This document shows positions 1 through 64,000 of a DNA stretch of 64,000 nucleotides, one piece after another. The notes under the pieces were generated by a model. It did not search any database. It saw only the letters and a program-made list of their open reading frames with translations, and was not told the DNA's origin. Location: NCBI GenBank assembly GCA_043804925.1, contig JAZDIP010000106.1, positions 796 through 64,795 of the forward strand, read 5' to 3'. Source of the stretch: a bacterium. GTDB lineage: Bacteria > Bacteroidota > Ignavibacteria > Kapaibacteriales > UBA2268. The position numbers and the translations under genes are program-made. The first letter of the stretch is position 1. The number at the start of each line of letters is the position of its first letter.

Positions 1-302
1 AAAATAAATTTTTTGCTTTCAGGCAAAAAAAACAATATACAAAAATCGTGAGAATGATAAACAAAAATAATTTTTTAAAATTTTCCTGCTATATTTCTTT
101 AATTTTTGGAACTAAAGAAAGTGTATTTAAGGATAAAATAACTCAAAAATTATTCCAAATCCGATTATGTCCAATGCCGTATAATATACCTAAAAACTAT
201 TGTAAAACGAACATAATTATTTATTTTTGTTTAAAGAACAAATTACTATTTTAAATATAGATAAAATTTTCATAAATGCAAAAATTATGACAATAAATTA
301 AT

Positions 303-665
303 ATGGAATCTCCGGTAGATTTAAATGATAGGATAAAATACATAAGGGAGTTTTACGCTGAAACCTTGGAGGTTTTCTCCAAAAAGTTGAATACAAATAT
401 TTCCGTAATCTCAAGAATTGAAAATAAGAAAGTCTCCAAAATTGATGTTGACTTAATGATAAAAATTTGTAATACTTATCATATTAATCCAATTTGGCTC
501 TTGTTAGGTCAGGGGGACTTCATTCATGTTTTTGATTTTGTTAAACAACCACATATAGAAGAAAGGTTTACTAAAGTTTTAAAACTTTTAAATGAAATTA
601 ATAATGAAATTAATAAAATCAATCACCAATTAAATCTTACTATTTATTTTGATGAAAACAAATAA
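303..665 (+). CDS. XRE/Cro-C1-type helix-turn-helix transcriptional regulator
   Basis: 120-aa ORF. The N-terminal stretch LNDRIKYIREFYAETLEVFSKKLNTNISVISRIENKKVS fits the XRE HTH pattern (a conserved I/V-S-x-hE-xG-like turn). Confidence 0.6.
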   Translation: MESPVDLNDRIKYIREFYAETLEVFSKKLNTNISVISRIENKKVSKIDVDLMIKICNTYHINPIWLLLGQGDFIHVFDFVKQPHIEERFTKVLKLLNEINNEINKINHQLNLTIYFDENK

Positions 666-674
666 CATTTTGTT

Positions 675-702
675 CAACTTGAGTTGAAATACTTTTTAAC
701 CT
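675..702. terminator. Possible bidirectional intrinsic terminator between convergent genes
   Basis: Hairpin ttcaact-tg-agttgaa followed by a T-run (atacttttt). It sits between the stop of the + gene at 665 and the stop of gpmI at 703. Confidence 0.3.
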
Positions 703-2223
703 TTATACTAAGGCCATCCCCGTCATTTCAACAGGTTTTTCCTCACCCATTATTTTGAGTATTGTAGGAGCAACATCCGCTAAAATGCCATTATTAATTT
801 CGCTGTATTCATCGCTGACCAAAATGCAGGGAACAGGATTCATCGAATGAGCCGTATTAGGTGAACCATCCTCATTTTTTGCAAAATCGGCATTGCCATG
901 GTCGGCAATTATCATTACGGTATAATTATTTTTCTTTGCAGTTTCAACCACTTCACGAACACAATTATCTACTGCTTCCACAGCTTTCAAAATAGCCGGA
1001 TATACTCCGGTATGTCCTACCATGTCGGCATTTGCAAAATTCAAAACAATAAAGTCAAACCTCTGACTGTCCAATTCCGTCAATAAAGCATCCTTGATTT
1101 TATAAGCACTCATTTCCGGCTGAAGGTCATAAGTAGCAACATGAGGAGAATCAATCAAAATCCTTTCTTCACGTTTAAATGGGGTTTCACGACCACCGGA
1201 AAAAAAGAAAGTAACATGAGCATACTTTTCGGTTTCGGCAATGCGTAGCTGTCTCTTTTTTAAGTGGGAAAGATATTCCCCGATTGTATTCGATACATGC
1301 TCTTTGTCGTAAATAATATGAACATGTTCGAATGAATCATCATAGCGGGTAATCGTAACATAATATAGATTCATTTTTTTCATGCCGTGTTCAGGTAAGT
1401 CTTTTTGCGTTAAAGCATAAGTGATTTCCCTCAGCCGGTCTGTCCTGAAATTGAAACAGATGAAAACATCTCCTTCTTCCAGCTTAGCCAAAGGTTCTCC
1501 GTTTTCGTCAACGGCAATAATGGGTTTTATAAATTCATCGGTAATATTTTCATCATAAGAATCCTGAACTGCCTTCAAAATGTCAGAAGTAGGTTTTCCT
1601 TTACCTTTGACCAACAAGTCATAACCTTTCTTCACACGTTTCCATCGTTTATCCCTGTCCATTGAATAATATCTGCCGCTAACTGTGGCAACTTGCCCTG
1701 TGGTATTTTTAAGATGCTCGATAAGGTCCCTTAAAAATCCATAACCGCTTCTAGGGTCTGTATCCCTGCCATCCATTAAAGCATGGACAAAGACTTTCTT
1801 CAAACCGAAATCTTTTGCTATTTCGCAAAGTTTATACAAGTGAATATGTGATGAGTGGACACCGCCATCAGAAAGAAGACCGATAAAATGAACATTTTTA
1901 TCATTTTTTTTGGCATAATTGAAAGCATCGACAAGTACTTTTTTTCTCGCAAGACTGCCATCTTCAACATCCAAATTTATCTTTACAAGGTCTTGGTTGA
2001 CTACACGTCCAGAACCGATATTCAAATGCCCGACTTCGGAATTTCCCATTTGCCCTTCAGGTAAACCGACATAATTCCCATGTGCGAACAACCATGAGTG
2101 AGGATATCTTTCAAATAGAGAATCCATATATGCTGTGTTGGCATTGTATATAGCATCAGACACGGATTTATCTCCAAGACCCCAGCCATCGAGTATTATT
2201 AATAAAGCTCTTCTATTTTCCAC
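703..2223 (-). CDS. gpmI: 2,3-bisphosphoglycerate-independent phosphoglycerate mutase
   Basis: 506 aa. N-terminal LIILDGWG, metal-binding ADHGN and a serine phosphotransfer region are typical of iPGM. The apparent start is GTG. Confidence 0.9.
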   Translation of the reverse strand: MENRRALLIILDGWGLGDKSVSDAIYNANTAYMDSLFERYPHSWLFAHGNYVGLPEGQMGNSEVGHLNIGSGRVVNQDLVKINLDVEDGSLARKKVLVDAFNYAKKNDKNVHFIGLLSDGGVHSSHIHLYKLCEIAKDFGLKKVFVHALMDGRDTDPRSGYGFLRDLIEHLKNTTGQVATVSGRYYSMDRDKRWKRVKKGYDLLVKGKGKPTSDILKAVQDSYDENITDEFIKPIIAVDENGEPLAKLEEGDVFICFNFRTDRLREITYALTQKDLPEHGMKKMNLYYVTITRYDDSFEHVHIIYDKEHVSNTIGEYLSHLKKRQLRIAETEKYAHVTFFFSGGRETPFKREERILIDSPHVATYDLQPEMSAYKIKDALLTELDSQRFDFIVLNFANADMVGHTGVYPAILKAVEAVDNCVREVVETAKKNNYTVMIIADHGNADFAKNEDGSPNTAHSMNPVPCILVSDEYSEINNGILADVAPTILKIMGEEKPVEMTGMALV

Positions 2224-2506
2224 TTTGTTTTTTAATAATAATTAATTTCAATTTTATATATCAGATTATAGACGTATAAAATCATTTATCTTTTATCATT
2301 TTTTTGATGAAGAAAGTATCAGTATTAAAAAGAACCGGCATTTTTTTTAAATAAATAATAATAAGATATTAGTAAGAAATACTAAGTCTTTGTAGTACTA
2401 AATACCATTTTTCATTGTTTCGAAAAAAAGATTTGGAAATAATAAAATAATTTAATATAATTATTAAATATGTTTATACTTTTTCACACTATATGTTGGC
2501 GTTCTT

Positions 2507-3931
2507 ATGTATGTGTACGAAGAATACAAAGTAAGATTGAAGATAACTGAAGAACCTGTTCAGGAAAAAAGTAGTACCGGATGCACGTCCTGCCGTAAGA
2601 AAATCGCTCAGGATACTTTCGATATGGTAGCCGGTGGCTCTCAATATTTACCTACAAATGAACCACAACCGGGATATTTCAAAACTGTTGAGGAGTTGTG
2701 TTATCAAAAACGATCGAACATTACTACACAGCATTTGGATAATGCCATTGACCAACTCTATGGTTTCAAATTACCTGAGACTAAGCGTGTGGATGCTATT
2801 GGTGAGTTGTATGGAGAAAAAAAAGAAAAATTCTTGCACTGGAATTATTTATGTGATGATAAAGACAATAATCATAATTTTCCTAATCAATATTATCTTG
2901 AACATTTATTATTTAAATCTTTTTTAAAAATTAATAATAAAAGCATAACATTAAAATTGGTTAAGCACGGTCGTTTTTATAACAAATCAATAAATATAGA
3001 AGATTGCTTATTCGAATTTCAAAAGAAAATTTGGTGTTCAAAGAGTTATCAAGCAGCTAAAAATTGTTATAATCAATTATTAAATTGCATTAGTAATAAT
3101 ATTAATATTCAATTAATAAATTTTTATAAAGGAATGACAGATGATGATATTGAAGAAAATGAAAAAAGAATTAAAGAATGGAAAGATAATTTTCTATCTG
3201 ATTTGATTTTTGATTACGATTATGCACTAAACAATGAACCATTAGATAAACTAATAAATTTAAATGGTAACCGAGATCAAAGTTGCTTTTGTTACGGTGA
3301 AGAACCTGTTTATTGCTGTTATCCGTATGATACGAATCAAAAACCACGTCCTGAATGCTTTTGTCCTGACTATTCACTAAAAAATTTGTGTAAACCTTGT
3401 GATGAAGGAAATACTATTCCAGCAGAAATTTGGGTTGAAACTCAATATTACCCATCTATGTCCGGTCATCCTGATACAAAAGGATGCGGTGGTGTTGGCA
3501 TTAAAGGTAGCAATGAAGGGTTTCTACAATATGCAATATATAGCAGAGAAAATAAACTCTTAAAATACACATCCGATGTATTAGATATTTGGGATATGAC
3601 AGAACAGAAAAATCCTTCTGATATTAAAACTGGTGCACGAAGAAGCTTCACTATGGTACTTCCAAAAGACTACCCTGTGAGGGTTATTGTTTGGATATAT
3701 CTGCCATGTGGTTTATGTTGCAAAGGTTCACCACCACATGAGAAAAGAATAGTATTGAAAAGGGAATTTGATTTCTGGTTTAAGTACGATTATAAATATC
3801 TCGAACAGTTTAATAATTGGGCTGAAAAAGTAATAGAGCATGAAGCTGTTTACTTCAAAGAAGTTATTGGCTGCCTTGAGCTATGTCAGGATCCCTTTGA
3901 GCCACTCCCGATACCACCAAGTTATATTTAG
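2507..3931 (+). CDS. Cysteine-rich hypothetical protein (paralog 1 of a duplicated cassette), no signal peptide
   Basis: 474 aa. The first ~70 aa are about 70% identical to the ORF at 5182. It shares the Cys motifs LNGxxDxxCxCxG...P-x-YCC-x-P...CxC...LCxxC and (L/F)PCxxCC. Confidence 0.7.
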   Translation: MYVYEEYKVRLKITEEPVQEKSSTGCTSCRKKIAQDTFDMVAGGSQYLPTNEPQPGYFKTVEELCYQKRSNITTQHLDNAIDQLYGFKLPETKRVDAIGELYGEKKEKFLHWNYLCDDKDNNHNFPNQYYLEHLLFKSFLKINNKSITLKLVKHGRFYNKSINIEDCLFEFQKKIWCSKSYQAAKNCYNQLLNCISNNINIQLINFYKGMTDDDIEENEKRIKEWKDNFLSDLIFDYDYALNNEPLDKLINLNGNRDQSCFCYGEEPVYCCYPYDTNQKPRPECFCPDYSLKNLCKPCDEGNTIPAEIWVETQYYPSMSGHPDTKGCGGVGIKGSNEGFLQYAIYSRENKLLKYTSDVLDIWDMTEQKNPSDIKTGARRSFTMVLPKDYPVRVIVWIYLPCGLCCKGSPPHEKRIVLKREFDFWFKYDYKYLEQFNNWAEKVIEHEAVYFKEVIGCLELCQDPFEPLPIPPSYI

Positions 3932-3954
3932 TGATTTTTTTCTGATTTTATACA

Positions 3955-5154
3955 ATGCAAAAAGAAATGAATATGTCAAAACAAAGGTATTTTGTGATAA
4001 TCACATTTTTGTTACTATCAATTTATTCCTTTAGTAAAGCTGATCAGTTAAATTATATCGTTCAAGATTACAATGATTTAAAAGATTATGATATTATTAA
4101 TAAAAATGAATGTGTTACATCCGGTAAACATGATGTTGCTAATAATTTGCAAGAACTTGTTGTTGTCGATTCCATAAGTATTGGTAGAATACATCTTCAT
4201 GATTTGGCATGGGACGGTAAAAATTTGTGGATAATCGTGAGTTTCCCGGAAGACCCTGACTCGATATTTAAAGTAGATCCTTCAAACGGTACTGTTTTAG
4301 ATTCATTTAAAATAGATATTGATTCCATGAGATATTCCCAAGGGTTGGCATGGGACCCGGATTCCCCTGGTGGTCCCTTTTTATGGTGTTCATCAGATGC
4401 ACATTATGATAAACCTGAAGAACCGGGAGAAATAGTAAAAATAAGAATCAAGGATTTTAGTGTAGAAGATGTATTTAATAATACGGATAAACATCCGGAT
4501 GGTATTGAATGGGACGGAAATATACTATGGATCAGTGCAAATTTCAAAGATGCTATTATGACACTTAATCCTTATACGAGAGAACTTAAATCTTTGTATT
4601 CCAAGTCAGGTTGGATAGAATATGCTTATCAAATTACTATTTCTAAATATGGAAATGGAAAATCATTACTTTGGATATGTAGTGATGATTATTTTTCTGA
4701 TGTAGATACTGTTTATGTTGTCGATCCACCAACTGGAAATATAATTCAAAAATTTTTAAATTATCAACCATCTAATTCAGGAATATGCTGGGACGATGGT
4801 TCACCCGGAGGTCCATATTTGTGGGTATCTGATTGGAGAACTCATATGATTTATAAAATTCAAGCTCCTGTGATTTTTAATAATAAAGATACGATTAGAA
4901 CAACTTTTTCCATATATCCCAATCCCTTCATTCAAAAAACAACAATTCAATTCTATCTTTATCATCCCGAAAAAATAAATCTAACAATATATAATTTGCT
5001 TGGATATAAATTAGCTGTTTTAGCAGACGAATATCTGAGTGAAGGTAACCATGAATTCACATTCGACGGCTCTGCTTTAGCCAGTGGTACGTATTACTAT
5101 GTACTTCAAGCAAATGGGAAAGTAGAATCAGGTAAACTGATTTTGATTAAGTGA
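3955..5154 (+). CDS. Secreted beta-propeller-repeat protein with T9SS C-terminal sorting domain
   Basis: Signal peptide MSKQRYFVIITFLLLSIYSFSKA. There are four repeats of the (G)xAWD(G)xxLW blade motif (glutaminyl-cyclase/YVTN-like). The C-terminus ...FTFDGSALASGTYYYVLQANGKVESGKLILIK is a type IX secretion CTD. Confidence 0.75.
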   Translation: MQKEMNMSKQRYFVIITFLLLSIYSFSKADQLNYIVQDYNDLKDYDIINKNECVTSGKHDVANNLQELVVVDSISIGRIHLHDLAWDGKNLWIIVSFPEDPDSIFKVDPSNGTVLDSFKIDIDSMRYSQGLAWDPDSPGGPFLWCSSDAHYDKPEEPGEIVKIRIKDFSVEDVFNNTDKHPDGIEWDGNILWISANFKDAIMTLNPYTRELKSLYSKSGWIEYAYQITISKYGNGKSLLWICSDDYFSDVDTVYVVDPPTGNIIQKFLNYQPSNSGICWDDGSPGGPYLWVSDWRTHMIYKIQAPVIFNNKDTIRTTFSIYPNPFIQKTTIQFYLYHPEKINLTIYNLLGYKLAVLADEYLSEGNHEFTFDGSALASGTYYYVLQANGKVESGKLILIK

Positions 5155-5181
5155 ATATTGAATAGTGAAAAATGAAAAATT

Positions 5182-6615
5182 ATGACTCCATACGAAGAAT
5201 ATAAAGCAAGATTGAAAGTTACCAAAGAAGGCACTGAGAGCAAAAACAGCGGCGAATGTACACCCTGCAGATTAAAAATTGCACAGGATACTTTCAATAT
5301 GGTAACCGGTGGTTCCCAGTATTTGCCAACAAATGAACCATTGCCGGGATACTTTAAGACAGTAGAGGAGTTGTGTTATCCATACCACAACAACACTGAC
5401 AACAGGCATCTTGAAAATGCGATTGACAGGTTGTATGGGAGGAAGATGCCGGATTATAATCCGGATGATGTAATTGGGGAGTTATATGGATTTTTTCCAC
5501 ACGGAAGAATTATTGATGATTCTGACAAGCCACAAGGGATTCCAGAACAACCCAGTTCTGAAAAGTTTGGAACTGATGTGCCAATTGATCTACCTTGTTG
5601 GGAAGATGATTATATTGACCATATTTTTTGGTTTTTTAGGCGGCAGGATGTTTTTAATCTTGATTCTGAAGGAAATTTATTTTTAAAATTTCCAAATAGA
5701 ACATTATCATTAAACATTAAAGATATTACATACAAACTAATAAAAGAAATATTTTGCAGAAAAAGCAGAGAATCTACAGGATTTCTATACTGGAACTTTT
5801 TTTTAACATTAATAAAGGATTCAATTGAAAAATTTTTATTAGAAAATGCCACTTTTGATGAAGTTGAATATTATCATAAAATAATAGAAGAAGAAATAGT
5901 CGAAAAAATTTTATATGATGGCTCATTAGCACAAGGAGATGGTGCTCCCTTAATTCAGGGAATACCTGATAGATTTTTAAATCTAAATGGAATTCATGAC
6001 AGAAATTGTCTTTGTGGTGGACCTTATCCAACATATTGTTGTGAGCCTGAAAAAAATCCTGAACTTTGTTATTGTAACGGAGAGATTAGGAATTTATGTG
6101 ATTTTTGCAAAATTGATTTGCCATTACCAAGTGTCTTAAAAATTTGGAGTAAGTCTGATTCAAGCCAAGAAAAATGTGGCTATGAAATCTATAAAGAAGA
6201 AGATATTAATAGTGAAGAAATTGATAGATTATCTTCAATTACTTACCATGTATTAGGTTTAACTTCTTATGGAAGGGCATTTGGAAAATATAATTTCAAT
6301 GATTTAGAATATTGCGATGAATACAATGATCAAAGAAAGTTACCTTTAGAAGTTCCAATTGATGAAGAATGTGATATTTTATTAGTTTTAAGCTTCCCTT
6401 GTAATTGGTGTTGTAATATTAAAATATCTGAAGATCCACCAATTTGGGAGAAAACAAATCGAAGGCGAGATATACAATTTGAACTGAAAAACTTCAATTA
6501 TCAAGAATGGATAAAAAAGAATAAATATGAAAGGGAACATTTCCTAAATTTGGATATAATTTTAGATGGGGAAAGCGGTTCAGAGGAATTTACTAAAGAT
6601 TGTGTTTCTTGCTAA
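5182..6615 (+). CDS. Cysteine-rich hypothetical protein (paralog 2), no signal peptide
   Basis: 477 aa. Paralog of 2507..3931: MTPYEEYKARLKVTKEG...CTPCRLKIAQDTFNMVTGGSQYLPTNEP matches MYVYEEYKVRLKITEEP...CTSCRKKIAQDTFDMVAGGSQYLPTNEP. It has the same Cys-rich modules. Confidence 0.7.
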   Translation: MTPYEEYKARLKVTKEGTESKNSGECTPCRLKIAQDTFNMVTGGSQYLPTNEPLPGYFKTVEELCYPYHNNTDNRHLENAIDRLYGRKMPDYNPDDVIGELYGFFPHGRIIDDSDKPQGIPEQPSSEKFGTDVPIDLPCWEDDYIDHIFWFFRRQDVFNLDSEGNLFLKFPNRTLSLNIKDITYKLIKEIFCRKSRESTGFLYWNFFLTLIKDSIEKFLLENATFDEVEYYHKIIEEEIVEKILYDGSLAQGDGAPLIQGIPDRFLNLNGIHDRNCLCGGPYPTYCCEPEKNPELCYCNGEIRNLCDFCKIDLPLPSVLKIWSKSDSSQEKCGYEIYKEEDINSEEIDRLSSITYHVLGLTSYGRAFGKYNFNDLEYCDEYNDQRKLPLEVPIDEECDILLVLSFPCNWCCNIKISEDPPIWEKTNRRRDIQFELKNFNYQEWIKKNKYEREHFLNLDIILDGESGSEEFTKDCVSC

Positions 6616-6684
6616 TCTATTTGGTCAATACATTCTTCTATTAAATATTGATATTTAAATTTATTAGATATTTTTTTAAAATTT

Positions 6685-7935
6685 ATGAAAAAAATTTATT
6701 TTTTAATATTAATATTTTTTTGTCTCATTTTTTTAACTAATGAGAATTATTTGATATCTTCTACATACTGGGAAAATACTAATTTCAATTACAATATTGA
6801 AATTACATGTATAGGTATAGATAGTTCAAATCATATACGTGTAGGTTCATCAATCGGGTCATATAGTTTTTCTAATAAATGGAGAAAAGACAGAGATGAT
6901 TCATTACTAGTAAATAATATTAAAGTTTTGAGATTTGAAAACTCAGGATTATATTTATGTTATATAATATATAACAATATAATAGATGATAACAGTTTTA
7001 TTTATGAATATTTCGGAAATGGTTATCAAATATTTGGAAGGAGTTTAAAATCAATTATTACATCACTTGTAGCATATAATAAATATTATCCTTTTATTTC
7101 TGTTATTGGAGATTCAATAAAAGGAGGAGTTAATATAATGGATTTTTCTGAGGATAGTGGCTGGCGGCCTTTAAATAATGGTTTACCAGTAGAAAATGAC
7201 AGTATAAAAGCATTAGACATTATTAACAAAAACGATACATTGTTTGTTGCTCTGAGTAATGGGCTGTACTATTCAACAAATGATGGTGAGATATGGCTAC
7301 CGGTCTCATTTTTTAATGGTCTCGAAGTTGACAAATTCGTTTTGAATACAAAGAATGATTTATATTTTATAGTTTCCGGTACTGCTGAAAAAAGCGGTCT
7401 ATACAAAAACAATGTAAAAATATTCGATGATGTTTTGCCACTATCAGCAGTGGCGATCAACAGGAATGATGATGTTTTTGTTTCGTCAAGTATCAGAGGC
7501 AGGGGTGTCTTATGGACAAGCGACAATGGTACTGATTGGCAAGAAATGTACGACGGCTTGGACAGTTGCGAAATAACAGCTTTAATATGTGATTTGGATG
7601 GTTATATATATGCCGGAACAAACGGACAGGGCATTTACAAAAGCTTGAAATCCACAACAAAAGTTGACGAAATCGCCAAAGATGAATTATTCGTATCTCC
7701 CAATCCCTTCTCCGAAAAAACAAGAATTTCGTTTAATCTCGAAAATTCGGCTTATACAAAAATTATTGTTTACAATTCTCTGGGATTTGTAATTGATGTT
7801 TTAACAGATGAATATCTCAGCGAAGGACTGCACGAATTTACATTCGACGGCTCTGCTTTAGCCAGCGGGACGTATTATTACGTTTTGCAGGCAGACGGAA
7901 AAGTAGAAACAGGGAAGCTGGTTTTGATTAAGTGA
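6685..7935 (+). CDS. BNR/Asp-box repeat protein with T9SS C-terminal sorting domain
   Basis: Signal peptide. Asp-box-like motifs YYSTNDGEIW and LWTSDNGTDW. The C-terminal 45 aa are near-identical to the CTD of 3955..5154, at the DNA level as well. Confidence 0.75.
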   Translation: MKKIYFLILIFFCLIFLTNENYLISSTYWENTNFNYNIEITCIGIDSSNHIRVGSSIGSYSFSNKWRKDRDDSLLVNNIKVLRFENSGLYLCYIIYNNIIDDNSFIYEYFGNGYQIFGRSLKSIITSLVAYNKYYPFISVIGDSIKGGVNIMDFSEDSGWRPLNNGLPVENDSIKALDIINKNDTLFVALSNGLYYSTNDGEIWLPVSFFNGLEVDKFVLNTKNDLYFIVSGTAEKSGLYKNNVKIFDDVLPLSAVAINRNDDVFVSSSIRGRGVLWTSDNGTDWQEMYDGLDSCEITALICDLDGYIYAGTNGQGIYKSLKSTTKVDEIAKDELFVSPNPFSEKTRISFNLENSAYTKIIVYNSLGFVIDVLTDEYLSEGLHEFTFDGSALASGTYYYVLQADGKVETGKLVLIK

Positions 7936-8032
7936 AAAACGAATAGTGAAAAATGAAAAAGTCGGGAGAAGGGAAAAGGAGCGGGGACTTTAGAAAATAG
8001 ATGATTGAAATAGATTCCTGCATTCGCAGGAA

Positions 8033-8195
8033 AGACAGTGTTTTAATTTTTTTCGTAGGAATGACAGCGTTTTAAATTTTTTCGCAGGAATGACAGTGTT
8101 TTTATTTTTTTCGCTGGAATGACAGCGTTTTAAATTTTTTCGCAGGAATGACAACTTCTTATATAACAATCGCAGGAATGGCATAAACCTTCTGT
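8033..8195. repeat. Tandem repeat, ~30-bp unit TTCGCAGGAATGACAGCGTTTTAAATTTT x ~5.5, followed by an inverted partial copy (gtcattctgac)
   Basis: Directly visible head-to-tail copies with no unique spacers. It lies in a convergent intergenic region. Confidence 0.8.
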
Positions 8196-8270
8196 CTTTC
8201 TGTGTTTCCGCTTTTCGGTCATTCTGACTTAAGATTTCTCTTTAAATCAATTTTCAGATAATGTAAAAAT

Positions 8271-9230
8271 TTAAATCTGAGATTTCAAAAGCTGATTGAA
8301 TTTTTCTGCTATTGCTTTGGCTTCATTTTTTGTCGAGAATACTGCTCCGTTGAACATCCAATAATGGTCTCCATTTACGTGTTTTGTCATCAAAATCCAC
8401 TGTTTTTTCCTGAATACAACAGGCATGCTCGGTTCGACCAGCCACATTGGGTTTCCTTTGACACTGTCATTTTTCATAAAGACGACTTCTTCGATATAAT
8501 TGGCATCCGGTTGAAAACCTGCAACAGATTTCTTTCGTTTCACCCAAAGCGTGTTTGTTGTCCAGTCAATTCCGCATTTAATCTTCGTTTTAGCCAAAGT
8601 TCTCCATGGGAAAAAAGTGAGAAAACAAATGACAGAAATGAGAAACATAATAGGTGCCATATCAGCATCACGCTTTTCACCCAATATTATCAACCCTATA
8701 AAAGCAAAAAATCCGCCGACTGCAAAGGGTGCTGTATGTGATGCCTCCAGCCATCCTCTGCTTCGCCAGACTGTCTGTTCAAATTGTGGGGATTTTTCGG
8801 ATGTGTCAATCAATTCCTCTTTGATATTATCGATATCTGTTGGCAAAACATGCCGTTTTCTTATTGGGAATGTCCCCTGTGAAGCAAAGTATTCAGCACG
8901 GATTTCCCGTTTGTCAAAAGTAATTTCCTTCCTTGCGATTTTCAATACTTCATCATTTGTTATTTCTTTGCCTGTTTCGGAATATTTAATAGAATTGTTT
9001 TCAATGAAGAAAGCTTCGACATCTTCTCTTCCATATCTGATAACAAAACTAGGAGGACACAAATCCCCTGAAGAATAATCGAGATTATCCCTTATTCCTT
9101 TTAGCTTTTCCAATAATTCCAAAGTTTTATAATCTGATAAATTTTCAAAGTCAATAGTATCAAAACTTCCGCTTGCAGTTGTCAGGTTTTCGTCTATTCC
9201 CTGTACCGATAATGTAAAATACTTTGCCAT
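8271..9230 (-). CDS. Hypothetical membrane protein (two central TM helices)
   Basis: 319-aa ORF with ATG start preceded by AGGAG. It has hydrophobic segments APFAVGGFFAFIGLIILG and IMFLISVICFLTFFPW. No recognisable catalytic motifs. Confidence 0.55.
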   Translation of the reverse strand: MAKYFTLSVQGIDENLTTASGSFDTIDFENLSDYKTLELLEKLKGIRDNLDYSSGDLCPPSFVIRYGREDVEAFFIENNSIKYSETGKEITNDEVLKIARKEITFDKREIRAEYFASQGTFPIRKRHVLPTDIDNIKEELIDTSEKSPQFEQTVWRSRGWLEASHTAPFAVGGFFAFIGLIILGEKRDADMAPIMFLISVICFLTFFPWRTLAKTKIKCGIDWTTNTLWVKRKKSVAGFQPDANYIEEVVFMKNDSVKGNPMWLVEPSMPVVFRKKQWILMTKHVNGDHYWMFNGAVFSTKNEAKAIAEKFNQLLKSQI

Positions 9231-9407
9231 TGTTTTCTCCTTTCATTTTAATAGATATTAAAAGAACTTTGCAATTTAATAATTTTCTGGTTCCATTTAA
9301 AATATTTTAAAATAATAATGGCTTAAATACAAAAATTCAATTTCTTATTGCATTATTATCCCGATTTAGTTAATTTAAAAAATTAGATTATGATAAATGG
9401 AGGTGTA

Positions 9408-10763
9408 ATGAAAAAAAATATATTAATATTGTCTGCAATAACCATTCTTGTTACTGTGAGTTTAACAAGTTTTCCTGAAAACAGCGACCCTCGTTTCGGA
9501 AAATACAAATACGAAGATTTCCAAACACCCGAGTACTGCGGTGCTTCCTGCCATGTAGATTTTTACCGTCAATGGAAACAATCAATGATGTCTCAGGCGT
9601 ACATTCATCATTGGGACGAAATTGAGTATTTCGAACTTGCTGTTCCACATGCAGAAAAAGACCCAAAGGTTGCTGAAGTTAAGGATGGATGCAATGGATG
9701 TCATGCTCCTATGGCTTATCTTGCAGGAAACACACCTCCCCCAAGACCTGAAAAAGGAGACAGAGCAAACGAAGCTGTTGCATGTGATATTTGTCACAGT
9801 ATAACCGGATTTGAAGGGGATATTCCTTACAATTTCAATTATATAATGAAACCCGGAAAAGATAAATTCAGTTCACGAGGCGGCGGCAATCAATCTCCTA
9901 ATCACAACATTGTTGTAAGCGATTTGCATCGTAGCGGAGATTTTTGCGGTATTTGTCACAATGAAAAAAGTCCGTTTGGGATTTGGGTTAAATCAACACA
10001 TCTCGAATGGAAGGAAGGACCATATTATAAAGAAGGCGTTCAATGTCAGGATTGTCACATGCCAAAAGGAAAAAGCTATACGGCTTCTATGGGTAAACTC
10101 TACGATAATTCCAGACAGCATTTGTTTCACGGTGCGCATGACCCGGGAAAAGTAAAAGGGACAATCGAACTTAGAATTCATCCTGATATTATTGAAGCAG
10201 AACCCGGTGAACCTGTTAAGTTTACAATTGCATTATTCAACCAGAAAACCGGACATAAGTTCCCGACCGGTTCAGTTGAAGACAGAATTGTTTGGATGCA
10301 TGTAGAAGCGACAGATGCTAAGGGTAATAAATATCATTTAAAAGTTGATAAAAAAGGATTCGATGGAGAGGAATACACTATTGCTTCTGATGTTCTTGCT
10401 TATCAGGATATGGGTATTGCTAAAAACATTCCTGATTTCAAAGGAGTCCAGCGTGACGGAATACCAATAGGTGACAGAATTTTCCGTATGCCGTACTTTG
10501 ATCCACAGGGCAGGATGACGATACAGCAATGGAATACTTCAAAACTTGGAGTTGATTACAGAATTGGACCAAAGGAAACTAAAATAGAAACATGCACTTT
10601 TACATTACCGAATGATGTTGCTCCCGGAAAAATGAAAGTAACAGCAGTTTTGAATTATCAGAAGCTGATTAAACCTGTTGCTGATTTTCTCAATGTACCT
10701 GACGATGAGGAAGAAATTATTAAAGTAAATGAGCATAGTACTGAGGTTATTATATTGGAATAG
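9408..10763 (+). CDS. Periplasmic multiheme c-type cytochrome (5 CxxCH)
   Basis: Signal peptide MKKNILILSAITILVTVSL. Five CxxCH motifs: CGASCH, CNGCH, CDICH, CGICH, CQDCH. The ATG at 9408 is preceded by GGAGG. Confidence 0.85.
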   Translation: MKKNILILSAITILVTVSLTSFPENSDPRFGKYKYEDFQTPEYCGASCHVDFYRQWKQSMMSQAYIHHWDEIEYFELAVPHAEKDPKVAEVKDGCNGCHAPMAYLAGNTPPPRPEKGDRANEAVACDICHSITGFEGDIPYNFNYIMKPGKDKFSSRGGGNQSPNHNIVVSDLHRSGDFCGICHNEKSPFGIWVKSTHLEWKEGPYYKEGVQCQDCHMPKGKSYTASMGKLYDNSRQHLFHGAHDPGKVKGTIELRIHPDIIEAEPGEPVKFTIALFNQKTGHKFPTGSVEDRIVWMHVEATDAKGNKYHLKVDKKGFDGEEYTIASDVLAYQDMGIAKNIPDFKGVQRDGIPIGDRIFRMPYFDPQGRMTIQQWNTSKLGVDYRIGPKETKIETCTFTLPNDVAPGKMKVTAVLNYQKLIKPVADFLNVPDDEEEIIKVNEHSTEVIILE

Positions 10764-10819
10764 TAAAGCAAGTTTGAAAGAAATATTAAGTTAATAAATA
10801 AATTTCAAGGGGAGTTATT

Positions 10820-12028
10820 ATGAAAAAAATTTTTACACTAATTATTACATTTGTATTATTAGCAATGCTGATGAGTGAAACCTTGCAGGCAATTCCGGCA
10901 TTCGCAAGAAAGTACAACATGTCTTGCCAGACCTGTCATTCACCGGCACCAAGACTTAAGGCATATGGCGATGATTTTGCCGGGAACGGGTTTCGGCTTT
11001 CTGATAAAGATGCACCACGATATACTGTCGAAACAGGTGATGCCGATTTATCATTAATACGAGACTTCCCAATTGCCGCACGATTTGATGCTCATGCAAC
11101 ATATAATAATGCTAATCAGGAGAACAGTGATTTTGGTGTACCCTACATTTTAAAGCTTTTGAGTGGTGGAGAAATTGCCAAAGACTTTGCATATTACTTT
11201 TATTTTTATTTAAGTGAAAGAGGAGAGTTGGTAGGTGTTGAAGATTGCTATATAATGTTCAATGACCTTTTTAATATTGACCTGGATTTATATTTTGGTC
11301 AGTTTCAGGTTTCCGACCCGCTTTTCAAAAGGGAACTGAGATTAACGCTTGAAGATTATCAGCCATATAAAATGAAGCCGGATTTTTCAAAAATGAATCT
11401 CGCTTATGACAGAGGGATAATGCTGACATACGGGATGGATTGGGGAACGGATGTTATTCTCGAAGTTGTGAACGGATGCGGTTTACCCAAAGCTGATGCG
11501 AACAAACTTTTTGATATTGACGGACACAAAACATTAGTCGGTAGGGTATCTCAAGATATAGGAGATTTCTTAAGAATCGGCGGGTTTTTCCTGACCGGAA
11601 AAGAAGATATGGACAACATTATTTCCGACTATGTTACTAACAATGTTCAATCATATGGACCGGATATGACTTTGTCGTTCGGGGAAATGATTGAATTAAA
11701 TCTCCAATATGTTATGAGAAATGATAATTTTGTTTTTTCCACTACTGACTCAGTAGGAACCACTCAGTGGGTAGTTGATTTAAATACGAAGGGTGCAATG
11801 GCTGAATTAATCTTTACTCCACAGGGAGACCAAAGCAAATGGTATGCCGCTTCGGTTTTCAATTGGATTGAATCTGATGACAAATCTTTAAATTACAAAA
11901 CGGCAACATTGCATTTTGGATATTTACTGAAAAGAAATTTGAGGCTGGCTTTGGAAGGAACATATAATTTCTCAGATGCCGACGATCCATATACTCAGTT
12001 CAGTCTGGGAATTGTAACAGCTTTTTAA
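10820..12028 (+). CDS. Cyc2-like fused monoheme cytochrome-porin (outer-membrane beta-barrel with an N-terminal CxxCH)
   Basis: Signal peptide. There is a single CQTCH about 15 aa after the predicted cleavage site, the length is about 400 aa, and the C-terminus ends ...GIVTAF (an aromatic OMP terminus). RBS AAGGGGAG. The assignment to the Cyc2 family rests on architecture only. Confidence 0.6.
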   Translation: MKKIFTLIITFVLLAMLMSETLQAIPAFARKYNMSCQTCHSPAPRLKAYGDDFAGNGFRLSDKDAPRYTVETGDADLSLIRDFPIAARFDAHATYNNANQENSDFGVPYILKLLSGGEIAKDFAYYFYFYLSERGELVGVEDCYIMFNDLFNIDLDLYFGQFQVSDPLFKRELRLTLEDYQPYKMKPDFSKMNLAYDRGIMLTYGMDWGTDVILEVVNGCGLPKADANKLFDIDGHKTLVGRVSQDIGDFLRIGGFFLTGKEDMDNIISDYVTNNVQSYGPDMTLSFGEMIELNLQYVMRNDNFVFSTTDSVGTTQWVVDLNTKGAMAELIFTPQGDQSKWYAASVFNWIESDDKSLNYKTATLHFGYLLKRNLRLALEGTYNFSDADDPYTQFSLGIVTAF

Positions 12029-12040
12029 TTAGGAGGAATC

Positions 12041-12586
12041 ATGTTTTTTAATTATCAAAATATTGAAACAATGCTTACTGAAAAAAATCGCAAGAAGTAT
12101 ATCATTGCCGATTTCCTTGTTGGCAGGGGTTTCATTATATCACCTGTTATTATGGTTTTAGTATTCAGTTTGGTAAATTATTTTTTAGGAGACCCTCTGT
12201 TACCTTTTATCTACTATGCTTATATGTTTTTGGTAGTTTTCACCGTTGGTATCGCTGTATCCGTCATAATGTTTTCGGTAGAAAAGAAAATATTACAGGA
12301 ATTTAAAAATCAAAGTCAAGAGAAAAAGTTTTCGAAGCTTAAAATAATATTGTTTCTCAATGAATCATTTTACATTTTTGGATTTGTTATTGCCATTCAA
12401 ACATACAATACATTTAAGAGAATGTACACAGAAGGAACAAATATGTTCATCATAATTTTTTCTTCATTAATCATGATTTTGTTCTCTGTAATAATCGGTT
12501 TTATTGTTTATAAAAGTAACTTCAAAAAGCTGAAAGCTGAAATCGAAAGAAAAGGACTGTTTGAGAAATTGACAATTGATAATTAG
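12041..12586 (+). CDS. Hypothetical 4-TM membrane protein (paralog a)
   Basis: 181 aa, RBS AGGAGG. It ends ...EIERKGLFEKLTIDN, like its neighbour. Confidence 0.6.
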   Translation: MFFNYQNIETMLTEKNRKKYIIADFLVGRGFIISPVIMVLVFSLVNYFLGDPLLPFIYYAYMFLVVFTVGIAVSVIMFSVEKKILQEFKNQSQEKKFSKLKIILFLNESFYIFGFVIAIQTYNTFKRMYTEGTNMFIIIFSSLIMILFSVIIGFIVYKSNFKKLKAEIERKGLFEKLTIDN

Positions 12587-12594
12587 GATTTAAA

Positions 12595-13128
12595 ATGAAT
12601 TTAAAATACTCGAATATTGAAGCAATGTTAACTGAAGAATTGAATTTCAGATATTTCTGCTATCAGATATTGTGGAAAAGAGAGCTTTTCTTTGGAATGA
12701 TTTTTCTACCGTTATTCAATATCACTTATAGCATGATAAAAGGACAGAATCTCATGCCCTACCAATATGTTCATTTGGTTTTTGTCCCATTTATTTTATT
12801 GCTAATTGCAGGGATTTTAATATTTTTTACAGAGAGAATATTTTTGAGAAGATTATCAACAATTGGTAGATACAAAATATTTCAGAGAATCAAATATATT
12901 AATCAAATATCTGTAACTTTATTTATTATGGCTATTGTTACCGGAATAATAATAACTAAGGGTAAACCTGAAGATTTTTCAATCTTGAATTACCTCCAAA
13001 AAATGGGGATAGCCTTTATTGTTGTTTTCCCCGGAACATGGTTGTTTAAATGGTTCGGCGGTTATAAAACATTATTATCCGAAATCGAAAGAAGAGGACT
13101 GTTAGAAAAACTGACAATTGATAATTGA
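12595..13128 (+). CDS. Hypothetical 4-TM membrane protein (paralog b)
   Basis: 177 aa. Shares the N-terminal (NIEAMLTEE) and C-terminal (EIERRGLLEKLTIDN) motifs with 12041..12586. Confidence 0.6.
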   Translation: MNLKYSNIEAMLTEELNFRYFCYQILWKRELFFGMIFLPLFNITYSMIKGQNLMPYQYVHLVFVPFILLLIAGILIFFTERIFLRRLSTIGRYKIFQRIKYINQISVTLFIMAIVTGIIITKGKPEDFSILNYLQKMGIAFIVVFPGTWLFKWFGGYKTLLSEIERRGLLEKLTIDN

Positions 13129-13161
13129 CAATTATTTTCTGTTGTAATTTATTGAAAAAGG

Positions 13162-13623
13162 ATGGAAATTATGGCAAAGAAAAAAACAAATCTGGTAGCG
13201 GCAACGATAATATGCATCATTATCGGGACAGGATTCATTGCTTTAGGAATCTATCTTTATTTTGACTATTCCGGAAGCAACATTATGAATCCGAAACAGG
13301 CAGACGGTACAATCATCCGCTTGCACGAAACAAAAAGGGACAACCGGAATCCCTTGAGGAAGGATTATCATTCAGTCAATCCTATTGTAGAATTTTCATC
13401 CGAAGAAGGCAAGAAATATGAATTCCTCGAACTCTGGGGTGCCCAATACGATGATGAAGCATTCACAGTCGGACAAAAGGTTTCAGTTATATACAACGAA
13501 TTGAATCCCGAAGAAGCTATGCTCAAACAGGAAAATTCAATTTGGGGAGTACATCTCTTCTTGATTGGTATGGGCTTGTTTTTCTATCTGACTCCATGGC
13601 TGATGAAAATAGCACAGACTTAA
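13162..13623 (+). CDS. DUF3592-like small membrane protein
   Basis: An N-terminal TM segment, then a beta-rich domain, then a C-terminal TM segment. The layout resembles DUF3592. Confidence 0.5.
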   Translation: MEIMAKKKTNLVAATIICIIIGTGFIALGIYLYFDYSGSNIMNPKQADGTIIRLHETKRDNRNPLRKDYHSVNPIVEFSSEEGKKYEFLELWGAQYDDEAFTVGQKVSVIYNELNPEEAMLKQENSIWGVHLFLIGMGLFFYLTPWLMKIAQT

Positions 13624-13690
13624 ATTTATAACTTTTAGACTTTATGACTTTTAAACTTTTAAACTTTATAACTAATGAAGGAGTATTAAT

Positions 13691-14080
13691 ATGAAAAAAT
13701 ATCAACAAAACAAAAGTATTTGCGTAGCCGTATTATCGCTAACCTTTATGTTCGTATTGATTAACTATGTTTTCGCAAAGGATATTCACTCAACAAAAGA
13801 AGGTGGTGAGTGGTGCAAAAACAGCACTTGGATAAGCGGTGAAATACCCGGCAGCAATGACAATGTTACTATAAACGGGAAGGTTTTTGTCAATTGTCCC
13901 GCATTTGCCGATTCCATGCATATTAATTTTGACGGCTTATTGATTATTAATGAAACCGATTCCTTACAATGCCACCTGATAATGCTTGAAGAAGAAGGTG
14001 ACAAAAAAGGTACTATCCAAAATAATGGAATAATTATTGTTACTGATAAACCTGAAATCAAAAAGGAAGAAGAATATTAA
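13691..14080 (+). CDS. Secreted hypothetical protein
   Basis: 129 aa with signal peptide and an acidic C-terminal tail. Confidence 0.5.
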   Translation: MKKYQQNKSICVAVLSLTFMFVLINYVFAKDIHSTKEGGEWCKNSTWISGEIPGSNDNVTINGKVFVNCPAFADSMHINFDGLLIINETDSLQCHLIMLEEEGDKKGTIQNNGIIIVTDKPEIKKEEEY

Positions 14081-14085
14081 TTTTA

Positions 14086-14442
14086 TTGCTATATATTATG
14101 AAAACAGAAAAGACCGGACATAATCAAATAATTGACATCAATAAAATAGTTGCCGGTAATAGAGAAAAGTGGATAAATTTCACATTGACGGAAGTAAATA
14201 ATTCACTGGTCAGATTGGGTATTTTTGAAGGGGAATTCCACTGGCACCATCACGACAATGAAGACGAATATTTTCATGTCCTAAGCGGAAAACTGATACT
14301 CGATGTTGAAGACAAAACTTATGAATTATTACCCGGACAGGGCTTTACTGTTCCACGGGGAATTGAACACCGAACCAGAGCTTATGAAAAAACAATAGTG
14401 ATAATGGTCGAGGGGAATACGGTTAATCCAAAAGGAGATTAA
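14086..14442 (+). CDS. Cupin domain protein
   Basis: Cupin motifs HWHHHDNEDEYFHVLSG and PRGIEHR. Confidence 0.7.
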   Translation: MLYIMKTEKTGHNQIIDINKIVAGNREKWINFTLTEVNNSLVRLGIFEGEFHWHHHDNEDEYFHVLSGKLILDVEDKTYELLPGQGFTVPRGIEHRTRAYEKTIVIMVEGNTVNPKGD

Positions 14443-14470
14443 TTCTTATAAATTTATAAGGAACGAAAAA

Positions 14471-15139
14471 ATGAAAATAATTCTAAGTATCGCAGTTTTT
14501 TTCATAATAAGTTGTTCTGTTGAAGCTAATGAAATAATTGATATAATTTATTTAAAAGACAGCACAATAATAAAAGGAACAATTATCGAACAGATACCTA
14601 ATGAATCTTTAACAATACGTGATTTCAAAAATGAAATCCATAAAATAAAATTTGAAGATGTTTTATCAATTAAAACTTATGACCTTGCTGATATTAGTTT
14701 ATACAGGAAAAATTACTTTGAATTGGGCGGCTCTTTTGGTACCCCGGCAGGTTTTAATTTAAATGCAGCAGGTTGGTATCAGTTTTTGGGAATTGGTATA
14801 AGCGGAATGTATTTGGGGAATGACAGATACGGAATACAGGGAAATTTAAAAATTAAAATTTCAGACAATTATAACAGGTGTCATTCAATTTCATTTTTAT
14901 TATATAAAACATACAGAAGTATTCCAAACACTCAGCCGAAAGCTCCTTATTATATAGATGAAGATATTTCAGATATGCAAGTATATTGTATAACTTACAA
15001 TCTAAATTACAATGGGTTTTGGCTTGAAATTGGTCCGGGAATGAATTTTTGGTATACCAAAAACAACAATGGAATTGCTGATAATTGGTTTCCATTCTTT
15101 GCTTTTCAGATAGGTTATGTTCATAGATTTATTGATTAG
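14471..15139 (+). CDS. Hypothetical secreted/outer-membrane protein
   Basis: Signal peptide with Cys (IISCSV). Aromatic-rich beta-strand-like C-terminal half. Confidence 0.5.
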   Translation: MKIILSIAVFFIISCSVEANEIIDIIYLKDSTIIKGTIIEQIPNESLTIRDFKNEIHKIKFEDVLSIKTYDLADISLYRKNYFELGGSFGTPAGFNLNAAGWYQFLGIGISGMYLGNDRYGIQGNLKIKISDNYNRCHSISFLLYKTYRSIPNTQPKAPYYIDEDISDMQVYCITYNLNYNGFWLEIGPGMNFWYTKNNNGIADNWFPFFAFQIGYVHRFID

Positions 15140-15495
15140 ATATTAAGTTATAAATTATTAAAAGATAATTGTAAGAAGCCATATCGTATTTTTCTTTTTT
15201 TCTTTATTCATAATATTAATATAAATTATTAGTAAATAATCAAAAATTTCCTTAATTTTATAATGCAGCATAGTTTAATCAGTCTGAAATATTTGATAAT
15301 TGGCAGTTTTCCGGGAAAATTGTCTTTATGATATTTGAATTATTTCGGGTAGTTATGTGTGGGTTTTCTTTATTTTTTTAGCATAACTTACCGGAAATGG
15401 AGCTTAATGTCCAAATATTATAAGGACAAAACCGTATAAAAACAAGAACTGATTTAAAAAAATGCTTACTATTGAAAATTAGGAATTCGATATTT

Positions 15496-18400
15496 ATGAG
15501 AAATAGAACGAAACAGTCAATAACTGAATTTTTAAGCATTTGCCTTGTACTGATTTTATTACAACTTGAGGAAGTGTTTCCGCAATTGAACGAAAATCCT
15601 TATGAGTACTGCAGTGAGCAAATTAATGATGTATCTCAGCTTTTTGACAAACTGCTGATTCGAAAGGCAGAACAAAAACTTATAGAAACCATAAAATCAA
15701 ATCCTGATAATTCATCATCCGATAAAGCAGTCATACTATCTGCTAACCTTGATTATCTCACAAAAAATTATAAATTAGCAGATTCAAAGCTGAATGAATT
15801 TATTAAGCAAAGAAGTAATTCACCTTTGAAAACGCTTGCCGCAGTATTGAGGGGATACATAGCATTTGAGCAGAAAAAATACAATAAAGCGACAGAATAT
15901 TTTGCCGAATCCAAAAAAATAGCAGAAACAGATTTTAACCTTCGTTCAGACAGTATTTACCGAAATATTACTCACAATAGCTTATTTTGGGGTGCTGTTT
16001 CACTTTGCCATCAGGGAAAATACCAGGAGGCAAAACCGCTTTTTGAAGAATGCTTCAGGTTTTATCCCGAGCAGGAATATGCCGATGATGCCTTGTATCT
16101 TTTAGGGGTAAGTGAAGAAATTAACCGCAATTTTGAAATTGCTATCAGCTATTATAATACTATCGCAAAAAAATATCCTTACAGAAATACATACATGGCT
16201 TCGAGAATCCGTGAGATTAACAATAAACTGATTTTGAGAGAACCATTTACTGCTTTGGATATTTTAGAAAACGTGAAAAATACGGCTATAAAAATTTCCA
16301 TGCAGAACTCTATTGGGAAACTTTATGAACCTCAAAGCCATATCAACAACGCAGAAGCTGATTTGCAATATTTGAGCGGTGAAGCATTGAACATTGCCGG
16401 CAAATACGAACAGGCATTGATTGAGTTCAAAACATTTTTAGATAATTATTCAAATCCGGAACTCGATGAATATGTCCGTCTCGGTTCGGGTTGGGCATTA
16501 CTGAATTTGGGAAGGAACAAGGAAGCAATCGAATTTTACGATATTATTATCAATACGGAAAAACCATTCAACCAGAAAAATAAAGCTGCAGCTCAGATGT
16601 ATAGGACAATTGCCTTGAAGCGAAGCGGGAATACCGAACAGGCAGCCAAGGAAATATCTGCACTTTCGATTCAACCTGCATACCCGTTTTTGGGGCAGGT
16701 CCTTATGGAATTAGGGCAGATTTATTATGAATCAGGAAAATTCGATGATTGCCGCAGAACTCTTGAAAGAGCTCAAAGAGAAGCTACTGAAGGTATCGTT
16801 TCAGTAAGAATTGCTTTGCTTCTTGGTGCTACTTTTATTGAACAAAGAAACTGGGAAAAATCTGTTATCGAGTATAGCAAAGCAGAGCAAATTGCTTTGA
16901 GAAGTTCTCCGAATTTTATGCCACAGAAGGACTGGTATCTTGCCGAATCTAGATTGAAGAGAGGTATAGCACTTGTTTTAAGCCACCGGAATGCTGAGGC
17001 AATTACGGTTCTAAATACTTTCATCGGCAACAACAAGAATGACAAACGCCTGGATGAGGCATTGTTTTGGCTGGCAGAGGCATATTACCGCTCCGATTTG
17101 CTTAAAAATTCGGCTGAAACCTACACAAACCTTTTGCAACAATACCCGGCAAGTCCCAGAAAGGAAGAAGCTCTCTACGGTCAGGGCTGGTCATACTTTA
17201 GGTTACAGCAATTCAAAAAATCCTCGGAGATTTTCAACAAAATGGCAAAAGATTATCCTCGCTCTAAATATGCTATGGAAGTATTAGCCCGGCAGGCAGA
17301 CGGATATTATATAATGAAAGATTATAAAAATGCTTCAGAGTCATACCGCAAGGCGATGAATTTTTCTCCAAAATCAGACGAAGGACAATATTGTGCATAT
17401 CAACTTAGCCATGCATTATACAGGTTGGGTGAATTTGAACCGGCAATCTCGTCATTGTTGAATTTTGTGAGGAATTATCCACGCTCCGCTTATGCTCCGT
17501 ATTCATTATATTTGATTGGGTGGATACGTTTTCAGCAAAAAGATTATAAAGAAGCCATTGATAACTTTAGATTTTTAATCCAGGCATATTCACAACATGA
17601 CTTAGTAGTTCGGGCATATTATGCAATTGGAGATGCCCATTATAATTCAGGAAATTATGAAGCTGCTATCGAGTCTTACAACAATGTAGTCAGGCAATTC
17701 CCCAGTGATGCACTCGCACCTGAAGCATGGAGAAGTCTGCAGTTTTGCTATATGGCATTAGGCAGAGAGCAGGAAGCCATATTAATTGCCGATTCTGTTA
17801 TTAGCAGTCACCCGAACACTCCTTTTGCGCAGGAATTATTCATTAAAAAAGCAGATATGTTTTTCTCGGGTATGAGATTCAAGGATGCTGTTGACGAATA
17901 CCAGAACTTTATTAAAGCTTATCCTGACAGCAAACGAAATAGTGAAGCACTCTACTGGATGGGAAAGAGTTATATTAATTTGAATGACAACGAAAATGCT
18001 ATTGATGCTTTCAACACCCTGGAGAAAAAATATCCCGACAGCGAGTTTGCTCCTATGGGAATGTTAGAGCATGGTTTGTTAATGAAAAAATTGAACGATA
18101 TAAATAAAGCTGATTCCATATTTAAAAATCTCGAGAAAAAGTATCCTGAAGACCAAAATTCCGCTCAGGCAGGTTTTGAAAGAGCTGTTATAAAGCATGA
18201 GTTGGGGGACACATTAACAGCTATGAAACTATATCGAGAAGTGGCTGAACGTTACAAAGGTATGGAATACGCCGACCAAAGCAGGTACAGGATTGCCGGC
18301 TATTACCGTTCAAAAGGTATGTATGATTCAGCAAGAATTGAATATGGTAAAATAGCATCCAGCATGTCTGATATTGCATTAGCGGCAGAATCACAATTCA

Positions 18401-18651
18401 GGATTGGCGAGATGTGGATGAGGGACACAAGCTGGGTAAATGCCGCAGAAGCTCTCAATATAGTCAGGGATAAGTTTCCAGGTGTGGAAACATGGTATCC
18501 GTTATCTTTATTAAATCTCGGTGAAGTATACGAAAAACTCGGAGAGATTGGCAAAGCAAAAGAAATCTATCAGGCATTATTGACACAAAGACCTGATGAT
18601 GAATATGGTAAGACAGTTAAGTTGAGGTTAAAAAGATTGGAAAAGAAATAG
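15496..18651 (+). CDS. Tetratricopeptide (TPR) repeat protein, secreted or periplasmic
   Basis: About 1050 aa of recurring A/Y/W-rich 34-aa helical repeats (…ALYWLAEAYY…, …AYYAIGDAHY…). The ATG at 15496 is followed by a hydrophobic leader. The ORF-track start at 15472 is a TTG. Confidence 0.8.
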   Translation: MRNRTKQSITEFLSICLVLILLQLEEVFPQLNENPYEYCSEQINDVSQLFDKLLIRKAEQKLIETIKSNPDNSSSDKAVILSANLDYLTKNYKLADSKLNEFIKQRSNSPLKTLAAVLRGYIAFEQKKYNKATEYFAESKKIAETDFNLRSDSIYRNITHNSLFWGAVSLCHQGKYQEAKPLFEECFRFYPEQEYADDALYLLGVSEEINRNFEIAISYYNTIAKKYPYRNTYMASRIREINNKLILREPFTALDILENVKNTAIKISMQNSIGKLYEPQSHINNAEADLQYLSGEALNIAGKYEQALIEFKTFLDNYSNPELDEYVRLGSGWALLNLGRNKEAIEFYDIIINTEKPFNQKNKAAAQMYRTIALKRSGNTEQAAKEISALSIQPAYPFLGQVLMELGQIYYESGKFDDCRRTLERAQREATEGIVSVRIALLLGATFIEQRNWEKSVIEYSKAEQIALRSSPNFMPQKDWYLAESRLKRGIALVLSHRNAEAITVLNTFIGNNKNDKRLDEALFWLAEAYYRSDLLKNSAETYTNLLQQYPASPRKEEALYGQGWSYFRLQQFKKSSEIFNKMAKDYPRSKYAMEVLARQADGYYIMKDYKNASESYRKAMNFSPKSDEGQYCAYQLSHALYRLGEFEPAISSLLNFVRNYPRSAYAPYSLYLIGWIRFQQKDYKEAIDNFRFLIQAYSQHDLVVRAYYAIGDAHYNSGNYEAAIESYNNVVRQFPSDALAPEAWRSLQFCYMALGREQEAILIADSVISSHPNTPFAQELFIKKADMFFSGMRFKDAVDEYQNFIKAYPDSKRNSEALYWMGKSYINLNDNENAIDAFNTLEKKYPDSEFAPMGMLEHGLLMKKLNDINKADSIFKNLEKKYPEDQNSAQAGFERAVIKHELGDTLTAMKLYREVAERYKGMEYADQSRYRIAGYYRSKGMYDSARIEYGKIASSMSDIALAAESQFRIGEMWMRDTSWVNAAEALNIVRDKFPGVETWYPLSLLNLGEVYEKLGEIGKAKEIYQALLTQRPDDEYGKTVKLRLKRLEKK

Positions 18652-18759
18652 GTTTTTAATGGATAATCGTTAATGGACAATTGTTAATGGTTAATGTTTG
18701 AAAATTAATATATTAAAAAATTGATTTTAAATTTTAAATTGAAAATTTTAAATTAAAAA

Positions 18760-20373
18760 ATGATGATGAAATTTTATGTGATATTATTTTTTATGGTGAA
18801 TTTGCTGAATGCCCAGCAAAATCAGCCGACACCGGGTACTTCCTCGAAGCCATTGGAATTACCTAACTTTATTATTGAAGGAAAAGAGCAAGTGGATGTT
18901 CGCTCAGGGATAAAGCAATTTCCTGAAAAACCTTTGGCAATGTCTCAAGACAATTTAGATTCATTGAATTCACTCGAAAAACAACAATCCTTGCTATTAC
19001 CTCCACAACCTTTGCCCAATAAAATTTTGAATTCCGATTATAAGAAAGGTTATGCAATGGTTGGAATCGGAAGATTTGCTTTTGCAAATGTAGAAGCAGG
19101 TTACGAATATGATTATAAGGAATACAGTTTTTTTGCTAATGCAGGACTTGACTATAGTGGTGAGCATGTAGCAAATTCAGGGTACAATAAGTTCCATTTG
19201 AATTTATTTACCGATTACATAGCTCCCGATAAATTCTTCATTTTTGGAGGCAGTAAAACTCGCTCCACCCTTAAAATCAACCAGACAAATTATAATCTTT
19301 ATGCAGTTGAAAATCCCGTTGAACGAAGTATTTTTAATTTGAATCTTGGAATTGAATCCGATGGGAATTATTCCAATTTCAGTTTCTCAACCGGTGCCAA
19401 TTTCCGGACATTACAACTATCTGATTTCTTGACTGATTCGATTGATTCGAAAGCATTCGATAATCTTTTAAGCGGCTACATAATGGTAAAAAATCTCGGA
19501 CACGATTATGAACTGGGTGGCAAAGTTAAAGCAGATTTGGAGTCAGTATGCGGTAACGGTGTTCATTACTTCGAAGCCGGATTATTTGGTAGCTTTAAAA
19601 TCGGAAAAATTACTATTAATCTCGAAAGCGGGCTACAGTTTGGCGGTACTTCTAATGATGTAAGCCGTGGGGGTTTACTGATTAAAGCTATCGCAGATTA
19701 TCAATTAAATGAAAAATTCACTATTAAGGCAAGTGTATTTACCGGATTAAGAAAAGTCATGTATTTTGATATAATCGAAATAAATCCCTTTACCCAAAGG
19801 TCAGCCGGTGTTGATTATATTTATGATACTCCCATGTTAAAAGGGATGCTGTATTATCATCCTTTGGAAAATATCGGCTTGTCTGCAGGTCTGACTGTTT
19901 CTTCTTCCGACAGAACTCCCGTCTTCGATACGTTGACAGTGGATGCATTTACTTTGAAATACGAAAGAGTAAATAAAATTGACCTTTTTAGTGAGGGCTT
20001 TTATAAAATAACAGCTAAGGATAATATTACATATTATGGAGCATTTGATTATTCAACATTATCAAATAATGGAAATATTGCACCGTACAATCCGTTACTA
20101 AAATTATCAATTGATTACAACAGAAAGTTGCTTGAGGATAAACTTGATATTGTTGTAGGATTTAATTATATTGGCAAAAGGTATGCAGACTTTAACAACG
20201 AAATTGCTTTAGATGGTTATATTGATTTAAGATTAAAATTTGCATATAAATTGTTGGAAGATTTTAATATTCAGTTGAGATTGGAAAATTTATTGAACTC
20301 GGATATTTATATCTGGCAGGATTACAAGGAAAGAGGATTGTTCTTTGGATTAGGAGCTTATTATCAGTTTTAA
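18760..20373 (+). CDS. Hypothetical outer-membrane beta-barrel protein
   Basis: Signal peptide. Alternating aromatic/hydrophilic strands. The C-terminus ...GAYYQF is a typical OMP terminal Phe. Confidence 0.6.
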   Translation: MMMKFYVILFFMVNLLNAQQNQPTPGTSSKPLELPNFIIEGKEQVDVRSGIKQFPEKPLAMSQDNLDSLNSLEKQQSLLLPPQPLPNKILNSDYKKGYAMVGIGRFAFANVEAGYEYDYKEYSFFANAGLDYSGEHVANSGYNKFHLNLFTDYIAPDKFFIFGGSKTRSTLKINQTNYNLYAVENPVERSIFNLNLGIESDGNYSNFSFSTGANFRTLQLSDFLTDSIDSKAFDNLLSGYIMVKNLGHDYELGGKVKADLESVCGNGVHYFEAGLFGSFKIGKITINLESGLQFGGTSNDVSRGGLLIKAIADYQLNEKFTIKASVFTGLRKVMYFDIIEINPFTQRSAGVDYIYDTPMLKGMLYYHPLENIGLSAGLTVSSSDRTPVFDTLTVDAFTLKYERVNKIDLFSEGFYKITAKDNITYYGAFDYSTLSNNGNIAPYNPLLKLSIDYNRKLLEDKLDIVVGFNYIGKRYADFNNEIALDGYIDLRLKFAYKLLEDFNIQLRLENLLNSDIYIWQDYKERGLFFGLGAYYQF

Positions 20374-20522
20374 GTTTTAAGCTCTTTATTTATTTCTTTA
20401 AAATATTTTTAGTTTGGTTTTACTATCTTCTATTTTCTAACTTCAAATATCTATTTGTCGAAGGATGATGGAGTAAATCAATTATAGAAAAAATTTTGTT
20501 AATTTTATAGTTTCTTAGGTCT

Positions 20523-21374
20523 ATGGATAATGATATTAAAAACAGCAAAATACCTGAATTCGAAGATGAATCGTTTCGTCTCGATGATATGGATGAATAT
20601 CCCGGAGAAATCCCGGGTGATAGTCAACCGTCGTCAGCTAGCAGTCGACAGTCAACAGTCAACAGTCAACAGTCAATTGACAGCAGACAACAATCCGTAA
20701 GAAGTGGAAAAGGACTACTTTTAGCGTTGCTATTCATTGCAGGACTTGCTTTGATTATTATGTTTTGTGCTTTGATTTATGATTGGGGAGTAAATCGTGG
20801 TGGCTTTGATGATATTGCAAACATATTCGGTTCTGAAAAAAAGGAAATCGTTAAAGGCAAAGAAGTCATTGTCGAAAAAGACTTGCCGGAGTATGAAGAG
20901 TATATGGAATCAAAGAAATCTGAAATGGAAGAAGGTAATGAAGTATATGAGGAAGAAACTGTTGAGCAACCTGAAGCATTCGAAATACCGGATAATATGC
21001 TCAGCAATCCTGATAGACAAAAGCCAAAAGTTACTAAGCCTGCGACTGCAAAACAGACTCAGGATTCAAAGGTAGATTTGGAAGATGTTCCTTATCCTGA
21101 CAATGTAAATAACAGAATTCGAAAATCTCCTGTAAAAGAAGCAGACTATCTTTTTACCGTGCAGGTTTATGCTTCTCCTTCTCAGGATGATGCTGAAGCA
21201 TGGAAAGAAAAGCTGTTGAAACAAAATATTAGTGACGTTAGCATTACAACACAGAAAATCAAGAATAGAGATTGGTTCAGAGTCAGATTCGGAACTTTTA
21301 ATTCTGCCGGCGAAGCCCGAAAAGCAGCAATTAAATCCGGTTTTGCTAATGCATGGGTAGACAGGGTAAAGTAA
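20523..21374 (+). CDS. SPOR domain-containing membrane protein
   Basis: A TM helix (LLLALLFIAGLALIIMF), an acidic linker, and a C-terminal SPOR-like domain (YTVQVYASPSQDDAEAWKEKL...WFRVRFGTFNSAGEARKAA). It contains a heptanucleotide CAGTCAA x5 coding repeat at 20642-20676. Confidence 0.75.
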   Translation: MDNDIKNSKIPEFEDESFRLDDMDEYPGEIPGDSQPSSASSRQSTVNSQQSIDSRQQSVRSGKGLLLALLFIAGLALIIMFCALIYDWGVNRGGFDDIANIFGSEKKEIVKGKEVIVEKDLPEYEEYMESKKSEMEEGNEVYEEETVEQPEAFEIPDNMLSNPDRQKPKVTKPATAKQTQDSKVDLEDVPYPDNVNNRIRKSPVKEADYLFTVQVYASPSQDDAEAWKEKLLKQNISDVSITTQKIKNRDWFRVRFGTFNSAGEARKAAIKSGFANAWVDRVK

Positions 21375-21403
21375 TTACTAATTATGAATTATGAAATACG
21401 AAT

Positions 21404-21500
21404 TGATTGAAAATTGTAAAATTGAAAATTGTGATTTGATTGAAAATTGTAAAATTGAAAATTGTGATTTGATTGAAAATTGTAAAATTGAAAATTGAAA
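21404..21500. repeat. 33-bp tandem repeat x ~2.9 (TGATTGAAAATTGTAAAATTGAAAATTGTGATT) immediately upstream of tonB-like gene
   Basis: Direct visual tandem copies. Each contains an internal 11-mer sub-repeat GAAAATTGTRA. Confidence 0.75.
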
Positions 21501-21507
21501 ATTTAAT

Positions 21508-22284
21508 ATGTATGTTCCGTTAAGAGATGAAAGCCAGCCATTGCAGATAAAAATCCCATGGGATAAAAATACTGCCCGTGGTTTTTTTGCAGCTTTGGTT
21601 ATTACTTTTATTTTGCTTTGGGCATCTCCAATTTGGGATTACTTATCTCCCCCAATTCCTGTAACAAACCAAATTAATACAATTCCACTTGAGTTAATTA
21701 ACTTCGGTGAAGGAGACGGAACAGGACTAAGTAAAGGTAATCTTGCTGACGAAGGAAGGGCTCATAAAGGGCAGGAACCCATGTCTGATATGCATGATGC
21801 CGAAGTTGCCGCTAAAACAAAATACAATCAGAATGCTGTCTCTGCCAATCCTGAAGATGCAAGTGATTTTGTTCCAAAAAGCGAATTATCTTCAGACAGG
21901 AAAAATGAAAAGGATGCCGGTTCGGGTACTCGTGATGTAGGAACAAAAGATGGAACTGCCGATGGAACCGGACTTGGCGAAAAAGGTTTTGGACCCGGCT
22001 TAGGTCCGGGCATCGGACCTATTGACTGGGGTGGTGGAGGAAATAGAACAGTACTGTACAAAAAACTTCCACAATATCCCAGCGGAGTAAATACTTCCGC
22101 AGAAATAAAAATCAGGTTTACAGTTTCTCGTGATGGAATAGTGATTAGCATGGTTCCTTTGCAAAAGGGAGACCCCGCTCTCGAGCAGGCGGCAATGAAA
22201 GCTTTGAAGCAATGGCGATTCAATCCTTTAAAGGATGATAAAACTATGTACGGAATAATTACTTTCACTTTCAGGTTGAGTTAA
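21508..22284 (+). CDS. TonB family energy transducer
   Basis: N-terminal TM anchor, a Gly/Pro-rich spacer (GFGPGLGPGIGPIDWGGGGN), and a C-terminal TonB-C fold motif (RFTVSRDGIV...ALKQWRFNP). Confidence 0.8.
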   Translation: MYVPLRDESQPLQIKIPWDKNTARGFFAALVITFILLWASPIWDYLSPPIPVTNQINTIPLELINFGEGDGTGLSKGNLADEGRAHKGQEPMSDMHDAEVAAKTKYNQNAVSANPEDASDFVPKSELSSDRKNEKDAGSGTRDVGTKDGTADGTGLGEKGFGPGLGPGIGPIDWGGGGNRTVLYKKLPQYPSGVNTSAEIKIRFTVSRDGIVISMVPLQKGDPALEQAAMKALKQWRFNPLKDDKTMYGIITFTFRLS

Positions 22285-22286
22285 AT

Positions 22287-22445
22287 ATGTTTGAATCAAT
22301 AATAAATTTCTTTAATGGATTGCCGCTTTATGCACAAATAGCGGTTGTGATACTTCTTTTGATGTTAATTATTTCTATCACAAAGAAATTCATCAAACTC
22401 GCAATTTTCATTGTGATTTTGATTGTGTTGGCTGTGATGATATTT
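22287..22445 (+). CDS. Possible small 2-TM membrane peptide (52 aa)
   Basis: ATG 3 bp after the tonB stop. The ORF is entirely hydrophobic. It is not in the ORF track (<60 aa). Confidence 0.3.
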
Positions 22446-22721
22446 TGAATTTGAAAACATGGAATATTAATTTTCATGTTATTTATTAACTGGCTAAATA
22501 AAATAGATTAAATACAAGTGCACAACTTTTAGACAAATATTTTACTTGCGGTGACACAAAGGAATAAGAGATATTAAATACTTGAGAAACGATTATTTGT
22601 TATATTGAGAGATTGGAATGAGTGAATAAAAAATATGTTAATGGATAATAAATAAATTTAGTTGTAATTAAATTAACTATTTATTTATATTTAACATTAA
22701 TAATTTAGCTAAATTTGTAGT

Positions 22722-23630
22722 ATGGAAAAAATGAAAAATATGATTGTTGAAAGAAAATATTTGCCAGCCTTAAGTAAGCTCTTTTCGGCAATTGTGATGA
22801 ATAGTATTGAACAAAAAGGAACTTCTAAATATATGATAGAAGTTTGTAAAAATAGTGGAATGGATAAGTATCTTGATCCTTCAATAAAGATATCTCAAGT
22901 GTTTGATCTTGTTTATAACTTAATCATTAAAGATTATAGAAATGAGTATATATATAAAAATATTATTGTTCAAAAATTACTTCTTGGTAAACACTCGCTT
23001 AATACAACACAACTATTGACAGAGTTTAGAATAGGAAAAAATAAAGCAGATGTAATATTATTAAACGGTACTTCCTATGTTTACGAAATTAAATCCGAGT
23101 ATGACTCCTTAAAACGGTTGGAAATTCAATTGCGTTCTTATTTAGATGCTTTTGATTTTATAAATGTTATTACATATCCATCCTTAGTTAACAAGATTCT
23201 ACCAGTTATTTCAGATAAAATTGGTGTTTTAGTTTTGACGAATAAAAATACCATATCAACAATTCGCCGACCAAAATCAAATAGAAAAAATATTAATCCT
23301 TTGGTTTTATTTGATTCTCTTAGAAAAGACGAATATTTAAATATAATCAATAAATATTATAGATATATTCCAGATGTACCAAATACAAAAATAAATAAAT
23401 ACTGTAAAGAATTATTTTCAAAAATACCTCCAAATGAAGCACATGATTTGGTTATTAATGTATTAAAAGAAAGAAATCATTCAAATATACTCAAAGAATT
23501 TATCAACAAAGCACCTAAATCTACTTTTGCCTATGCTTTAAGTATTGGTGATAAAAAAAAGAAGTTAGAAAGACTTATTGAGATATTTGATTCAAAGATT
23601 GAGTATAAGAGTTTTTCAAAAGTAAATTAG
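22722..23630 (+). CDS. PD-(D/E)xK-type nuclease-fold protein, sce7726-like (recalled from memory)
   Basis: 302 aa. A candidate catalytic core ADVILLNGTSYVYEIKSE (D ... E-x-K). The coding sequence is AT-rich compared with its neighbours. Confidence 0.55.
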   Translation: MEKMKNMIVERKYLPALSKLFSAIVMNSIEQKGTSKYMIEVCKNSGMDKYLDPSIKISQVFDLVYNLIIKDYRNEYIYKNIIVQKLLLGKHSLNTTQLLTEFRIGKNKADVILLNGTSYVYEIKSEYDSLKRLEIQLRSYLDAFDFINVITYPSLVNKILPVISDKIGVLVLTNKNTISTIRRPKSNRKNINPLVLFDSLRKDEYLNIINKYYRYIPDVPNTKINKYCKELFSKIPPNEAHDLVINVLKERNHSNILKEFINKAPKSTFAYALSIGDKKKKLERLIEIFDSKIEYKSFSKVN

Positions 23631-23640
23631 AGGTTAAAAT

Positions 23641-24579
23641 ATGTATTATCCATATTTAAGGGGAAAACAATTTGAATTAATTTTACTGAGAGATAACGCC
23701 GAATTTATTTCAAAGAATAATATATATCCGATTATAGAACCAGTGAAAACTGATTATAATGCACTACTGCGTGCTATAAAAATATTAAATGAAAATAACG
23801 TAGATTTTGTTTTAGTTGTTAATCCACAAGTTGGTGAAAAACCTATTGATTTTAAAAATTTTTTACAAACTCTTGAATCAGGGAATTTTCTAAAAAACTC
23901 AAAATTATCAATAGGATATATTCTCAATTCAAAATCAAAAATAAAAGAGATTGAATTTCTATTTAACAAATATATACATAACAGTTTTTCAATCATTCAT
24001 TATGGAAGTTCATTTGATAAAGAAATAATAAATATTTTAAAAGAACAAAAAAACATTAATAGACATATTTTTATTGATGGTTTTGCTGGAAAATTATATC
24101 AAAGACAATTCAAGGGTGATGGAATAGCCAGAGCTTTAATTAGAAATGGGTTTAAAGCAAAAAAGAAAAATTCAGATTACCCCTATAATGAGCATTTCTC
24201 TGATTTACATGTTACATATGACGATGAAGGAATGGAAGGATTTGGAGATTTTTTAATCGTTGGAGATGATTATTCAGAAACAGGGGGACCAGCTTATGCA
24301 GTTGCTATTCATTTAACATATATTGATAATGAAGATATGTTTATTTATCATTTTATCTCTGATAGAACTGACTCCCCAACTGATCCTGGAGGTAAATTTT
24401 TTGAAGCACTAGAAAAACTTGTCTCAGAGGTAAATAAACCAAATTCACTTATTTTTAGGTCAAAAGCTTGCCATGAATATTTGAATCTATTTAAAAGAAA
24501 GCATTATCCTGGACTTGGATTTATTAAAAAATTGTCAATGCAACATCATATCGAACTAATGGCTGATTTTTTAAAATAA
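23641..24579 (+). CDS. sce7725-like hypothetical protein (recalled from memory), partner of the upstream gene
   Basis: 312 aa. The N-terminus MYYPYLRGKQFELILLRDN resembles the sce7725 family start. It starts 10 bp after the previous stop, with a GAGGT RBS. Confidence 0.5.
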   Translation: MYYPYLRGKQFELILLRDNAEFISKNNIYPIIEPVKTDYNALLRAIKILNENNVDFVLVVNPQVGEKPIDFKNFLQTLESGNFLKNSKLSIGYILNSKSKIKEIEFLFNKYIHNSFSIIHYGSSFDKEIINILKEQKNINRHIFIDGFAGKLYQRQFKGDGIARALIRNGFKAKKKNSDYPYNEHFSDLHVTYDDEGMEGFGDFLIVGDDYSETGGPAYAVAIHLTYIDNEDMFIYHFISDRTDSPTDPGGKFFEALEKLVSEVNKPNSLIFRSKACHEYLNLFKRKHYPGLGFIKKLSMQHHIELMADFLK

Positions 24580-24592
24580 AAGAAATAATATT

Positions 24593-25609
24593 ATGCTTTA
24601 TTGCTGCCCAAATTGTTTTACAGATATTTTTTTACAAAATCAAATACGAGCTCTTAGTAAGAAACAGGGTAATTGCTCATTTTGTAAAACAAAAAATACC
24701 AAATTAATTAAACCAATAGAATTAATTGATCGATTTGAGCCTTTGTTAAATCTATATGAAAAAGATAATAATGGATTATATCTCAACGAATTAATACAAT
24801 CTGACTGGAAGGTTTTTCAATTCAAAAACTCATCAAGCCAAAAAAAATTATTAAATGCACTTTCGGATGATTTTACTGATTATAGTAAAAAATATAGACC
24901 AATTTTATCAAAGGAACGCAAAAATATTGAGCAATGGGAAAGTTTTAGAGAAGAGTTGAAGCATCATAACAGATTTTTCCCGAAAAACGCAATCAATCTT
25001 AATCAATTGGAGCCATTTGGCAAATATCTCGGATTAATACTTAAGCCAGGTTCACAAAAGTTCTACCGAGCTAGATTGAATACAACAGGCAAACCTATTG
25101 TATTATCGAAAATGGGTAAACCACCTAATAATATTGTTTCAAATGGGAGGGCTAATCCACTTGGAATTTCTTATTTATATGTTGCATCTACCATTGATAC
25201 TGCAATTGCAGAAATTAGAGGACAAAAAGGTGAATTAATTACTGTTGCTGAATTCGAATTAAAAAAAAATTTGGAATTAGCAGATTTACGAGATCCTATT
25301 AAAACAATTAGCCCATTTGATTTTAACTCTAATGATGAATTAGAATTGATATATAAAAATATGCCTTTTCTGATTTTACTCGGTAATGAACTATCAAAAC
25401 CCGTTATGCCAAGGGAGGCAAATTTAGAATATCTTCCGAGCCAATACCTTTCTGAATTATTTAAACATATTGGTTTCCACGGAATAATATATAGAAGCTC
25501 TATTTCAGATGGAAATAATTACGTAATTTTTGAAGATAAAAGATTAAAACCTTATAATACATATCAGTTTATAATTAAAGACGTACAAACTTTTCATGAA
25601 AAAATTTAA
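24593..25609 (+). CDS. Zinc-ribbon + RES-domain protein (putative NAD+-targeting effector)
   Basis: N-terminal C4 zinc ribbon: CCPNCF...(22 aa)...CSFCKT. RES-domain hallmarks: GRANPLGISYLYVASTIDTAIAEI (Arg/Glu) and GIIYRSSISDGNNYVIF (Ser). Confidence 0.65.
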   Translation: MLYCCPNCFTDIFLQNQIRALSKKQGNCSFCKTKNTKLIKPIELIDRFEPLLNLYEKDNNGLYLNELIQSDWKVFQFKNSSSQKKLLNALSDDFTDYSKKYRPILSKERKNIEQWESFREELKHHNRFFPKNAINLNQLEPFGKYLGLILKPGSQKFYRARLNTTGKPIVLSKMGKPPNNIVSNGRANPLGISYLYVASTIDTAIAEIRGQKGELITVAEFELKKNLELADLRDPIKTISPFDFNSNDELELIYKNMPFLILLGNELSKPVMPREANLEYLPSQYLSELFKHIGFHGIIYRSSISDGNNYVIFEDKRLKPYNTYQFIIKDVQTFHEKI

Positions 25610-25634
25610 TTATTGTTAAGATGTTTTTAACACA

Positions 25635-26240
25635 TCACTTAAAAACTCCTGACAAGTCCACTGCTGAATAAACAAGCAATAAGCATAGTATAAAATTTAT
25701 TATATTTATAATTCTTTCATTTCGCAAATGCTTTTTTAATCCTGCTCCGAACAATGCCCATAGTGTTACTGAAATCAGAGCAATGAAAGAAAACAATATT
25801 GAAAAACCAATTAACAGCAATAAATCTTGTGTTATTGGCAACAAAAATGTGGAATACAATGTTAATCCGAAGATTATACCTTTTGGATTTACAAACTGAA
25901 GAATAATTCCTTTAAAAAATGATTTCGATGCTGAACTTTCATCTTCCATATCATATTTTGCCCTGAATAAACCTATTGCCAGCCATAGAATATATATGGC
26001 TCCAATACATCTGAAAGTCGAATGATATAATTGAAAAAAATTATTAAGCGATGATGACAGCCCTGCAGAGATAAGCTGAATAATAAGGAAACCTGTAGCA
26101 ACACCAAATGTAAAACCAATTGCTCTTTTATACCCGTCTTGAATCCCAATAGCAGCACTTGTTAAATTATTGGGTCCCGGTGTAAAAGTTGTAATAATCA
26201 CAAACGTGAAAAGCGACAACCAGTTAATATCCATAATCAT
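25635..26240 (-). CDS. LysE/RhtB family amino-acid exporter
   Basis: About 200 aa, 6 TM helices, N-terminal FTPGPNNL motif. Confidence 0.8.
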   Translation of the reverse strand: MIMDINWLSLFTFVIITTFTPGPNNLTSAAIGIQDGYKRAIGFTFGVATGFLIIQLISAGLSSSLNNFFQLYHSTFRCIGAIYILWLAIGLFRAKYDMEDESSASKSFFKGIILQFVNPKGIIFGLTLYSTFLLPITQDLLLLIGFSILFSFIALISVTLWALFGAGLKKHLRNERIINIINFILCLLLVYSAVDLSGVFK

Positions 26241-26322
26241 TTTAATTTAAAAAAATGAGGAATCCGTTTAAATATCATACGAATTCCTCATAACCTAAAA
26301 ACCTAATTGCCTAATCCCCTAA

Positions 26323-29300
26323 CTACCTAACCTTAATAAACGGCATCGTATAAGTCTTCATACCGCTTGTGATTCGAATGTAATATGCTCCCGATGTCAG
26401 TGATGATACTTCAAAAGATACATTTTCCGCATTGCTATCAAATGACATTCTTTCATATCCGAGATTATCCAAAATTGTAATCGTACTATTGAAAATATTT
26501 GCCTGTTTAAATGAAATATTAATTATACTTCCGACTGGATTCGGATATAAAGATATAATCTTTTCTGCATCCTCATCAACCGAACTGCCGAAGGAATAAT
26601 ATAACATTATATCAACGTATGATGGTTCACTTTGAGTTAATGTAATTGTTCTTTCTGCATTAATATCAGCCAAACCGACTTTTTCTGCGGCTATTTTCCA
26701 TTGGTTCAATCCTAAATTGGATAAAGAATAATATCCATTTTGAGAATCGTAAGTATATGTATATTTACAAATTTTGCCTGCCTGGTCGGAAGCAAATACA
26801 GTAACACCAAGAGGTAACATTTGTGTATATGAAACACTCATCATATTAAAAATAATCATTTCCACAGTACCGCTAATTTTCCCGGCACCACTGGTAGGAG
26901 TGACTTTTTCAGTTTTAATATATATATCTTCTATCAAACCGCCGGAAGCTTCAATAATATTAGTTTTACGCCATGAATAAACAGGTTCAGCTTCTTCTGA
27001 ATAATATGCAGGATAATAATTCAAATCTGCAGGATATGCCCTGACAATATAATTACTACTAATCGGTACAACAAGATTATAATTTCCATCTGTTGCTACA
27101 GTCGAATTTACATAATCAACAGAATATTTCAATGCATCCGAACCTTCGGCTTCTTCAATTTTGTATGCAACAACAACAGCAGGAATTGGCAAGGCACTTT
27201 CGTCTAATATTGCCCCCTCTATATTAACGGTACTTTTTGGCAGTTGTTCCAATTCAAAATCAAAGTCATTTTTGTTGATGTTTTTCATTAGAGGTGCTTC
27301 GGCAAAATCATATAAAGAAGGATAGAACTGTGCAGAGTATTGACCATCTTTTACTGCGAATGCCCTGAAAGCAGTATCTTTTCCTATCTCGAAAGAGAAA
27401 TTACCATCTGCATCCGTAAATACCGTCCTGATTTCACCTGTTTCCAAAATGAAATGGACACTTGCATCTTCTATTGTAGCAGAATTGTCATTTGTAACCA
27501 CACCACTGATTTTATATTTAATGATTTTATCAGTAACCATTGCCGTAATATCCAAAGTATCTCCTGCAGTTAATGAAAGCTTCTCGGCATCGGCAAAATC
27601 AGTTTTGTTATTGTACCAGCAATCCTGAAATAATTCTCCCATTAGGTGCAAATAATAATCTCCGCCCGGGACTGCAAACAGAGCTTTAGCTTCGGCATCA
27701 GTTGACAAAGTAAATGTCGAACTGAAATCCGTGGGGTATAAGTTTAAGGTTGCATCAGGATAAATTACTGAACCTTGCTTAACCAGAACCGATAAATACG
27801 CAGTACCGGAACCTTCCAAGACATCTATTTTCCATGACTGCTGTATATTAACAGCCGGATTATTTTTTAAGTATGCTTCCAGTGTTACTGAAAAAGTCCC
27901 TGAACTTTCGGGAGTCCAATTTATCAATCCCGATGATTTGCCAACTATCATACCAACAGGTGCTTCTGCTAATTCGAACAATACAGTATCTATGCTATTT
28001 GTGATGGCTTCTGCATCATAAGAATAAAGTTGTCCAACATTTGCTTTGGTTGTTGGAGTTGATTTAAAGCTGATTGTAGGATTAGTGTGTGAATGTCTAT
28101 CAAGATATATCGCAACTACTTTTGTCCTATCTATTTCATTCACATAAACATCGTCGGAAGTATAATACTGATATCCGATTTTATCAACCTTTATTGTATA
28201 ATGGTCGGATGCTATATCACGAAAACTAAAACCGCCGTGTTGGTTCGTCGTTTGTATTGAAACAATTGCATTTTTACTATTTAAAAGATAAACAACCGCT
28301 CCCTGAATACTTTCATCTGCCTGAGTCTTTTCATTTTTCAAATCAATAACATTATTATTAATAAAAACTCCACCGTAAATATTGTACTCACCGTCAGGAT
28401 ATGTTGTTGCTCTCACAACCATCAGATGATTAATAAACTCAGTGTTCTCATCAACATTAATTAATGTTGCATCAAACCAATGCGGTACAACTTCTTCAGT
28501 TATATGATAGAAACCGGATGTATAGTTACCATAAGGAATGGCTCTAACGATATATTTCCCGGATTCAAGATTCCTGAAAGTAAAATTCCCATTATCATCG
28601 CTTTCAATAGTTCTTACACCGGATGTTTCCTGATGCTTGTATAGAATTAGCATTGCCTTAACTCCGGTACCCATATTATCCCTGACCTTTCCGTTTATAG
28701 CATTTAATGATACCGGATATTCTTTGAGTACAAAATTAAGATTTTCGATATCTTCATTTTCAATAACTAAATATTCTGATTCAAGATAATCGTATGAATT
28801 ATTATAATACATTGGAATAAATTTTTTGGGATTATAATCATCATAAGCGATTATTTTATAATGATAACGATTATTTAATTCAATCGAATAAAAACCATCA
28901 TTTGCAGTTGAAACCGTATAAATGTTATTAATTTTATTCAAATATAGTTCAATAACTTCAACAGTACCAGGATACACAGGATAACCTGTGCTTTCTTCAC
29001 TTATATAACCACTGACAGTATGAAGTTCATATGTTTCAACATCAATTTCGATATTTTGAGTTTGTCCGCAAGCTATCTCAACTATATTTGCGTCAAATTC
29101 GAAATCCTGATTGGCATACCATTCAGAAATTAAGTTATCTCCTGATACATAAACTACATAAGCCCCTTCAAGAACTTCAATACTAAAATATCCTGTTTCA
29201 TCAGTTGTCGCATAATAATAAACAGTTGTATCTATTGGAAACAAAGATTTAACTGTGATATTTGCACCGGAAACAGGTTCATCATTTTGATTATTAACAT

Positions 29301-29991
29301 AACCGTTTAAATATGTAAGCTGTTCACAACTTCTAACAAGAATCTCCCAGTTTTGAGTTTCCTGTACAATAGGATAATCAACATGCCGGGCAATTACAGT
29401 TACGTTATATAATCCTATATTTGCCGGTGTCCATGTAAGTGTCCCGCTGCTTGCTTCGATTGACATACCCGGGACAGAAGGTTCCATTAATGAAAAAGTA
29501 ACTGAACCTGCATCTGAGGCAACAGCATCAACGTCATAGCTGTATAATGCGGAAACTATACCATTTAATTCTGTTTCACCGGGAGTGGTTGTAAAAGTTA
29601 TCGTCGGTCCTGCGAGAAAATGCATGTATTCCGAAGCAGGTCCCTCTCCTATTATATTTTGCCCGGTAACGTAAACAGAATAATTATCAACAACTGTAAA
29701 TGTGTGAGAATAACTGTAAACAGTCATTTCGTCACCATCACGAGTTATGGTACTGCTCAAAGAAAAATCTCCGGTGTCTTCGGTATTTCCGGTAGCAAGA
29801 TAGATATTAAACTTGTCGGTCAAAGCGAAGTCAGAATCATTTTGCCATGTAAGAAGAAGAACATAGTTACTGCCATCATAGTTGATAACAGTATTCAGGT
29901 TTATTGGTGCCGTTGGCAATTGCGACCACAAATTAGCTGAACAAAAAAATGCACTCAAGAAAACAATTCCTAAAAGTAAATTCTTAGCCAT
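26323..29991 (-). CDS. Large secreted surface protein with carboxypeptidase-regulatory-like beta-sandwich repeats and T9SS C-terminal sorting domain
   Basis: 1222 aa with signal peptide. Multiple about 80-aa repeats of the type G-x-V-x-D...P-x-x-A-x-V...D-x-x-G-x-F. C-terminal ...LTSGAYYIRITSGMKTYTMPFIKVR. Confidence 0.8.
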   Translation of the reverse strand: MAKNLLLGIVFLSAFFCSANLWSQLPTAPINLNTVINYDGSNYVLLLTWQNDSDFALTDKFNIYLATGNTEDTGDFSLSSTITRDGDEMTVYSYSHTFTVVDNYSVYVTGQNIIGEGPASEYMHFLAGPTITFTTTPGETELNGIVSALYSYDVDAVASDAGSVTFSLMEPSVPGMSIEASSGTLTWTPANIGLYNVTVIARHVDYPIVQETQNWEILVRSCEQLTYLNGYVNNQNDEPVSGANITVKSLFPIDTTVYYYATTDETGYFSIEVLEGAYVVYVSGDNLISEWYANQDFEFDANIVEIACGQTQNIEIDVETYELHTVSGYISEESTGYPVYPGTVEVIELYLNKINNIYTVSTANDGFYSIELNNRYHYKIIAYDDYNPKKFIPMYYNNSYDYLESEYLVIENEDIENLNFVLKEYPVSLNAINGKVRDNMGTGVKAMLILYKHQETSGVRTIESDDNGNFTFRNLESGKYIVRAIPYGNYTSGFYHITEEVVPHWFDATLINVDENTEFINHLMVVRATTYPDGEYNIYGGVFINNNVIDLKNEKTQADESIQGAVVYLLNSKNAIVSIQTTNQHGGFSFRDIASDHYTIKVDKIGYQYYTSDDVYVNEIDRTKVVAIYLDRHSHTNPTISFKSTPTTKANVGQLYSYDAEAITNSIDTVLFELAEAPVGMIVGKSSGLINWTPESSGTFSVTLEAYLKNNPAVNIQQSWKIDVLEGSGTAYLSVLVKQGSVIYPDATLNLYPTDFSSTFTLSTDAEAKALFAVPGGDYYLHLMGELFQDCWYNNKTDFADAEKLSLTAGDTLDITAMVTDKIIKYKISGVVTNDNSATIEDASVHFILETGEIRTVFTDADGNFSFEIGKDTAFRAFAVKDGQYSAQFYPSLYDFAEAPLMKNINKNDFDFELEQLPKSTVNIEGAILDESALPIPAVVVAYKIEEAEGSDALKYSVDYVNSTVATDGNYNLVVPISSNYIVRAYPADLNYYPAYYSEEAEPVYSWRKTNIIEASGGLIEDIYIKTEKVTPTSGAGKISGTVEMIIFNMMSVSYTQMLPLGVTVFASDQAGKICKYTYTYDSQNGYYSLSNLGLNQWKIAAEKVGLADINAERTITLTQSEPSYVDIMLYYSFGSSVDEDAEKIISLYPNPVGSIINISFKQANIFNSTITILDNLGYERMSFDSNAENVSFEVSSLTSGAYYIRITSGMKTYTMPFIKVR

Positions 29992-30283
29992 TTTTAAACT
30001 CCTTAATTTATATTATTCAAATTATTAGCAAATAGATTATCCGAACAATAACTAATTTAATGAAGTTTTTCCATTTAAAAAAGTTTCCTTTAGTTTTTGT
30101 ATTATTTTTTATAATTTATTGTTTAAAAAGAAAAATAATTTTAACAATTCATTTTAAATAAGCTATATACTGAAAAGATATTCGTTTTGTCAATTTTTAA
30201 TATTTCTAAAATCATTTTATTTATTAAATTTTAATTTTTTAATTTGTTTTTTAAAATTATGAAAAATATTAAAAATTTTTACT

Positions 30284-31405
30284 ATGAACGTAAACGGACA
30301 TCATTACAGGACAATTTGGGAAGAAGACAATAATCAACTTGAGCTTCGCATTATTGACCAGAGACTACTACCTCACAAATTTGAAACGGTTTTGCTATCA
30401 AATCCCGAAATGTTTATTACTGCAATTAAAGATATGTGGGTAAGAGGTGCTCCCCTTATTGGTGTAACAGCTGCTTACGCTATGTATCAGGCATCTATTG
30501 AAACTCCAAATGTTAAGGACTTCAGAAATTATATTCTTGGGTTTGCACAAAAACTAAAAAACGCAAGACCAACTGCTGTTAATCTCGAATGGGCAGTTAA
30601 CATACAAATGAATATCATTGAAAAACACATAGACACCGATGAATGCAGTAAACAGTTATTAATCTCAGCAAGAAAAATCGCTGAAGATGATGTTCATAAT
30701 TGCAGGAAAATTGGGGAATTTGGTTTTCAAATAATCAAAGAAATTGCAGACAAAAAAGCTAAGAGTGAAGAAGACAAAACAGTCAATATTCTTACTCATT
30801 GCAATGCCGGATGGCTGGCAACGGTTGATTGGGGAACAGCAACAGCTCCAATCTATTTTGCTCACAAAGAAGGAATTAAAATTCATGTTTGGGTGGACGA
30901 AACACGACCGAGAAATCAGGGGGCTAAGCTTACATCATGGGAGTTAAACAACGAAGGAATTCCAAATACCATTATTGTTGATAATGCCGGCGGGCACCTT
31001 ATGCAGAAGGGTCTTGTTGACTTGGTCATTGTAGGTAGTGACCGAACAACTTTTACAGGAGATGTTGCAAATAAAATTGGTACTTATCTAAAGGCACTTG
31101 CAGCAAAAGATAATAATGTTCCTTTTTATGTGGCATTACCTTCTTCAACGATTGATTTTGAAATCGAGAATGGTATAAACGAAATATTAATAGAGGAGAG
31201 AAATCCTGATGAAGTTCTTTTTATTGACGGTTTGTGTGATGGAGAAATTAAGAATGTTTTAATTCCACCCGTTGACAGCAAAGCTTCGAACTTTGCTTTT
31301 GACATAACACCGGCACGTCTCGTTACAGGTTTGATTACCGAAAGAGGAATTTGCAAAGCAGACAAAAAGAGTATCCTGAATTTATTTCCTGAAAGAAAAA
31401 AATGA
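30284..31405 (+). CDS. mtnA: S-methyl-5-thioribose-1-phosphate isomerase
   Basis: 373 aa, eIF-2B/MtnA family (GAPLIGVTAAYAMY, the HCNAG...region, VGSDR). Confidence 0.9.
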   Translation: MNVNGHHYRTIWEEDNNQLELRIIDQRLLPHKFETVLLSNPEMFITAIKDMWVRGAPLIGVTAAYAMYQASIETPNVKDFRNYILGFAQKLKNARPTAVNLEWAVNIQMNIIEKHIDTDECSKQLLISARKIAEDDVHNCRKIGEFGFQIIKEIADKKAKSEEDKTVNILTHCNAGWLATVDWGTATAPIYFAHKEGIKIHVWVDETRPRNQGAKLTSWELNNEGIPNTIIVDNAGGHLMQKGLVDLVIVGSDRTTFTGDVANKIGTYLKALAAKDNNVPFYVALPSSTIDFEIENGINEILIEERNPDEVLFIDGLCDGEIKNVLIPPVDSKASNFAFDITPARLVTGLITERGICKADKKSILNLFPERKK

Positions 31406-32091
31406 GCAGAAATAAAAATAGTAATCCTGTTCCTGAAGAAGTCAGTCATCCTGAGCTTGTCGATGGATGTAATCCCGCCGAAGGATATACAAAATTCAGT
31501 TGCCATTTCATTGAAAGAGATTGCATTGATAATGCGGAAATTGAAGAATTGATTTATTGGAGGAAAAAGCTCCATGTTCATGGTTTTATCGGCATGGGAA
31601 AAGATAATATATCATTTGGGAATATTAGTAAAAGAATAAGTGAACGGGAATTCATCATAAGCGGTACCAATACTGGAAAACCAAGAATTACGAATAAGGA
31701 ACATTATTCTAAAGTTAGGGGCTGGAATATCTTAGAAAATTTTGTTGCATGTACGGGTTTAATTCCTGCTTCTTCTGAAACATTATCTCATGCGGCTATC
31801 TACGAAAAACTGGATTTTATTAATGCCGTAATTCATTTACACGACAATTTAATATGGGAAAAATACCGTCATTTACTTCCTACAACAGCCGATAATGCAG
31901 CTTATGGCACTGTCAAAATAGCGATTGAAATCAAAAAAATATTGTCAAACGAAACAGCATCGAAAAAAGGAATAATTATTCTTGGAGGCCATCGTGATGG
32001 AATTCTTGTGTTTGGACAATCTCTCGAAGAAGCATATAATATTCTCACATCTATTTTTAATGATAACAAATTATTGCGGAAAAGTATATGA
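31402..32091 (+). CDS. mtnB: Class II aldolase/adducin family protein, probable methylthioribulose-1-phosphate dehydratase
   Basis: ATGA overlap with the mtnA stop. Class II aldolase motifs (SGTNTG, PASSETLSHAAIY, HLHD). An N-terminal extension contains a REP-like palindrome, so the true start is uncertain. Confidence 0.7.
   Translation: MSRNKNSNPVPEEVSHPELVDGCNPAEGYTKFSCHFIERDCIDNAEIEELIYWRKKLHVHGFIGMGKDNISFGNISKRISEREFIISGTNTGKPRITNKEHYSKVRGWNILENFVACTGLIPASSETLSHAAIYEKLDFINAVIHLHDNLIWEKYRHLLPTTADNAAYGTVKIAIEIKKILSNETASKKGIIILGGHRDGILVFGQSLEEAYNILTSIFNDNKLLRKSI
31441..31466. repeat. REP-like palindromic element copy (TCATCCTGAGCTTGTCGATGGATG) embedded in 5' end of mtnB-like ORF
   Basis: Same core as the copies at 42361 and 43163. 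Confidence 0.5.
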
Positions 32092-32843
32092 AAAAAATTA
32101 AGATTAAAATTAAAGGAATAGACAGAGACTTAGCGGCACAACTTGATGTTCCTGATTCAATGGAATTCGAATCAACAGCCATATTTGCACATTGCTTTAC
32201 CTGTACAAAGGATTTAAAATCAATAACCAATATAAGTGAAGGATTAAACTCAGGAAGGATTGCAGTTTTAAGGTTCGATTTCACAGGACTGGGAGGTAGT
32301 ACAGGCGATTTTTCAAAATCAAGTTTCGCAACTAATATTGAGGATTTAATCCATGCATCAAAATTTCTTGAGGAAAACTACCAAGCAACGGAACTGCTAA
32401 TCGGTCATTCCCTTGGTGGTGCGGCAGTAATTCAAGTAGCAGATAAAATTTCTTCAGTAAAAGCTGTAGCAACTATTGCGGCTCCGTATTATCCTGAACA
32501 TCTGGAAAATATTATAAATATATCTAAAAGAAAATCCAAAGGAAACGAAAAAGTTAAGGTCACTATAGCAGGAAGACAATTCGAAATTTCAAATGAATTT
32601 TATCATGATTTGGATGAAAAAACAATGAAGCAAAAAATACAAAATTTAAACAAACCGCTTTGTATTTTGCACTCACCTCTCGATGAAATTGTTGGGATAG
32701 AGCATGCAACAAAAATCTTCGTTACCGCAAAACATCCAAAAAGTTTTATATCGCTGAACAAAGCAGACCACTTATTGCTTAATCCGGATGATTCAAAATA
32801 TGCAGGCAGAGTTATTGCAGAATGGGCTTCACTATATATTTGA
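32088..32843 (+). CDS. Alpha/beta-fold hydrolase
   Basis: GHSLGG nucleophile elbow with Asp and His downstream. ATGA overlap with the previous gene puts it in the mtnA operon. Confidence 0.75.
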   Translation: MKKIKIKIKGIDRDLAAQLDVPDSMEFESTAIFAHCFTCTKDLKSITNISEGLNSGRIAVLRFDFTGLGGSTGDFSKSSFATNIEDLIHASKFLEENYQATELLIGHSLGGAAVIQVADKISSVKAVATIAAPYYPEHLENIINISKRKSKGNEKVKVTIAGRQFEISNEFYHDLDEKTMKQKIQNLNKPLCILHSPLDEIVGIEHATKIFVTAKHPKSFISLNKADHLLLNPDDSKYAGRVIAEWASLYI

Positions 32844-32941
32844 TTAAAAGCTAAATCTCGAAATGAAGAAAACCGCCTTTGACTGATTCTACGGAACTCC
32901 CGGTTCGGCACTTTTTGAACTCTCTCTTATTATAGCAATAT

Positions 32942-34051
32942 TTATTTCAGTTTTCTTGTCATATTATAAAATATTTGTTCGTCTTCGTTAAAATCAAACA
33001 TTCTTGGAGATTTATCATTAGGATTTAGTTCTTTTAGGTCAATATACCTGATATCTAAATTATCATAAGTTCGATAATAGAATATACTATTTGTCAAATC
33101 TTTAAAAGTAGACCATTGTGTTGTCTCATCCGCGGATTCTCCGGCACCTTCAGGTTTAGAATCAGTTATCATACCTTTAAATATATCGAAATCATTAGTA
33201 ATATGTAAGGCAAGATTCAATGCAGCTTTTGCATTTTTTGGCTTATGAGCGTATTGAGTAAAAAAAACAAGTCTTACAAATCTACTTGGAGGAGAAAAAT
33301 CTCCCGGTAATCCGAACATTCCGGAACCATTACCGGTTGTCCCAAAGTCAATTCCACTGAATTTTTTCTCATCTAATTTATTTGGACTTATTCCAATATA
33401 CTGTCGTAGGTTAGTTATATGCCATGGGAAATTCGGTGAGTTTGTAAAAACTCCAAGTGGATTATCATATATATTTTTAATTCCATTTTCAACTTCTATG
33501 ACAATACAACCTCCTTTTTTGTCATAAACAATGTAATGAAATGGTGGAACGAAACCTAATTCGGGTATAAAATCACCATATATGGTCATGTTTTTTATTG
33601 CATTTTTGACCTCTTCTACGTTGGAAAAATTTCCTAGTAGCCAGCTTACTAAGTAAGCATGTCCAATTGATTTGGGAGTATCGTTTTTTTCAACTAATTG
33701 GTACTTGTTGTTTTTTTCAAACCATAAGGCACTGACTGCAAGTCCGGCTTCGTTCATCCCCTCATTTAATGCTTCAAACTGGTTGAATGAATTAACACCA
33801 ACATAGCAATATTTTGTTTTCCATTTTAGACTTTCGGTATTATCGGATTTATAACTAATGATTTCATAGTTCCGTGGGATATAAACGATATTAAAGTCTA
33901 AATCGAGACGGAATTCCATGGTTCGTCCAACGATTATACAACCATCTTCTGCAGCTATTCTGAACGACATACAACTCTTAACTTCAACATTGATAATCAA
34001 CAAAAGGGCTGATAGTAGCAATAAAACAGATAAGAATTTTTTAGTTTTCAT
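32942..34051 (-). CDS. Choloylglycine hydrolase/penicillin V acylase family (Ntn) linear amide C-N hydrolase
   Basis: Signal peptide followed directly by Cys (…VKSC-MSFRI) as the N-terminal nucleophile. The length and NEAGL/beta-sandwich pattern are typical of the family. Confidence 0.6.
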   Translation of the reverse strand: MKTKKFLSVLLLLSALLLIINVEVKSCMSFRIAAEDGCIIVGRTMEFRLDLDFNIVYIPRNYEIISYKSDNTESLKWKTKYCYVGVNSFNQFEALNEGMNEAGLAVSALWFEKNNKYQLVEKNDTPKSIGHAYLVSWLLGNFSNVEEVKNAIKNMTIYGDFIPELGFVPPFHYIVYDKKGGCIVIEVENGIKNIYDNPLGVFTNSPNFPWHITNLRQYIGISPNKLDEKKFSGIDFGTTGNGSGMFGLPGDFSPPSRFVRLVFFTQYAHKPKNAKAALNLALHITNDFDIFKGMITDSKPEGAGESADETTQWSTFKDLTNSIFYYRTYDNLDIRYIDLKELNPNDKSPRMFDFNEDEQIFYNMTRKLK

Positions 34052-34263
34052 GATATATCCCTTTATTTTTAAATAAAAATCTTCAAATCAAAATATTAAA
34101 ATACATAATAATATGAAGTTCTTTAGATAATAATATCTTTCATGTTAATTTACAAAATATTCAATAGAAATTAATTTGTAAATTAATAAATTTAAAAAAC
34201 TCACATCCCATATCAATTATGAAATGCAAGATTTTAATAACAATATAACTTTTAATATAATGA

Positions 34264-35469
34264 TTACCTTCCGGTAATAGTTTTATTCCATGTTTTACTG
34301 ACTGCTTGCAAGCAACTTGCATCTAATGTAACAGAAAATCTAATTGAAGGATTTATGTCATCTAATGTTCCAATATTTGAAACTTTACTAATATCAACAT
34401 GACCATTTGCTGACCAGGGCCAAAGAGTATATACATTTAAAAATGTTACCCCTGCTTCTGAAATGAAATCTCCTTTCGGATCATCATGTTTACAGTTATG
34501 ATGGCCTTCAATTTTAAAAGAAATATCGACTAGATGTATAGTATATATATCCGTCAGGAGCCATCTATATTTTTTTGTAGAAAAACTTTTACATGAGTAA
34601 TAATTAGCCCAGTCTTTATCAGTTTTAAGGAGAACACTTGTAGATGTATTTTTTGTTTTTGTTTCCGGTTTATTAAACGACAATATAGCCCATACAGCTC
34701 TAGTTAGATACAATAAGGGATTAGCCTGGATTTTTTCATTATTTTTCTTATTTATTACTCCACCGGTTTGAATGAAGAAATCATTAATAGTCAAACCATC
34801 CATTTCAACAATTTGATAATATAACTCATATAGATCTTTAAAGCTTATATTGTTTTTGCCAATATTAGTGAAGTAAGTATATCTTGTAATACCCGAGTTA
34901 TCTAAGGCAATAAGAAACTCATCAAAATTCATTTCTATTTTTTCCAGGAAATGATAAAACTCATATACTTCTTGATTATCCTCGATTACATTATCAACAG
35001 AGACTCTGATTAATTCAATAAATTCCATAAACTCGGAAATAGTCATATTTGATTGTTGGAAAAGTTGAAGAAAAATATGTGCGTTTATACCATATTTATC
35101 TAAAATATAAATATATTCTTTACCATTAACTCCTTCCTCTTCGACACCATCAATATATGAATCCCACGTTTCCTGAAGAAATGATCTAACATCATTTTCT
35201 TTAGCATATTCAATTTCTTCAATTTCATCGCTGTATACTTTAAACGATTTATTGACTAATATTGGAATAGGTTCAATCGTTGTTCCAATATTTATGACTG
35301 TATCTATTGATTGAGACAATAGAATGTCATCATAATACTGACTGGAAATATAGCCATTCCCTACAGTAAGCTGGCGAGGCTGTGATTTACCATTTGTATT
35401 ATTATTTGTAGTGTCTTCATTACACGAAAAGATAAACACTAAAGTGAAAAGAAAATATAAATATTTCAT
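34264..35469 (-). CDS. Hypothetical lipoprotein
   Basis: Lipobox LVFIFSC. No recognised domains. Confidence 0.55.
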   Translation of the reverse strand: MKYLYFLFTLVFIFSCNEDTTNNNTNGKSQPRQLTVGNGYISSQYYDDILLSQSIDTVINIGTTIEPIPILVNKSFKVYSDEIEEIEYAKENDVRSFLQETWDSYIDGVEEEGVNGKEYIYILDKYGINAHIFLQLFQQSNMTISEFMEFIELIRVSVDNVIEDNQEVYEFYHFLEKIEMNFDEFLIALDNSGITRYTYFTNIGKNNISFKDLYELYYQIVEMDGLTINDFFIQTGGVINKKNNEKIQANPLLYLTRAVWAILSFNKPETKTKNTSTSVLLKTDKDWANYYSCKSFSTKKYRWLLTDIYTIHLVDISFKIEGHHNCKHDDPKGDFISEAGVTFLNVYTLWPWSANGHVDISKVSNIGTLDDINPSIRFSVTLDASCLQAVSKTWNKTITGR

Positions 35470-35610
35470 AAAACTCCTTTTTGAAACAATGAAAAAAATT
35501 TATTTATTTTGTAAATATTCTTATTTGTCATTATTTTGTTTGGCAAATTACAAAATTTATTAAAAAAAATATTATATTTTCTTCAAGTTATGTACTACAT
35601 ACTATTTTGA

Positions 35611-35820
35611 CTTAGAATTTTGGATTTGGTAACTAAATATAGATTGCTTTTTTTTTTGATAAGTTAGTGGTGCAGTTTTGAACATTTGCATCTTACATTG
35701 ATATATAGCGTTAGGATGTATGCTATACTTTTCAGCAAGTCGCCTACTGATTGATGATTCTCTAAATGTTCCCGTAGAATAATAGTTTTTTCCTAAAACG
35801 AATATCTCTTTTTTCTCATT
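35611..35820 (-). pseudogene. IS3-family transposase orfA (HTH) remnant, frameshifted
   Basis: Minus-strand ATG encodes MRKKRYS, then stops. The adjacent frame encodes ...FRESSISRRLAEKYSIHPNAIYQCKMQ (an IHPN-LY-W/CK-Q HTH_Tnp_1-like motif). No orfB is present. Confidence 0.45.
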
Positions 35821-35892
35821 ATTTGTAAACCTTCAAAATAATTTAAATTAATCATTATTTTTTCCGGTTCTATCTGGTTCATTATAAAACAA

Positions 35893-36921
35893 TTAACAAT
35901 TACCCAGCATCTTCTCTACTTCTTCAATAACCATTGCCTTTGCTTCTTCCATTGGCATATTAAACAGTCTGGCACCTGCCGCATGCTGGTGACCTCCGCC
36001 ATTAAATTTGACAGCTACATCTCTTATATTGATATCTCCTTTTGAACGGAAGGATATACGGATTTCCTCACTTTCGAGCATTTGTGAAAACAAAATACCA
36101 ACTTGGGTACCCTGAATAGTTAATGATTGTTCCACAATATCTTCAACATCTTCGTTAGATGCACCTGCTCTGTTAAAATGCTCTTTTGTCAAAGTCATAA
36201 CACACAATTTACCATCAAGTAACATTTCAAGCCCGGCAAATGCTTCACCTAATAGTTTTATTACTCTTGGCGGACGAGTGCTGTAAATCTTTTCGAAAAG
36301 CATTACCGGGTCGGCTCCGCAATCAATCAAATCGGCAATTATACGATGAATATTTCCATCCGTTCTCGGAAATCTGAATGTCCCGGTATCTGTCATTATT
36401 GCCGAATACAAACATTCGGAAATCGTTTTATCTAATTGAAATTCATTATTGGATTTTATAAGATAATATACAAGTTCACCGGCAGAAGTAGCGTTATCAT
36501 CAACCAAATAAATATCTGCAAATTCTTTGGGATTAATATGATGGTCAATAACAATCTTCCTGGCTTTTGATTTCTTAATAATCTCAGCCGGGCTTTTAGT
36601 TCTGTCAATATCATTCAAATCAATAACAAAAATTGCATCAGATGCTAAAATATAATCTTCTGATAAATTCTGATTATTATCAAATGTTTGAATATTATCC
36701 GCATTAGATAGAAACTGAAAATTATATGGTACAGAACTATGAATAATAATCCGGCATTCTTTGCCAAGCGAACAAAGATAGTGATAAAATGCCAGGGTAG
36801 AACCAATTGCATCGCCGTCAGGATTTACATGTGTCGTTATTGTTATTCGTTTCGCTTCATCAACAACATGGTGAATTTGCTCGAATAATTTCTTTGTATT
36901 TTCAGTAATATTTACACTCAT
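35893..36921 (-). CDS. nrnA: Bifunctional oligoribonuclease/pAp phosphatase NrnA (DHH-DHHA1)
   Basis: DHH motifs (HVNPDGDAIGS, IVIDHH) and a C-terminal DHHA1 domain (GGGHQHAAG). Confidence 0.85.
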   Translation of the reverse strand: MSVNITENTKKLFEQIHHVVDEAKRITITTHVNPDGDAIGSTLAFYHYLCSLGKECRIIIHSSVPYNFQFLSNADNIQTFDNNQNLSEDYILASDAIFVIDLNDIDRTKSPAEIIKKSKARKIVIDHHINPKEFADIYLVDDNATSAGELVYYLIKSNNEFQLDKTISECLYSAIMTDTGTFRFPRTDGNIHRIIADLIDCGADPVMLFEKIYSTRPPRVIKLLGEAFAGLEMLLDGKLCVMTLTKEHFNRAGASNEDVEDIVEQSLTIQGTQVGILFSQMLESEEIRISFRSKGDINIRDVAVKFNGGGHQHAAGARLFNMPMEEAKAMVIEEVEKMLGNC

Positions 36922-37147
36922 TGTATTTCAAATTTAATTTTCACAAAACAATAAACTACAAATATACCTATTATTTTCTATCTGATTAGTGCTGGAAATA
37001 AAAGGTTTAAAGCTGAGGTTTTTAATTATTTGTATTTTTTTTAATACTTTAGATTGGTTATTCGATAGTTGTCAGCCAAGTCCTTTATACTTTAAAATTT
37101 TATTCTTAATTTTGTAGAAAGATAAGTGATATTTATTTTCTGATAGT

Positions 37148-37948
37148 ATGTATCGAATTTTAATTTTTATATATTTATTAATTCTCAACTTTTTAATAAG
37201 TTGTGAAAACAACAGCGAACCGATTGATGATTCGGAAAATAAGTTTTTCCCCCTCAAAATTGGCAACTATTGGATATACAACAGCTATGAAAAAGACTTT
37301 AATAATAATATAATCAGTTCCACTCAAACTGAAGATTCTGTTGTAATAGAATTTTCCGAAAATATCCTTGGTGAGATTGCTTTCTACTTTGTCAAATACA
37401 GGAACGGAAAAGTCAACGACACATTGATTTTTGCATACAGCGGGCAGAATATTTACCGGTTATTCGATTCAAACTCGATACCAATACCAAATATGATTCG
37501 TACATGGTTTCCGGTAATAAATTTTCAAACCGCTAAAAACATAACATACAATGTCTATAAAAAACTGATAAATAATTACCTCTATTTTGAAGATAATATA
37601 GTATATACAGCTAACTACTGGCATACAATCAACGGAGAATACACTTATAATGATTCTATTGATTTTGAAAACAGCAAGCTGGCTACTAAGAAATTCTCAA
37701 ACAAATATGACAGTAAGCTGGAATACAAAAAAGTCAGGAAACTAACTGAAACCAGCTATGACACTCTTTTGGTTAACCGGCTGATGAAGTATTACGACAA
37801 ATACCAGTTGGTTGAAGGAATAGGATTATTCAAATTACAAAGAGATTCCTATACTATCAACACAATGACCGAACCCTCATCAACATTCGAAAAAGTTGAA
37901 TATGTCAAAGGATTTGAGAGTTTGCTTAAAAGATATAAGTTGAAATAA
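37148..37948 (+). CDS. Hypothetical lipoprotein
   Basis: Lipobox LNFLISC. No recognised domains. Confidence 0.5.
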   Translation: MYRILIFIYLLILNFLISCENNSEPIDDSENKFFPLKIGNYWIYNSYEKDFNNNIISSTQTEDSVVIEFSENILGEIAFYFVKYRNGKVNDTLIFAYSGQNIYRLFDSNSIPIPNMIRTWFPVINFQTAKNITYNVYKKLINNYLYFEDNIVYTANYWHTINGEYTYNDSIDFENSKLATKKFSNKYDSKLEYKKVRKLTETSYDTLLVNRLMKYYDKYQLVEGIGLFKLQRDSYTINTMTEPSSTFEKVEYVKGFESLLKRYKLK

Positions 37949-37964
37949 AATAATTTGCATCCAA

Positions 37965-40499
37965 TTATTTTCTTTGCAAAACCACCTTTGTGGTTTCCGT
38001 TCTGTTGCCTATTTGTATTTGACATACATATAAACCGGAACTGACTAATTGTGATTTTTCGTCAATACCTTCCCATTTTATTGTGAAATTACCTGACTGA
38101 ACCGGATTTTCAATAATAGTCTTGATTATAGTCCCTTCAGTATTATATATTGATGCTTTTAAGATTTCTCCTGTCAAATTTGCCGGAATATTGAAACTGA
38201 TATATACAATTTCCGAAAAAGGATTAGGATATGCAGATAATTTTACTGTTTCCCGATATTTTTGTTCTTTTACGGAAACTACTTCAACCGGAAGAGACAT
38301 AGGATTATCATTTCTCGGATTCCCGTTTTTATCAGCTAAATATAAATCAACAAATTCAGGTCTGAAAGATTGATTCCCTTTAATGACTTCATTATTATAA
38401 AAACTTATCCACTCGTAATCATTCATTCTTTTAAAATCGTTTGTTGTATATTCATGAAAACTCATAACCGGTCCTACGAAAGCTGTTGCATGACCTTCGT
38501 AATTTTCAGCTATGAAAACACCGAGGTCAACTAATCCTGTAGCAACATGTTTTACCCAACCTACTTGATTACCTCCTGCATCAAAAGGTGATGTATGTAT
38601 ATCCGCTATCAAATTCCAATACATTTTTTGAACGTCCGGTATTAACCTTTCACCAATATATAATTGCCCAATCCATCCTCTTGGAAAAACAGCCCCACAG
38701 CCACCACCCCAATCAAATGCTCCACAAAGAAAATTTAAATCATTTTCATCGAGTTTAATATTTCCGGCTTCTTTTGAAGCTATTGTGTATAACTTTTCTG
38801 ATATGGAATCAAGGTTATTTAAATATTTGTCAATGTAGAAATCATTAAATTTCGAACAAATTTCCTTTGATTTCTTTGCTAAATTTGACATTGCTTTATA
38901 AAAGTCGGGTATTGGTTCTATATAAACATAAGGATATGCACAACTTGGTCCACCTGTATAAGATTGTTTCCCATATAATATATTATCATGCCGTAATTGT
39001 GCCCATGAAGATAGCTGGGTATTCATTTTTTCCTGCCACCATGCTGCTGTTTGCATAAATCCGGGAAGAGTTTTTCTTGTTGCGTCATCCGGTGCATTTA
39101 AAGTTCTTATAACTTTCAACCACGAATTATAAATTGAATTATCCCAGTAGGATTCATCGTAAGAATCAAACAGCAGTCTTAATGCCGCAAGTTGTTTCTG
39201 GTAAGAATATCTTTCTAATTCAGTTTGTAGAAATTCCAAAGAAGAATTGTTTCCGAGTGAAAATAATACATCATTAACAGACGGCAGCATTCGTTTGATT
39301 TTTTGTCCATCAACAACAATTTTGTCATAAACAAGATTACCGCAAATATACGAATCCGCTAAAAATCTTTGCCCTAAAAGTAAAAATGCAGAAGCAGGTT
39401 TAATTTGCTCTTTGCTGAATGGGGACATTAATATTTGTGATAAAATCCTTTGCTCTGCATATTCCTTGGTTGATAATAAATTTTGAAATTCATGTACTTT
39501 ATCAAGATTTTTGAATTCATTTATATCACTTATATTCATTTCTTGCAACAGTTCTGTTAAATGTTCCAATTGAACATTATCAGATATTCCTACCATTGAT
39601 TCTATAATATCATCAACTGAATTAAAATTTTCGAGCTGTTCTGAATCATTAATAAGTTTATGTAATAAAAATGCATCAATTATTTGTCTTTGAATATCTT
39701 CTTCTGTTTGCTTTGGTTCATTATCACTTTCTAAAGGTGGAATAAGATAAAACTCAGTTCTTCCCAACCACATCATACATTTAAAATATCCCATCAATCC
39801 ATCTGATAAAGTATAGTGACCTCTGACAGTAAATTGGCTGAAATCAATTTTTCTCGATGTACTTGAAAATAAAGGATAAGTTTGAAATTGCTCCGAATTT
39901 ATCATACCAATAATTTTGTTTATTTCATTTTGATTTTCAGAAAATTTTGGCGAAGACGAACCGGACAAACAAGCTTTTGCAACTGTTAAGTAGATATCTA
40001 TATCATTAACGTTTTGTTCCAATCCCGGTATCTTTTCCAAACTATTTTGCATTCTGCCTAATAATTTGGATAGATTTGAAATTAAAATTTCCTCCTCTAT
40101 TGTCCTCAAAATTGCATCGTATGAAATATGAAAAGCATCAAGTATAAAATCCGTCGTTATCATAACAGGCAAATCTTTATTGTAGATATCTCCTAATGCT
40201 CTCCAAAAAGTATAATAGGAATTTCTTTCTGTTACCATAAACCCATGCTTATCAATTAGTTCGGCTTCGTATGAAGTTAAGCCGTATGCTTTTTTTATAT
40301 TATCTAAATATAAAATGGAGTCTTGAGTTGGGGACACAAGTCCTTTGTACATACCGACAGGATGCTCATTGAAAAGCTGATTAATATTATAATTGGGATT
40401 ATTTTCGATAAATTCCCAGTATTTATCTACTTTTGTTTGAGATAAAGCAGTAAATGAAATCGCACAAATCAGCGCCAAAATTTGTAATATTTTTTTCAT
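37965..40499 (-). CDS. Large secreted hypothetical protein with T9SS C-terminal sorting domain
   Basis: An internal Met start (MKKILQILALICAISFTALSQ) gives a signal peptide. C-terminal ...KLSAYPNPFSEIVYISFNIPAN...GLYVCQIQIGNRTETTKVVLQRK. Confidence 0.7.
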   Translation of the reverse strand: MKKILQILALICAISFTALSQTKVDKYWEFIENNPNYNINQLFNEHPVGMYKGLVSPTQDSILYLDNIKKAYGLTSYEAELIDKHGFMVTERNSYYTFWRALGDIYNKDLPVMITTDFILDAFHISYDAILRTIEEEILISNLSKLLGRMQNSLEKIPGLEQNVNDIDIYLTVAKACLSGSSSPKFSENQNEINKIIGMINSEQFQTYPLFSSTSRKIDFSQFTVRGHYTLSDGLMGYFKCMMWLGRTEFYLIPPLESDNEPKQTEEDIQRQIIDAFLLHKLINDSEQLENFNSVDDIIESMVGISDNVQLEHLTELLQEMNISDINEFKNLDKVHEFQNLLSTKEYAEQRILSQILMSPFSKEQIKPASAFLLLGQRFLADSYICGNLVYDKIVVDGQKIKRMLPSVNDVLFSLGNNSSLEFLQTELERYSYQKQLAALRLLFDSYDESYWDNSIYNSWLKVIRTLNAPDDATRKTLPGFMQTAAWWQEKMNTQLSSWAQLRHDNILYGKQSYTGGPSCAYPYVYIEPIPDFYKAMSNLAKKSKEICSKFNDFYIDKYLNNLDSISEKLYTIASKEAGNIKLDENDLNFLCGAFDWGGGCGAVFPRGWIGQLYIGERLIPDVQKMYWNLIADIHTSPFDAGGNQVGWVKHVATGLVDLGVFIAENYEGHATAFVGPVMSFHEYTTNDFKRMNDYEWISFYNNEVIKGNQSFRPEFVDLYLADKNGNPRNDNPMSLPVEVVSVKEQKYRETVKLSAYPNPFSEIVYISFNIPANLTGEILKASIYNTEGTIIKTIIENPVQSGNFTIKWEGIDEKSQLVSSGLYVCQIQIGNRTETTKVVLQRK

Positions 40500-40627
40500 A
40501 ACAACACCTTTTTTAAGAATTGCAACAATCTTTATTATAAGACACAAAAAATACCGAAATGTTACACTTTTTTTTGAAAATAAATAAAATAAATTTTCTT
40601 TCATCCAAAAAAACCTCATTTTCATTA

Positions 40628-40662
40628 AAAAAAGGACTGCCTCATTATGAGACAGCCCTTTT
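40628..40662 (-). terminator. Rho-independent terminator downstream of the gltB-like/nuoEF-like operon
   Basis: On the minus strand: hairpin ggctgtctcataatgaggcagtcc followed by TTTTTTT. Confidence 0.5.
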
Positions 40663-40703
40663 CTGAACTTTCTACTTTATAAACTTTATAAACTTTCTAC
40701 TGG

Positions 40704-42293
40704 CTAATAATTCTTGAACATCTCCTCAACTTTTTCACTTTCATATTCAGTTATGAATTGAATTCCGCTTCTGTCTGCCGCATCTCTTGTCAGAGCCGCA
40801 ATGTCATTTCTTGATATGTATTCAAGATTGAACTTCCTTGCACCTGTCATAAGCTGACGCAATCCCTGAGCCAATCTCTCGTAATAAGTATAAAGACCTA
40901 TTGCACCTGTCGGAATTTTTTCGAATTCCTTATCGCCTAATTCCTTGCGTAAGTCTTTAGATGTAACGAATACTTCATCAATAGTATTACCAAATCTTTC
41001 GACATAAACAGGTAGTTGATTGTCTTCGATTGTTCTTCCGATTGTTTTGCCGACCATAGCGGCGGCAATTGGAGAACGAGCCATACCAATCATCTTGACA
41101 TAAGGAGCTCCGATAGCCAAGCCCTTGAATATCTGGTCTTCGAATGTGAAACCACCTGCAAAAATCAGCGGTGGAACATATTTACCTTCATTTTCCAATC
41201 GTTTGGCGTAATTGTAAGCCATTGAATGTAACTCAACAGGAGGAACTCCCCACTCGTTCATCATTCTCCATGGACTCATACCTGTTCCGCCACCTGCTCC
41301 GTCAATTGTCAGATAATCAATTTTATATTTAGATGCATAAATGATTGCCCTTGCCATATCGGAAGGAACATAAGCACCTGTTTTCAGTGTAACATATTTT
41401 GCCCCTGCTTTCCTCAACTCATCAACTCTTTGAGCAAAGCCCTCTTCGGTAACCATCCCGATTCTCGAATGTCTTTCAAATTCTTTGAATGCACCATGCT
41501 CATAAGCTTTGATGATATGAGGGTCGGTTGGGTTTGGCAGAACAATATATCCACGTTCGAAAAGTTTTTGGGCTTTTTTCAGGTCGGTGATTTTTACTTC
41601 ACCGCCTATGTTCTTTGCACCTTGTCCCCATTTCAACTCGCAAACCTCTACACCAAGCTTGTCAATGGCATATTCCTGAACACCTAATCTGGTATCTTCC
41701 ACATTTGCCTGTACAATGATTGCACCGTATCCGTCCCTCTGATAATCCTGATAAAGTTTAACTCTTCTTTTCAAATCTACTGTATCAACAATTTTGCCGT
41801 TCTCGATTGCAGCTTCCATATCCATAGCACCGACATTTTCACCAATCGTAAGACCGGTACCTGCCAAAGCAGAACCAATGGCAAGACCTTCCCAATTATT
41901 TTTAGCCACATTTGTTGAACCGATACCTGGAATAATCCACGGCAATTTAAATTTTAGCCCTTTGTCATGTCCTAATCTAACCTCTAAATTGACATTAGGA
42001 AATAATGCTTTGTCGCTGTCGGGTTCAATACCCTGAGCACCTTCGACACCACCCATGATGTTGAAATCGGAATAATCAACAGGATATTTTTTCTCTGATG
42101 CAGCTGTTATCACTCCGAATGGTTGCGGATAAATTACCTCATGTCCCCTGTAAGCGGACTTACCAATTTCGCACATACCAACACAACCGTCAACACATGT
42201 AACGCACATACCGGAGGCAGGATTAATAGAATCTTCGGTACGATTCTTCGTCAGTGTTGCGGCTGATGAATTAACTCTTGAAAACATATTCAC
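40704..42293 (-). CDS. FMN-binding glutamate synthase (GltB domain 2-like) family protein with N-terminal Cys cluster
   Basis: GltS FMN-domain signatures (GxGSTNVAKNNWEGLAIGS..., GGTG). N-terminal CVTCVDGCVGMC. Confidence 0.8.
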   Translation of the reverse strand: MNMFSRVNSSAATLTKNRTEDSINPASGMCVTCVDGCVGMCEIGKSAYRGHEVIYPQPFGVITAASEKKYPVDYSDFNIMGGVEGAQGIEPDSDKALFPNVNLEVRLGHDKGLKFKLPWIIPGIGSTNVAKNNWEGLAIGSALAGTGLTIGENVGAMDMEAAIENGKIVDTVDLKRRVKLYQDYQRDGYGAIIVQANVEDTRLGVQEYAIDKLGVEVCELKWGQGAKNIGGEVKITDLKKAQKLFERGYIVLPNPTDPHIIKAYEHGAFKEFERHSRIGMVTEEGFAQRVDELRKAGAKYVTLKTGAYVPSDMARAIIYASKYKIDYLTIDGAGGGTGMSPWRMMNEWGVPPVELHSMAYNYAKRLENEGKYVPPLIFAGGFTFEDQIFKGLAIGAPYVKMIGMARSPIAAAMVGKTIGRTIEDNQLPVYVERFGNTIDEVFVTSKDLRKELGDKEFEKIPTGAIGLYTYYERLAQGLRQLMTGARKFNLEYISRNDIAALTRDAADRSGIQFITEYESEKVEEMFKNY

Positions 42294-42356
42294 GTAAAAT
42301 CTCCTTATATTATTATTAAATTTAATTTATATTTTTCATTTTATCCCTTCTCCCTT

Positions 42357-42400
42357 CTCCGGTCATCCTGAGCTTGTCGAAGGATGTCATTAACAATTAA
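42357..42400. repeat. REP-like palindromic element + TAACAAT heptad tract
   Basis: GGTCATCCTGAGCTTGTCGAAGGATGTCAT followed by taacaattaacaatt. Confidence 0.5.
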
Positions 42401-42403
42401 CAA

Positions 42404-43081
42404 TTACCTATCCACAATCTCACAAGCAACACATGGGTCCATGTAGCACATTAAATCATGAAACTGGTCTTTATCAACACATGGAGCGCTAATATTTACA
42501 CAGCCGTTACATATAGCATTATCTTTGTCTGTATATGTACAACGCAACTGGCATGCAGGACAAATATAAATACACCCTCCACAAAGCCGGCATACTTCGG
42601 ATTTAATATCGAATGGAGTACCGATACTTCGGTTCTCACCTCGTCCCCTGAATCCGATTGCCTTTGCCATCATTTGCTCCTCGCACATCCTTACACAAAG
42701 ACCGCAAAGAATGCAATCTTCCCATTCCTGTTTGAATCTTTGCCGGTGTACATCAAACTTTGATGCCAAATCCTGAATGGTTTTAGATTGAGGACATGTT
42801 GCCAGAAGCAATTCCAAAATCATCTTTCTTGCTTTCATTACCCTTTCGGAACCTGTACGAACTTTTAAGCCCTCCTGTGCAGGATAAGTACAAGAAGTTA
42901 CTAACTTGGCATTAGCACCCTCACCAATTTCAACGACACAGAGCCGGCAGGCACCATAAGGGCTAAGCCCTTCCATGTGGCATAATGTAGGTATGGGAAA
43001 TCCTAAAAACTGTGCCGCTTCCAGCAGAGTTGTACCTTCATCTACTTGTAATTGGATACCATTTATAATAATGTTAATCAT
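42404..43081 (-). CDS. 2Fe-2S plus 4Fe-4S ferredoxin-type iron-sulfur protein (NuoG N-terminal-like)
   Basis: Cys patterns CHMEG...CRLC, CILCGLCVRMC, CRLCGGCIYICP. Confidence 0.8.
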   Translation of the reverse strand: MINIIINGIQLQVDEGTTLLEAAQFLGFPIPTLCHMEGLSPYGACRLCVVEIGEGANAKLVTSCTYPAQEGLKVRTGSERVMKARKMILELLLATCPQSKTIQDLASKFDVHRQRFKQEWEDCILCGLCVRMCEEQMMAKAIGFRGRGENRSIGTPFDIKSEVCRLCGGCIYICPACQLRCTYTDKDNAICNGCVNISAPCVDKDQFHDLMCYMDPCVACEIVDR

Positions 43082-43149
43082 AAACTACCTCGCTTTCAAA
43101 CAATATTTGTCTAATAAATGAGTTACCCTGATGGGTTGCTTGACACTGA

Positions 43150-43212
43150 ACCCCCTGAAATCCATCATCCTGAGACTGTCGAAGGATTTCATTAACCATT
43201 AACCATTGACAA
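43150..43212. repeat. REP-like palindromic element + CCATTAA heptad tract
   Basis: CATCATCCTGAGACTGTCGAAGGATTTCAT followed by taaccattaaccattgacaattaaccattaac. Confidence 0.5.
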
Positions 43213-46200
43213 TTAACCATTAACGACCGCTCCTTCCTTTTCAGAAAATTCAATCTCAATTTCTTTTACTCTTTCCTGTAATTTATAGGTAAAATCCAAG
43301 TCGCATCTCAAACAACGCAGTGCCTCTTTCTTTGCATCGGCTTCGGTCAATGTTGTTTCAACCTCATCCAGAGTAGTGATACGTTGCTTAACAGGTATAA
43401 CCGGCAGTTTGATTCTTTGTGCCTCCAAATCCGTTTCCTCTCCGGTTTCAATAGGAGGAATATAATCCTTAGGGAATTGCTTTGGAACGGGTTGATTCAA
43501 ATCCTGTCCGTTGATATACCTGTCAATCATAATCGCAACTCTTTTACCTGCCGCAATTGCATCAACGACTGTGTTAGGTCCTGTTACGACATCGCCACCG
43601 GCAAAGACACCCATCCTGTTTGTTGTTAAGGTATCTTCATTTACAACAAGACTACCCCATTTATTTGTTTCAATTCCCATATATGAAATATATCCGACAT
43701 CAGGAGTATCCCCAATTGTAATTATCAAAGTATCGAATTGAAATACTTCTTCGGAATCCGGAACCGGTACAGGTGTTCTTCTACCGCTTTCGTCAACTTC
43801 ACCTAATTTATTTCTGATAAATTCCACACCTGCTATTTTCCCCTTTTCCGACTTAATGCTTAAAGGAGTCATTAATGTTTCGAGCCGGACACCTTCTTCT
43901 ATTGCGGCATCAACTTCATGAGATAAGGCAGGCATTTCCTGACGTGTCCGCCGGTAAAGAACCGTAACACTTTCTACACCCTTCTGGCGAAGCGACACTC
44001 TCGCCGCATCAATAGCAGAGTCGCCGCCACCGATAACACCAACTTTACCCTTGGCTAAATTTTTACCTTCCAGATTAAATGATTTCAAAAACTGAATTGC
44101 AGGGTATACGCCTTCGAGTTCTTCACCTTCGATATTTAAAAGTTTGCTCTTATGTGCCCCCATTGCTAAAAATACTGCTTTGTAACCGCTATTTAACAAA
44201 TAATCTATTGTTATATCCCTGCCTAATGCAGTATTGCAAACCAACTCGATATTGTCGTCAATTAAGCAATCTATTTCTTTTCTTATTACGTCTCTTGGTA
44301 ATCTGTAAGCAGGGATACCGCTAATTAACATACCTCCCGCTTCAGAATCCTTTTCAAATACAGTAACTTTATATCCTTGCAGGGACAATTTATGAGCGGC
44401 TGTTAAACCGGCGGGTCCGGAACCAATAATTGCAATTTGCGATTTTCTGTTGCTATTAGTGCCGTTTCTCTTTGGCTTATATATTGCCGGGTCAATTCTA
44501 TCCGTAATAAATCGTTTTAATGCACGAATTGCTATTGGCTGACCTGTGTAGTCACCTGCTCGGCACATTTTTTCACAAGGATGGTTGCATACTCTTGCAC
44601 AAACCGAAGGGAATGGATTTGCTTCACGGATTGTAAGATATGCTTGTTCGTACTCCCCTCTGGCAATATGTGCAATGTACTTCCATGCTTCGGTTCCTAT
44701 CGGACAGGTTGCATGGCACGGTGCGCCAACAAGCTCTTTACATACTCCCGCCTTGCAACGTTTATTTTTAATATGGTCAATATATTCATGTCTGAAGTAT
44801 TTCAAAGTTGATAGAACCGGATTAGCCGCAGTTTGTCCAAGACCGCACATTGTAGTGTCTTTCACAACATAAGCGAGGTCTTCAAGCAATTGGAGTTTTT
44901 CCATGCTCCCGTGACCTTTTGTAATGTCATCGAGCAATTCCCACATACGTTGAGTTCCCTTACGGCATGTAAAGCATTTTCCACAGGATTCATCCTTGAG
45001 AAAATTCATAAAGAATTTTGCTACATCAACCATACATGTCCGTTCATCCATAACAATCATACCACCGGAACCCATCATTGAACCGGCTTCAGCAAGAGAA
45101 TCATAATCAATGGGTATATTGAATTTGCTCACCGGAATGCAACCGCCTGATGGACCGCCTGTTTGAACGGCTTTGATTTTGGTGTCAGCAGATGAACCTC
45201 CTCCAATATCATAAACAATCTCTTTTATTGTTATTCCCATTGGAACTTCAACAAGTCCGGTATTCTTGATTTTTCCTACCAGACTAAATATTTTTGTGCC
45301 GGTACTCTTTTCTGTTCCGACTTTAGCATATTCACTTCCACCTTTTAATATAATAGAAGGTATATTTGCCCATGTTTCTACATTGTTGATAGCTGTAGGT
45401 TTTCCAAATATTCCCTTTTCAACAGGGAATGGGGGTCTTTGTCGGGGTTCACCCATGTGACCTTCAACCGATTTCATTAATGCAGTTTCTTCACCGCAAA
45501 CAAATGCACCGGCTCCACGGACAATGCGGATATTAAAAGAAAATTTCGTTCCTAATATTTTTTTACCTAACAATCCTAAATCTTCTGCTTGCCTTAGAGC
45601 AATGATTAAGTGTTTTATCGCAAGAGGATATTCATCTCTAACATAAACAATACCTTCAGTTGCACCTGTAGCATAAGCACCAATAATCATTCCCTCGATA
45701 ATACTATGTGGATTTCCTTCAAGAACGCTTCTATCCATATAAGCCCCGGGGTCTCCTTCATCGGCGTTACAAACAAGATATTTTCCCTTTTTGTTTGGTT
45801 GTTTTGCTAATAATTCCCATTTTTTCCCTGTTGGGAATCCAGCTCCACCTCTACCTCGAATTTTGGATTCTTGAACTTCTTTAATTACATCAGCAGGTTT
45901 CATTTTAGTTAAAACATTTGCTAAAGCCAAATAACCTGAATTTGCAAAATAGTCATAAATCCTGATAGGGTCTATTCTTTCATTTTTACTAAGAATATCA
46001 CGTCTTTGATTTTTAAAGAAAGGTATCTCGTCTTGTCTATGGAATACTTCATCAGTTTTCGGGTCTCTGTATAGTAGAGATTCTTCATAGTAATTTCCAA
46101 TAACAGCATCAATAATTTTTGATACATTGTCGGTAGTAACTTTGTGATAAAAAGCACCTTGTGGTCTTGTTAAAATAAACGGACCCATTTCACAAAAGCC

Positions 46201-46434
46201 ATGGCATCCGGTTATTTTTAAAGCTATTTTATTCTGTAGTTGTTTATTGAAGATATATTTCTTAATACTTCTAATGATATCTTTTGATTTGCTTGCATGA
46301 CATGCAGTACCTGCACAAATGACAATTTGAGGTACTTTACCATTTGAATTTTTTACAATTTCTTCTTGTAGTTCTGTCAGTTCAGCAATAGAATTTAAAG
46401 GTTTAAGCTCTTTAAAATATAATGAATTTGGCAT
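43213..46434 (-). CDS. Fusion protein: NuoE-like [2Fe-2S] + NuoF-like NADH-binding/FMN/4Fe-4S + 2x[4Fe-4S] + GltD-like NAD(P)H-dependent FAD oxidoreductase
   Basis: NuoF signature GRGGAGFPTGKKW. CGKCFTCRKG. Ferredoxin CxxCxxCxxxCP motifs. Two Rossmann GxGxxG/A motifs (IIGSGPAGL, VIGGGDSAID). Confidence 0.85.
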   Translation of the reverse strand: MPNSLYFKELKPLNSIAELTELQEEIVKNSNGKVPQIVICAGTACHASKSKDIIRSIKKYIFNKQLQNKIALKITGCHGFCEMGPFILTRPQGAFYHKVTTDNVSKIIDAVIGNYYEESLLYRDPKTDEVFHRQDEIPFFKNQRRDILSKNERIDPIRIYDYFANSGYLALANVLTKMKPADVIKEVQESKIRGRGGAGFPTGKKWELLAKQPNKKGKYLVCNADEGDPGAYMDRSVLEGNPHSIIEGMIIGAYATGATEGIVYVRDEYPLAIKHLIIALRQAEDLGLLGKKILGTKFSFNIRIVRGAGAFVCGEETALMKSVEGHMGEPRQRPPFPVEKGIFGKPTAINNVETWANIPSIILKGGSEYAKVGTEKSTGTKIFSLVGKIKNTGLVEVPMGITIKEIVYDIGGGSSADTKIKAVQTGGPSGGCIPVSKFNIPIDYDSLAEAGSMMGSGGMIVMDERTCMVDVAKFFMNFLKDESCGKCFTCRKGTQRMWELLDDITKGHGSMEKLQLLEDLAYVVKDTTMCGLGQTAANPVLSTLKYFRHEYIDHIKNKRCKAGVCKELVGAPCHATCPIGTEAWKYIAHIARGEYEQAYLTIREANPFPSVCARVCNHPCEKMCRAGDYTGQPIAIRALKRFITDRIDPAIYKPKRNGTNSNRKSQIAIIGSGPAGLTAAHKLSLQGYKVTVFEKDSEAGGMLISGIPAYRLPRDVIRKEIDCLIDDNIELVCNTALGRDITIDYLLNSGYKAVFLAMGAHKSKLLNIEGEELEGVYPAIQFLKSFNLEGKNLAKGKVGVIGGGDSAIDAARVSLRQKGVESVTVLYRRTRQEMPALSHEVDAAIEEGVRLETLMTPLSIKSEKGKIAGVEFIRNKLGEVDESGRRTPVPVPDSEEVFQFDTLIITIGDTPDVGYISYMGIETNKWGSLVVNEDTLTTNRMGVFAGGDVVTGPNTVVDAIAAGKRVAIMIDRYINGQDLNQPVPKQFPKDYIPPIETGEETDLEAQRIKLPVIPVKQRITTLDEVETTLTEADAKKEALRCLRCDLDFTYKLQERVKEIEIEFSEKEGAVVNG

Positions 46435-46475
46435 TTAGCAACTCCTTGAATAGATTTGTTAATTTTTTAGATTAT

Positions 46476-47318
46476 TCATTTATTAAATTCTAAATCCAGC
46501 AAATGTCCGGGACACCCTTTTTTGGGACAAATCTGAATAATACCACCGTCTTTTACTTTCATCGGTACCATTGTTTCTCCGCAATCAGGACAATTTAATC
46601 CATGGGTTAATTCAACATGACAATGAGGACAGAATATATTTACTATATAATCCTCGGGAATCTTATGTTCTGATTTAATATTATGGCTTCCGTAGATGGG
46701 AGAAAGCCAAAGTGAACCGTGCCTTCGTTTGAAAGAAGCTGTGAGTCTGATAGAAGGTTGACCATCTATCAAAACTTCCGGATCCATCAAATCATGGTTA
46801 CATGCTTTACAGCTAACATTTAGAGAAAATGATTCCTGAGATATTGTCGTATCTTTAGTAAATCCAATCTCAGCATCATACAGTATTTTTTTAATGTCAG
46901 TAGTTTTAACCTTTGAAATATAATGCCCGTCGCAAACAACAACAGGACCTAATGCACATGCTCCAAGACAAGTAACTGTCTCATAAGAAAATTTCTTGTC
47001 GGGAGTAGTTTTTCCCGGAGCTATTCCAAGGTGCTTTTGGACATGTTCTGCTATGGTTTGACCACCTCTAACATGACAGGCAGTACCAAGGCATACCGTT
47101 ATGTGATGCTTTCCCTTAGGTTCAAATGTGAAAGATTTGTAAAAAGTAGCAACTCCATAAATATCAACAAGTGATTTATTTGTTTCCTTCGCAACCTGCA
47201 TGAGTGCTTCCTGTGGTAGATAGCTGTATTTTGATTGAATGTCCTGAAGGATAGAAATAATGCCGTTGCCATTATTTTTATGGTTTTTGATTATAGAATC
47301 AACATTAACATTCGCCAT
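46476..47318 (-). CDS. NuoE-like thioredoxin-fold [2Fe-2S] subunit with C-terminal Cys-rich extension
   Basis: CLGTACHVRG...CLGACALGPV motifs. C-terminal CPHCH...CPDCG. Confidence 0.8.
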   Translation of the reverse strand: MANVNVDSIIKNHKNNGNGIISILQDIQSKYSYLPQEALMQVAKETNKSLVDIYGVATFYKSFTFEPKGKHHITVCLGTACHVRGGQTIAEHVQKHLGIAPGKTTPDKKFSYETVTCLGACALGPVVVCDGHYISKVKTTDIKKILYDAEIGFTKDTTISQESFSLNVSCKACNHDLMDPEVLIDGQPSIRLTASFKRRHGSLWLSPIYGSHNIKSEHKIPEDYIVNIFCPHCHVELTHGLNCPDCGETMVPMKVKDGGIIQICPKKGCPGHLLDLEFNK

Positions 47319-47584
47319 ACAATATTCCTATTAATTACAAAATAAATTTTTATTATTATTTTTTATTTGCAAAAAAATTGAAGTTTAAATAGCACAAAAA
47401 ATTTTAAATACAAAAATATTTTTTTAATTTATAAACAATATGTTGTTTTTAAAAAGTTGTTTAGGAGTGGCTAAATTGGTATAACCCATATAAATATTAT
47501 CAGTTTTTTTTGAATTCGAGAGCTATTCTCAGAAAATAAATAAATTTAGTGCCTTCCTTTAAAATAATTTTTTCTTTCAGTTAT

Positions 47585-48442
47585 TTAATGACACCCTCTG
47601 ACAACTCTTGGGATATTGTTAAAATCATTGAAAAACGTTAAGGTAACAACTTGTCCTGAAAAAATATTTTCAATGTGTTGTCTTTGATTATAACCCATTT
47701 CGCAATAGAATCTGCCTTCTTTTTTGAGTAATTCCGGAAATATGCGGCTGAACCGCCTATAATATGTTAAGCCATCGGAACCATCTGTCAAAGCTTCTTT
47801 CGGTTCGTGATTTTTTATTTCATCATCAAGTTGATTATATTCATCGAGAGGGATATATGGCGGATTTGATACTATAATATCAAATTTTTCATTAGTCGGA
47901 ATTTCTTTTAAAATATCACATTGATTGAAACTGATATTCCTGATAGCAAGATTAGTCCCATTATTTTTCGCTGTCAATAAAGCAAAATAAGAACTGTCAA
48001 TAGCTAAAACATCAGACTGTTGAAAATTTTTTGCCAGATTCAAAGCTATACAACCTGAACCGGTACCAATATCCAAAATTTTTATTTTTTTGTACTTATT
48101 TGGATAATCATTCAAAACACAATTCACCAACAATTCGGTTTCAGGCCTTGGTATCATTACAGTATCGTTTACCATTATTTCTGTATCGAGGAAAGTAGTT
48201 TTTCCGAGAACATATTGCAATGGTTCACCTGATACTCTTTTTAAAACCATATTGCGGATGTTTTTCAGTTCCAAATCGTTCAATGGTTTGTCATGCTTAG
48301 TATAAATATCAATTCTTGAAATATTAAGAACTGAACAAAGTATCAACTCAATATTCAATCTCGCAGATTCAATACCCTTTTCTGTAAAATATCCGCTTGT
48401 CCATTTCAGGACATCTATAATAGTCCAATTCTTTTTTTCCAA
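47585..48442 (-). CDS. prmC: Release factor glutamine N5-methyltransferase PrmC/HemK
   Basis: SAM-MTase motif DIGTGSG and the substrate motif NPPYIP. Confidence 0.85.
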   Translation of the reverse strand: MEKKNWTIIDVLKWTSGYFTEKGIESARLNIELILCSVLNISRIDIYTKHDKPLNDLELKNIRNMVLKRVSGEPLQYVLGKTTFLDTEIMVNDTVMIPRPETELLVNCVLNDYPNKYKKIKILDIGTGSGCIALNLAKNFQQSDVLAIDSSYFALLTAKNNGTNLAIRNISFNQCDILKEIPTNEKFDIIVSNPPYIPLDEYNQLDDEIKNHEPKEALTDGSDGLTYYRRFSRIFPELLKKEGRFYCEMGYNQRQHIENIFSGQVVTLTFFNDFNNIPRVVRGCH

Positions 48443-48516
48443 TACAATACCATTGAATTAGTTTTCTTTTCTCAGATAATTTTATTCCACCATGAACCGC
48501 CTGATTCATGATTATC

Positions 48517-49443
48517 TTAGTGCTTTAGACTATTGGCTAACAAAGACAACAAAGCCATCCGGATAAAAACGCCATGAGTTACTTGAGTTTGAATTAAGAC
48601 ATTCGGATAAGAACTCAATTCATAATCGAGTTCGATACCGTAATTGACCGGACCCGGATGCATAAGCACCAAACCGGGTTTACTGCTGAAAAGCTGGAAA
48701 GTAACGCCATAATATTTGGTATATTCCCTAATCGAAGGAAGAATACCCGATTCCATTCTCTCCCTTTGTAAACGAAGCAAGATAACAGTATCTGCCCACT
48801 CAACGGATTCTTCGATAGTGTCGAAAAGTTTCACGTCCCAGATGTCCCTGGCTCTTGGCACTAAAGTTCCGGGACTGCAAAATCCCACTTCAGCTCCTAA
48901 TATCTTTAACATAGCAACATTTGACCTTGCGACTCTGCTGTGCAAAATATCGCCGATAATACATACTTTCAAACCTTCGAGTTTTCCGAAATGCCGGTAA
49001 AGCGTAAATGTATCTAAAAGTGCCTGTGTCGGGTGTTCATGCTTGCCATCGCCTGCATTGACAATAATGCCATTGGTATTTGCCTGCAAAAACTGAGATG
49101 CACCCGAACAGTTATGCCTGACGACATAAATATCCACTCCCATGGCTTCTATTGTACGCAATGTATCAATAAGTGATTCCCCTTTTGACAAACTGCTTGT
49201 CGAGGTTTGAAAATTTATTATCTCGGCAGACAACCTTTTCGCCGCTAAGTCAAAAGATAATTTTGTTCTGGTTGAGTTTTCGAAAAAGGCAAGAGCAACT
49301 GTAATACCTTTTAAGTCGTCAAATTTCATTCCGGGTTTGAAATTTTCCAAAAAATATTTAGCTCTGTCGTATATTTTATAAATATCACCATAAGTCAAAT
49401 CTTCGACTTGTAAAAGATAAGGATGAGTTAATCTATCAGTCAT
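48517..49443 (-). CDS. pyrB: Aspartate carbamoyltransferase catalytic subunit
   Basis: STRTKLSF (carbamoyl-phosphate binding) and HPTQALLD motifs. Confidence 0.9.
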   Translation of the reverse strand: MTDRLTHPYLLQVEDLTYGDIYKIYDRAKYFLENFKPGMKFDDLKGITVALAFFENSTRTKLSFDLAAKRLSAEIINFQTSTSSLSKGESLIDTLRTIEAMGVDIYVVRHNCSGASQFLQANTNGIIVNAGDGKHEHPTQALLDTFTLYRHFGKLEGLKVCIIGDILHSRVARSNVAMLKILGAEVGFCSPGTLVPRARDIWDVKLFDTIEESVEWADTVILLRLQRERMESGILPSIREYTKYYGVTFQLFSSKPGLVLMHPGPVNYGIELDYELSSYPNVLIQTQVTHGVFIRMALLSLLANSLKH

Positions 49444-49493
49444 TTAAATCACTATTCACATATAATACAAATTAATTAATGCAAATTAAAAAA

Positions 49494-49524
49494 AAAGCCA
49501 TTCATAATGAATGGCTTTTTTGAT
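49494..49524 (-). terminator. Rho-independent (bidirectional) terminator downstream of hup
   Basis: Perfect 8-bp stem gccattca/tgaatggc with a 3-nt loop, flanked by an A8 run on one side and a T6 run on the other. Confidence 0.7.
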
Positions 49525-49542
49525 TTGTGCAAAAAATGCGAA

Positions 49543-49839
49543 TTACTTCTTAGCTGCTTTTTTGCCAACAGCATCTGTAAGAGCTTTGCCTGCTTTGAAT
49601 TTTGGAACTTTCTTAGCGGCAATTTTCAGTGTTTCCCCGGTTCTTGGATTTTTACCTTTCCTAGCTTTTCTGTTATAAACAGAAAATGTTCCGAAACCGA
49701 TTAATGTTACATTTGTTCCTTTTTTCAACGATTTTGAAATCGCATCAAAAGTACTTCTTACTGCCTTGTCTGCATCAACCTTGGTTAGACCGGTTTCTTT
49801 TGCAACTTCAGCAATCAGTTGTGCTTTGTTTAAGCCCAT
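49543..49839 (-). CDS. hup: HU family DNA-binding protein with Lys/Ala-rich C-terminal tail
   Basis: 98 aa. MGLNKAQLIAEVAKETGLTK...GFGTFSV...RNPRTGE, a classic HU/IHF fold. Confidence 0.9.
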   Translation of the reverse strand: MGLNKAQLIAEVAKETGLTKVDADKAVRSTFDAISKSLKKGTNVTLIGFGTFSVYNRKARKGKNPRTGETLKIAAKKVPKFKAGKALTDAVGKKAAKK

Positions 49840-50099
49840 TTAAACCCCCTTTTTATTTTGTAGTAAAATAAATTAATTGGAAGAAAAAAAAATTAACTAC
49901 AGTGCAAAACTATAGCATTTAATCAAGCTTTGCAAGTTTTTTTTTTTAAAAAATACTGATTTTTACTACTTTTTTAATAATTTATTTGTAAATATTACAA
50001 CTTTTGCCCTATTCATCAGGGTTTTCAGTGATTTTCAAATAATTACCATATTTTTTCAGATTTATGAAAAGTTTATTTTAGCAAGTAATAATCAGGATT

Positions 50100-50705
50100 T
50101 TAAGTTTTTAATTCTTCTTTTGGTGAGTTATTTGGTAAAAAGTATTCTATTCCTGTCCATACCGATAAAATTACTATTAATAACATAGCGAAATATATTA
50201 TGTCCGAAAAAAGTAAAGTTTCAATTTTGTCTGCTGTCGTTCCCAAAACCTTTTCAGTGAATGTTACTGTTTCTTTCAGTAAAAGCAACAGAAGAATGAA
50301 AGCAATAAATATCATTTGTAATGTCGTTTTCCATTTTGCAGCTAAAGAAGTTTTAAACGTTTTACCCTTATTATCAAAATAAATCCTTAATAATGTCGTA
50401 CCGAAATCACGGAATACTATTATTAAAACCATCCAAAGTTCTACAATTCCCAAAAGTACGAAAGCTATGAATGCGGCAGTTGTCAAAATCTTGTCAGCCA
50501 AAGGGTCTAAAAACTTTCCAAAATTGCTCACTTCTCCATATTTTCTTGCAACCCAACCGTCAAAAAAATCAGATGCAGAGGCAAAAAAGTAAAGAATACA
50601 TGCAATTTCAACTGAACCCTTATCACCCCATACCAACAGATAGAAAAAAAAAGGTACAATTAATATTCTAATCCAGCTAATTATATTTGGAATGTTAAAT
50701 TTCAT
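50100..50705 (-). CDS. pgsA: CDP-diacylglycerol--glycerol-3-phosphate 3-phosphatidyltransferase
   Basis: CDP-alcohol phosphatidyltransferase motif DGWVARK...G...LDPLADK. Confidence 0.85.
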   Translation of the reverse strand: MKFNIPNIISWIRILIVPFFFYLLVWGDKGSVEIACILYFFASASDFFDGWVARKYGEVSNFGKFLDPLADKILTTAAFIAFVLLGIVELWMVLIIVFRDFGTTLLRIYFDNKGKTFKTSLAAKWKTTLQMIFIAFILLLLLLKETVTFTEKVLGTTADKIETLLFSDIIYFAMLLIVILSVWTGIEYFLPNNSPKEELKT

Positions 50706-50814
50706 ATAATTTTTAAAATAATTTACCTGCCGCTAAGTTTCTTGATTTTTTTGATAAATATAGTGCCGTCTTTAATTTTTAGCTGAAATTAAAACAGGGT
50801 TATTTAATATAAAT

Positions 50815-51231
50815 TTAAAGATTTTTATATTCTTTAAACATGCATTTATCCTGAATAAATTCTATTCCATGGGATTCTGCAAGCTTTTTTGCTTCATCAT
50901 TCATTATGCCTTCCTGAAGCCAAATAAGGTCAATATCCCCTCTTTGCTTTTTTCTTTCTACTGCTTCTTCTACTATTTCCAGAACCTGACCCGATGGTCT
51001 GAATACATTTAAAATATCTATATCATCTTCTATATCTAAAATATTTTTATATGATTTCTGTCCGGCTATCTCTTTTGCTCCGGGATTAACAGGAATGATA
51101 TTGTATCCTTGGCTTAACAGAAAGGCAGGCACATAATGTGATGGCTTTACATCATTGGTTGACATCCCAAAAACTGCAATTGTCTTGTACTTTTCAAAAA
51201 TTTCACTTATCGTCATTTTGCTTCCTTTCAA
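50815..51231 (-). CDS. CoA-binding domain protein (YccU-like)
   Basis: IAVFGMS...PVNP, a Rossmann-like CoA-binding signature. About 135 aa. Confidence 0.7.
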   Translation of the reverse strand: MKGSKMTISEIFEKYKTIAVFGMSTNDVKPSHYVPAFLLSQGYNIIPVNPGAKEIAGQKSYKNILDIEDDIDILNVFRPSGQVLEIVEEAVERKKQRGDIDLIWLQEGIMNDEAKKLAESHGIEFIQDKCMFKEYKNL

Positions 51232-51425
51232 TTAAAAAATTCACTATTACTCTCAATTTAAAAAATTTTATTCTAAACATTAAGTTTTATCGTCAAAAGC
51301 AAATTTAATAAATTAAAAATACTTTGCTATAAAAATCTTTATGCTTAATATTCAGCACATGTTAAGATAGAATCATTCGAGGTAAAATTTTTACAAACAA
51401 TCAATCCAAATTGGAATATTTTTTA

Positions 51426-52040
51426 TCACTTTAATTTGTACGAGACAAGAGTACAAGTCCAATTCTTACGAGGACCAAGAATACCAGAAACCAAACCAAC
51501 TCCTTTACAGTAATAACTGTCAGAATAATAATTTTCCGGCATATTTGAATATCTGATACATGCGAAAGTTCCGGCTGATGTTTTTATTGTTTTACTGCCT
51601 GAGCAAATCAGTTGGTCATATGTACTAGTGTCAACCCAGCCAATCTTGAAATAATTTGAATATTTACGGATGTAAATACCGGAATCATTTTCACACTGTG
51701 CAACCAAAACAATCCCATCCTTCTCTTTGATATAACCATGAAAGGTAGTATCAATATAAGTGCCATCAGTTGAGGTTGCTATAGCCCGCGTAATAAAAAC
51801 ATCAGAAATTTTAACAGAAGAATCCGGAAAAAGCACGGGTATTGATTTTTTTTGGGTTATTAACAAGTCCCAACGGAAATCACCGCTGTCATTTTTTACT
51901 TTGTAATTCCAGGTATTTCCTACGTCTAAAGGAATGATGTCCCCGTTATTAGTGTCTTTCAGCTTGTTATCATCTGAATTTTTCCCACAACCAAGCATTG
52001 TGAAAATTAGTGCAAGAACAATTATCGAAATGTTTTTCAT
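51426..52040 (-). CDS. Hypothetical lipoprotein
   Basis: Lipobox TMLGC. No known domains. Confidence 0.5.
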   Translation of the reverse strand: MKNISIIVLALIFTMLGCGKNSDDNKLKDTNNGDIIPLDVGNTWNYKVKNDSGDFRWDLLITQKKSIPVLFPDSSVKISDVFITRAIATSTDGTYIDTTFHGYIKEKDGIVLVAQCENDSGIYIRKYSNYFKIGWVDTSTYDQLICSGSKTIKTSAGTFACIRYSNMPENYYSDSYYCKGVGLVSGILGPRKNWTCTLVSYKLK

Positions 52041-52223
52041 AATCATCTCCTCATTTAAACAAATAAAATCATTATTAAGTTTATATTATTTTGTAACTTA
52101 ATAAATAAAATATTTTAAAGCAAATTAATGATTCATTTATTTGTTTTAAAGATAAGAAGTTGGATTATCTACAATAATACATTCTTCATTTTACATTCTT
52201 CATTTTACATTTTACATTCTACA

Positions 52224-53117
52224 TTAAAAACGGCTAAACTCCAAATGAATATTCGATCCCTTTACGCTGTGAGTTAAAGCTCCTGATGAAATAGCATTTA
52301 CCCCTGTTTTAACGTATTCTCCGAGATTACTCAGATTTATTCCTCCTGATGCTTCGATAAAAACATCTTCTCCTGCATTATCTCTAATGTATTCTACCAT
52401 CTTAGATATAGTTGAAGGACTCATATTGTCGAGTAAAAAGCCATCTACTCCTATTTCCAATGCTTCATTAATTTCTTCTTTATTTTCAACTTCAATTTCG
52501 ATTTTTAAATTTTTTGGATTATTATTTCTAAGCATCTCAATTGCTTGTTTTATACCACCTGCCGCTTTAATATGATTATCCTTAATTAATATACCGGAAG
52601 ACAAATCCAGACGGTGATTGAAACCACCTCCGACAGTTACGGCATACTTTTCAAATAATCTCAGTCCGGGAGTGGTTTTCCTCGTATCAAGAATCTTGAC
52701 ATTATAGGGCTTTGCTATCTCAGCATATTTATTTGTCAATGTCGCTATTCCGCAAAGCCGTTGCAGTAAATTAAGCATTACCCTTTCGTGAGAGAGGATA
52801 ATATCTGTTCTGCCTTTTATCACTGCAATTATTTCACCATTTTTAACCTTGTCCCCGTCTTTGAATTTCAGGTCAATTTGACTATTCCCGTCAAAGAAAT
52901 ACTCTAATGTTTGCTCTCCTGCAAAAATTAAATCTTCTTCTGCCTGCAAAAAAGCAGTTATGGAGTTATGAGTTGTGGGTTGAGGGTTGTTTAATGTATT
53001 TGAAAAAATCGCATTAGTTGTTGCATCACCATCGGGCATATCCTCGGCAAGAAATTCATTAATCTTTTTGATAATGTATTCCTCAGGCAGTTTCTTTATT
53101 TGTTCATATTCTATCAT
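52224..53117 (-). CDS. nadC: Nicotinate-nucleotide pyrophosphorylase (quinolinate phosphoribosyltransferase)
   Basis: QAPRTase motifs (ILDTRKTTPGLR, KDNH). 4-bp overlap with nadA. Confidence 0.9.
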   Translation of the reverse strand: MIEYEQIKKLPEEYIIKKINEFLAEDMPDGDATTNAIFSNTLNNPQPTTHNSITAFLQAEEDLIFAGEQTLEYFFDGNSQIDLKFKDGDKVKNGEIIAVIKGRTDIILSHERVMLNLLQRLCGIATLTNKYAEIAKPYNVKILDTRKTTPGLRLFEKYAVTVGGGFNHRLDLSSGILIKDNHIKAAGGIKQAIEMLRNNNPKNLKIEIEVENKEEINEALEIGVDGFLLDNMSPSTISKMVEYIRDNAGEDVFIEASGGINLSNLGEYVKTGVNAISSGALTHSVKGSNIHLEFSRF

Positions 53118-54034
53118 GAAAGCTCCAGCATCCTCTCAATTGGTTTTAATGCTCTTAATCTCAAATTTTCTTCAATATGAATTTGCGGTTCCATTTTCTC
53201 AAGTGCAGATATAATTTTATCAACTGTATTCAGCTTCATATAAGGGCAGTTATTACAACTGCATCCATCGAGATTTGGTACTGTATAAAAAGATTTGCCT
53301 TCTGTCTTTAACTCTAATTGATGAATTATTCCGGGTTCAGTTAGTATGATAAATTCCTTAGAATTTGAATTAACTGCTTGTTTTATTATTCCTGAAGTTG
53401 AACCAATAAAATCTGCATACGCCAAAATATTTTCGGGACATTCAGGATGTGCAAGGACTTTTGCATCAGGATATTTGTTCATCAGATTAATCAGTTCAAG
53501 TTCCGAAAAAACAGTATGAACTTCGCATGACCCATCCCACAAAACCATATCCCTTCCGGTTTTTTTAATTACATGTTTCCCTAAATATTTGTCAGGAGCA
53601 AATAAAATCTTTTCGTCTTTTGGGAGAGAATTTACTATTTTTTCAGCATTGGAAGAAGTACAGATAATATCAGACATCGCCTTGACCTGTGTGGAGCAGT
53701 TAATGTATGATATGACAGTATGACCGGGATGTGCATCAATCCATTCTTTAAATTTGTCGGCAGGAGTATTGTCAGCAAGCGAACATCCGGCATTCATATC
53801 AGGCAGCAAAACTACTTTTGTAGGATTTAAAATCTTTGCAGTCTCAGCCATAAAATGTACACCCGCAAAAACAATGACATCTGCTTCTGTCTTTTTAGCC
53901 GCTTGTGCAAGAGCAAGTGAATCACCCAAAAAATCCGCTATGTCCTGTATTTCCGATTCCTGATAATAATGAGCAAGAATTATAGCATTCTTCTCTTTTT
54001 TCAATCTATTTATTTTATCGATTTTTGATTCCAT
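53114..54034 (-). CDS. nadA: Quinolinate synthase A
   Basis: ILAHYYQ, three Cys ligands for the 4Fe-4S cluster (CS...C...C), about 305 aa. Confidence 0.9.
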   Translation of the reverse strand: MESKIDKINRLKKEKNAIILAHYYQESEIQDIADFLGDSLALAQAAKKTEADVIVFAGVHFMAETAKILNPTKVVLLPDMNAGCSLADNTPADKFKEWIDAHPGHTVISYINCSTQVKAMSDIICTSSNAEKIVNSLPKDEKILFAPDKYLGKHVIKKTGRDMVLWDGSCEVHTVFSELELINLMNKYPDAKVLAHPECPENILAYADFIGSTSGIIKQAVNSNSKEFIILTEPGIIHQLELKTEGKSFYTVPNLDGCSCNNCPYMKLNTVDKIISALEKMEPQIHIEENLRLRALKPIERMLELS

Positions 54035-54140
54035 GTTTCAAATATATTACTCTTTTAATTATTTATCAATTAATTAACGAATGATAATATCAATAATTAT
54101 TCATAATTCGTAATTCATAATTAGTAATTAGTAATTGTTT

Positions 54141-54357
54141 TAAACCCACTCCCTCGTCAACTCATCTATTTTTTCCATTGTCTTGATTGTATAATCCAAA
54201 ACATTAACAACATTAATAAAATGGTTAACATCAAAAGTTGATAATGCTATTTCATGCTTTTTGCGTTCTTTCAGCCATTTGTCCAATACCTGATAGCCGC
54301 CTCCCAAATTGGTGATGGTAATCTTTTTGAATGCTGTTAAAGTATTCCTGAAACATA
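54141..54357 (-). pseudogene. Orphan gene fragment (about 72 aa open frame without start codon)
   Basis: Minus-strand frame ...NTLTAFKKITITNLGGGYQVLDKWLKERKKHEIALSTFDVNHFINVVNVLDYTIKTMEKIDELTREWV* with no in-frame ATG/GTG/TTG. It sits at the left edge of the AT-rich island. Confidence 0.25.
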
Positions 54358-54659
54358 AAACAACCTGATAATGATTAAATACTTACATAATACAAAAATA
54401 GGAAATAATTATCTTTGTTTAAATATAATTAACCACAAATATTTGAAGTGTAAAAGTGTAAAAGGGATTAGGGTAATTTTTACGGTTACAGTATCTGATT
54501 TATTCGTAGAGTTTGCATTGAACTTTTTTTTGAATAAATAACAAAGAGCATTATATCTGATTATTATATTTAAAATCAATAATTCATAATAATTATAACA
54601 ATTTTTTTTGTAAATTGTTTTTAAAAATATTGTTAACACAAAACAGTCATGTTAAATAT

Positions 54660-55379
54660 ATGAAAAGTACTGAAATAAAATTACCTAAAAAAATAACACC
54701 GTGTCCAATTATAGATGCGTTGTTGGAGATTAGGTTTTCAATTAATACTGATCCAAATGCTGTATTTGGACAATTATATTCATATTTCAAAGAATCATTT
54801 TCAAAGCCAGAATCTTTACCAATTTTACAAGTACCTGAATATATAAGAAAAGTTGACCCGAATTTTCAATTCAAACCTCATTATCGACTTGAAAAGGATG
54901 GGTTTATTCTACAAATTGGTTCAGATGTTTTAACGATTAGTTCTTTTCCAGAATATATTGGATGGAATAATTTCTCTGAAATGATTTATGAAATATTAAA
55001 AAAAGTGAAAACTTCTGATATAATTGATAGAATTTCAAGGCTTGGTTTGAGATATGTTAATTTTTTTGAATTGAATATTTTCGACCATATAAATTTAGAT
55101 GTTCATATGACTGGAAATTCTATTACAGAAAAAAATATTATAATAAAAACTGAAATAAATGGTGATGATTTTAAGCAAACATTACAAATTTCAAATCATG
55201 CACAAAGTGGTGAAAAATTTGGTTCAATAATTGATATTGATACTTTTAAAGATATTGAATTAGAAGATTTTTTTAATAATCAAGAAAAGTTGATAGAATT
55301 TGTACATTTACAAGAAAAACACTTATTTTTTAGTTTATTAAAAGATGAATTTTTGCAAAATTTTAATCCGGAGTATTAG
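54660..55379 (+). CDS. Hypothetical protein, TIGR04255-like (recalled N-terminal P-I-x-E/D-A-x-x-E-I-R-F motif)
   Basis: MKSTEIKLPKKITPCPIIDALLEIRFS... Very AT-rich. First gene of a 3-gene operon. Confidence 0.5.
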   Translation: MKSTEIKLPKKITPCPIIDALLEIRFSINTDPNAVFGQLYSYFKESFSKPESLPILQVPEYIRKVDPNFQFKPHYRLEKDGFILQIGSDVLTISSFPEYIGWNNFSEMIYEILKKVKTSDIIDRISRLGLRYVNFFELNIFDHINLDVHMTGNSITEKNIIIKTEINGDDFKQTLQISNHAQSGEKFGSIIDIDTFKDIELEDFFNNQEKLIEFVHLQEKHLFFSLLKDEFLQNFNPEY

Positions 55380-55381
55380 AA

Positions 55382-55705
55382 ATGTCTACTGTAACAAATA
55401 CAACAACTTCAACCGCAATTTTATTTTTCGCATTAACATCAATTAATCCGACAATGTATAGTAATCCTTATTACTCTACTGATAATTTGATTCCTTTAAA
55501 AAATCATTCTTATCGTGTCAATAAAGATTTAGTTTATTTGAAAAATATAGAATTTGATGAATCAAAAAGTTACATGTTGATTACTAATGAAAATGAAATA
55601 TTTAATGTTTTATCGAATTTCTCAAATAAAATATTACATCACTTAGTTGATATTGAACCTGAATATTCTGATATATTAAATAAGCATTTTTGGGAATTAA
55701 TATGA
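55382..55705 (+). CDS. Hypothetical protein
   Basis: 107 aa. Starts 3 bp after the previous stop. Confidence 0.45.
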   Translation: MSTVTNTTTSTAILFFALTSINPTMYSNPYYSTDNLIPLKNHSYRVNKDLVYLKNIEFDESKSYMLITNENEIFNVLSNFSNKILHHLVDIEPEYSDILNKHFWELI

Positions 55706-56319
55706 AAATTGAAGATATTGATCTTTATTTACCAAAATTTCTGTCAGCGGAATCCTATAGAATATTAATAAAAGGACTTAATGACTTTCCTGAAAATATT
55801 GATACAAGGTTATATACTACCTATTTAAATCAAAAAAATTTAATTTATCAAGGAGATGGAATTCAAGACTTATTAGTAATTAATCTACCTAAAAGCGAAA
55901 TTAATAAAGTTCCATGTATGATATTGTCAAATACATGTGATATTGATTTGCATAATAAACGAAAATTACCAACAAAAATAGTTTATACCCCTATATTTAA
56001 TCTTGAAAAATTTTATAAAAAGTTAAAATCAGAATCAAAGGATAAAGAAGGCATACTTTCCTTTATTAAATCTGTAAAAAGACAGGAAGTATCACAGATA
56101 TTTTATTTACCAAAATTAAATGAAAAAATTGATGAATCTATAATATTTTTTGATTTTATCTGTAGCTGCGATAATGGATTTATTGATAGAGAAAATTTAA
56201 AAACTCAGAGATTATTTACTTTAAGTGATTATGGATCGTACTTGTTCATATTTAAATTATCAATTCATTTTACAAGAATTCAAGACAAAGTTGAAAGAAG
56301 AAGTATTATCGATGAATAA
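55702..56319 (+). CDS. Hypothetical protein
   Basis: ATGA overlap with the previous gene. 205 aa with several Cys (CMILSNTCD, FICSCDNG). Confidence 0.5.
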   Translation: MKIEDIDLYLPKFLSAESYRILIKGLNDFPENIDTRLYTTYLNQKNLIYQGDGIQDLLVINLPKSEINKVPCMILSNTCDIDLHNKRKLPTKIVYTPIFNLEKFYKKLKSESKDKEGILSFIKSVKRQEVSQIFYLPKLNEKIDESIIFFDFICSCDNGFIDRENLKTQRLFTLSDYGSYLFIFKLSIHFTRIQDKVERRSIIDE

Positions 56320-56606
56320 TTTTTGAGGGTGTAAACTAAGGTTTTCTTAAGTATGTCTTATTGATTATCTACTCTCTTAGCCATTATATCATGAACTTAA
56401 ATTTGGAGTTCCCCCAATATTATGGACAAAAAATTAAGATAGTTTCTTCCTTTCATAGTCAATAAGAGTATGGTGAAAACCATTTCAAAATCATTTCGAA
56501 ACTAATATAAAACTATTAGTTTTATATTAGTTTTATAATAGTTTTCTTGCATTTAGTTTTCGGCGATATATATTCGCATTGAGTTTAAAATTATTTTTAT
56601 GAATCA

Positions 56607-57230
56607 ATGCGAAGGTGCTTAATGAACAACGAAATCACAACCACAGAAAAAAAACCCTGGGAACAGCTCAAAGGCGAAAAATCCAGGCAATTTTTAGCTT
56701 TTTGCCAATACCTCGAGCTTGGCAACAGGCGTAAATTCAGCAATATCGCATCCTATACCAATGTATCTCCGGGTTGTATTCACAATTGGGCTCAAAAATG
56801 GAATTGGGAAGAAAGAGCTTCGGCTTTCGACAGGCATTCTATAGAAATGAATAAAAAGGAAAAAAGGGAGCAATACGAAAAAGTTAAAAATATTCACTCA
56901 AAAAGTATGAATAATATGTCGCTTCTTATCTACAAACTCATTGATTTAATCAATAAAAAAACCCGCTCTGAGCTTAACAAAATGTCGGATATGGAGCTTA
57001 CGGATTTTTATAAAGCCCTTAAATTATTAACTAATATCCTGCCTTCCCTTTCGGATATCGCTTCTGCCAATTTGAGTCAGTCCAAACCTCTGTGGCAGGA
57101 AGAAGAAACTCCTTTGGATTTTATGACTATTTACGATAAACACCCAGAATTGATTGATGATGTTAACGACTTACTTGGCAAAATAATCAATGCGGAAACT
57201 AATGATGCTCCTTTATTTAATCGAATATAG
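56607..57230 (+). CDS. Putative phage terminase small subunit (by position and predicted HTH)
   Basis: About 200 aa directly upstream of terL. Its N-terminal third has a helix-turn-helix-like segment (FSNIASYTNVSPGCIHNWAQKW). Confidence 0.4.
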   Translation: MRRCLMNNEITTTEKKPWEQLKGEKSRQFLAFCQYLELGNRRKFSNIASYTNVSPGCIHNWAQKWNWEERASAFDRHSIEMNKKEKREQYEKVKNIHSKSMNNMSLLIYKLIDLINKKTRSELNKMSDMELTDFYKALKLLTNILPSLSDIASANLSQSKPLWQEEETPLDFMTIYDKHPELIDDVNDLLGKIINAETNDAPLFNRI

Positions 57231-57261
57231 AAAAATTATTAGGATAAAAAAAAATAAAAAA

Positions 57262-57388
57262 GATAAAAAACGATAAAAAAGATAAAAAACGATAAAAAAG
57301 ATAAAAAACGATAAAAAAGATAAAAAACGATAAAAAAGATAAAAAACGATAAAAAAGATAAAAAACGATAAAAAAGATAAAAAACGAT
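57262..57388. repeat. 19-bp tandem repeat GATAAAAAACGATAAAAAA x ~6.7 (A6 tracts phased every 9-10 bp)
   Basis: Directly visible. It ends 4 bp before the terL ATG. Confidence 0.85.
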
Positions 57389-57392
57389 AAAA

Positions 57393-58901
57393 ATGAATAA
57401 AATTCTTTTAGATAATGACATAAATATAACAAACTTCAGAAATGCCTCTCCCGCATCCTTGGCTTATATTATAAGTAAAGGCAGGTTTGAATTTCCTGAC
57501 CATATCAAACTGTTAGACAATTTGCTCGTTAAATTATCCCGTAGAGAATTCAATAAACTAATAATCAATATGCCACCGAGACATGGCAAATCCGAACTTA
57601 TTTCGAGATATTTTCCCTGTTGGTATTTGGGCACTTACCCTTCTCACAGAATTATATTGACCTGTTACGGTTCGTCACTGGCAGAATCATTTGGAAGAAA
57701 AGTTAAAAATATCATTTCCGAATTTGGAAATAACTTTTTCAATTTATGCTTAAGTCCTCATTCAAAATCAGCAAAACGTTTTGATATAGAAGGTAATTCA
57801 GGCGGGATGGATTTTGTCGGTGCAGGAGGTGCCATTACCGGAAAAGGTGCGGACCTGCTGATAATAGACGACCCGATAAAAAACAGTGCTGAAGCCGCTT
57901 CTTTAAATATGAGGGAAGTTCTTTGGGATTGGTTTAATTCTACCGCAATGACCCGGCTTGAATCCGATGGTGTCGTTGTGGTTGTTATGACACGTTGGCA
58001 TGAAGATGATTTGTGCGGTAGAATTATCGCAAATAATACAATTATCACTCCCGATGATTATTTTAAGAAAAATATTTCGCTTTTAGATGATTCATGGATA
58101 TTAGCAAAGCTACCGGCTATAGCTACTGAAGGTGATTGTATTGGCAGAAGCCCGGGTGAAGCTTTGTGGAGTAGTAGATTTCCAATTAAAAATTTAAAAA
58201 ATGCAGAGAAAAGAATGGGCTCTTATTTGTTCTCGGCTCTTTACCAGCAATCACCTTCTCCGGCAAGTGGAAATATTTATCAACGAAAACATTTCAGGTA
58301 CTTCACCGAAAATGATGAGTTCTATTTTCTCGAAGCAATGGGGCAGGATTATGACACTAAAAAGACTATAGCAAAACAATACTGTTCCACATTTATTGTT
58401 GTTGACCTCGCAGTTACACTAAAGCAGTCTTCAGATTTCACAGTACTTCTTGTTTTTAAAACAACACCGCAAAACGATATATTGGTTGTTGATATTGAAC
58501 GGCAGAAATGCGAAGGAGCAAACCACAAAAATATTATCAAAAGAATGAATGATAAGTGGACACCTTTAATGATAGGTATTGAGTCCAATCAGTATCAGAC
58601 TGCATTAATTCAGGAATTGCAAAAAGAAGGATTTTCCATCAAATCATTAAGAGCTGATAAGGAAAAAAAGATTCGTGCATTACCCATGCAGGCAAGATTG
58701 GAAGCAGGAACGGTATTCTTCCCTTTAAAAGCAAGCTGGCTTCATGACTTTGAAGAAGAACTTCTGATGTTCCCGAATGCCACCCACGACGACCAGGTTG
58801 ATGCCTTTGCATATATCTCATACATGGTCAGTGATTTCTCAAAAGAGAATCCGAAGAGTGCAGGTATCAGAAAAAAAGAAAAAATAGCATCGAAATTTTG
58901 A
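57393..58901 (+). CDS. terL: Phage terminase large subunit
   Basis: Walker A PPRHGKSE, Walker B LLIIDDP, and coupling motif TRWHEDDL. The C-terminal RNaseH-like nuclease has conserved Asp residues (VVDLAV, ATHDDQVDAF). Confidence 0.85.
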   Translation: MNKILLDNDINITNFRNASPASLAYIISKGRFEFPDHIKLLDNLLVKLSRREFNKLIINMPPRHGKSELISRYFPCWYLGTYPSHRIILTCYGSSLAESFGRKVKNIISEFGNNFFNLCLSPHSKSAKRFDIEGNSGGMDFVGAGGAITGKGADLLIIDDPIKNSAEAASLNMREVLWDWFNSTAMTRLESDGVVVVVMTRWHEDDLCGRIIANNTIITPDDYFKKNISLLDDSWILAKLPAIATEGDCIGRSPGEALWSSRFPIKNLKNAEKRMGSYLFSALYQQSPSPASGNIYQRKHFRYFTENDEFYFLEAMGQDYDTKKTIAKQYCSTFIVVDLAVTLKQSSDFTVLLVFKTTPQNDILVVDIERQKCEGANHKNIIKRMNDKWTPLMIGIESNQYQTALIQELQKEGFSIKSLRADKEKKIRALPMQARLEAGTVFFPLKASWLHDFEEELLMFPNATHDDQVDAFAYISYMVSDFSKENPKSAGIRKKEKIASKF

Positions 58902-59039
58902 CATATATTCTTGTTTGATTTTAGATTATATATTTTATATTTGTAATTAAGTGGATTGCTGTAACAAATTTTGAAAGATAATGACATGAGTAATCAATTC
59001 CTGACATCTGATTTTCTAAATATTCTTTCTTGTATCAAA

Positions 59040-59160
59040 TTTAGAAAAATCCTGTCTGCCGTCTGCTGTCTGCCGTCTCCTGCTTTATTTATTCCTTCAT
59101 TCTTTCGTTTCACATTTCACGTTTCACGTTTCACCATTTTCCTGTCTGCCGTCTGCGATA
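59040..59160. repeat. Cluster of short tandem repeats: TGTCTGCCGTC x2, GTTTCAC x4, and a 17-bp direct repeat CCTGTCTGCCGTCTGC at 59050 and 59141
   Basis: Directly visible. It lies between the terL stop and the truncated T9SS cargo gene. Confidence 0.6.
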
Positions 59161-59265
59161 TTACATTCACAAGAGAGTCCCATTGTCTTCACCAGCGGAT
59201 TTGAAGAAGGCAATAAATCAATCTGGGATGACAGGGACCCGAATCCTGATTCAACAAATCTTCTT

Positions 59266-60228
59266 ATGGAAGACCCCGGACCATTCAACAAAGCAGGAAA
59301 TCATGTAATGCGATTGCGTGTTCCTCCCGGAAGAGGAGGAGCAGATTTGGTTAAGATATTACCCGGAACTTACGATAAGCTCTATGCAAGATGGTACATG
59401 ATGTGGGAACCGGGATATGATTTCTCGGCACGAAACCACGGAGGTGGTCTTCATGCAGGTAACCGGAACAATCTTGGGAGGTCCGGTAACCGACCAATCG
59501 GTAACGACTGGTTTTCTACGTGGATTGAACCTGCAGACACCCACCTGAATCTTTACACTTACTATCGGGGAATGTACATGGATTGTGCAAATCCCCAAGG
59601 ACAATGCTGGGGTGACCATTTTCCATGCTGGTTCGACGAAGGTGAGCATATTTGCGACAAGCCGGAGCATAGGGAAACAATTATGCCGCCAATGATGGAA
59701 ACCGGCAGATGGTATTGCATTGAAATAATGTTGGATGCAGGTACTCCCGTTCAAAGTGATGCAAAAGCAGACGGTGTGGCAAACTTTTGGATTGACGGGA
59801 TTGAATACGGTCCATTTCGTCATCTTTGGTTGCGAACAACTGCTGAATTGAAAATTAACATTCTTTGGCTTAGCTTATTTCATCATGGGGAGCACAGTGT
59901 CGAAGGGATTATGCTTGATGAGGTAATCGTTTCAACAGACAGAATCGGCTGTGGCGAGCCACAGAAAATATTAAATGAATCCGATGAAAATTATTTTACC
60001 ATAATCCCTGATTATGATAATAAGACAATATCTGTTTTTTCCAACAAATCTCAGATATTTGATATAACCATATATAATATCTTTGGCGAACGAGTATATT
60101 TCCAAAATAACATTATCGAAGCAAGAAATTATTATGAAATCAGCTTTAACGCTTTACCGACAGGAATTTATTTTGTGCAGATAAAATCAAACACAAGTAT
60201 CAAAAATCACAAAATATTGCTATGGTAA
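59266..60228 (+). CDS. T9SS C-terminal sorting-domain protein lacking a signal peptide (probable 5'-truncated gene)
   Basis: C-terminal ...ITIYNIFGERVYFQ...GIYFVQIKSNTSIKNHKILLW. The in-frame upstream sequence back to 59020 encodes plausible mature-protein sequence (ESPIVFTSGFEEGNKSIWDD...) but has no start and no leader. Confidence 0.55.
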   Translation: MEDPGPFNKAGNHVMRLRVPPGRGGADLVKILPGTYDKLYARWYMMWEPGYDFSARNHGGGLHAGNRNNLGRSGNRPIGNDWFSTWIEPADTHLNLYTYYRGMYMDCANPQGQCWGDHFPCWFDEGEHICDKPEHRETIMPPMMETGRWYCIEIMLDAGTPVQSDAKADGVANFWIDGIEYGPFRHLWLRTTAELKINILWLSLFHHGEHSVEGIMLDEVIVSTDRIGCGEPQKILNESDENYFTIIPDYDNKTISVFSNKSQIFDITIYNIFGERVYFQNNIIEARNYYEISFNALPTGIYFVQIKSNTSIKNHKILLW

Positions 60229-60280
60229 AAAAAACCGTATCATTCAGGATGCGGTTTTTATGTTATGAAAATAATATTCA

Positions 60281-62404
60281 TCAGGGCCAGCTACCCTCCA
60301 TAGTTAATATTATTCCTGAACCAATATATCCCGATTGTGGAGGATCTGATTCCTTATCAACCATTCCCAGAAAAATTGATACCTGTGCAGATACAAAATT
60401 CATTTTACTTTTATTTTTTATAGAGAAAGTCCATGTTGGGTTCATTGAAGCAGAAGGTCCATAAATAACTTTTCTTGGATTTTTTCCATTAGCATCTGTG
60501 ATATCTACCCAGATAGAATCTATTTGAGGTTGCCATCTTGGTTCAGGATTCATAACTGACCTGTTAAAAGAAAGAGATGATATATCAAGAGATAAATTAT
60601 AAGAATGAGTAACTCCTTCAGGAATTTCCTGCATAGTGAATCTTATCATTCGCAATTCGCCAAAGGGATTAACATCCTGAGTAATTTTAAATCCATTAGT
60701 TGAATTCATTAAAAATGCCAAGTTTGCATTTACACCCTTATTATAAATTTGAGTTTCCCAATTAGAACTATAATTTTGTATATATTTATCAGTATCTATT
60801 ACAAGGTCTTCAATTTTTATTTCGTTATTAGTCGGTTCGTTCCAATCTATTGATAGAGGAAAATCCATTGAATCTTTATAATCATTATAAAATACCCTAA
60901 GTATAGATTCACCGGGGAATAAACGATAAATTTTGAATTCACCATCCTTACCTGTTTTAAAAGATTGAATAAGCCGGTAGCCATATTCATCTTCTCCGGT
61001 TTGTGAAATATTGTGAACTACTGCGCCTTCTAAAGGATTACCTTTGGAATCTACTACTTTACCCCTCCCATTGTATGACCATCCTATTGGCTCGAGCATA
61101 GCCGGTAATTTGAATTTATGTTCATTGCCTAATTCATCCAAGTAATCCTGGATATGAGTTCTTGCTTCGTCAACCGTTCTTGGGCCTCTCAAAATCAAAT
61201 TCATTATGTTATTAACGGTTGCATTTATAACCGGAACTTTGCTTTTTGTTCTCGCACCTTGTTTTGACTCAAAATTATGAATCTCATTTGCGCTTCTTAT
61301 TAGAGCGACCCAAAGGGCTGTCGGAAAACTTTCGTATGAAGGAAAGTCATTTGCACTTGGCTCAGAGCCAATAATATCACACATATTGTTAATTGCTCTA
61401 ACATTAGACAAATCATAGCCATTTGGGTAACCATTGAAATAACCAGTAACTAAGTATTCCGAAAAATATGCATAATCTTCAAGCAAACCGTCATTTCTTG
61501 TTCCGTATAAACCCGGCTCATGGTCTCTGCCTGTTCTAAAAAGTGTTTGCAGTTCATCATATCTGTTAAAACCCAACAATACATGAGTCATATAATGTCC
61601 GACTTCGTGGGCTATTACATTCAATTCAACATTGTTTCTGAAATAAAAATTTGCATTACTCCAAAGAATACTATTATTCCCATTGTAAGCACACGAACCT
61701 GATAAACTGATTGTATAAGATAAAGTACTCTTAATATTGTTTCTCGCAGTTTGAGCAACATCTTCAGGAAGATATTGAAGCCAAAGGTCAATCACCTGAG
61801 TTAAATTCTTTCTTATAGAATCCAATATTGTACGATTTGGAGAATTTTCAGGTAAATTAACAATGGCAAAGTAATTCGATGCAGGTGGTCTATTAACCTG
61901 GATTTTATTTTTGGATTGAATATGTTTCCCGGCATTAACAGTAAAAACTTTTTTATTATCTTCGATAGTGTATTCACTAACGGGCCACCAGTCGGTACTT
62001 TTCTTATTAATCTCGATTTCATGTTCTACCGCTCGATATGAATATAGCATATTATACTCATTATCATTATGAGGAAGCAAGACCTCAACATCTTGTTGTC
62101 CACTATATTCCATATAAAACTGTTCAGATGGCAGGCACATTTCAGGTGAAGTTGTTATTTTAGCAATAGTCAGTTTTCCTTCGCCACCATCAGGAAAAAT
62201 AAATGTTAAACCTGAAACCTCATCTTCGATTTCAACTTTTTCTCCTCCTGAAACATTATATTCCTTTTTTTCACCAATTTTCCAAACAGCACCACCATCG
62301 GGTTTCACCGGATTATCGTCGGCACAGGATGCAAATAAGACAAAAGCGATGAGAATCAATATCTTTTTGTTAAAGATTGATTGAATTAGATTATTTGATT
62401 TCAT
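60281..62404 (-). CDS. Secreted zinc metalloprotease-like lipoprotein (HExxH)
   Basis: Lipobox LFASC. VIAHEVGHYMTHV zincin motif. The C-terminal about 110 aa domain is shared with the downstream paralog. Confidence 0.7.
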   Translation of the reverse strand: MKSNNLIQSIFNKKILILIAFVLFASCADDNPVKPDGGAVWKIGEKKEYNVSGGEKVEIEDEVSGLTFIFPDGGEGKLTIAKITTSPEMCLPSEQFYMEYSGQQDVEVLLPHNDNEYNMLYSYRAVEHEIEINKKSTDWWPVSEYTIEDNKKVFTVNAGKHIQSKNKIQVNRPPASNYFAIVNLPENSPNRTILDSIRKNLTQVIDLWLQYLPEDVAQTARNNIKSTLSYTISLSGSCAYNGNNSILWSNANFYFRNNVELNVIAHEVGHYMTHVLLGFNRYDELQTLFRTGRDHEPGLYGTRNDGLLEDYAYFSEYLVTGYFNGYPNGYDLSNVRAINNMCDIIGSEPSANDFPSYESFPTALWVALIRSANEIHNFESKQGARTKSKVPVINATVNNIMNLILRGPRTVDEARTHIQDYLDELGNEHKFKLPAMLEPIGWSYNGRGKVVDSKGNPLEGAVVHNISQTGEDEYGYRLIQSFKTGKDGEFKIYRLFPGESILRVFYNDYKDSMDFPLSIDWNEPTNNEIKIEDLVIDTDKYIQNYSSNWETQIYNKGVNANLAFLMNSTNGFKITQDVNPFGELRMIRFTMQEIPEGVTHSYNLSLDISSLSFNRSVMNPEPRWQPQIDSIWVDITDANGKNPRKVIYGPSASMNPTWTFSIKNKSKMNFVSAQVSIFLGMVDKESDPPQSGYIGSGIILTMEGSWP

Positions 62405-62543
62405 AATAGCACCTCTAAGTTTCTTATATTTAATTACCAAAATTTAATAGACTACTTCTTCTGAAATTCTATAATGAGCAGCTTTAATTATTTCAAAATT
62501 GATATTTTTCAAAATATCTATCATAAAAATCTTTTAAATAATA

Positions 62544-64000
62544 CTATTCAATTAATTTGAAGTTGATTTCAAAATTACTAAAATGGTGTTCTTCGTTATC
62601 TTCCTCAATTAATTCTCCCCCATCAGTATAATTTTTTATTTTACATTTATACTTTGTATCTATTGATATTTTCCAAATTTTTTTATTCCTAAAATCAAAA
62701 TCAAATGGAAGAAAAGGTATTTTTATTGACAAAGTACCATCGTTATTATCCTTAATTGAATAGTTTTTATTAAAAGAATTATTCTCCGAAATTAAATAGA
62801 TTGGATTTTTCTCGAAAGTGTTTATATAGTAAGTATAACTATCATACTTTATTTGTATAGAATATTTGTTTAAAATAGATGTTAAAACCAGATCAAGAAA
62901 TAAAGTATCCGAATAGTTATCATTGGACTTTATATTAATGTTCAGCCCTATATTTCCATCACCATTATTAAAGAATTCACATGTATTATTTATTGAGCAA
63001 TCCAATTTTCCAGCTAAACAAATTTTCGATTTAACAGTATCTTTATCAATTGAGCCATATATTGAATTACTTGCTTCTAAATCATTGTTTAAATTAACAA
63101 TTTGATTTCCTTTTTTACCAATTTTAAGTGTTCCCAAATCCAATTGAACATTTGTCGGTTTTGTCCAATCTACCGTTAATGGGAAATCTGCTGAATCCAA
63201 AAATTTCCCCGATTGATAATTATAAAATACCCTTAGAATTTGTGAACCGGGGTATATCCTTGGGACAATGCATTCTCCTTTGCTGTCTGTTTTGAAGCTT
63301 GATACTGTCCAAAAATCCCGTGTACTGCTTCCTGTCTGCATTACAGGCAATACCTCGGCATTTGGGACAAGATTTCCTTTACTGTCAACAATTTTAACTT
63401 TACCATAATAAGACCATCCAATCGCTTCAGCCCTGACTAAGAATTTCGGTAGCTTATCAGGACTATGCGTAGAAAAATAATCAAGTGTATATTTCATTAT
63501 GTCATTAACTGTTAGTGGATTTCTTAATAAAATATTACAGAATACATCCTGGGTACTGATATTTAACACTGGTGCAGGAGTTCTCAAAATACGTTTATAA
63601 TATACAGCAGCATTAACACAATCAAAGGTGTACATTTGAGTATTGTTCGCAGTAAGCTGATGGACTAATGCAGCAGCAAAACCCTCTATCGCCGGGAAAT
63701 CAATATATTGAGGATGAGCAGTATATTTAACTTTTGAATCATTTTGCCGGGCTTTTACTTTATCCCATATCCCTGTTGTTTTTGCTGTCAAATCCGTATA
63801 TAATGAATTTTCATCGGCAATATAATTTTCGATAATATAAGCCATATCTTCCTGAAGACCCTGCTCCCTTCCATTTGTTAAAGGAGTAAATGCAATATGC
63901 TCGATATCACCGAATCTTGACCAGAGTGCTTCATAATTCACAACTCCCCAAAGCAAATAATTTATCATATGTCCGGCTTCATGATGGATTACTGCTGTTT
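62544..64000 (-). CDS. Paralogous HExxH zinc metalloprotease-like protein (N-terminus beyond window)
   Basis: The in-frame extension to the window edge reads ...TAVIHHEAGHMINYLLWG (HExxH). The C-terminal domain is homologous to that of 60281..62404 (AIGWSY...ILRVFYN...DFPL). Confidence 0.65.
   Translation of the reverse strand, partial: TAVIHHEAGHMINYLLWGVVNYEALWSRFGDIEHIAFTPLTNGREQGLQEDMAYIIENYIADENSLYTDLTAKTTGIWDKVKARQNDSKVKYTAHPQYIDFPAIEGFAAALVHQLTANNTQMYTFDCVNAAVYYKRILRTPAPVLNISTQDVFCNILLRNPLTVNDIMKYTLDYFSTHSPDKLPKFLVRAEAIGWSYYGKVKIVDSKGNLVPNAEVLPVMQTGSSTRDFWTVSSFKTDSKGECIVPRIYPGSQILRVFYNYQSGKFLDSADFPLTVDWTKPTNVQLDLGTLKIGKKGNQIVNLNNDLEASNSIYGSIDKDTVKSKICLAGKLDCSINNTCEFFNNGDGNIGLNINIKSNDNYSDTLFLDLVLTSILNKYSIQIKYDSYTYYINTFEKNPIYLISENNSFNKNYSIKDNNDGTLSIKIPFLPFDFDFRNKKIWKISIDTKYKCKIKNYTDGGELIEEDNEEHHFSNFEINFKLIE

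Follow-up and report, generated by a model that had tools for sequence, protein, structure and literature searches.

The gop-beta-cII locus of phage P4, reportedly described by Ghisotti in 1990, is presumably the system that DefenseFinder names 'Rst_gop_beta_cll'. In this satellite phage, the three genes protect against lambda and P1 (Rousset et al. 2022; PMC9122126). P4 beta neutralizes Gop, which acts as a toxin when beta is absent; the original description likens this arrangement to a toxin-antitoxin pair (PMC9122126). According to the literature, the trigger of gop-beta-cII is the phage gene orf184. PD-lambda-2 (Vassallo et al. 2022), a second toxin-antitoxin-like defense system of three genes, includes a Beta-family protein that is dispensable for toxin neutralization and required for defense (PMC9519451). 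RES domains are found in RES-Xre toxin-antitoxin pairs (MbcT-MbcA, 6fkg; P. putida Xre-RES, 6gw6; NatT), in which a single-domain toxin of ~150-200 aa, expected to act by NAD+ phosphorolysis or depletion, is neutralized by an adjacent Xre/DUF2384 antitoxin. The anti-phage aRES proteins, which combine RES with PF18870 (Osterman et al., January 2026; bioRxiv 10.64898/2026.01.28.702374), convert NAD+ to nicotinamide and ADPR-1''-phosphate and defend as stand-alone single genes outside operons. Constructs carrying alanine at R182/R184/R215 were made to test for loss of defense, and active-site point mutations are reported to abolish it (bioRxiv 10.64898/2026.01.28.702374).

We analyzed a stretch of 64,000 nucleotides (the window), in which a RES-domain gene (gene 3) is the third member of a three-gene cassette that joins features of these systems (Table 1). 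With a probability of roughly 60%, positions 22722-25609 form one horizontally acquired operon, a gop-beta-cII-like abortive-infection or defense cassette with an aRES-type RES enzyme as its toxic output. The Gop toxin would here be replaced by an aRES-type NADase, probably gated by the two upstream proteins.

Table 1. Positions of the cassette genes and their parts in the window
Feature	Position	Strand	Basis
AT-rich upstream intergenic region, presumed cassette promoter	22449..22721	+	273 bp without ORF, 20.5% GC
Gene 1, sce7726-family protein, 302 aa	22722..23630	+	NCBIfam NF033832, PADLOC cll, BLASTP
Gene 1, putative nuclease motif E101 ... A109-D110 ... E122-x-K124 ... D128 ... Q136-x3-Y140	23022..23141	+	Conservation
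Gene 2, sce7725-family protein, 312 aa	23641..24579	+	NCBIfam NF033831, AlphaFold2, Foldseek, hhalign
Gene 2, residues 173-219, candidate active-site or partner-binding lid	24157..24297	+	Invariance, pLDDT <50
Gene 3, Zn-ribbon + HEPN/RES-NTD1 + RES, 338 aa, ATG start	24593..25609	+	Pfam, BLASTP, hhalign, Foldseek
Gene 3, C4 metal-binding module, C4/C5-x2-C8 ... C28-x2-C31	24602..24685	+	Sequence reading, conservation, pLDDT >90
Gene 3, HEPN/RES N-terminal domain 1 (PF18870), mostly helical	24659..24985	+	Pfam residues 23-131
Gene 3, RES domain (PF08808)	25136..25534	+	Pfam residues 182-314

Gene 3 and its relation to the aRES proteins

Gene 3 has 607 homologues, the best 120 of which are about equal in length and 56-100% identical, so it is no chance ORF. 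Its hmmscan matches comprise a C-terminal RES domain (E 8.7e-14, 52.3 bits against a cut-off of 23.2) and, upstream of it, HEPN_RES_NTD1 (E 4.3e-8, 34.0 bits against a cut-off of 27.4). The first-pass annotation had recognized the C4 N-terminus and the RES domain, and the two hallmark peptides it quoted, GRANPLGISYLYVASTIDTAIAEI and YRSSISDGNNYVIF, are both present in the translation. The roughly 120-aa linker that it placed between them is instead a folded, named domain, PF18870, with helices at residues 41-52, 64-72, 80-90, and 113-125 of the AlphaFold2 model. Its CxxC-(22)-CxxC zinc ribbon stands as far as the two CxxC pairs are concerned (C5-x2-C8 and C28-x2-C31, with C4 as an additional cysteine), and the spacer between them needs correction from 22 to 19 residues. 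Both pairs are kept in 216 of the 223 full-length homologues, 183 of which also have the 19-residue spacer. Residues 1-40 are modeled with a pLDDT of 92-96, and the C4 cysteines recur in three tested aRES proteins (ICHKC...ICSYC).

Foldseek searches with the gene 3 model returned the RES toxins MbcT (6fkg, E 1.6e-4) and Xre-RES (9r35/6gw6) as the best solved structures, bearing out a RES/ART-like fold; 6d0i also matches, and ParT and the PARP/tankyrase ART folds rank below the RES toxins. Gene 3 shares the R-E-S residues of these toxins. It differs from them in its length, in a ~150-aa N-terminal extension formed by the Zn-ribbon/NTD1 module, and in having no antitoxin gene. The catalytic candidates R159, R161, R186, E207, and S302/S303 are all invariant in the homologue alignment (A1), with R159 and R161 positioned just N-terminal to the Pfam RES match. 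In an alignment with the E. coli UC5 aRES, the counterparts of these three arginines are R182, R184, and R215.

BLASTP aligns gene 3 with this aRES protein end to end (E 5e-13, ~20% identity), and hhalign gives 97.9% over 302 columns. The two share the domain order CxxC-x19-CxxC, PF18870, RES, as well as the FxRAR, GRxN, and AIAE(I/V)R motifs. The aRES study selected RES-domain proteins of 300-600 aa in which hhsearch found PF18870 at a probability of at least 80%; gene 3 lies within that length range, and its PF18870 match comes from hmmscan. It is about 60-100 aa shorter than the tested enterobacterial proteins and only ~20% identical to them. Judged by sequence, gene 3 is thus a distant relative of the anti-phage aRES proteins and a putative NAD+ phosphorylase effector. 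Its architecture had been called unusual; in fact, the Zn-ribbon, HEPN/RES-NTD1, and RES fusion was catalogued as early as 2013 (PMC3710099), contains a domain pair known to Pfam, and defines aRES. What differs from the stand-alone aRES genes is the three-gene context, in which gene 3 closes a sce7726-sce7725-RES operon.

The two upstream genes and the P4 gop-beta-cII locus

Gene 1 matches the sce7726 family (NF033832) at E 6e-58, the PADLOC model for P4 cII ('cll', PDLC02989) at E 1.3e-22, and P4 cII itself at E 5e-17 in BLASTP. P4 cII carries the RefSeq name 'sce7726 family protein', and on these matches gene 1 is its homologue. Across 26 sce7726 members, sampled down to 24% identity and including P4 cII, residues E101, A109, D110, E122, K124, D128, and Q136 never vary, with Y140 conserved in at least 90%. 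A Pfam scan of the 26 members gave no match, and a PDB search with the full family profile retrieved nothing besides low-complexity CagY repeats. With a profile of the core, the best PDB sequence match is 4ic1_A, which we take to be a Cas4 structure, 13 papers naming 4IC1 alongside Cas4; the AD, EIK, and Q..Y elements align at a non-significant E of 0.3. From the conserved motif we infer a RecB/Cas4-like PD-(D/E)xK nuclease fold for gene 1. The literature assigns no function to sce7725 or sce7726.

Gene 2 belongs to the sce7725 family (NF033831, E 6.4e-96). Its AlphaFold2 model (pLDDT 74, pTM 0.78) is predicted to adopt a TIM-barrel-like fold, and its Foldseek matches are TIM barrels, namely the GH84 enzyme 2xm2 (E 1.5e-4), the de novo TIM barrel 8k7m, and muconate cycloisomerase. 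His, Asp, and Lys residues of the barrel are invariant across the family. Because the polar residues of the barrel are conserved family-wide, sce7725 may make or destroy a small-molecule signal rather than just bind a toxin. The candidate lid (Table 1) has among its invariant residues K176, N177, Y180, P181, E184, H185, F186, S187, H190, E196, G197, F201, G202, D203, G208, and G215-A218.

A profile built from 143 diverse sce7725 sequences aligns with the Beta family (PF14350) at an hhalign probability of 90.7% (E 1.2e-6), against at most 3.3% for shuffled, reversed, and unrelated control profiles. The signal appears only at this depth, as shallow sce7725 profiles reach 1.1% and 7.4% with P4 beta. 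Neither Pfam PF14350 nor the PADLOC 'beta' model matches gene 2 directly. A fold search of viral structures with gene 2 did not place P4 beta among its top 50 matches; it did return an uncharacterized Gordonia phage protein, and a tblastn search of phages with P4 beta did not recover the Gordonia phage. The profile comparison points to a distant homology between gene 2 and P4 beta.

The cassette thus resembles gop-beta-cII at several levels. Both are sets of three genes found on mobile elements, with a clear cII homologue as gene 1 of the cassette, a gene 2 product near beta in length that shares with it the N-terminal motif YYPxLR..E..L, and a toxic third component that, in the cassette, the other two would restrain. 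They differ in the toxin, since Gop is a protein of 133 aa that resembles small membrane proteins and is unrelated to RES. Gop was considered as a RES relative and rejected (hhalign probability 0.2% for the RES family against Gop), and the PADLOC 'gop' model has no match in the cassette. The arrangement differs as well: in P4, cII is convergent with gop and beta, which share one direction, whereas the cassette genes all lie on the same strand in another order. PD-lambda-2 offers a precedent for a beta-like protein as a sensor or licensing factor. Its other parts are different, a HigB-like protein and an Xre-peptidase fusion, with neither a cII-like nor a RES component, and PD-lambda-2_C matches P4 beta (E 8e-14) and not sce7725.

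Gene order, mobility, and genomic setting

The three genes are separated by 10 and 13 bp in the window and by about 0-15 bp across other loci. The order sce7726, sce7725, RES occurs in all 45 genome loci that retain upstream DNA and in ~70 of 80 metagenome loci, the remainder being mostly ended by contig boundaries. It is constant in ~120 related loci with enough flanking DNA, spanning ~20 phyla and identities down to 40%, and from locus to locus the three proteins diverge in a correlated way (Spearman 0.73-0.84). Plasmids of Pseudorhizobium, Moraxella, and Rhizobium also carry the triad in their RefSeq annotation. The upstream ORF of the Enterococcus/Listeria loci has no detectable likeness to sce7726.

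This linkage bears on a different reading, in which gene 3 is an ordinary stand-alone aRES, with phage sensing done by its N-terminal module, and sce7726-sce7725 is a separate, co-traveling two-gene system. aRES proteins do defend as single genes, solo RES relatives are known, including one of 33% identity on a Bacillus cereus plasmid, as are solo sce7726 genes in S. aureus and Mycolicibacterium, and sce7725 is found with other third genes. Two independent units should, however, be separated frequently, and the constant order, near-zero spacing, and correlated divergence described above argue against them. The RES relatives at ~34-38% identity from the plasmid search likewise all lie in cassettes, except for a Glutamicibacter copy severed by IS6100. 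We therefore regard independence as unlikely. As a separate observation, the RES copy of the Moraxella cassette, at 30% identity, falls within the 27-33% range of solo Bacillus proteins.

No Xre/HTH (DUF2384) antitoxin ORF adjoins gene 3 on either side, as the first-pass annotation had stated; its neighbors are sce7725 upstream and a convergent LysE transporter gene downstream. That annotation missed the three-gene cassette and its relation to gop-beta-cII. The gaps within the cassette leave no space for a hidden antitoxin. Two internal antisense ORFs (23138-23350 and 23754-23996) were considered and rejected, their tblastn matches elsewhere being an artifact of the conserved sense frame; the former is interrupted by stops in 23 of 39 matches from other loci. 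The intergenic region upstream of gene 1 probably carries the cassette promoter. Promoter-like hexamers occur in it at 22605-22634 and 22662-22691, although such sites are no more numerous than in shuffled sequence, and the region has no DNA similarity to other cassette loci.

The cassette has a GC content of 26.9%, compared with 34.9 +/- 4.3% in the other ORFs. Among the best-listed homologues, copies at 56-70% identity are found in ~20 phyla, including archaea; the genes flanking them are unrelated from locus to locus, and copies are carried by an ICE, an IME, and conjugative plasmids. In the window, the cassette is surrounded by envelope and housekeeping genes rather than a defense island. 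R-M or BREX-type genes occur beside some other cassette loci, though only occasionally.

Carriage on conjugative plasmids, an ICE, and an IME would also suit an addiction module that maintains such elements by post-segregational killing, with RES as the toxin, sce7725 as the antitoxin, and any anti-phage effect incidental. RES domains are classical toxin-antitoxin toxins, and P4 Gop and beta were originally viewed in similar terms. We give this interpretation little weight. The cassette is chromosomal in the window and in many MAG loci, with no recognizable mobile-element genes alongside; a 312-aa TIM barrel with invariant His, Asp, and Lys is unlike a labile antitoxin; and the closest characterized relatives, aRES and gop-beta-cII, have both been shown to be anti-phage.

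A proposed route from infection to NAD+ loss

We favor a defense cassette in which gene 3 would be the effector. On its activation, phosphorolysis by the RES domain would use up NAD+ and yield nicotinamide and ADP-ribose-1''-phosphate, by analogy with aRES and the RES toxins, and the loss of NAD+ would arrest the infected cell. Genes 1 and 2 would take the place of the absent antitoxin, keeping the effector silent and coupling its release to infection. In the version we prefer, the sce7726 nuclease-fold protein would recognize invading DNA or a phage product and the sce7725 TIM-barrel protein would restrain or license the effector, with the Zn-ribbon/NTD1 module as a possible point of contact. 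Regulation by the upstream proteins rather than by an antitoxin had been proposed from the gene 3 sequence; the constant gene order, the correlated divergence, and the P4 beta-Gop precedent fit that proposal, and the gating itself stays a probable feature. Because aRES proteins act alone, the effector might not need its partners.

It is very unlikely that gene 3 is catalytically dead or works as an ADP-ribosyltransferase, with a protein target (like Prs for ParT) or a nucleic acid target: its model does show similarity to ParT and to PARP-type transferases as well, and its identity to aRES is just 20%, but none of R159, R161, R186, E207, and S302/S303 varies, the three arginines correspond to residues mutated in aRES, and the best solved structures are the NAD+ phosphorylase MbcT and an Xre-RES toxin.

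The cassette joins aRES, published as a single-gene system, with P4 gop-beta-cII, and it places an aRES-type NADase beside beta-like and cII-like partners in a widespread set of hosts. If the proposed mechanism is true, such systems would have a conserved core in the beta/cII pair and an exchangeable toxin, providing a tractable handle on the mechanism of activation. The tally of NAD+-depleting defense systems would need extending, and phage countermeasures to aRES (the NARP1-AP phosphatase and aRad1 inhibitors) should matter for cassette hosts too. PADLOC models match one of the three cassette genes, and the cassette is therefore probably uncounted in defense surveys; since the Pfam and PADLOC beta models do not recognize sce7725, current defense finders would not call the system.

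More tentatively, sce7726 and sce7725 may form a portable infection-sensing or licensing module that is indifferent to the effector it gates. If sce7725 makes or destroys a small-molecule signal, the module would represent a new signaling-type defense family and would account for the mode of action of gop-beta-cII and PD-lambda-2. A proteasome-like hydrolase or a GNAT acetyltransferase may be further partners. Depending on the lineage, the sce7726/sce7725-like pair is accompanied by an aRES NADase, by a fusion of RES with a cold-shock domain, or by P4 Gop.

The RES protein and its likeness to aRES

The RES gene is present as the first-pass annotation described it; it starts with ATG, and its translation contains both peptides quoted there. 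The N-terminus (MLYCCPNCFTDIFLQNQIRALSKKQGNCSFC) carries two cysteine pairs, C5-x2-C8 and C28-x2-C31, separated by 19 residues and not by the 22 originally counted. Pfam assigns a RES domain (PF08808) to residues 182-314 (E 8.7e-14) and "HEPN/RES N-terminal domain 1" (PF18870) to residues 23-131 (E 4.3e-8); what had been taken for a 120-aa linker is therefore a named domain. The AlphaFold2 model, built on a 22-sequence alignment (pLDDT 80.8, pTM 0.75; first 90 residues pLDDT >90), has its best solved-structure matches in the RES toxins MbcT (6fkg, E 1.6e-4) and P. putida Xre-RES (9r35, 6gw6), so the structural check proposed for the RES fold came out in its favor. ParT and PARP/tankyrase catalytic domains rank next. 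The gene indeed lacks an adjacent HTH gene: upstream lie the cassette genes sce7726 and sce7725, separated by gaps of 10 and 13 bp, and downstream a convergent LysE transporter.

The fusion of a Zn ribbon to RES in the absence of Xre, flagged as unusual, is already known. Anantharaman et al. 2013 (PMC3710099) listed fusions of HEPN/RES-NTD1 with HEPN or RES domains, and the Sorek laboratory, in a preprint of January 2026 (10.64898/2026.01.28.702374), named the aRES family, defined by a length of 300-600 aa and the presence of both RES and PF18870. According to that preprint, three aRES members protect E. coli from phages with growth arrest, NAD+ is depleted with production of nicotinamide and ADPR-1''-phosphate, and point mutations in predicted active-site residues abolish defense. 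The E. coli UC5 aRES sequence (first 399 residues, from Table S4 of the preprint) starts with the same CxxC-x19-CxxC motif as the window RES protein and aligns with it end to end (BLASTP E 5e-13, 20% identity; hhalign 97.9% over 302 columns). R182, R184, and R215 of UC5, whose R182A, R184A, and R215A constructs appear in the plasmid list of Table S4, correspond to R159, R161, and R186 of the window protein, which are invariant in the RES protein family alignment together with E207 and S302/S303. By its Pfam domains and length, the window protein would count as an aRES under the paper's filter.

The two differ in genomic setting: the aRES family is described as stand-alone, whereas the window RES gene is strictly linked to sce7726-sce7725. 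The published catalogue, with entries for Rhizobium phaseoli R723 and Ralstonia solanacearum UW757, may already contain cassette members without noting them, because the RES gene of R. phaseoli N261, a sister strain of R723, lies inside an annotated cassette and R. pseudosolanacearum megaplasmids show side-by-side matches to all three cassette proteins in the same order.

Features of the window and of the compared loci (L-numbers), each with its own coordinates
Feature	Source	Coordinates	Length
Gene 1, sce7726 family (NCBIfam, E 6e-58)	Window	22722-23630	302 aa
Gene 2, sce7725 family (NCBIfam, E 6.4e-96)	Window	23641-24579	312 aa
Gene 3, RES gene	Window	24593-25609(+)	338 aa
Antisense ORF within sce7726	Window	23138-23350(-)	70 aa
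sce7725 residues 173-219	Window	24157-24297	
Three ORFs without any Pfam match	Window	54615-57230	254, 209, 207 aa
Solo sce7726-family gene	L062, S. aureus plasmid	4983-5846	
sce7726-family gene convergent with 'beta family protein' (PF14350)	L065, E. coli pSTEC1024_3	4965-6600	192 aa (sce7726-family gene)
RES read-through ORF	L117	3331-5001	
Zn-ribbon-NTD1-RES with cold-shock domain	L091, metagenome	3872-5140	
Zn-ribbon-NTD1-RES with cold-shock domain	L109, metagenome	4364-5629	
sce7726, sce7725, PadR-like protein, hydrolase	L100	3031-6141	143 aa (PadR-like), 251 aa (hydrolase)
sce7725, PadR-like protein, hydrolase	L099	50-2204	
sce7725, GNAT acetyltransferase	L059, Enterococcus faecium p114-2	5306-7513	
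sce7725, GNAT acetyltransferase	L151, Listeria 'phage' contig	3108-5513	

Relatives of the two upstream proteins

The single PADLOC match of sce7726 is "cll" (E 1.3e-22), whose model represents, together with "gop" and "beta", the gop-beta-cII system of satellite phage P4. RefSeq labels P4 cII an sce7726 family protein, and the two sequences align by BLASTP at E 5e-17. Across an alignment of 26 members, which reaches down to 24% identity and includes P4 cII, E101, A109-D110, E122-x-K124, D128, and Q136 are invariant and Y140 is conserved in at least 90%. These residues follow the pattern D...ExK...QxxxY, a signature of RecB/Cas4-type PD-(D/E)xK nucleases. None of the 26 members matches a Pfam family, and the core profile aligns exactly these motifs, at a non-significant E of 0.3, with 4ic1_A, which we take to be the Cas4 protein SSO0001; 4IC1 is co-mentioned with Cas4 in 13 papers. 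A nuclease fold is thus predicted for sce7726 from its conserved motifs. In L062, a type I restriction R subunit immediately precedes the solo gene, which suggests that the cII-like protein can function without the other two members as well. The antisense ORF within sce7726 was rejected as a gene: tblastn finds it in 39 loci, 23 of them with stops, and it is an artifact of the conserved sense frame.

No Pfam family matches sce7725. The sce7725 family is large: clustered at 50% identity, it comprises 1,206 cluster representatives at E <= 1e-3. Its AlphaFold2 model (pLDDT 74, pTM 0.78) resembles TIM barrels only generically, such as GH84 at TM 0.40 and a de novo TIM barrel. Shallow sce7725 profiles reach P4 beta (PF14350) at probabilities of 1.1% and 7.4%, aligning only an N-terminal YYPxLR..E..L...I.P motif, and a diverse 143-sequence profile (Neff 5.3) reaches 90.7% (E 1.2e-6) over 140-218 columns, nearly full-length and collinear at relaxed settings. 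Controls gave at most 0.8% for ten column-shuffled profiles, 3.3% for a reversed profile, and 0.2% for an unrelated RES profile. Genes of the sce7726 and "beta" families also pair in Pasteurella phage Pmp11 and within a lambdoid prophage-like region of E. coli (L065), an independent hint of homology; the L065 pair, convergent and with a short sce7726-family gene, supports a beta/cII-type gene pair outside P4 (locus L067). P4 beta is absent from the top 50 viral fold matches of the sce7725 model, led by an uncharacterized Gordonia phage protein (E 1.4e-6), which argues against a close relationship. We consider sce7725 a probable distant homolog of beta.

D203, H224, H237, S240, and H303 of sce7725 do not vary even where identity falls to 30%. 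Family-invariant residues are packed most densely in segment 173-219, yet this segment is modeled at pLDDT <50; it may form an active-site or partner-binding lid. Overall, sce7725 resembles an enzyme, or a protein whose lid depends on a partner, more than it does a passive antitoxin.

[quoted passage not shown] 2022, PMC9122126), and its toxicity is triggered by the phage accessory gene orf184 (Silas et al. 2023). P4 beta also matches component C of PD-lambda-2, which is "related to a P4 phage antitoxin" and needed for defense, not for toxin neutralization (Vassallo et al. 2022, PMC9519451). In two validated systems, then, toxic effectors are regulated or licensed by Beta-family proteins. Gop itself differs from the window effector, being a 133-aa protein with weak matches to membrane-protein families and unrelated to RES.

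Linkage, mobility, and the third position

Among 56 loci from species-representative genomes, the order sce7726-sce7725-RES holds in all 45 with enough upstream DNA; the other 11 begin within the cassette, at a contig end. At 80 metagenome loci found through sce7725, sce7726 lies upstream wherever there is room and a RES gene follows in all but three. The association is strict, and identity to the window copies drops in step for the three proteins across loci (Spearman 0.73-0.84).

Hosts span about 20 phylum-level groups, including Bacteroidota, Pseudomonadota, Desulfobacterota, Campylobacterota, Nitrospirota, Planctomycetota, Spirochaetota, KSB1, Atribacterota, Cloacimonadota, and Verrucomicrobiota. 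Two archaeal MAGs, L038 (Nanoarchaeota) and L048 (Archaeoglobaceae), carry complete cassettes with 40-54% identity to the window proteins, reflecting either inter-domain transfer or a binning error. Some RES copies from unrelated phyla share 56-70% identity. RefSeq already annotates the triad on Pseudorhizobium, Moraxella, and Rhizobium plasmids, a Salmonella houtenae ICE carries it, and a genome paper mentions it within a P. aeruginosa IME. The window cassette has a GC content of 26.9%, against 34.9 +/- 4.3% in other window ORFs, and is flanked by TPR, OMP, SPOR, and TonB genes on one side and by LysE and a T9SS cargo protein on the other, none with a counterpart at any other locus compared. 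The cassette is a horizontally transferred unit. Disrupted copies occur: in Glutamicibacter pQL1 a cassette-type RES gene stands alone with IS6100 immediately upstream, and in an Arthrobacter plasmid IS3 truncates sce7725 and the RES gene is absent. The RES ORF of L117 runs without a stop into arginyl-tRNA-synthetase-like sequence, likely through a lost stop codon or an assembly artifact.

Different genes can occupy the third position, in support of a modular design. The RES proteins of L091 and L109 have an extra C-terminal cold-shock domain (CSD, PF00313), a nucleic-acid-binding domain. In L100, two genes replace RES after sce7725, one for a PadR-like/PADLOC PDC-M19A-like protein and one for a proteasome-family (PF00227) hydrolase, and the same two genes recur in L099, whose contig starts just upstream of sce7725; they may be an alternative effector set. 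In L059 and L151, a GNAT acetyltransferase follows a divergent sce7725 (31% identity), and the upstream ORF has a D...ExK-like pattern and is not detectably sce7726-like (hhalign 0.8%).

A proposed function and its alternatives

With its homologies, conserved catalytic residues, operon structure, strict linkage, and mobility, the cassette is most likely a gop-beta-cII-like abortive-infection system in which an aRES-type NAD+ phosphorylase takes the place of the toxin. The RES domain would deplete NAD+ to nicotinamide and ADPR-1''-P, and the cassette would act against phage. Genes 1 and 2 would replace the antitoxin, silencing the effector and coupling its release to infection. More speculatively, nuclease-fold sce7726 could sense invading DNA or a phage factor, and the TIM barrel of sce7725 could restrain or license the effector, possibly via the Zn-ribbon/NTD1 module.

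An addiction module of mobile elements would fit the cassette's carriers and is compatible with defense. The RES domain, at only 20% identity to aRES, may act as a transferase instead of a phosphorylase. Solo RES relatives in Bacillus, and sce7726 genes that stand alone in S. aureus and mycobacteria, might suggest two independent systems that merely adjoin, but an order and spacing that stay the same in about 120 loci argue against this.

The cassette contains nothing categorically new or experimentally established. Its families already have NCBIfam names. We found no functional description of the three-gene unit in the searchable literature. PADLOC models recognize one of the three genes, and the cassette is therefore probably invisible to current defense annotation. 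It forms a link between two validated systems and opens a way into the mechanism of the beta/cII module.

Of the 57 loci whose flanks were sampled, only a minority have defense genes there (type I/II methyltransferases, ResIII, PglX-like, and AbiEii-like AAA_21), and in the window the cassette has no defense-island association. Elsewhere in the window, the first two of the three Pfam-unmatched ORFs have very low GC contents (24.3% and 23.5%), and this region is possibly a second horizontally acquired islet.

Follow-up and report, generated by a model that had tools for sequence, protein, structure and literature searches.

There are two phage-type terminase genes in the bacterial DNA analysed here, a stretch of 64,000 nucleotides (the window), and the question is how they came to lie between nadA and a T9SS cargo gene. 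The original prediction was that about 5 kb of atypical DNA at this place represents one degraded mobile island, either a remnant of a prophage or phage satellite or an island of packaging genes. The best reading now appears to be that the locus is a domesticated packaging module that adjoins a spot of gene turnover. The interval is a composite of an AT-rich insertion, a resident terS/array/terL and a GC-rich T9SS gene. There is about an even chance that these parts have separate histories and that the packaging module is possibly GTA-like.

Synteny and composition of the interval

The quinolinate synthase gene, nadA (53114..54034, minus strand; NCBIfam NadA, E 2.4e-135), appears to be the left anchor of a conserved nadA / terS / terL synteny. 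In two related loci, L006 and L007, the gene order is nadB-nadC-nadA / terS / terL, and nadA has the same orientation relative to terS-terL as in the window. Their proteins are 79% (NadA), 55% (TerS) and 54% (TerL) identical to those of the window. The spacer between nadA and terS is 363 bp in these relatives versus 2,573 bp in the window. Two non-coding blocks upstream of terS, AAAACCATYTCAAAA and one adjoining the start codon, are common to the window and L006. Thus, terS-terL is resident and ancestral, and the insertion is confined to about 54,035-56,470. An imperfect inverted repeat with a conserved block lies upstream of terS (56475..56546; arms of 29-33 nt, 73-83% complementary). It is a candidate operator or promoter region and appears to be the right limit of the insertion. 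The original prediction had proposed a comparison of the nadA region in order to define the insertion; the comparison delimited it, but left terS-terL outside.

The insertion, from 54,035 to about 56,470, is about 2.4-2.5 kb long with 24% GC. The cassette DNA within it has a GC content of 0.239 and a tetranucleotide distance from the window of 0.381, where the background has a median of 0.246 and a 95th percentile of 0.353. Thus, the predicted atypical, AT-rich composition holds for 54.0-56.5 kb. It does not hold for terS-terL, which is compositionally ordinary (GC 0.36-0.37; for terL alone, GC 0.373 and a distance of 0.241). The T9SS gene is also atypical (distance 0.401) and looks foreign, but it deviates in the other direction, being GC-rich (0.413).

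The T9SS cargo gene (59182..60228, plus strand) was identified by Por_Secre_tail (35.2 bits, cut-off 27). Its homologues align from 59182 (query residue 4-5) at their own residues of about 20-60. The first start codon is at 59266, and there is no in-frame ATG, GTG or TTG in 59017-59265. The start and signal peptide are therefore missing, as had been predicted, and the gene is a probable pseudogene. The predicted repeat cluster is also present, as a repeat scar at the broken 5' end (59050..59156) with three to four copies of TCCTGTCTGCCGTCTGC (4 matches versus 0.05 expected) around a TTTCAC(R) x 4 run (59106-59139). This part (58,902-60,228) could be a separately acquired GC-rich cargo gene that lost its start and signal peptide at the repeat-scarred junction.

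The view that the whole of 54.1-59.3 kb is one degraded island, with terS-terL as its last decaying remnant, can draw on several of these features. The terminase pair comes from a phage and stands alone, its neighbours include AT-rich foreign genes and the stub of a restriction-modification gene, and a truncated gene with a repeat scar lies at the right edge. Nevertheless, this view is highly improbable. It is largely refuted by the nadA/terS/terL synteny without AT-rich genes in L006/L007, and terL is compositionally native with all motifs intact. No att-like flanking direct repeats were found around the interval, and there is no tRNA in the 64-kb window. The other 45 large ORFs of the window gave no match to capsid, portal, tail or integrase genes, the absence of capsid, portal and integrase being in agreement with the prediction. 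They also gave no match to the head genes of related terL loci, and a protease gene was found nowhere in the window.

The AT-rich insertion

The insertion in the nadA-terS spacer, about 2.4 kb of AT-rich DNA, contains a Type IIG stub and an operon of three genes, A, B and C. The stub (54140..54357, minus strand) is the start-less ORF fragment that had been predicted. It is what is left of the 3' end of a Type IIG restriction-modification gene (PADLOC REase_MTase_IIG, E 1.3e-5), matching positions 1025-1070 of the 1096-position model, so that over 90% of the gene is absent. Following a stop, the reading frame stays open for 72 codons, and its sole start codon is an internal TTG (54140-54307, 55 aa). 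The stub was not found beside the cassette in 90 other cassette loci.

The three AT-rich genes are present and closely packed on the plus strand, as had been noticed. Gene A (54660..55379) encodes a TIGR04255-family protein of 239 aa that is identical to P0241 (NCBIfam TIGR04255, 126 bits with a cut-off of 30; phrog_5464, E 3e-40). Its AlphaFold2 model has a pLDDT of 92.5, and the fold has weak, generic matches to TBP and AdoMetDC (TM about 0.3). Gene B (55382..55705) encodes 107 aa, and its protein has no match to any curated family; in related loci its position is invariably between A and C. In each of the six contexts of P0162, a gene of 103 aa was called at this place. Gene C (55702..56319) overlaps gene B by 4 nt and encodes a phrog_4575 protein (E 3e-42) of 205 aa that is identical to P0121. 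There are 652 homologues of protein C at E <= 1e-5, the best 120 of the 652 being 55-65% identical, and those with names are mostly from Bacteroidota. Invariant residues include Q50-G51-D52, S76-N77-x-C79, D82, N85, K103, and Q128, as well as K185, S187, H189, R192, and R199. The structure model of protein C has a pLDDT of 40 and gives no usable fold.

The cassette appears to be a self-contained operon that spreads horizontally. A, B and C were detected in 53 related loci, and A and C in 14 more, many of which have a gap of about 300 bp at the position of B. The order A-B-C is kept in nearly every locus with room for the trio, on dozens of unrelated contigs. An identical C protein occurs in differing contexts, beside IS91-type and rve-type transposases and a UvrD helicase. 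The distribution is sporadic and sequence conservation is high; as the original prediction had supposed, the genes are foreign cargo rather than core genes. No terminase lies beside the cassette in the 88 other cassette loci examined, which also counts against a single island.

The trio is also present in two Pseudomonas temperate phages. In Dobby, which is P2-like, it adjoins the portal gene, and in VW-6S it directly follows the cI repressor and precedes the integrase. Prophage-expressed exclusion genes are located at fixed positions, such as rexAB after cI in lambda and old/tin by the portal-side end in P2. The A-B-C cassette is like these in its two phage positions and in being a small, self-contained, horizontally spread operon. 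It is unlike them in that none of its proteins has a PADLOC match, C falls outside all characterised families, and A, of the TIGR04255 family, is only weakly TBP-like. The cassette may thus be an accessory module of the prophage-expressed type, with superinfection exclusion or anti-phage defence as its most likely function. Protein A could sense or bind a ligand or nucleic acid, and protein C could be the effector.

It is possible, though less probable, that the cassette is not for defence but is a toxin-antitoxin/addiction operon or a metabolic/regulatory accessory operon that hitch-hikes on mobile DNA. The missing PADLOC match fits this, as does the fact that no nuclease, NTPase or TIR domain can be recognised in the cassette proteins and that most neighbours of the cassette are housekeeping genes. 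Some neighbours elsewhere, however, are defence or toxin-antitoxin genes, the range including ShosA/PsyrA, mad3/mad8, a Type I restriction enzyme, a reverse transcriptase, PDC-S01, and HipA. Together with the classic exclusion-gene positions in Dobby and VW-6S, the restriction-modification stub that adjoins the cassette in the window, and the combination of sporadic distribution with high conservation, these neighbours argue for a defence-type role.

The resident terminase genes and the tandem array

The predicted terS-like and terL pair is indeed isolated and phage-derived. The small subunit gene, terS (56622..57230, plus strand), was assigned by phrog_6299 'terminase small subunit' (E 8e-24); its Pfam Phage_terminase score of 18.2 bits is below the cut-off of 22. 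The ORF opens at 56607; alignment with the L006 orthologue, a 199-aa gene upstream of terL, favours the start at 56622. TerS profile matches also lie beside terL in L028, L079, L083, L086 and three archaeal loci. Most solitary terL loci have no recognisable terS.

A 19-bp tandem array (57243..57402; GATAAAAAACGATAAAAAA x 8.4), which the original prediction did not mention, separates terS from terL, with its end on the terL start codon. The unit, (GATAAAAAA|CGATAAAAAA) x 8.4, gives 16 A-tract half-units that are spaced alternately by 9 and 10 bp. The array has a TRF score of 290 with 96-97% matches, and 8 matches to the unit were counted versus 0.03 expected. Only two other terL loci, L260 with (GATAAAAAAAGTTAAAAAA)n and L006 with GACAAAAYNN x 5, have an array at this position. 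The unit sequences differ among the three loci, which suggests array homogenisation. Pac sites and iteron arrays are phased, intrinsically bent repeats that are bound by TerS or initiator proteins. The array in the window is like these in its 19-bp direct repeats, its A-tracts about 9.5 bp apart, its place adjoining terS, and its position being kept in three orthologous loci. It is unlike them in its unusual location, which is between the two terminase genes and overlaps the start of terL. It is a candidate TerS-binding, pac-like or otherwise bent-DNA element. A leader, a UP-like element or a neutral variable-number repeat would be equally plausible.

The large subunit gene, terL (57393..58901, plus strand), is intact (phrog_38, E 3e-105). 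Both Pfam domains score above their cut-offs, Terminase_6N with 46.2 bits and Terminase_6C with 45.8 bits; these are the N-terminal ATPase and the C-terminal RNase-H-like nuclease. In 35 clade members, Walker A (PPRHGK66SE), Walker B (D159-D160), T200-R201-W202, and the acidic nuclease residues D338, E397, D466, D467, and D470 are invariant. Residues outside the catalytic cores, such as H37, P20, and P487, are also conserved.

The clade of this TerL is large, mostly solitary and chromosomal. Its record titles mostly name Kapabacteria or Ignavibacteria, although some (Hyphomicrobiales, Desulfobulbaceae, Chloroflexota) are at odds with that attribution. Four terL homologues with Pfam-annotated neighbours have housekeeping surroundings with no phage gene within 10 kb, and two of these four are on chromosome-sized contigs of 4.2-4.5 Mb. 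A solitary terL is carried by the complete genomes OW818676.1, OW818654.1, OY761611.1, and JAVSMQ010000001.1. Among loci at least 42% identical to the window TerL and with at least 5 kb on both sides of terL, 26 are without a head gene and five have one. Five separate groups have nad genes at most 10 kb from terL, namely the window, L006, L048, L055/L076, and L060/61/74/80. The best syntenic terL pairs have 8-16 flanking genes in common, with TerL identity within the range of the neighbours. The top IMG/VR TerLs are 36-43% identical to that of the window and match best to outer groups, not to this clade. The TerL tree is star-like, and head-linked members are scattered among solitary ones. In some loci the GC content of terL is above that of the locus by up to 12 points.

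The dN/dS values are about 0.05-0.19 in solitary terL pairs with estimable dS, and 0.11 for the window terL and its closest relative, L260; such purifying selection is another argument against a decaying island. The end of the array and the first 56 or so terL codons, a tract of about 180 bp, are 95-98% nucleotide-identical between the window and L260, and the rest of terL is about 74% identical. There has therefore apparently been some horizontal exchange, and inheritance would not be purely vertical. It appears that terS-terL is a phage-derived module that has been largely vertically inherited and kept by purifying selection. In published surveys, decaying prophages preferentially lose terminase and portal genes, terminases normally at an early stage, and retain tail-fibre, integrase and transposase genes (PMC7744054). 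Retention of a lone terL is therefore the opposite of normal decay, which again speaks against an island of which the terminase is the last remnant.

Another view is that terL has a cellular role unrelated to capsids, as a translocase/nuclease in repair, DNA export or chromosome processing, and that terS and the array are lineage-specific leftovers. The many clade members that are solitary, without terS or head genes within 10 kb, yet are under purifying selection would fit this. It is improbable since we know of no capsid-independent function for any TerL and several relatives keep head genes linked. The conservation at H37, P20, and P487 also argues against it, as the N- and C-terminal regions of phage TerL outside the catalytic cores contact TerS and portal.

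Proposed packaging and comparison with known systems

The head genes in relatives are a phrog_976 protease, a phrog_1005 major head protein (E 4e-86) and a phrog_113 portal (E 6e-90). L037 has capsid through portal and then TerL, and in L040 and L025 the genes run from protease and capsid to TerL, with no portal. In L058, TerL is followed by about 8 kb of other genes and then portal, and in L084 by one gene and then protease and capsid. No tail genes were recognised beside these head modules. The original prediction had asked whether the genes adjoin a full prophage in relatives; some clade terL genes do have protease, capsid and portal genes beside them, but no full prophage was seen at those loci.

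A packaging module could work as follows. TerS would bind the phased repeat array, and TerL would cut and pump DNA. Protease, capsid and portal genes at other sites of the chromosome would provide the capsids, and terS-terL would then be part of a multi-locus GTA-like system. Less likely, the capsids may be supplied by an infecting phage.

A related alternative is that, when a related phage infects, the host TerS-TerL engages its capsids or concatemers. This would be either a terminase-interference defence or host DNA packaging outward from the array, with the locus as a fixed platform similar to satellite or lateral transduction. Local capsid genes are absent, terS, array and terL are kept together in this sub-lineage, and the adjoining spacer has carried defence-type cargo. 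The bacterial group also has related phages whose TerS, TerL and head genes are homologous, namely L079, L083, and L086, with 87-99% identity to IMG/VR contigs. The near-identical tract beside the array in L260 suggests recent DNA exchange there, but it could be ordinary recombination. This alternative is doubtful, as neither TerS nor TerL matches any PADLOC model, most solitary terL genes are without terS, and no helper phage was identified.

The preferred reading, a domesticated and possibly GTA-like module, can be compared with three kinds of known systems. It is like RcGTA-type GTAs in having chromosome-fixed packaging genes that are largely vertical and under purifying selection, with no integrase/att bounds. 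Structural genes of these GTAs can also be at separate loci in a multi-locus 'genome' (Hynes et al., 2016, PMC5026251; Esterman et al., 2021, PMC7947584). It is unlike RcGTA in that the terL of RcGTA is within a head-tail cluster of about 15 kb; here terS-terL is alone, and tail genes were not recognised in relatives either. To our knowledge, no GTA has been described for the lineage of the window.

Capsid-forming PICIs and other phage satellites have their own terS and terL, compact head/packaging sets without tails, and terS-based packaging redirection. The head-only modules in relatives L037 and L040 resemble such a satellite morphogenesis module. Satellites, however, are mobile and carry regulators and a replication module in addition to an integrase and att sites. 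The window locus has none of these features and is syntenic across distant relatives.

The locus is also like domesticated defective prophage genes, with a phage gene that is intact in the chromosome and has a low dN/dS. Compared with the usual defective prophages (PMC7744054), a lone terminase that is kept across many species is the reverse pattern.

Gene order, composition and synteny beside nadA

The DNA between nadA and a T9SS cargo gene appears to be composite, which we put at roughly 80%, and to combine a spot of gene turnover with a domesticated terminase module and a foreign gene that is broken. According to ORF calls and family searches, nadC and nadA lie on the - strand up to 54034 (nadA, 53114-54034). 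These are followed by an ORF fragment without a start (54140-54357, - strand) that matches a Type IIG restriction-methyltransferase model (E 1.3e-5). Next on the + strand is a close-packed group of three genes, A (54660-55379; TIGR04255 family and phrog_5464), B (55382-55705; 107 aa, no family), and C (55702-56319; phrog_4575, a family that assigns no function). A terS-like gene (56622-57230, + strand) and terL (57393-58901, + strand) come after C. The last gene (59182-60228, + strand) has a T9SS C-terminal sorting domain. The start-less fragment, the three AT-rich genes, and the isolated terS-like and terL pair named in the original prediction are all present.

The GC content of the whole window is 0.333, and its background of tetranucleotide distances has a median of 0.246 and a 95th percentile of 0.353. 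The stub, cassette, and spacer (54035-56606) have a GC content of 0.24-0.26, and the tetranucleotide distance of the cassette is 0.381. The GC content is 0.363 for terS and 0.373 for terL, and the distance of terL from the window is 0.241. For the T9SS gene, these values are 0.413 (GC content) and 0.401 (distance). Only about 2.4-2.5 kb looks like AT-rich foreign DNA, and the composition of the terminase pair is native-like. The T9SS gene also looks foreign, but on the GC-rich side. The approximately 5 kb of atypical DNA that had been proposed is therefore found for the stub, cassette, and spacer and not for terS-terL, which have native composition. A second strongly AT-rich patch (22300-25610, GC < 0.25) is present in the window. 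Its genes are of the sce7726 family (22722-23630) and the sce7725 family (23641-24579, E 6e-96), together with one of 338 aa without a family. This is another gene set of sporadic distribution and unassigned function, and possibly a second accessory island.

The nadA region was compared with that of a metagenomic relative (L006/L007), in which identity to the window is 54% for TerL, 55% for TerS, and 79% for NadA. There, nadB-nadC-nadA lie on one strand and a 199-aa terS homologue and terL follow on the other. The spacer between nadA and terS is 363 bp in the relative versus 2,573 bp in the window. Upstream of terS, both share AAAACCATYTCAAAA, a block adjoining the start codon, and a repeat or inverted-repeat architecture. 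Because the short spacer and these blocks are kept in L006/L007, the inserted part is limited to approximately 54,035-56,470 and terS-terL is resident. An insertion of atypical composition fits 54.0-56.5 kb only and was rejected for the terminase pair. The proposal of one degraded prophage, satellite, or packaging island does not hold either, since terS-terL is syntenic in L006/L007 and native in composition.

The stub at the nadA side of the insertion is what is left of a much longer gene. Its C-terminal part, GGGYQVLDKWLKERK..., aligns to positions 1025-1070 of the 1096 in the Type IIG model. A full-length enzyme has approximately 1,000-1,100 aa, and only about 45-72 C-terminal residues are left in the window. 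The stub is absent beside the cassette in other cassette loci, and its presence here suggests that the nadA-terS spacer has turned over defence cargo before. Similarity to other cassettes at the DNA level ends at the ORF ends (54650-56310), and thus transposon ends were not detected. The interval is flanked only by short AT-rich repeats at chance level and not by convincing att-like direct repeats. The only att-like candidate is a 24-nt direct repeat, 83% identical, that brackets the stub (54085-54108 and 54571-54594). There is also a 14-bp tandem repeat, ATTCATAATTAGTA x 2.2, on the nadA side (54099-54136). These repeats around the stub may have been left by a deletion or an insertion, or they may match by chance because the DNA is AT-rich.

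Housekeeping genes, e.g., those for phosphoglycerate mutase, NuoF, MtnA, aspartate carbamoyltransferase, and PgsA, account for the remaining 45 large ORFs of the window. No match was found among them to phage structural or integrase families or to the head genes of relatives, in agreement with the original prediction that capsid, portal, and integrase genes are missing nearby. A tRNA scan of the 64-kb window was negative, as was a search for Rfam families in 53-60.5 kb. Promoter-like sites (39 versus 32 expected) and terminator-like sites (3 versus 2.3 expected) were at background level in consensus scans. An integrated prophage or its remnant was rejected on the lack of an integrase family among the window ORFs, of a tRNA, and of att repeats.

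The T9SS gene is recognized by Por_Secre_tail (35.2 bits, cut-off 27) and TIGR04183 (32.1 bits, cut-off 23). Its homologues align from 59182, at their own residues 20-60 or so, which is 28 codons 5' of the first start codon (59266). No in-frame ATG, GTG, or TTG is present from the beginning of the open frame at 59017 up to 59266. As homology begins upstream of the first start codon, the start and signal peptide were lost exactly at a repeat cluster (59050-59156; 4 matches versus 0.05 expected), just as had been noted from the sequence. The gene does not form the right end of an island. A separate acquisition is indicated by its GC content and by the fact that other genes lie downstream in L006 and in L260, the closest TerL relative. 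The observations of the original prediction are confirmed, and its interpretation is partly supported.

The terminase pair and its array

As judged from its sequence, TerL is a large terminase subunit with an N-terminal ATPase and a C-terminal nuclease. It matches phrog_38 (E 3e-105) and scores above cut-off for Terminase_6N (46.2 bits, cut-off 22) and Terminase_6C (45.8 bits, cut-off 22.6). The ATPase motifs PPRHGK66SE (Walker A), D159-D160 (Walker B), and T200-R201-W202 are invariant in 35 sequences, and so are the RNase-H-like nuclease residues D338, E397, D466, D467, and D470 in 35 clade members. The terS-like gene matches phrog_6299 (E 8e-24). It is below cut-off for Pfam Phage_terminase (18.2 bits, cut-off 22) and NCBIfam TerS (14 bits, cut-off 120). 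It lies 162 bp upstream of terL, and the same order is found in L006 and in four other relatives (L028, L079, L083, and L086). It is gone from most solitary terL loci. In three otherwise solitary loci, terS-like ORFs lie 3' rather than 5' of terL (L047, 1591-1845; L048, 11992-12453; L050, 3350-3646).

TerL has more than 7,900 homologues, and the best 120 are 42-75% identical. Named homologues among these 120 come from Kapabacteria, Ignavibacteria, FCB-group (Fibrobacteres-Chlorobi-Bacteroidetes), and Bacteroidota MAGs, and some of their contigs are 1.4-4.5 Mb. Many other records, L010, L013, L014, L016, and L020 among them, are titled 'uncultured Hyphomicrobiales', and there are also Desulfobulbaceae and Chloroflexota titles. 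Their TerLs group with the Kapabacteria- and Ignavibacteria-titled ones, and L014 shares neighbours with L011. The titles of MAG records look unreliable, and taxon statements on the terL clade rest on these names. Among sequenced phages, the best TerL match reaches 40% identity, and the best IMG/VR contigs reach 36-43%. The top IMG/VR TerLs cluster with outer lineages and not with the window clade, and an exact search with the conserved 5'-terminal part of terL gave no match among viral contigs.

Most members of the clade stand alone. No portal or capsid gene lies beside terL in the 64-kb window. The gene is solitary among ordinary genes in the Pfam-annotated contexts of L001, L002, L005, and L006, and it is solitary as well in the closest relatives, L090/L092 and L260. 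A scan with one genome per species gave 80 terL loci, and clustering of the ORFs of terL loci found no widely shared neighbour. Where TerL is at least 42% identical to that of the window and at least 5 kb are present on both sides, 26 of 31 loci lack a head gene and five have one. Paenibacillus prophage controls have conserved co-directional genes directly 3' of terL, and in five outer loci (L068, L079, L083, L086, and L087) a portal homologue is at this position. In L090 (2498-3243) and L092 (2618-3379), a 129-aa protein of unassigned function and a Cupin_2 protein are kept as a pair 3' of terL.

The solitary genes would appear from sequence comparison to be functional and largely vertically inherited. 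Within species groups (e.g., L060/61/74/80, L038/49, L041/44, and L011/14), 8-16 flanking genes are held in common around terL, and TerL identity is inside the range of the neighbouring genes. The dN/dS of terL is 0.07-0.10 where dS is below about 1.3 and approximately 0.05-0.19 over all solitary pairs with estimable dS. Head-linked terL genes are in the same range, and the window gene compared with that of L260 (75% identical) gives 0.11. Five separate groups have nad genes at most 10 kb from terL. Chance would be an unlikely cause of this linkage for an operon present in single copy, and the neighbourhood may therefore be old and shared. In six loci (L027, L081, L031, L009, L012, and L010), terL is 8-12 GC points richer than its own locus. 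This is a hint that acquisition or replacement was more recent in some clade members than in the rest.

A tandem repeat (57243-57402) of 19-bp units, (GATAAAAAACGATAAAAAA) x 8.4, lies between terS and terL and ends on the start codon of terL. The unit has 8 matches versus 0.03 expected. Arrays are present at the equivalent position in three orthologous loci. That of the window consists of 16 half-units (GATAAAAAA/CGATAAAAAA), that of L260 has at least 8 units up to the contig end (GATAAAAAAA/GTTAAAAAA), and that of L006 has about 5 units (GACAAAAYNN). Among 87 loci, GAYAAAA arrays upstream of terL were found only in the window and L006/L007, and outside these 87 also in L260. The A-tracts are spaced by approximately 9.5-10 bp, and the array is presumably strongly curved DNA. 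It is most naturally read as a candidate TerS-binding or pac-like site, and it may alternatively be a leader element or a neutral variable-number repeat.

The DNA from the last array unit to about codon 56 of terL (57381-57560) is 95-98% identical to L260 (135-320). Identity of the two terL genes falls abruptly to approximately 72-75% 3' of about 57560. We read this position as a probable recombination or mosaic boundary, with a terS-side module that includes the TerL N-terminus apparently exchanged between lineages. Inheritance is thus not purely vertical. The first 170 nt of terL were also considered as a universally constrained cis element. L006 has no special conservation over the first part of terL, and the recombination boundary fits better.

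The A-B-C cassette

Protein A matches TIGR04255 over profile positions 2-252 of 252 (126.2 bits, cut-off 30). At E <= 1e-5, there are 652 homologues of C and 185 of A, and they occur on the same contigs. An identical C protein was found in six contexts, always with A (234 aa), B (103 aa), and C (205 aa) and with 4-nt overlaps. These six adjoin transposases or a helicase. In 88 further loci, the order of the trio is kept wherever the contig has room. All three genes are present in 53 of these loci and A and C in 14, many of which have a gap of about 300 bp at the position of B. The plasmid collection has one cassette record, and it is unannotated.

The trio is also present in two unrelated Pseudomonas temperate phages, Dobby and VW-6S. 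In Dobby, which is P2-like, it adjoins the portal gene. In VW-6S, it lies directly 3' of the cI repressor and before the integrase. We take these sites to correspond to those of old/tin in P2 and rexAB in lambda. In other loci, most of 148 neighbouring proteins are housekeeping and a handful belong to defence or toxin-antitoxin systems (ShosA/PsyrA, mad3/mad8, a Type I restriction enzyme, a reverse transcriptase, PDC-S01, and HipA).

Searches of PADLOC-DB v2 gave no match at E <= 0.1 for A, B, C, TerS, or TerL, and the restriction-modification stub was the only match. A, B, and C had no match among PDB sequences, and no mention of TIGR04255 was found in a literature search. The AlphaFold2 model of protein A (pLDDT 92.5) resembles only generic TBP and AdoMetDC-type folds. 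The model of protein C is of low confidence (pLDDT 40), and its invariant positions are Q-G-D, S-N-x-C-D-x-D, K, H, and R. We propose, only tentatively, that the cassette has a role in exclusion or defence of the type expressed from a prophage. The cassette is a compact, widespread operon that sits where exclusion genes are found in two temperate phages, and it has no counterpart in PADLOC-DB v2. This makes it a concrete candidate among possible new exclusion or anti-phage systems.

Possible capsid supply and comparison with known systems

We know of no job for a terminase without a capsid. In some clade members, a compact head module adjoins terL. It combines a maturation protease (phrog_976) and a portal (phrog_113, E 6e-90) with several small genes and a major head protein (phrog_1005, E 4e-86). 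Tail genes were not recognized beside these modules. The head-only sets are on chromosomal contigs of related MAGs, and the degree of linkage varies. In L037 (1688-8600), capsid through portal is followed by TerL. The set runs from protease and capsid through TerL in L040 (6225-11400) and L025 (274-5550), with the portal absent within 10 kb. In L084 (7578-13200), one gene separates terL from protease and capsid, and in L058 (9980-21343), about 8 kb of other genes separate terL from the portal. This series suggests a head-and-packaging gene set that is dispersed in the chromosome.

A related lineage of true phages (L079, L083, and L086) has a ParB-like gene, terS, terL, a portal, and the head families of the clade modules. 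Its TerL is 87-99% identical to IMG/VR contigs and its terS is homologous to that of the window. As these phages carry terS, terL, and portal, the pair in the window represents the ancestral phage arrangement. In these loci (approximately 200-13000) and in the IMG/VR loci L187, L188, and L192, the head genes are on the opposite strand. The lineage also has PAPS-reductase-like and methyltransferase-like genes, and these labels, ParB-like included, are our own reading of the sequence.

A functional terminase that would use capsids made in trans is possible, at somewhat less than even odds. The main rival is a phage-exploiting or anti-phage role of terS-terL. The intact terL is under strong purifying selection, in conserved neighbourhoods, in dozens of species, and in most cases without further phage genes in the 10 kb around it. 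This points to an undescribed GTA-like system in the FCB group, to a module with which the host exploits phages that infect it, or to employment of the motor in a new cellular role. A more specific form of the capsids-in-trans reading, which seems unlikely as a whole, is that the mostly stand-alone, selected terL clade is a chromosomal module for the initiation of DNA packaging. Capsids would be supplied in trans by dispersed domesticated head genes (tail-less or multi-locus GTA-like) or by infecting phages. TerS and the phased A-tract array would accompany terL in the sub-lineage of the window, and packaging of host DNA would start at the array. If so, the nadA-terS spacer and the flanking genes would be a hotspot of gene exchange, which fits the turnover of cargo on both sides and the recombination tract beside the array, and the system would be a previously undescribed GTA-like type.

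Detectors of prophages and viruses that use terL as a hallmark could miscall such chromosomal loci. A literature search gave nothing relevant that ties terminases to Ignavibacteria or describes orphan or domesticated terminases, and no published description was found of conserved stand-alone terminases in the Kapabacteria/Ignavibacteria group. Surveys of prophage decay place terminases among the first genes lost (PMC7744054). Retention of a lone terminase is thus the reverse of ordinary decay.

Phage satellites are att-bounded islands of 5-20 kb with an integrase, regulators, and a primase/replication module, whereas the terS-terL locus is without these. A satellite (PICI, capsid-forming PICI, or P4-like) was rejected, as none of these genes is present in the locus or the window. 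GTAs are recognized by genes of phage origin that are inherited vertically and kept under purifying selection, and terL shows both, with some recombination. The apparently dispersed head and packaging genes of the terL clade can be likened to the multi-locus 'genome' of RcGTA (PMC5026251). We class terS-terL with known domesticated phage genes or GTA-like elements.
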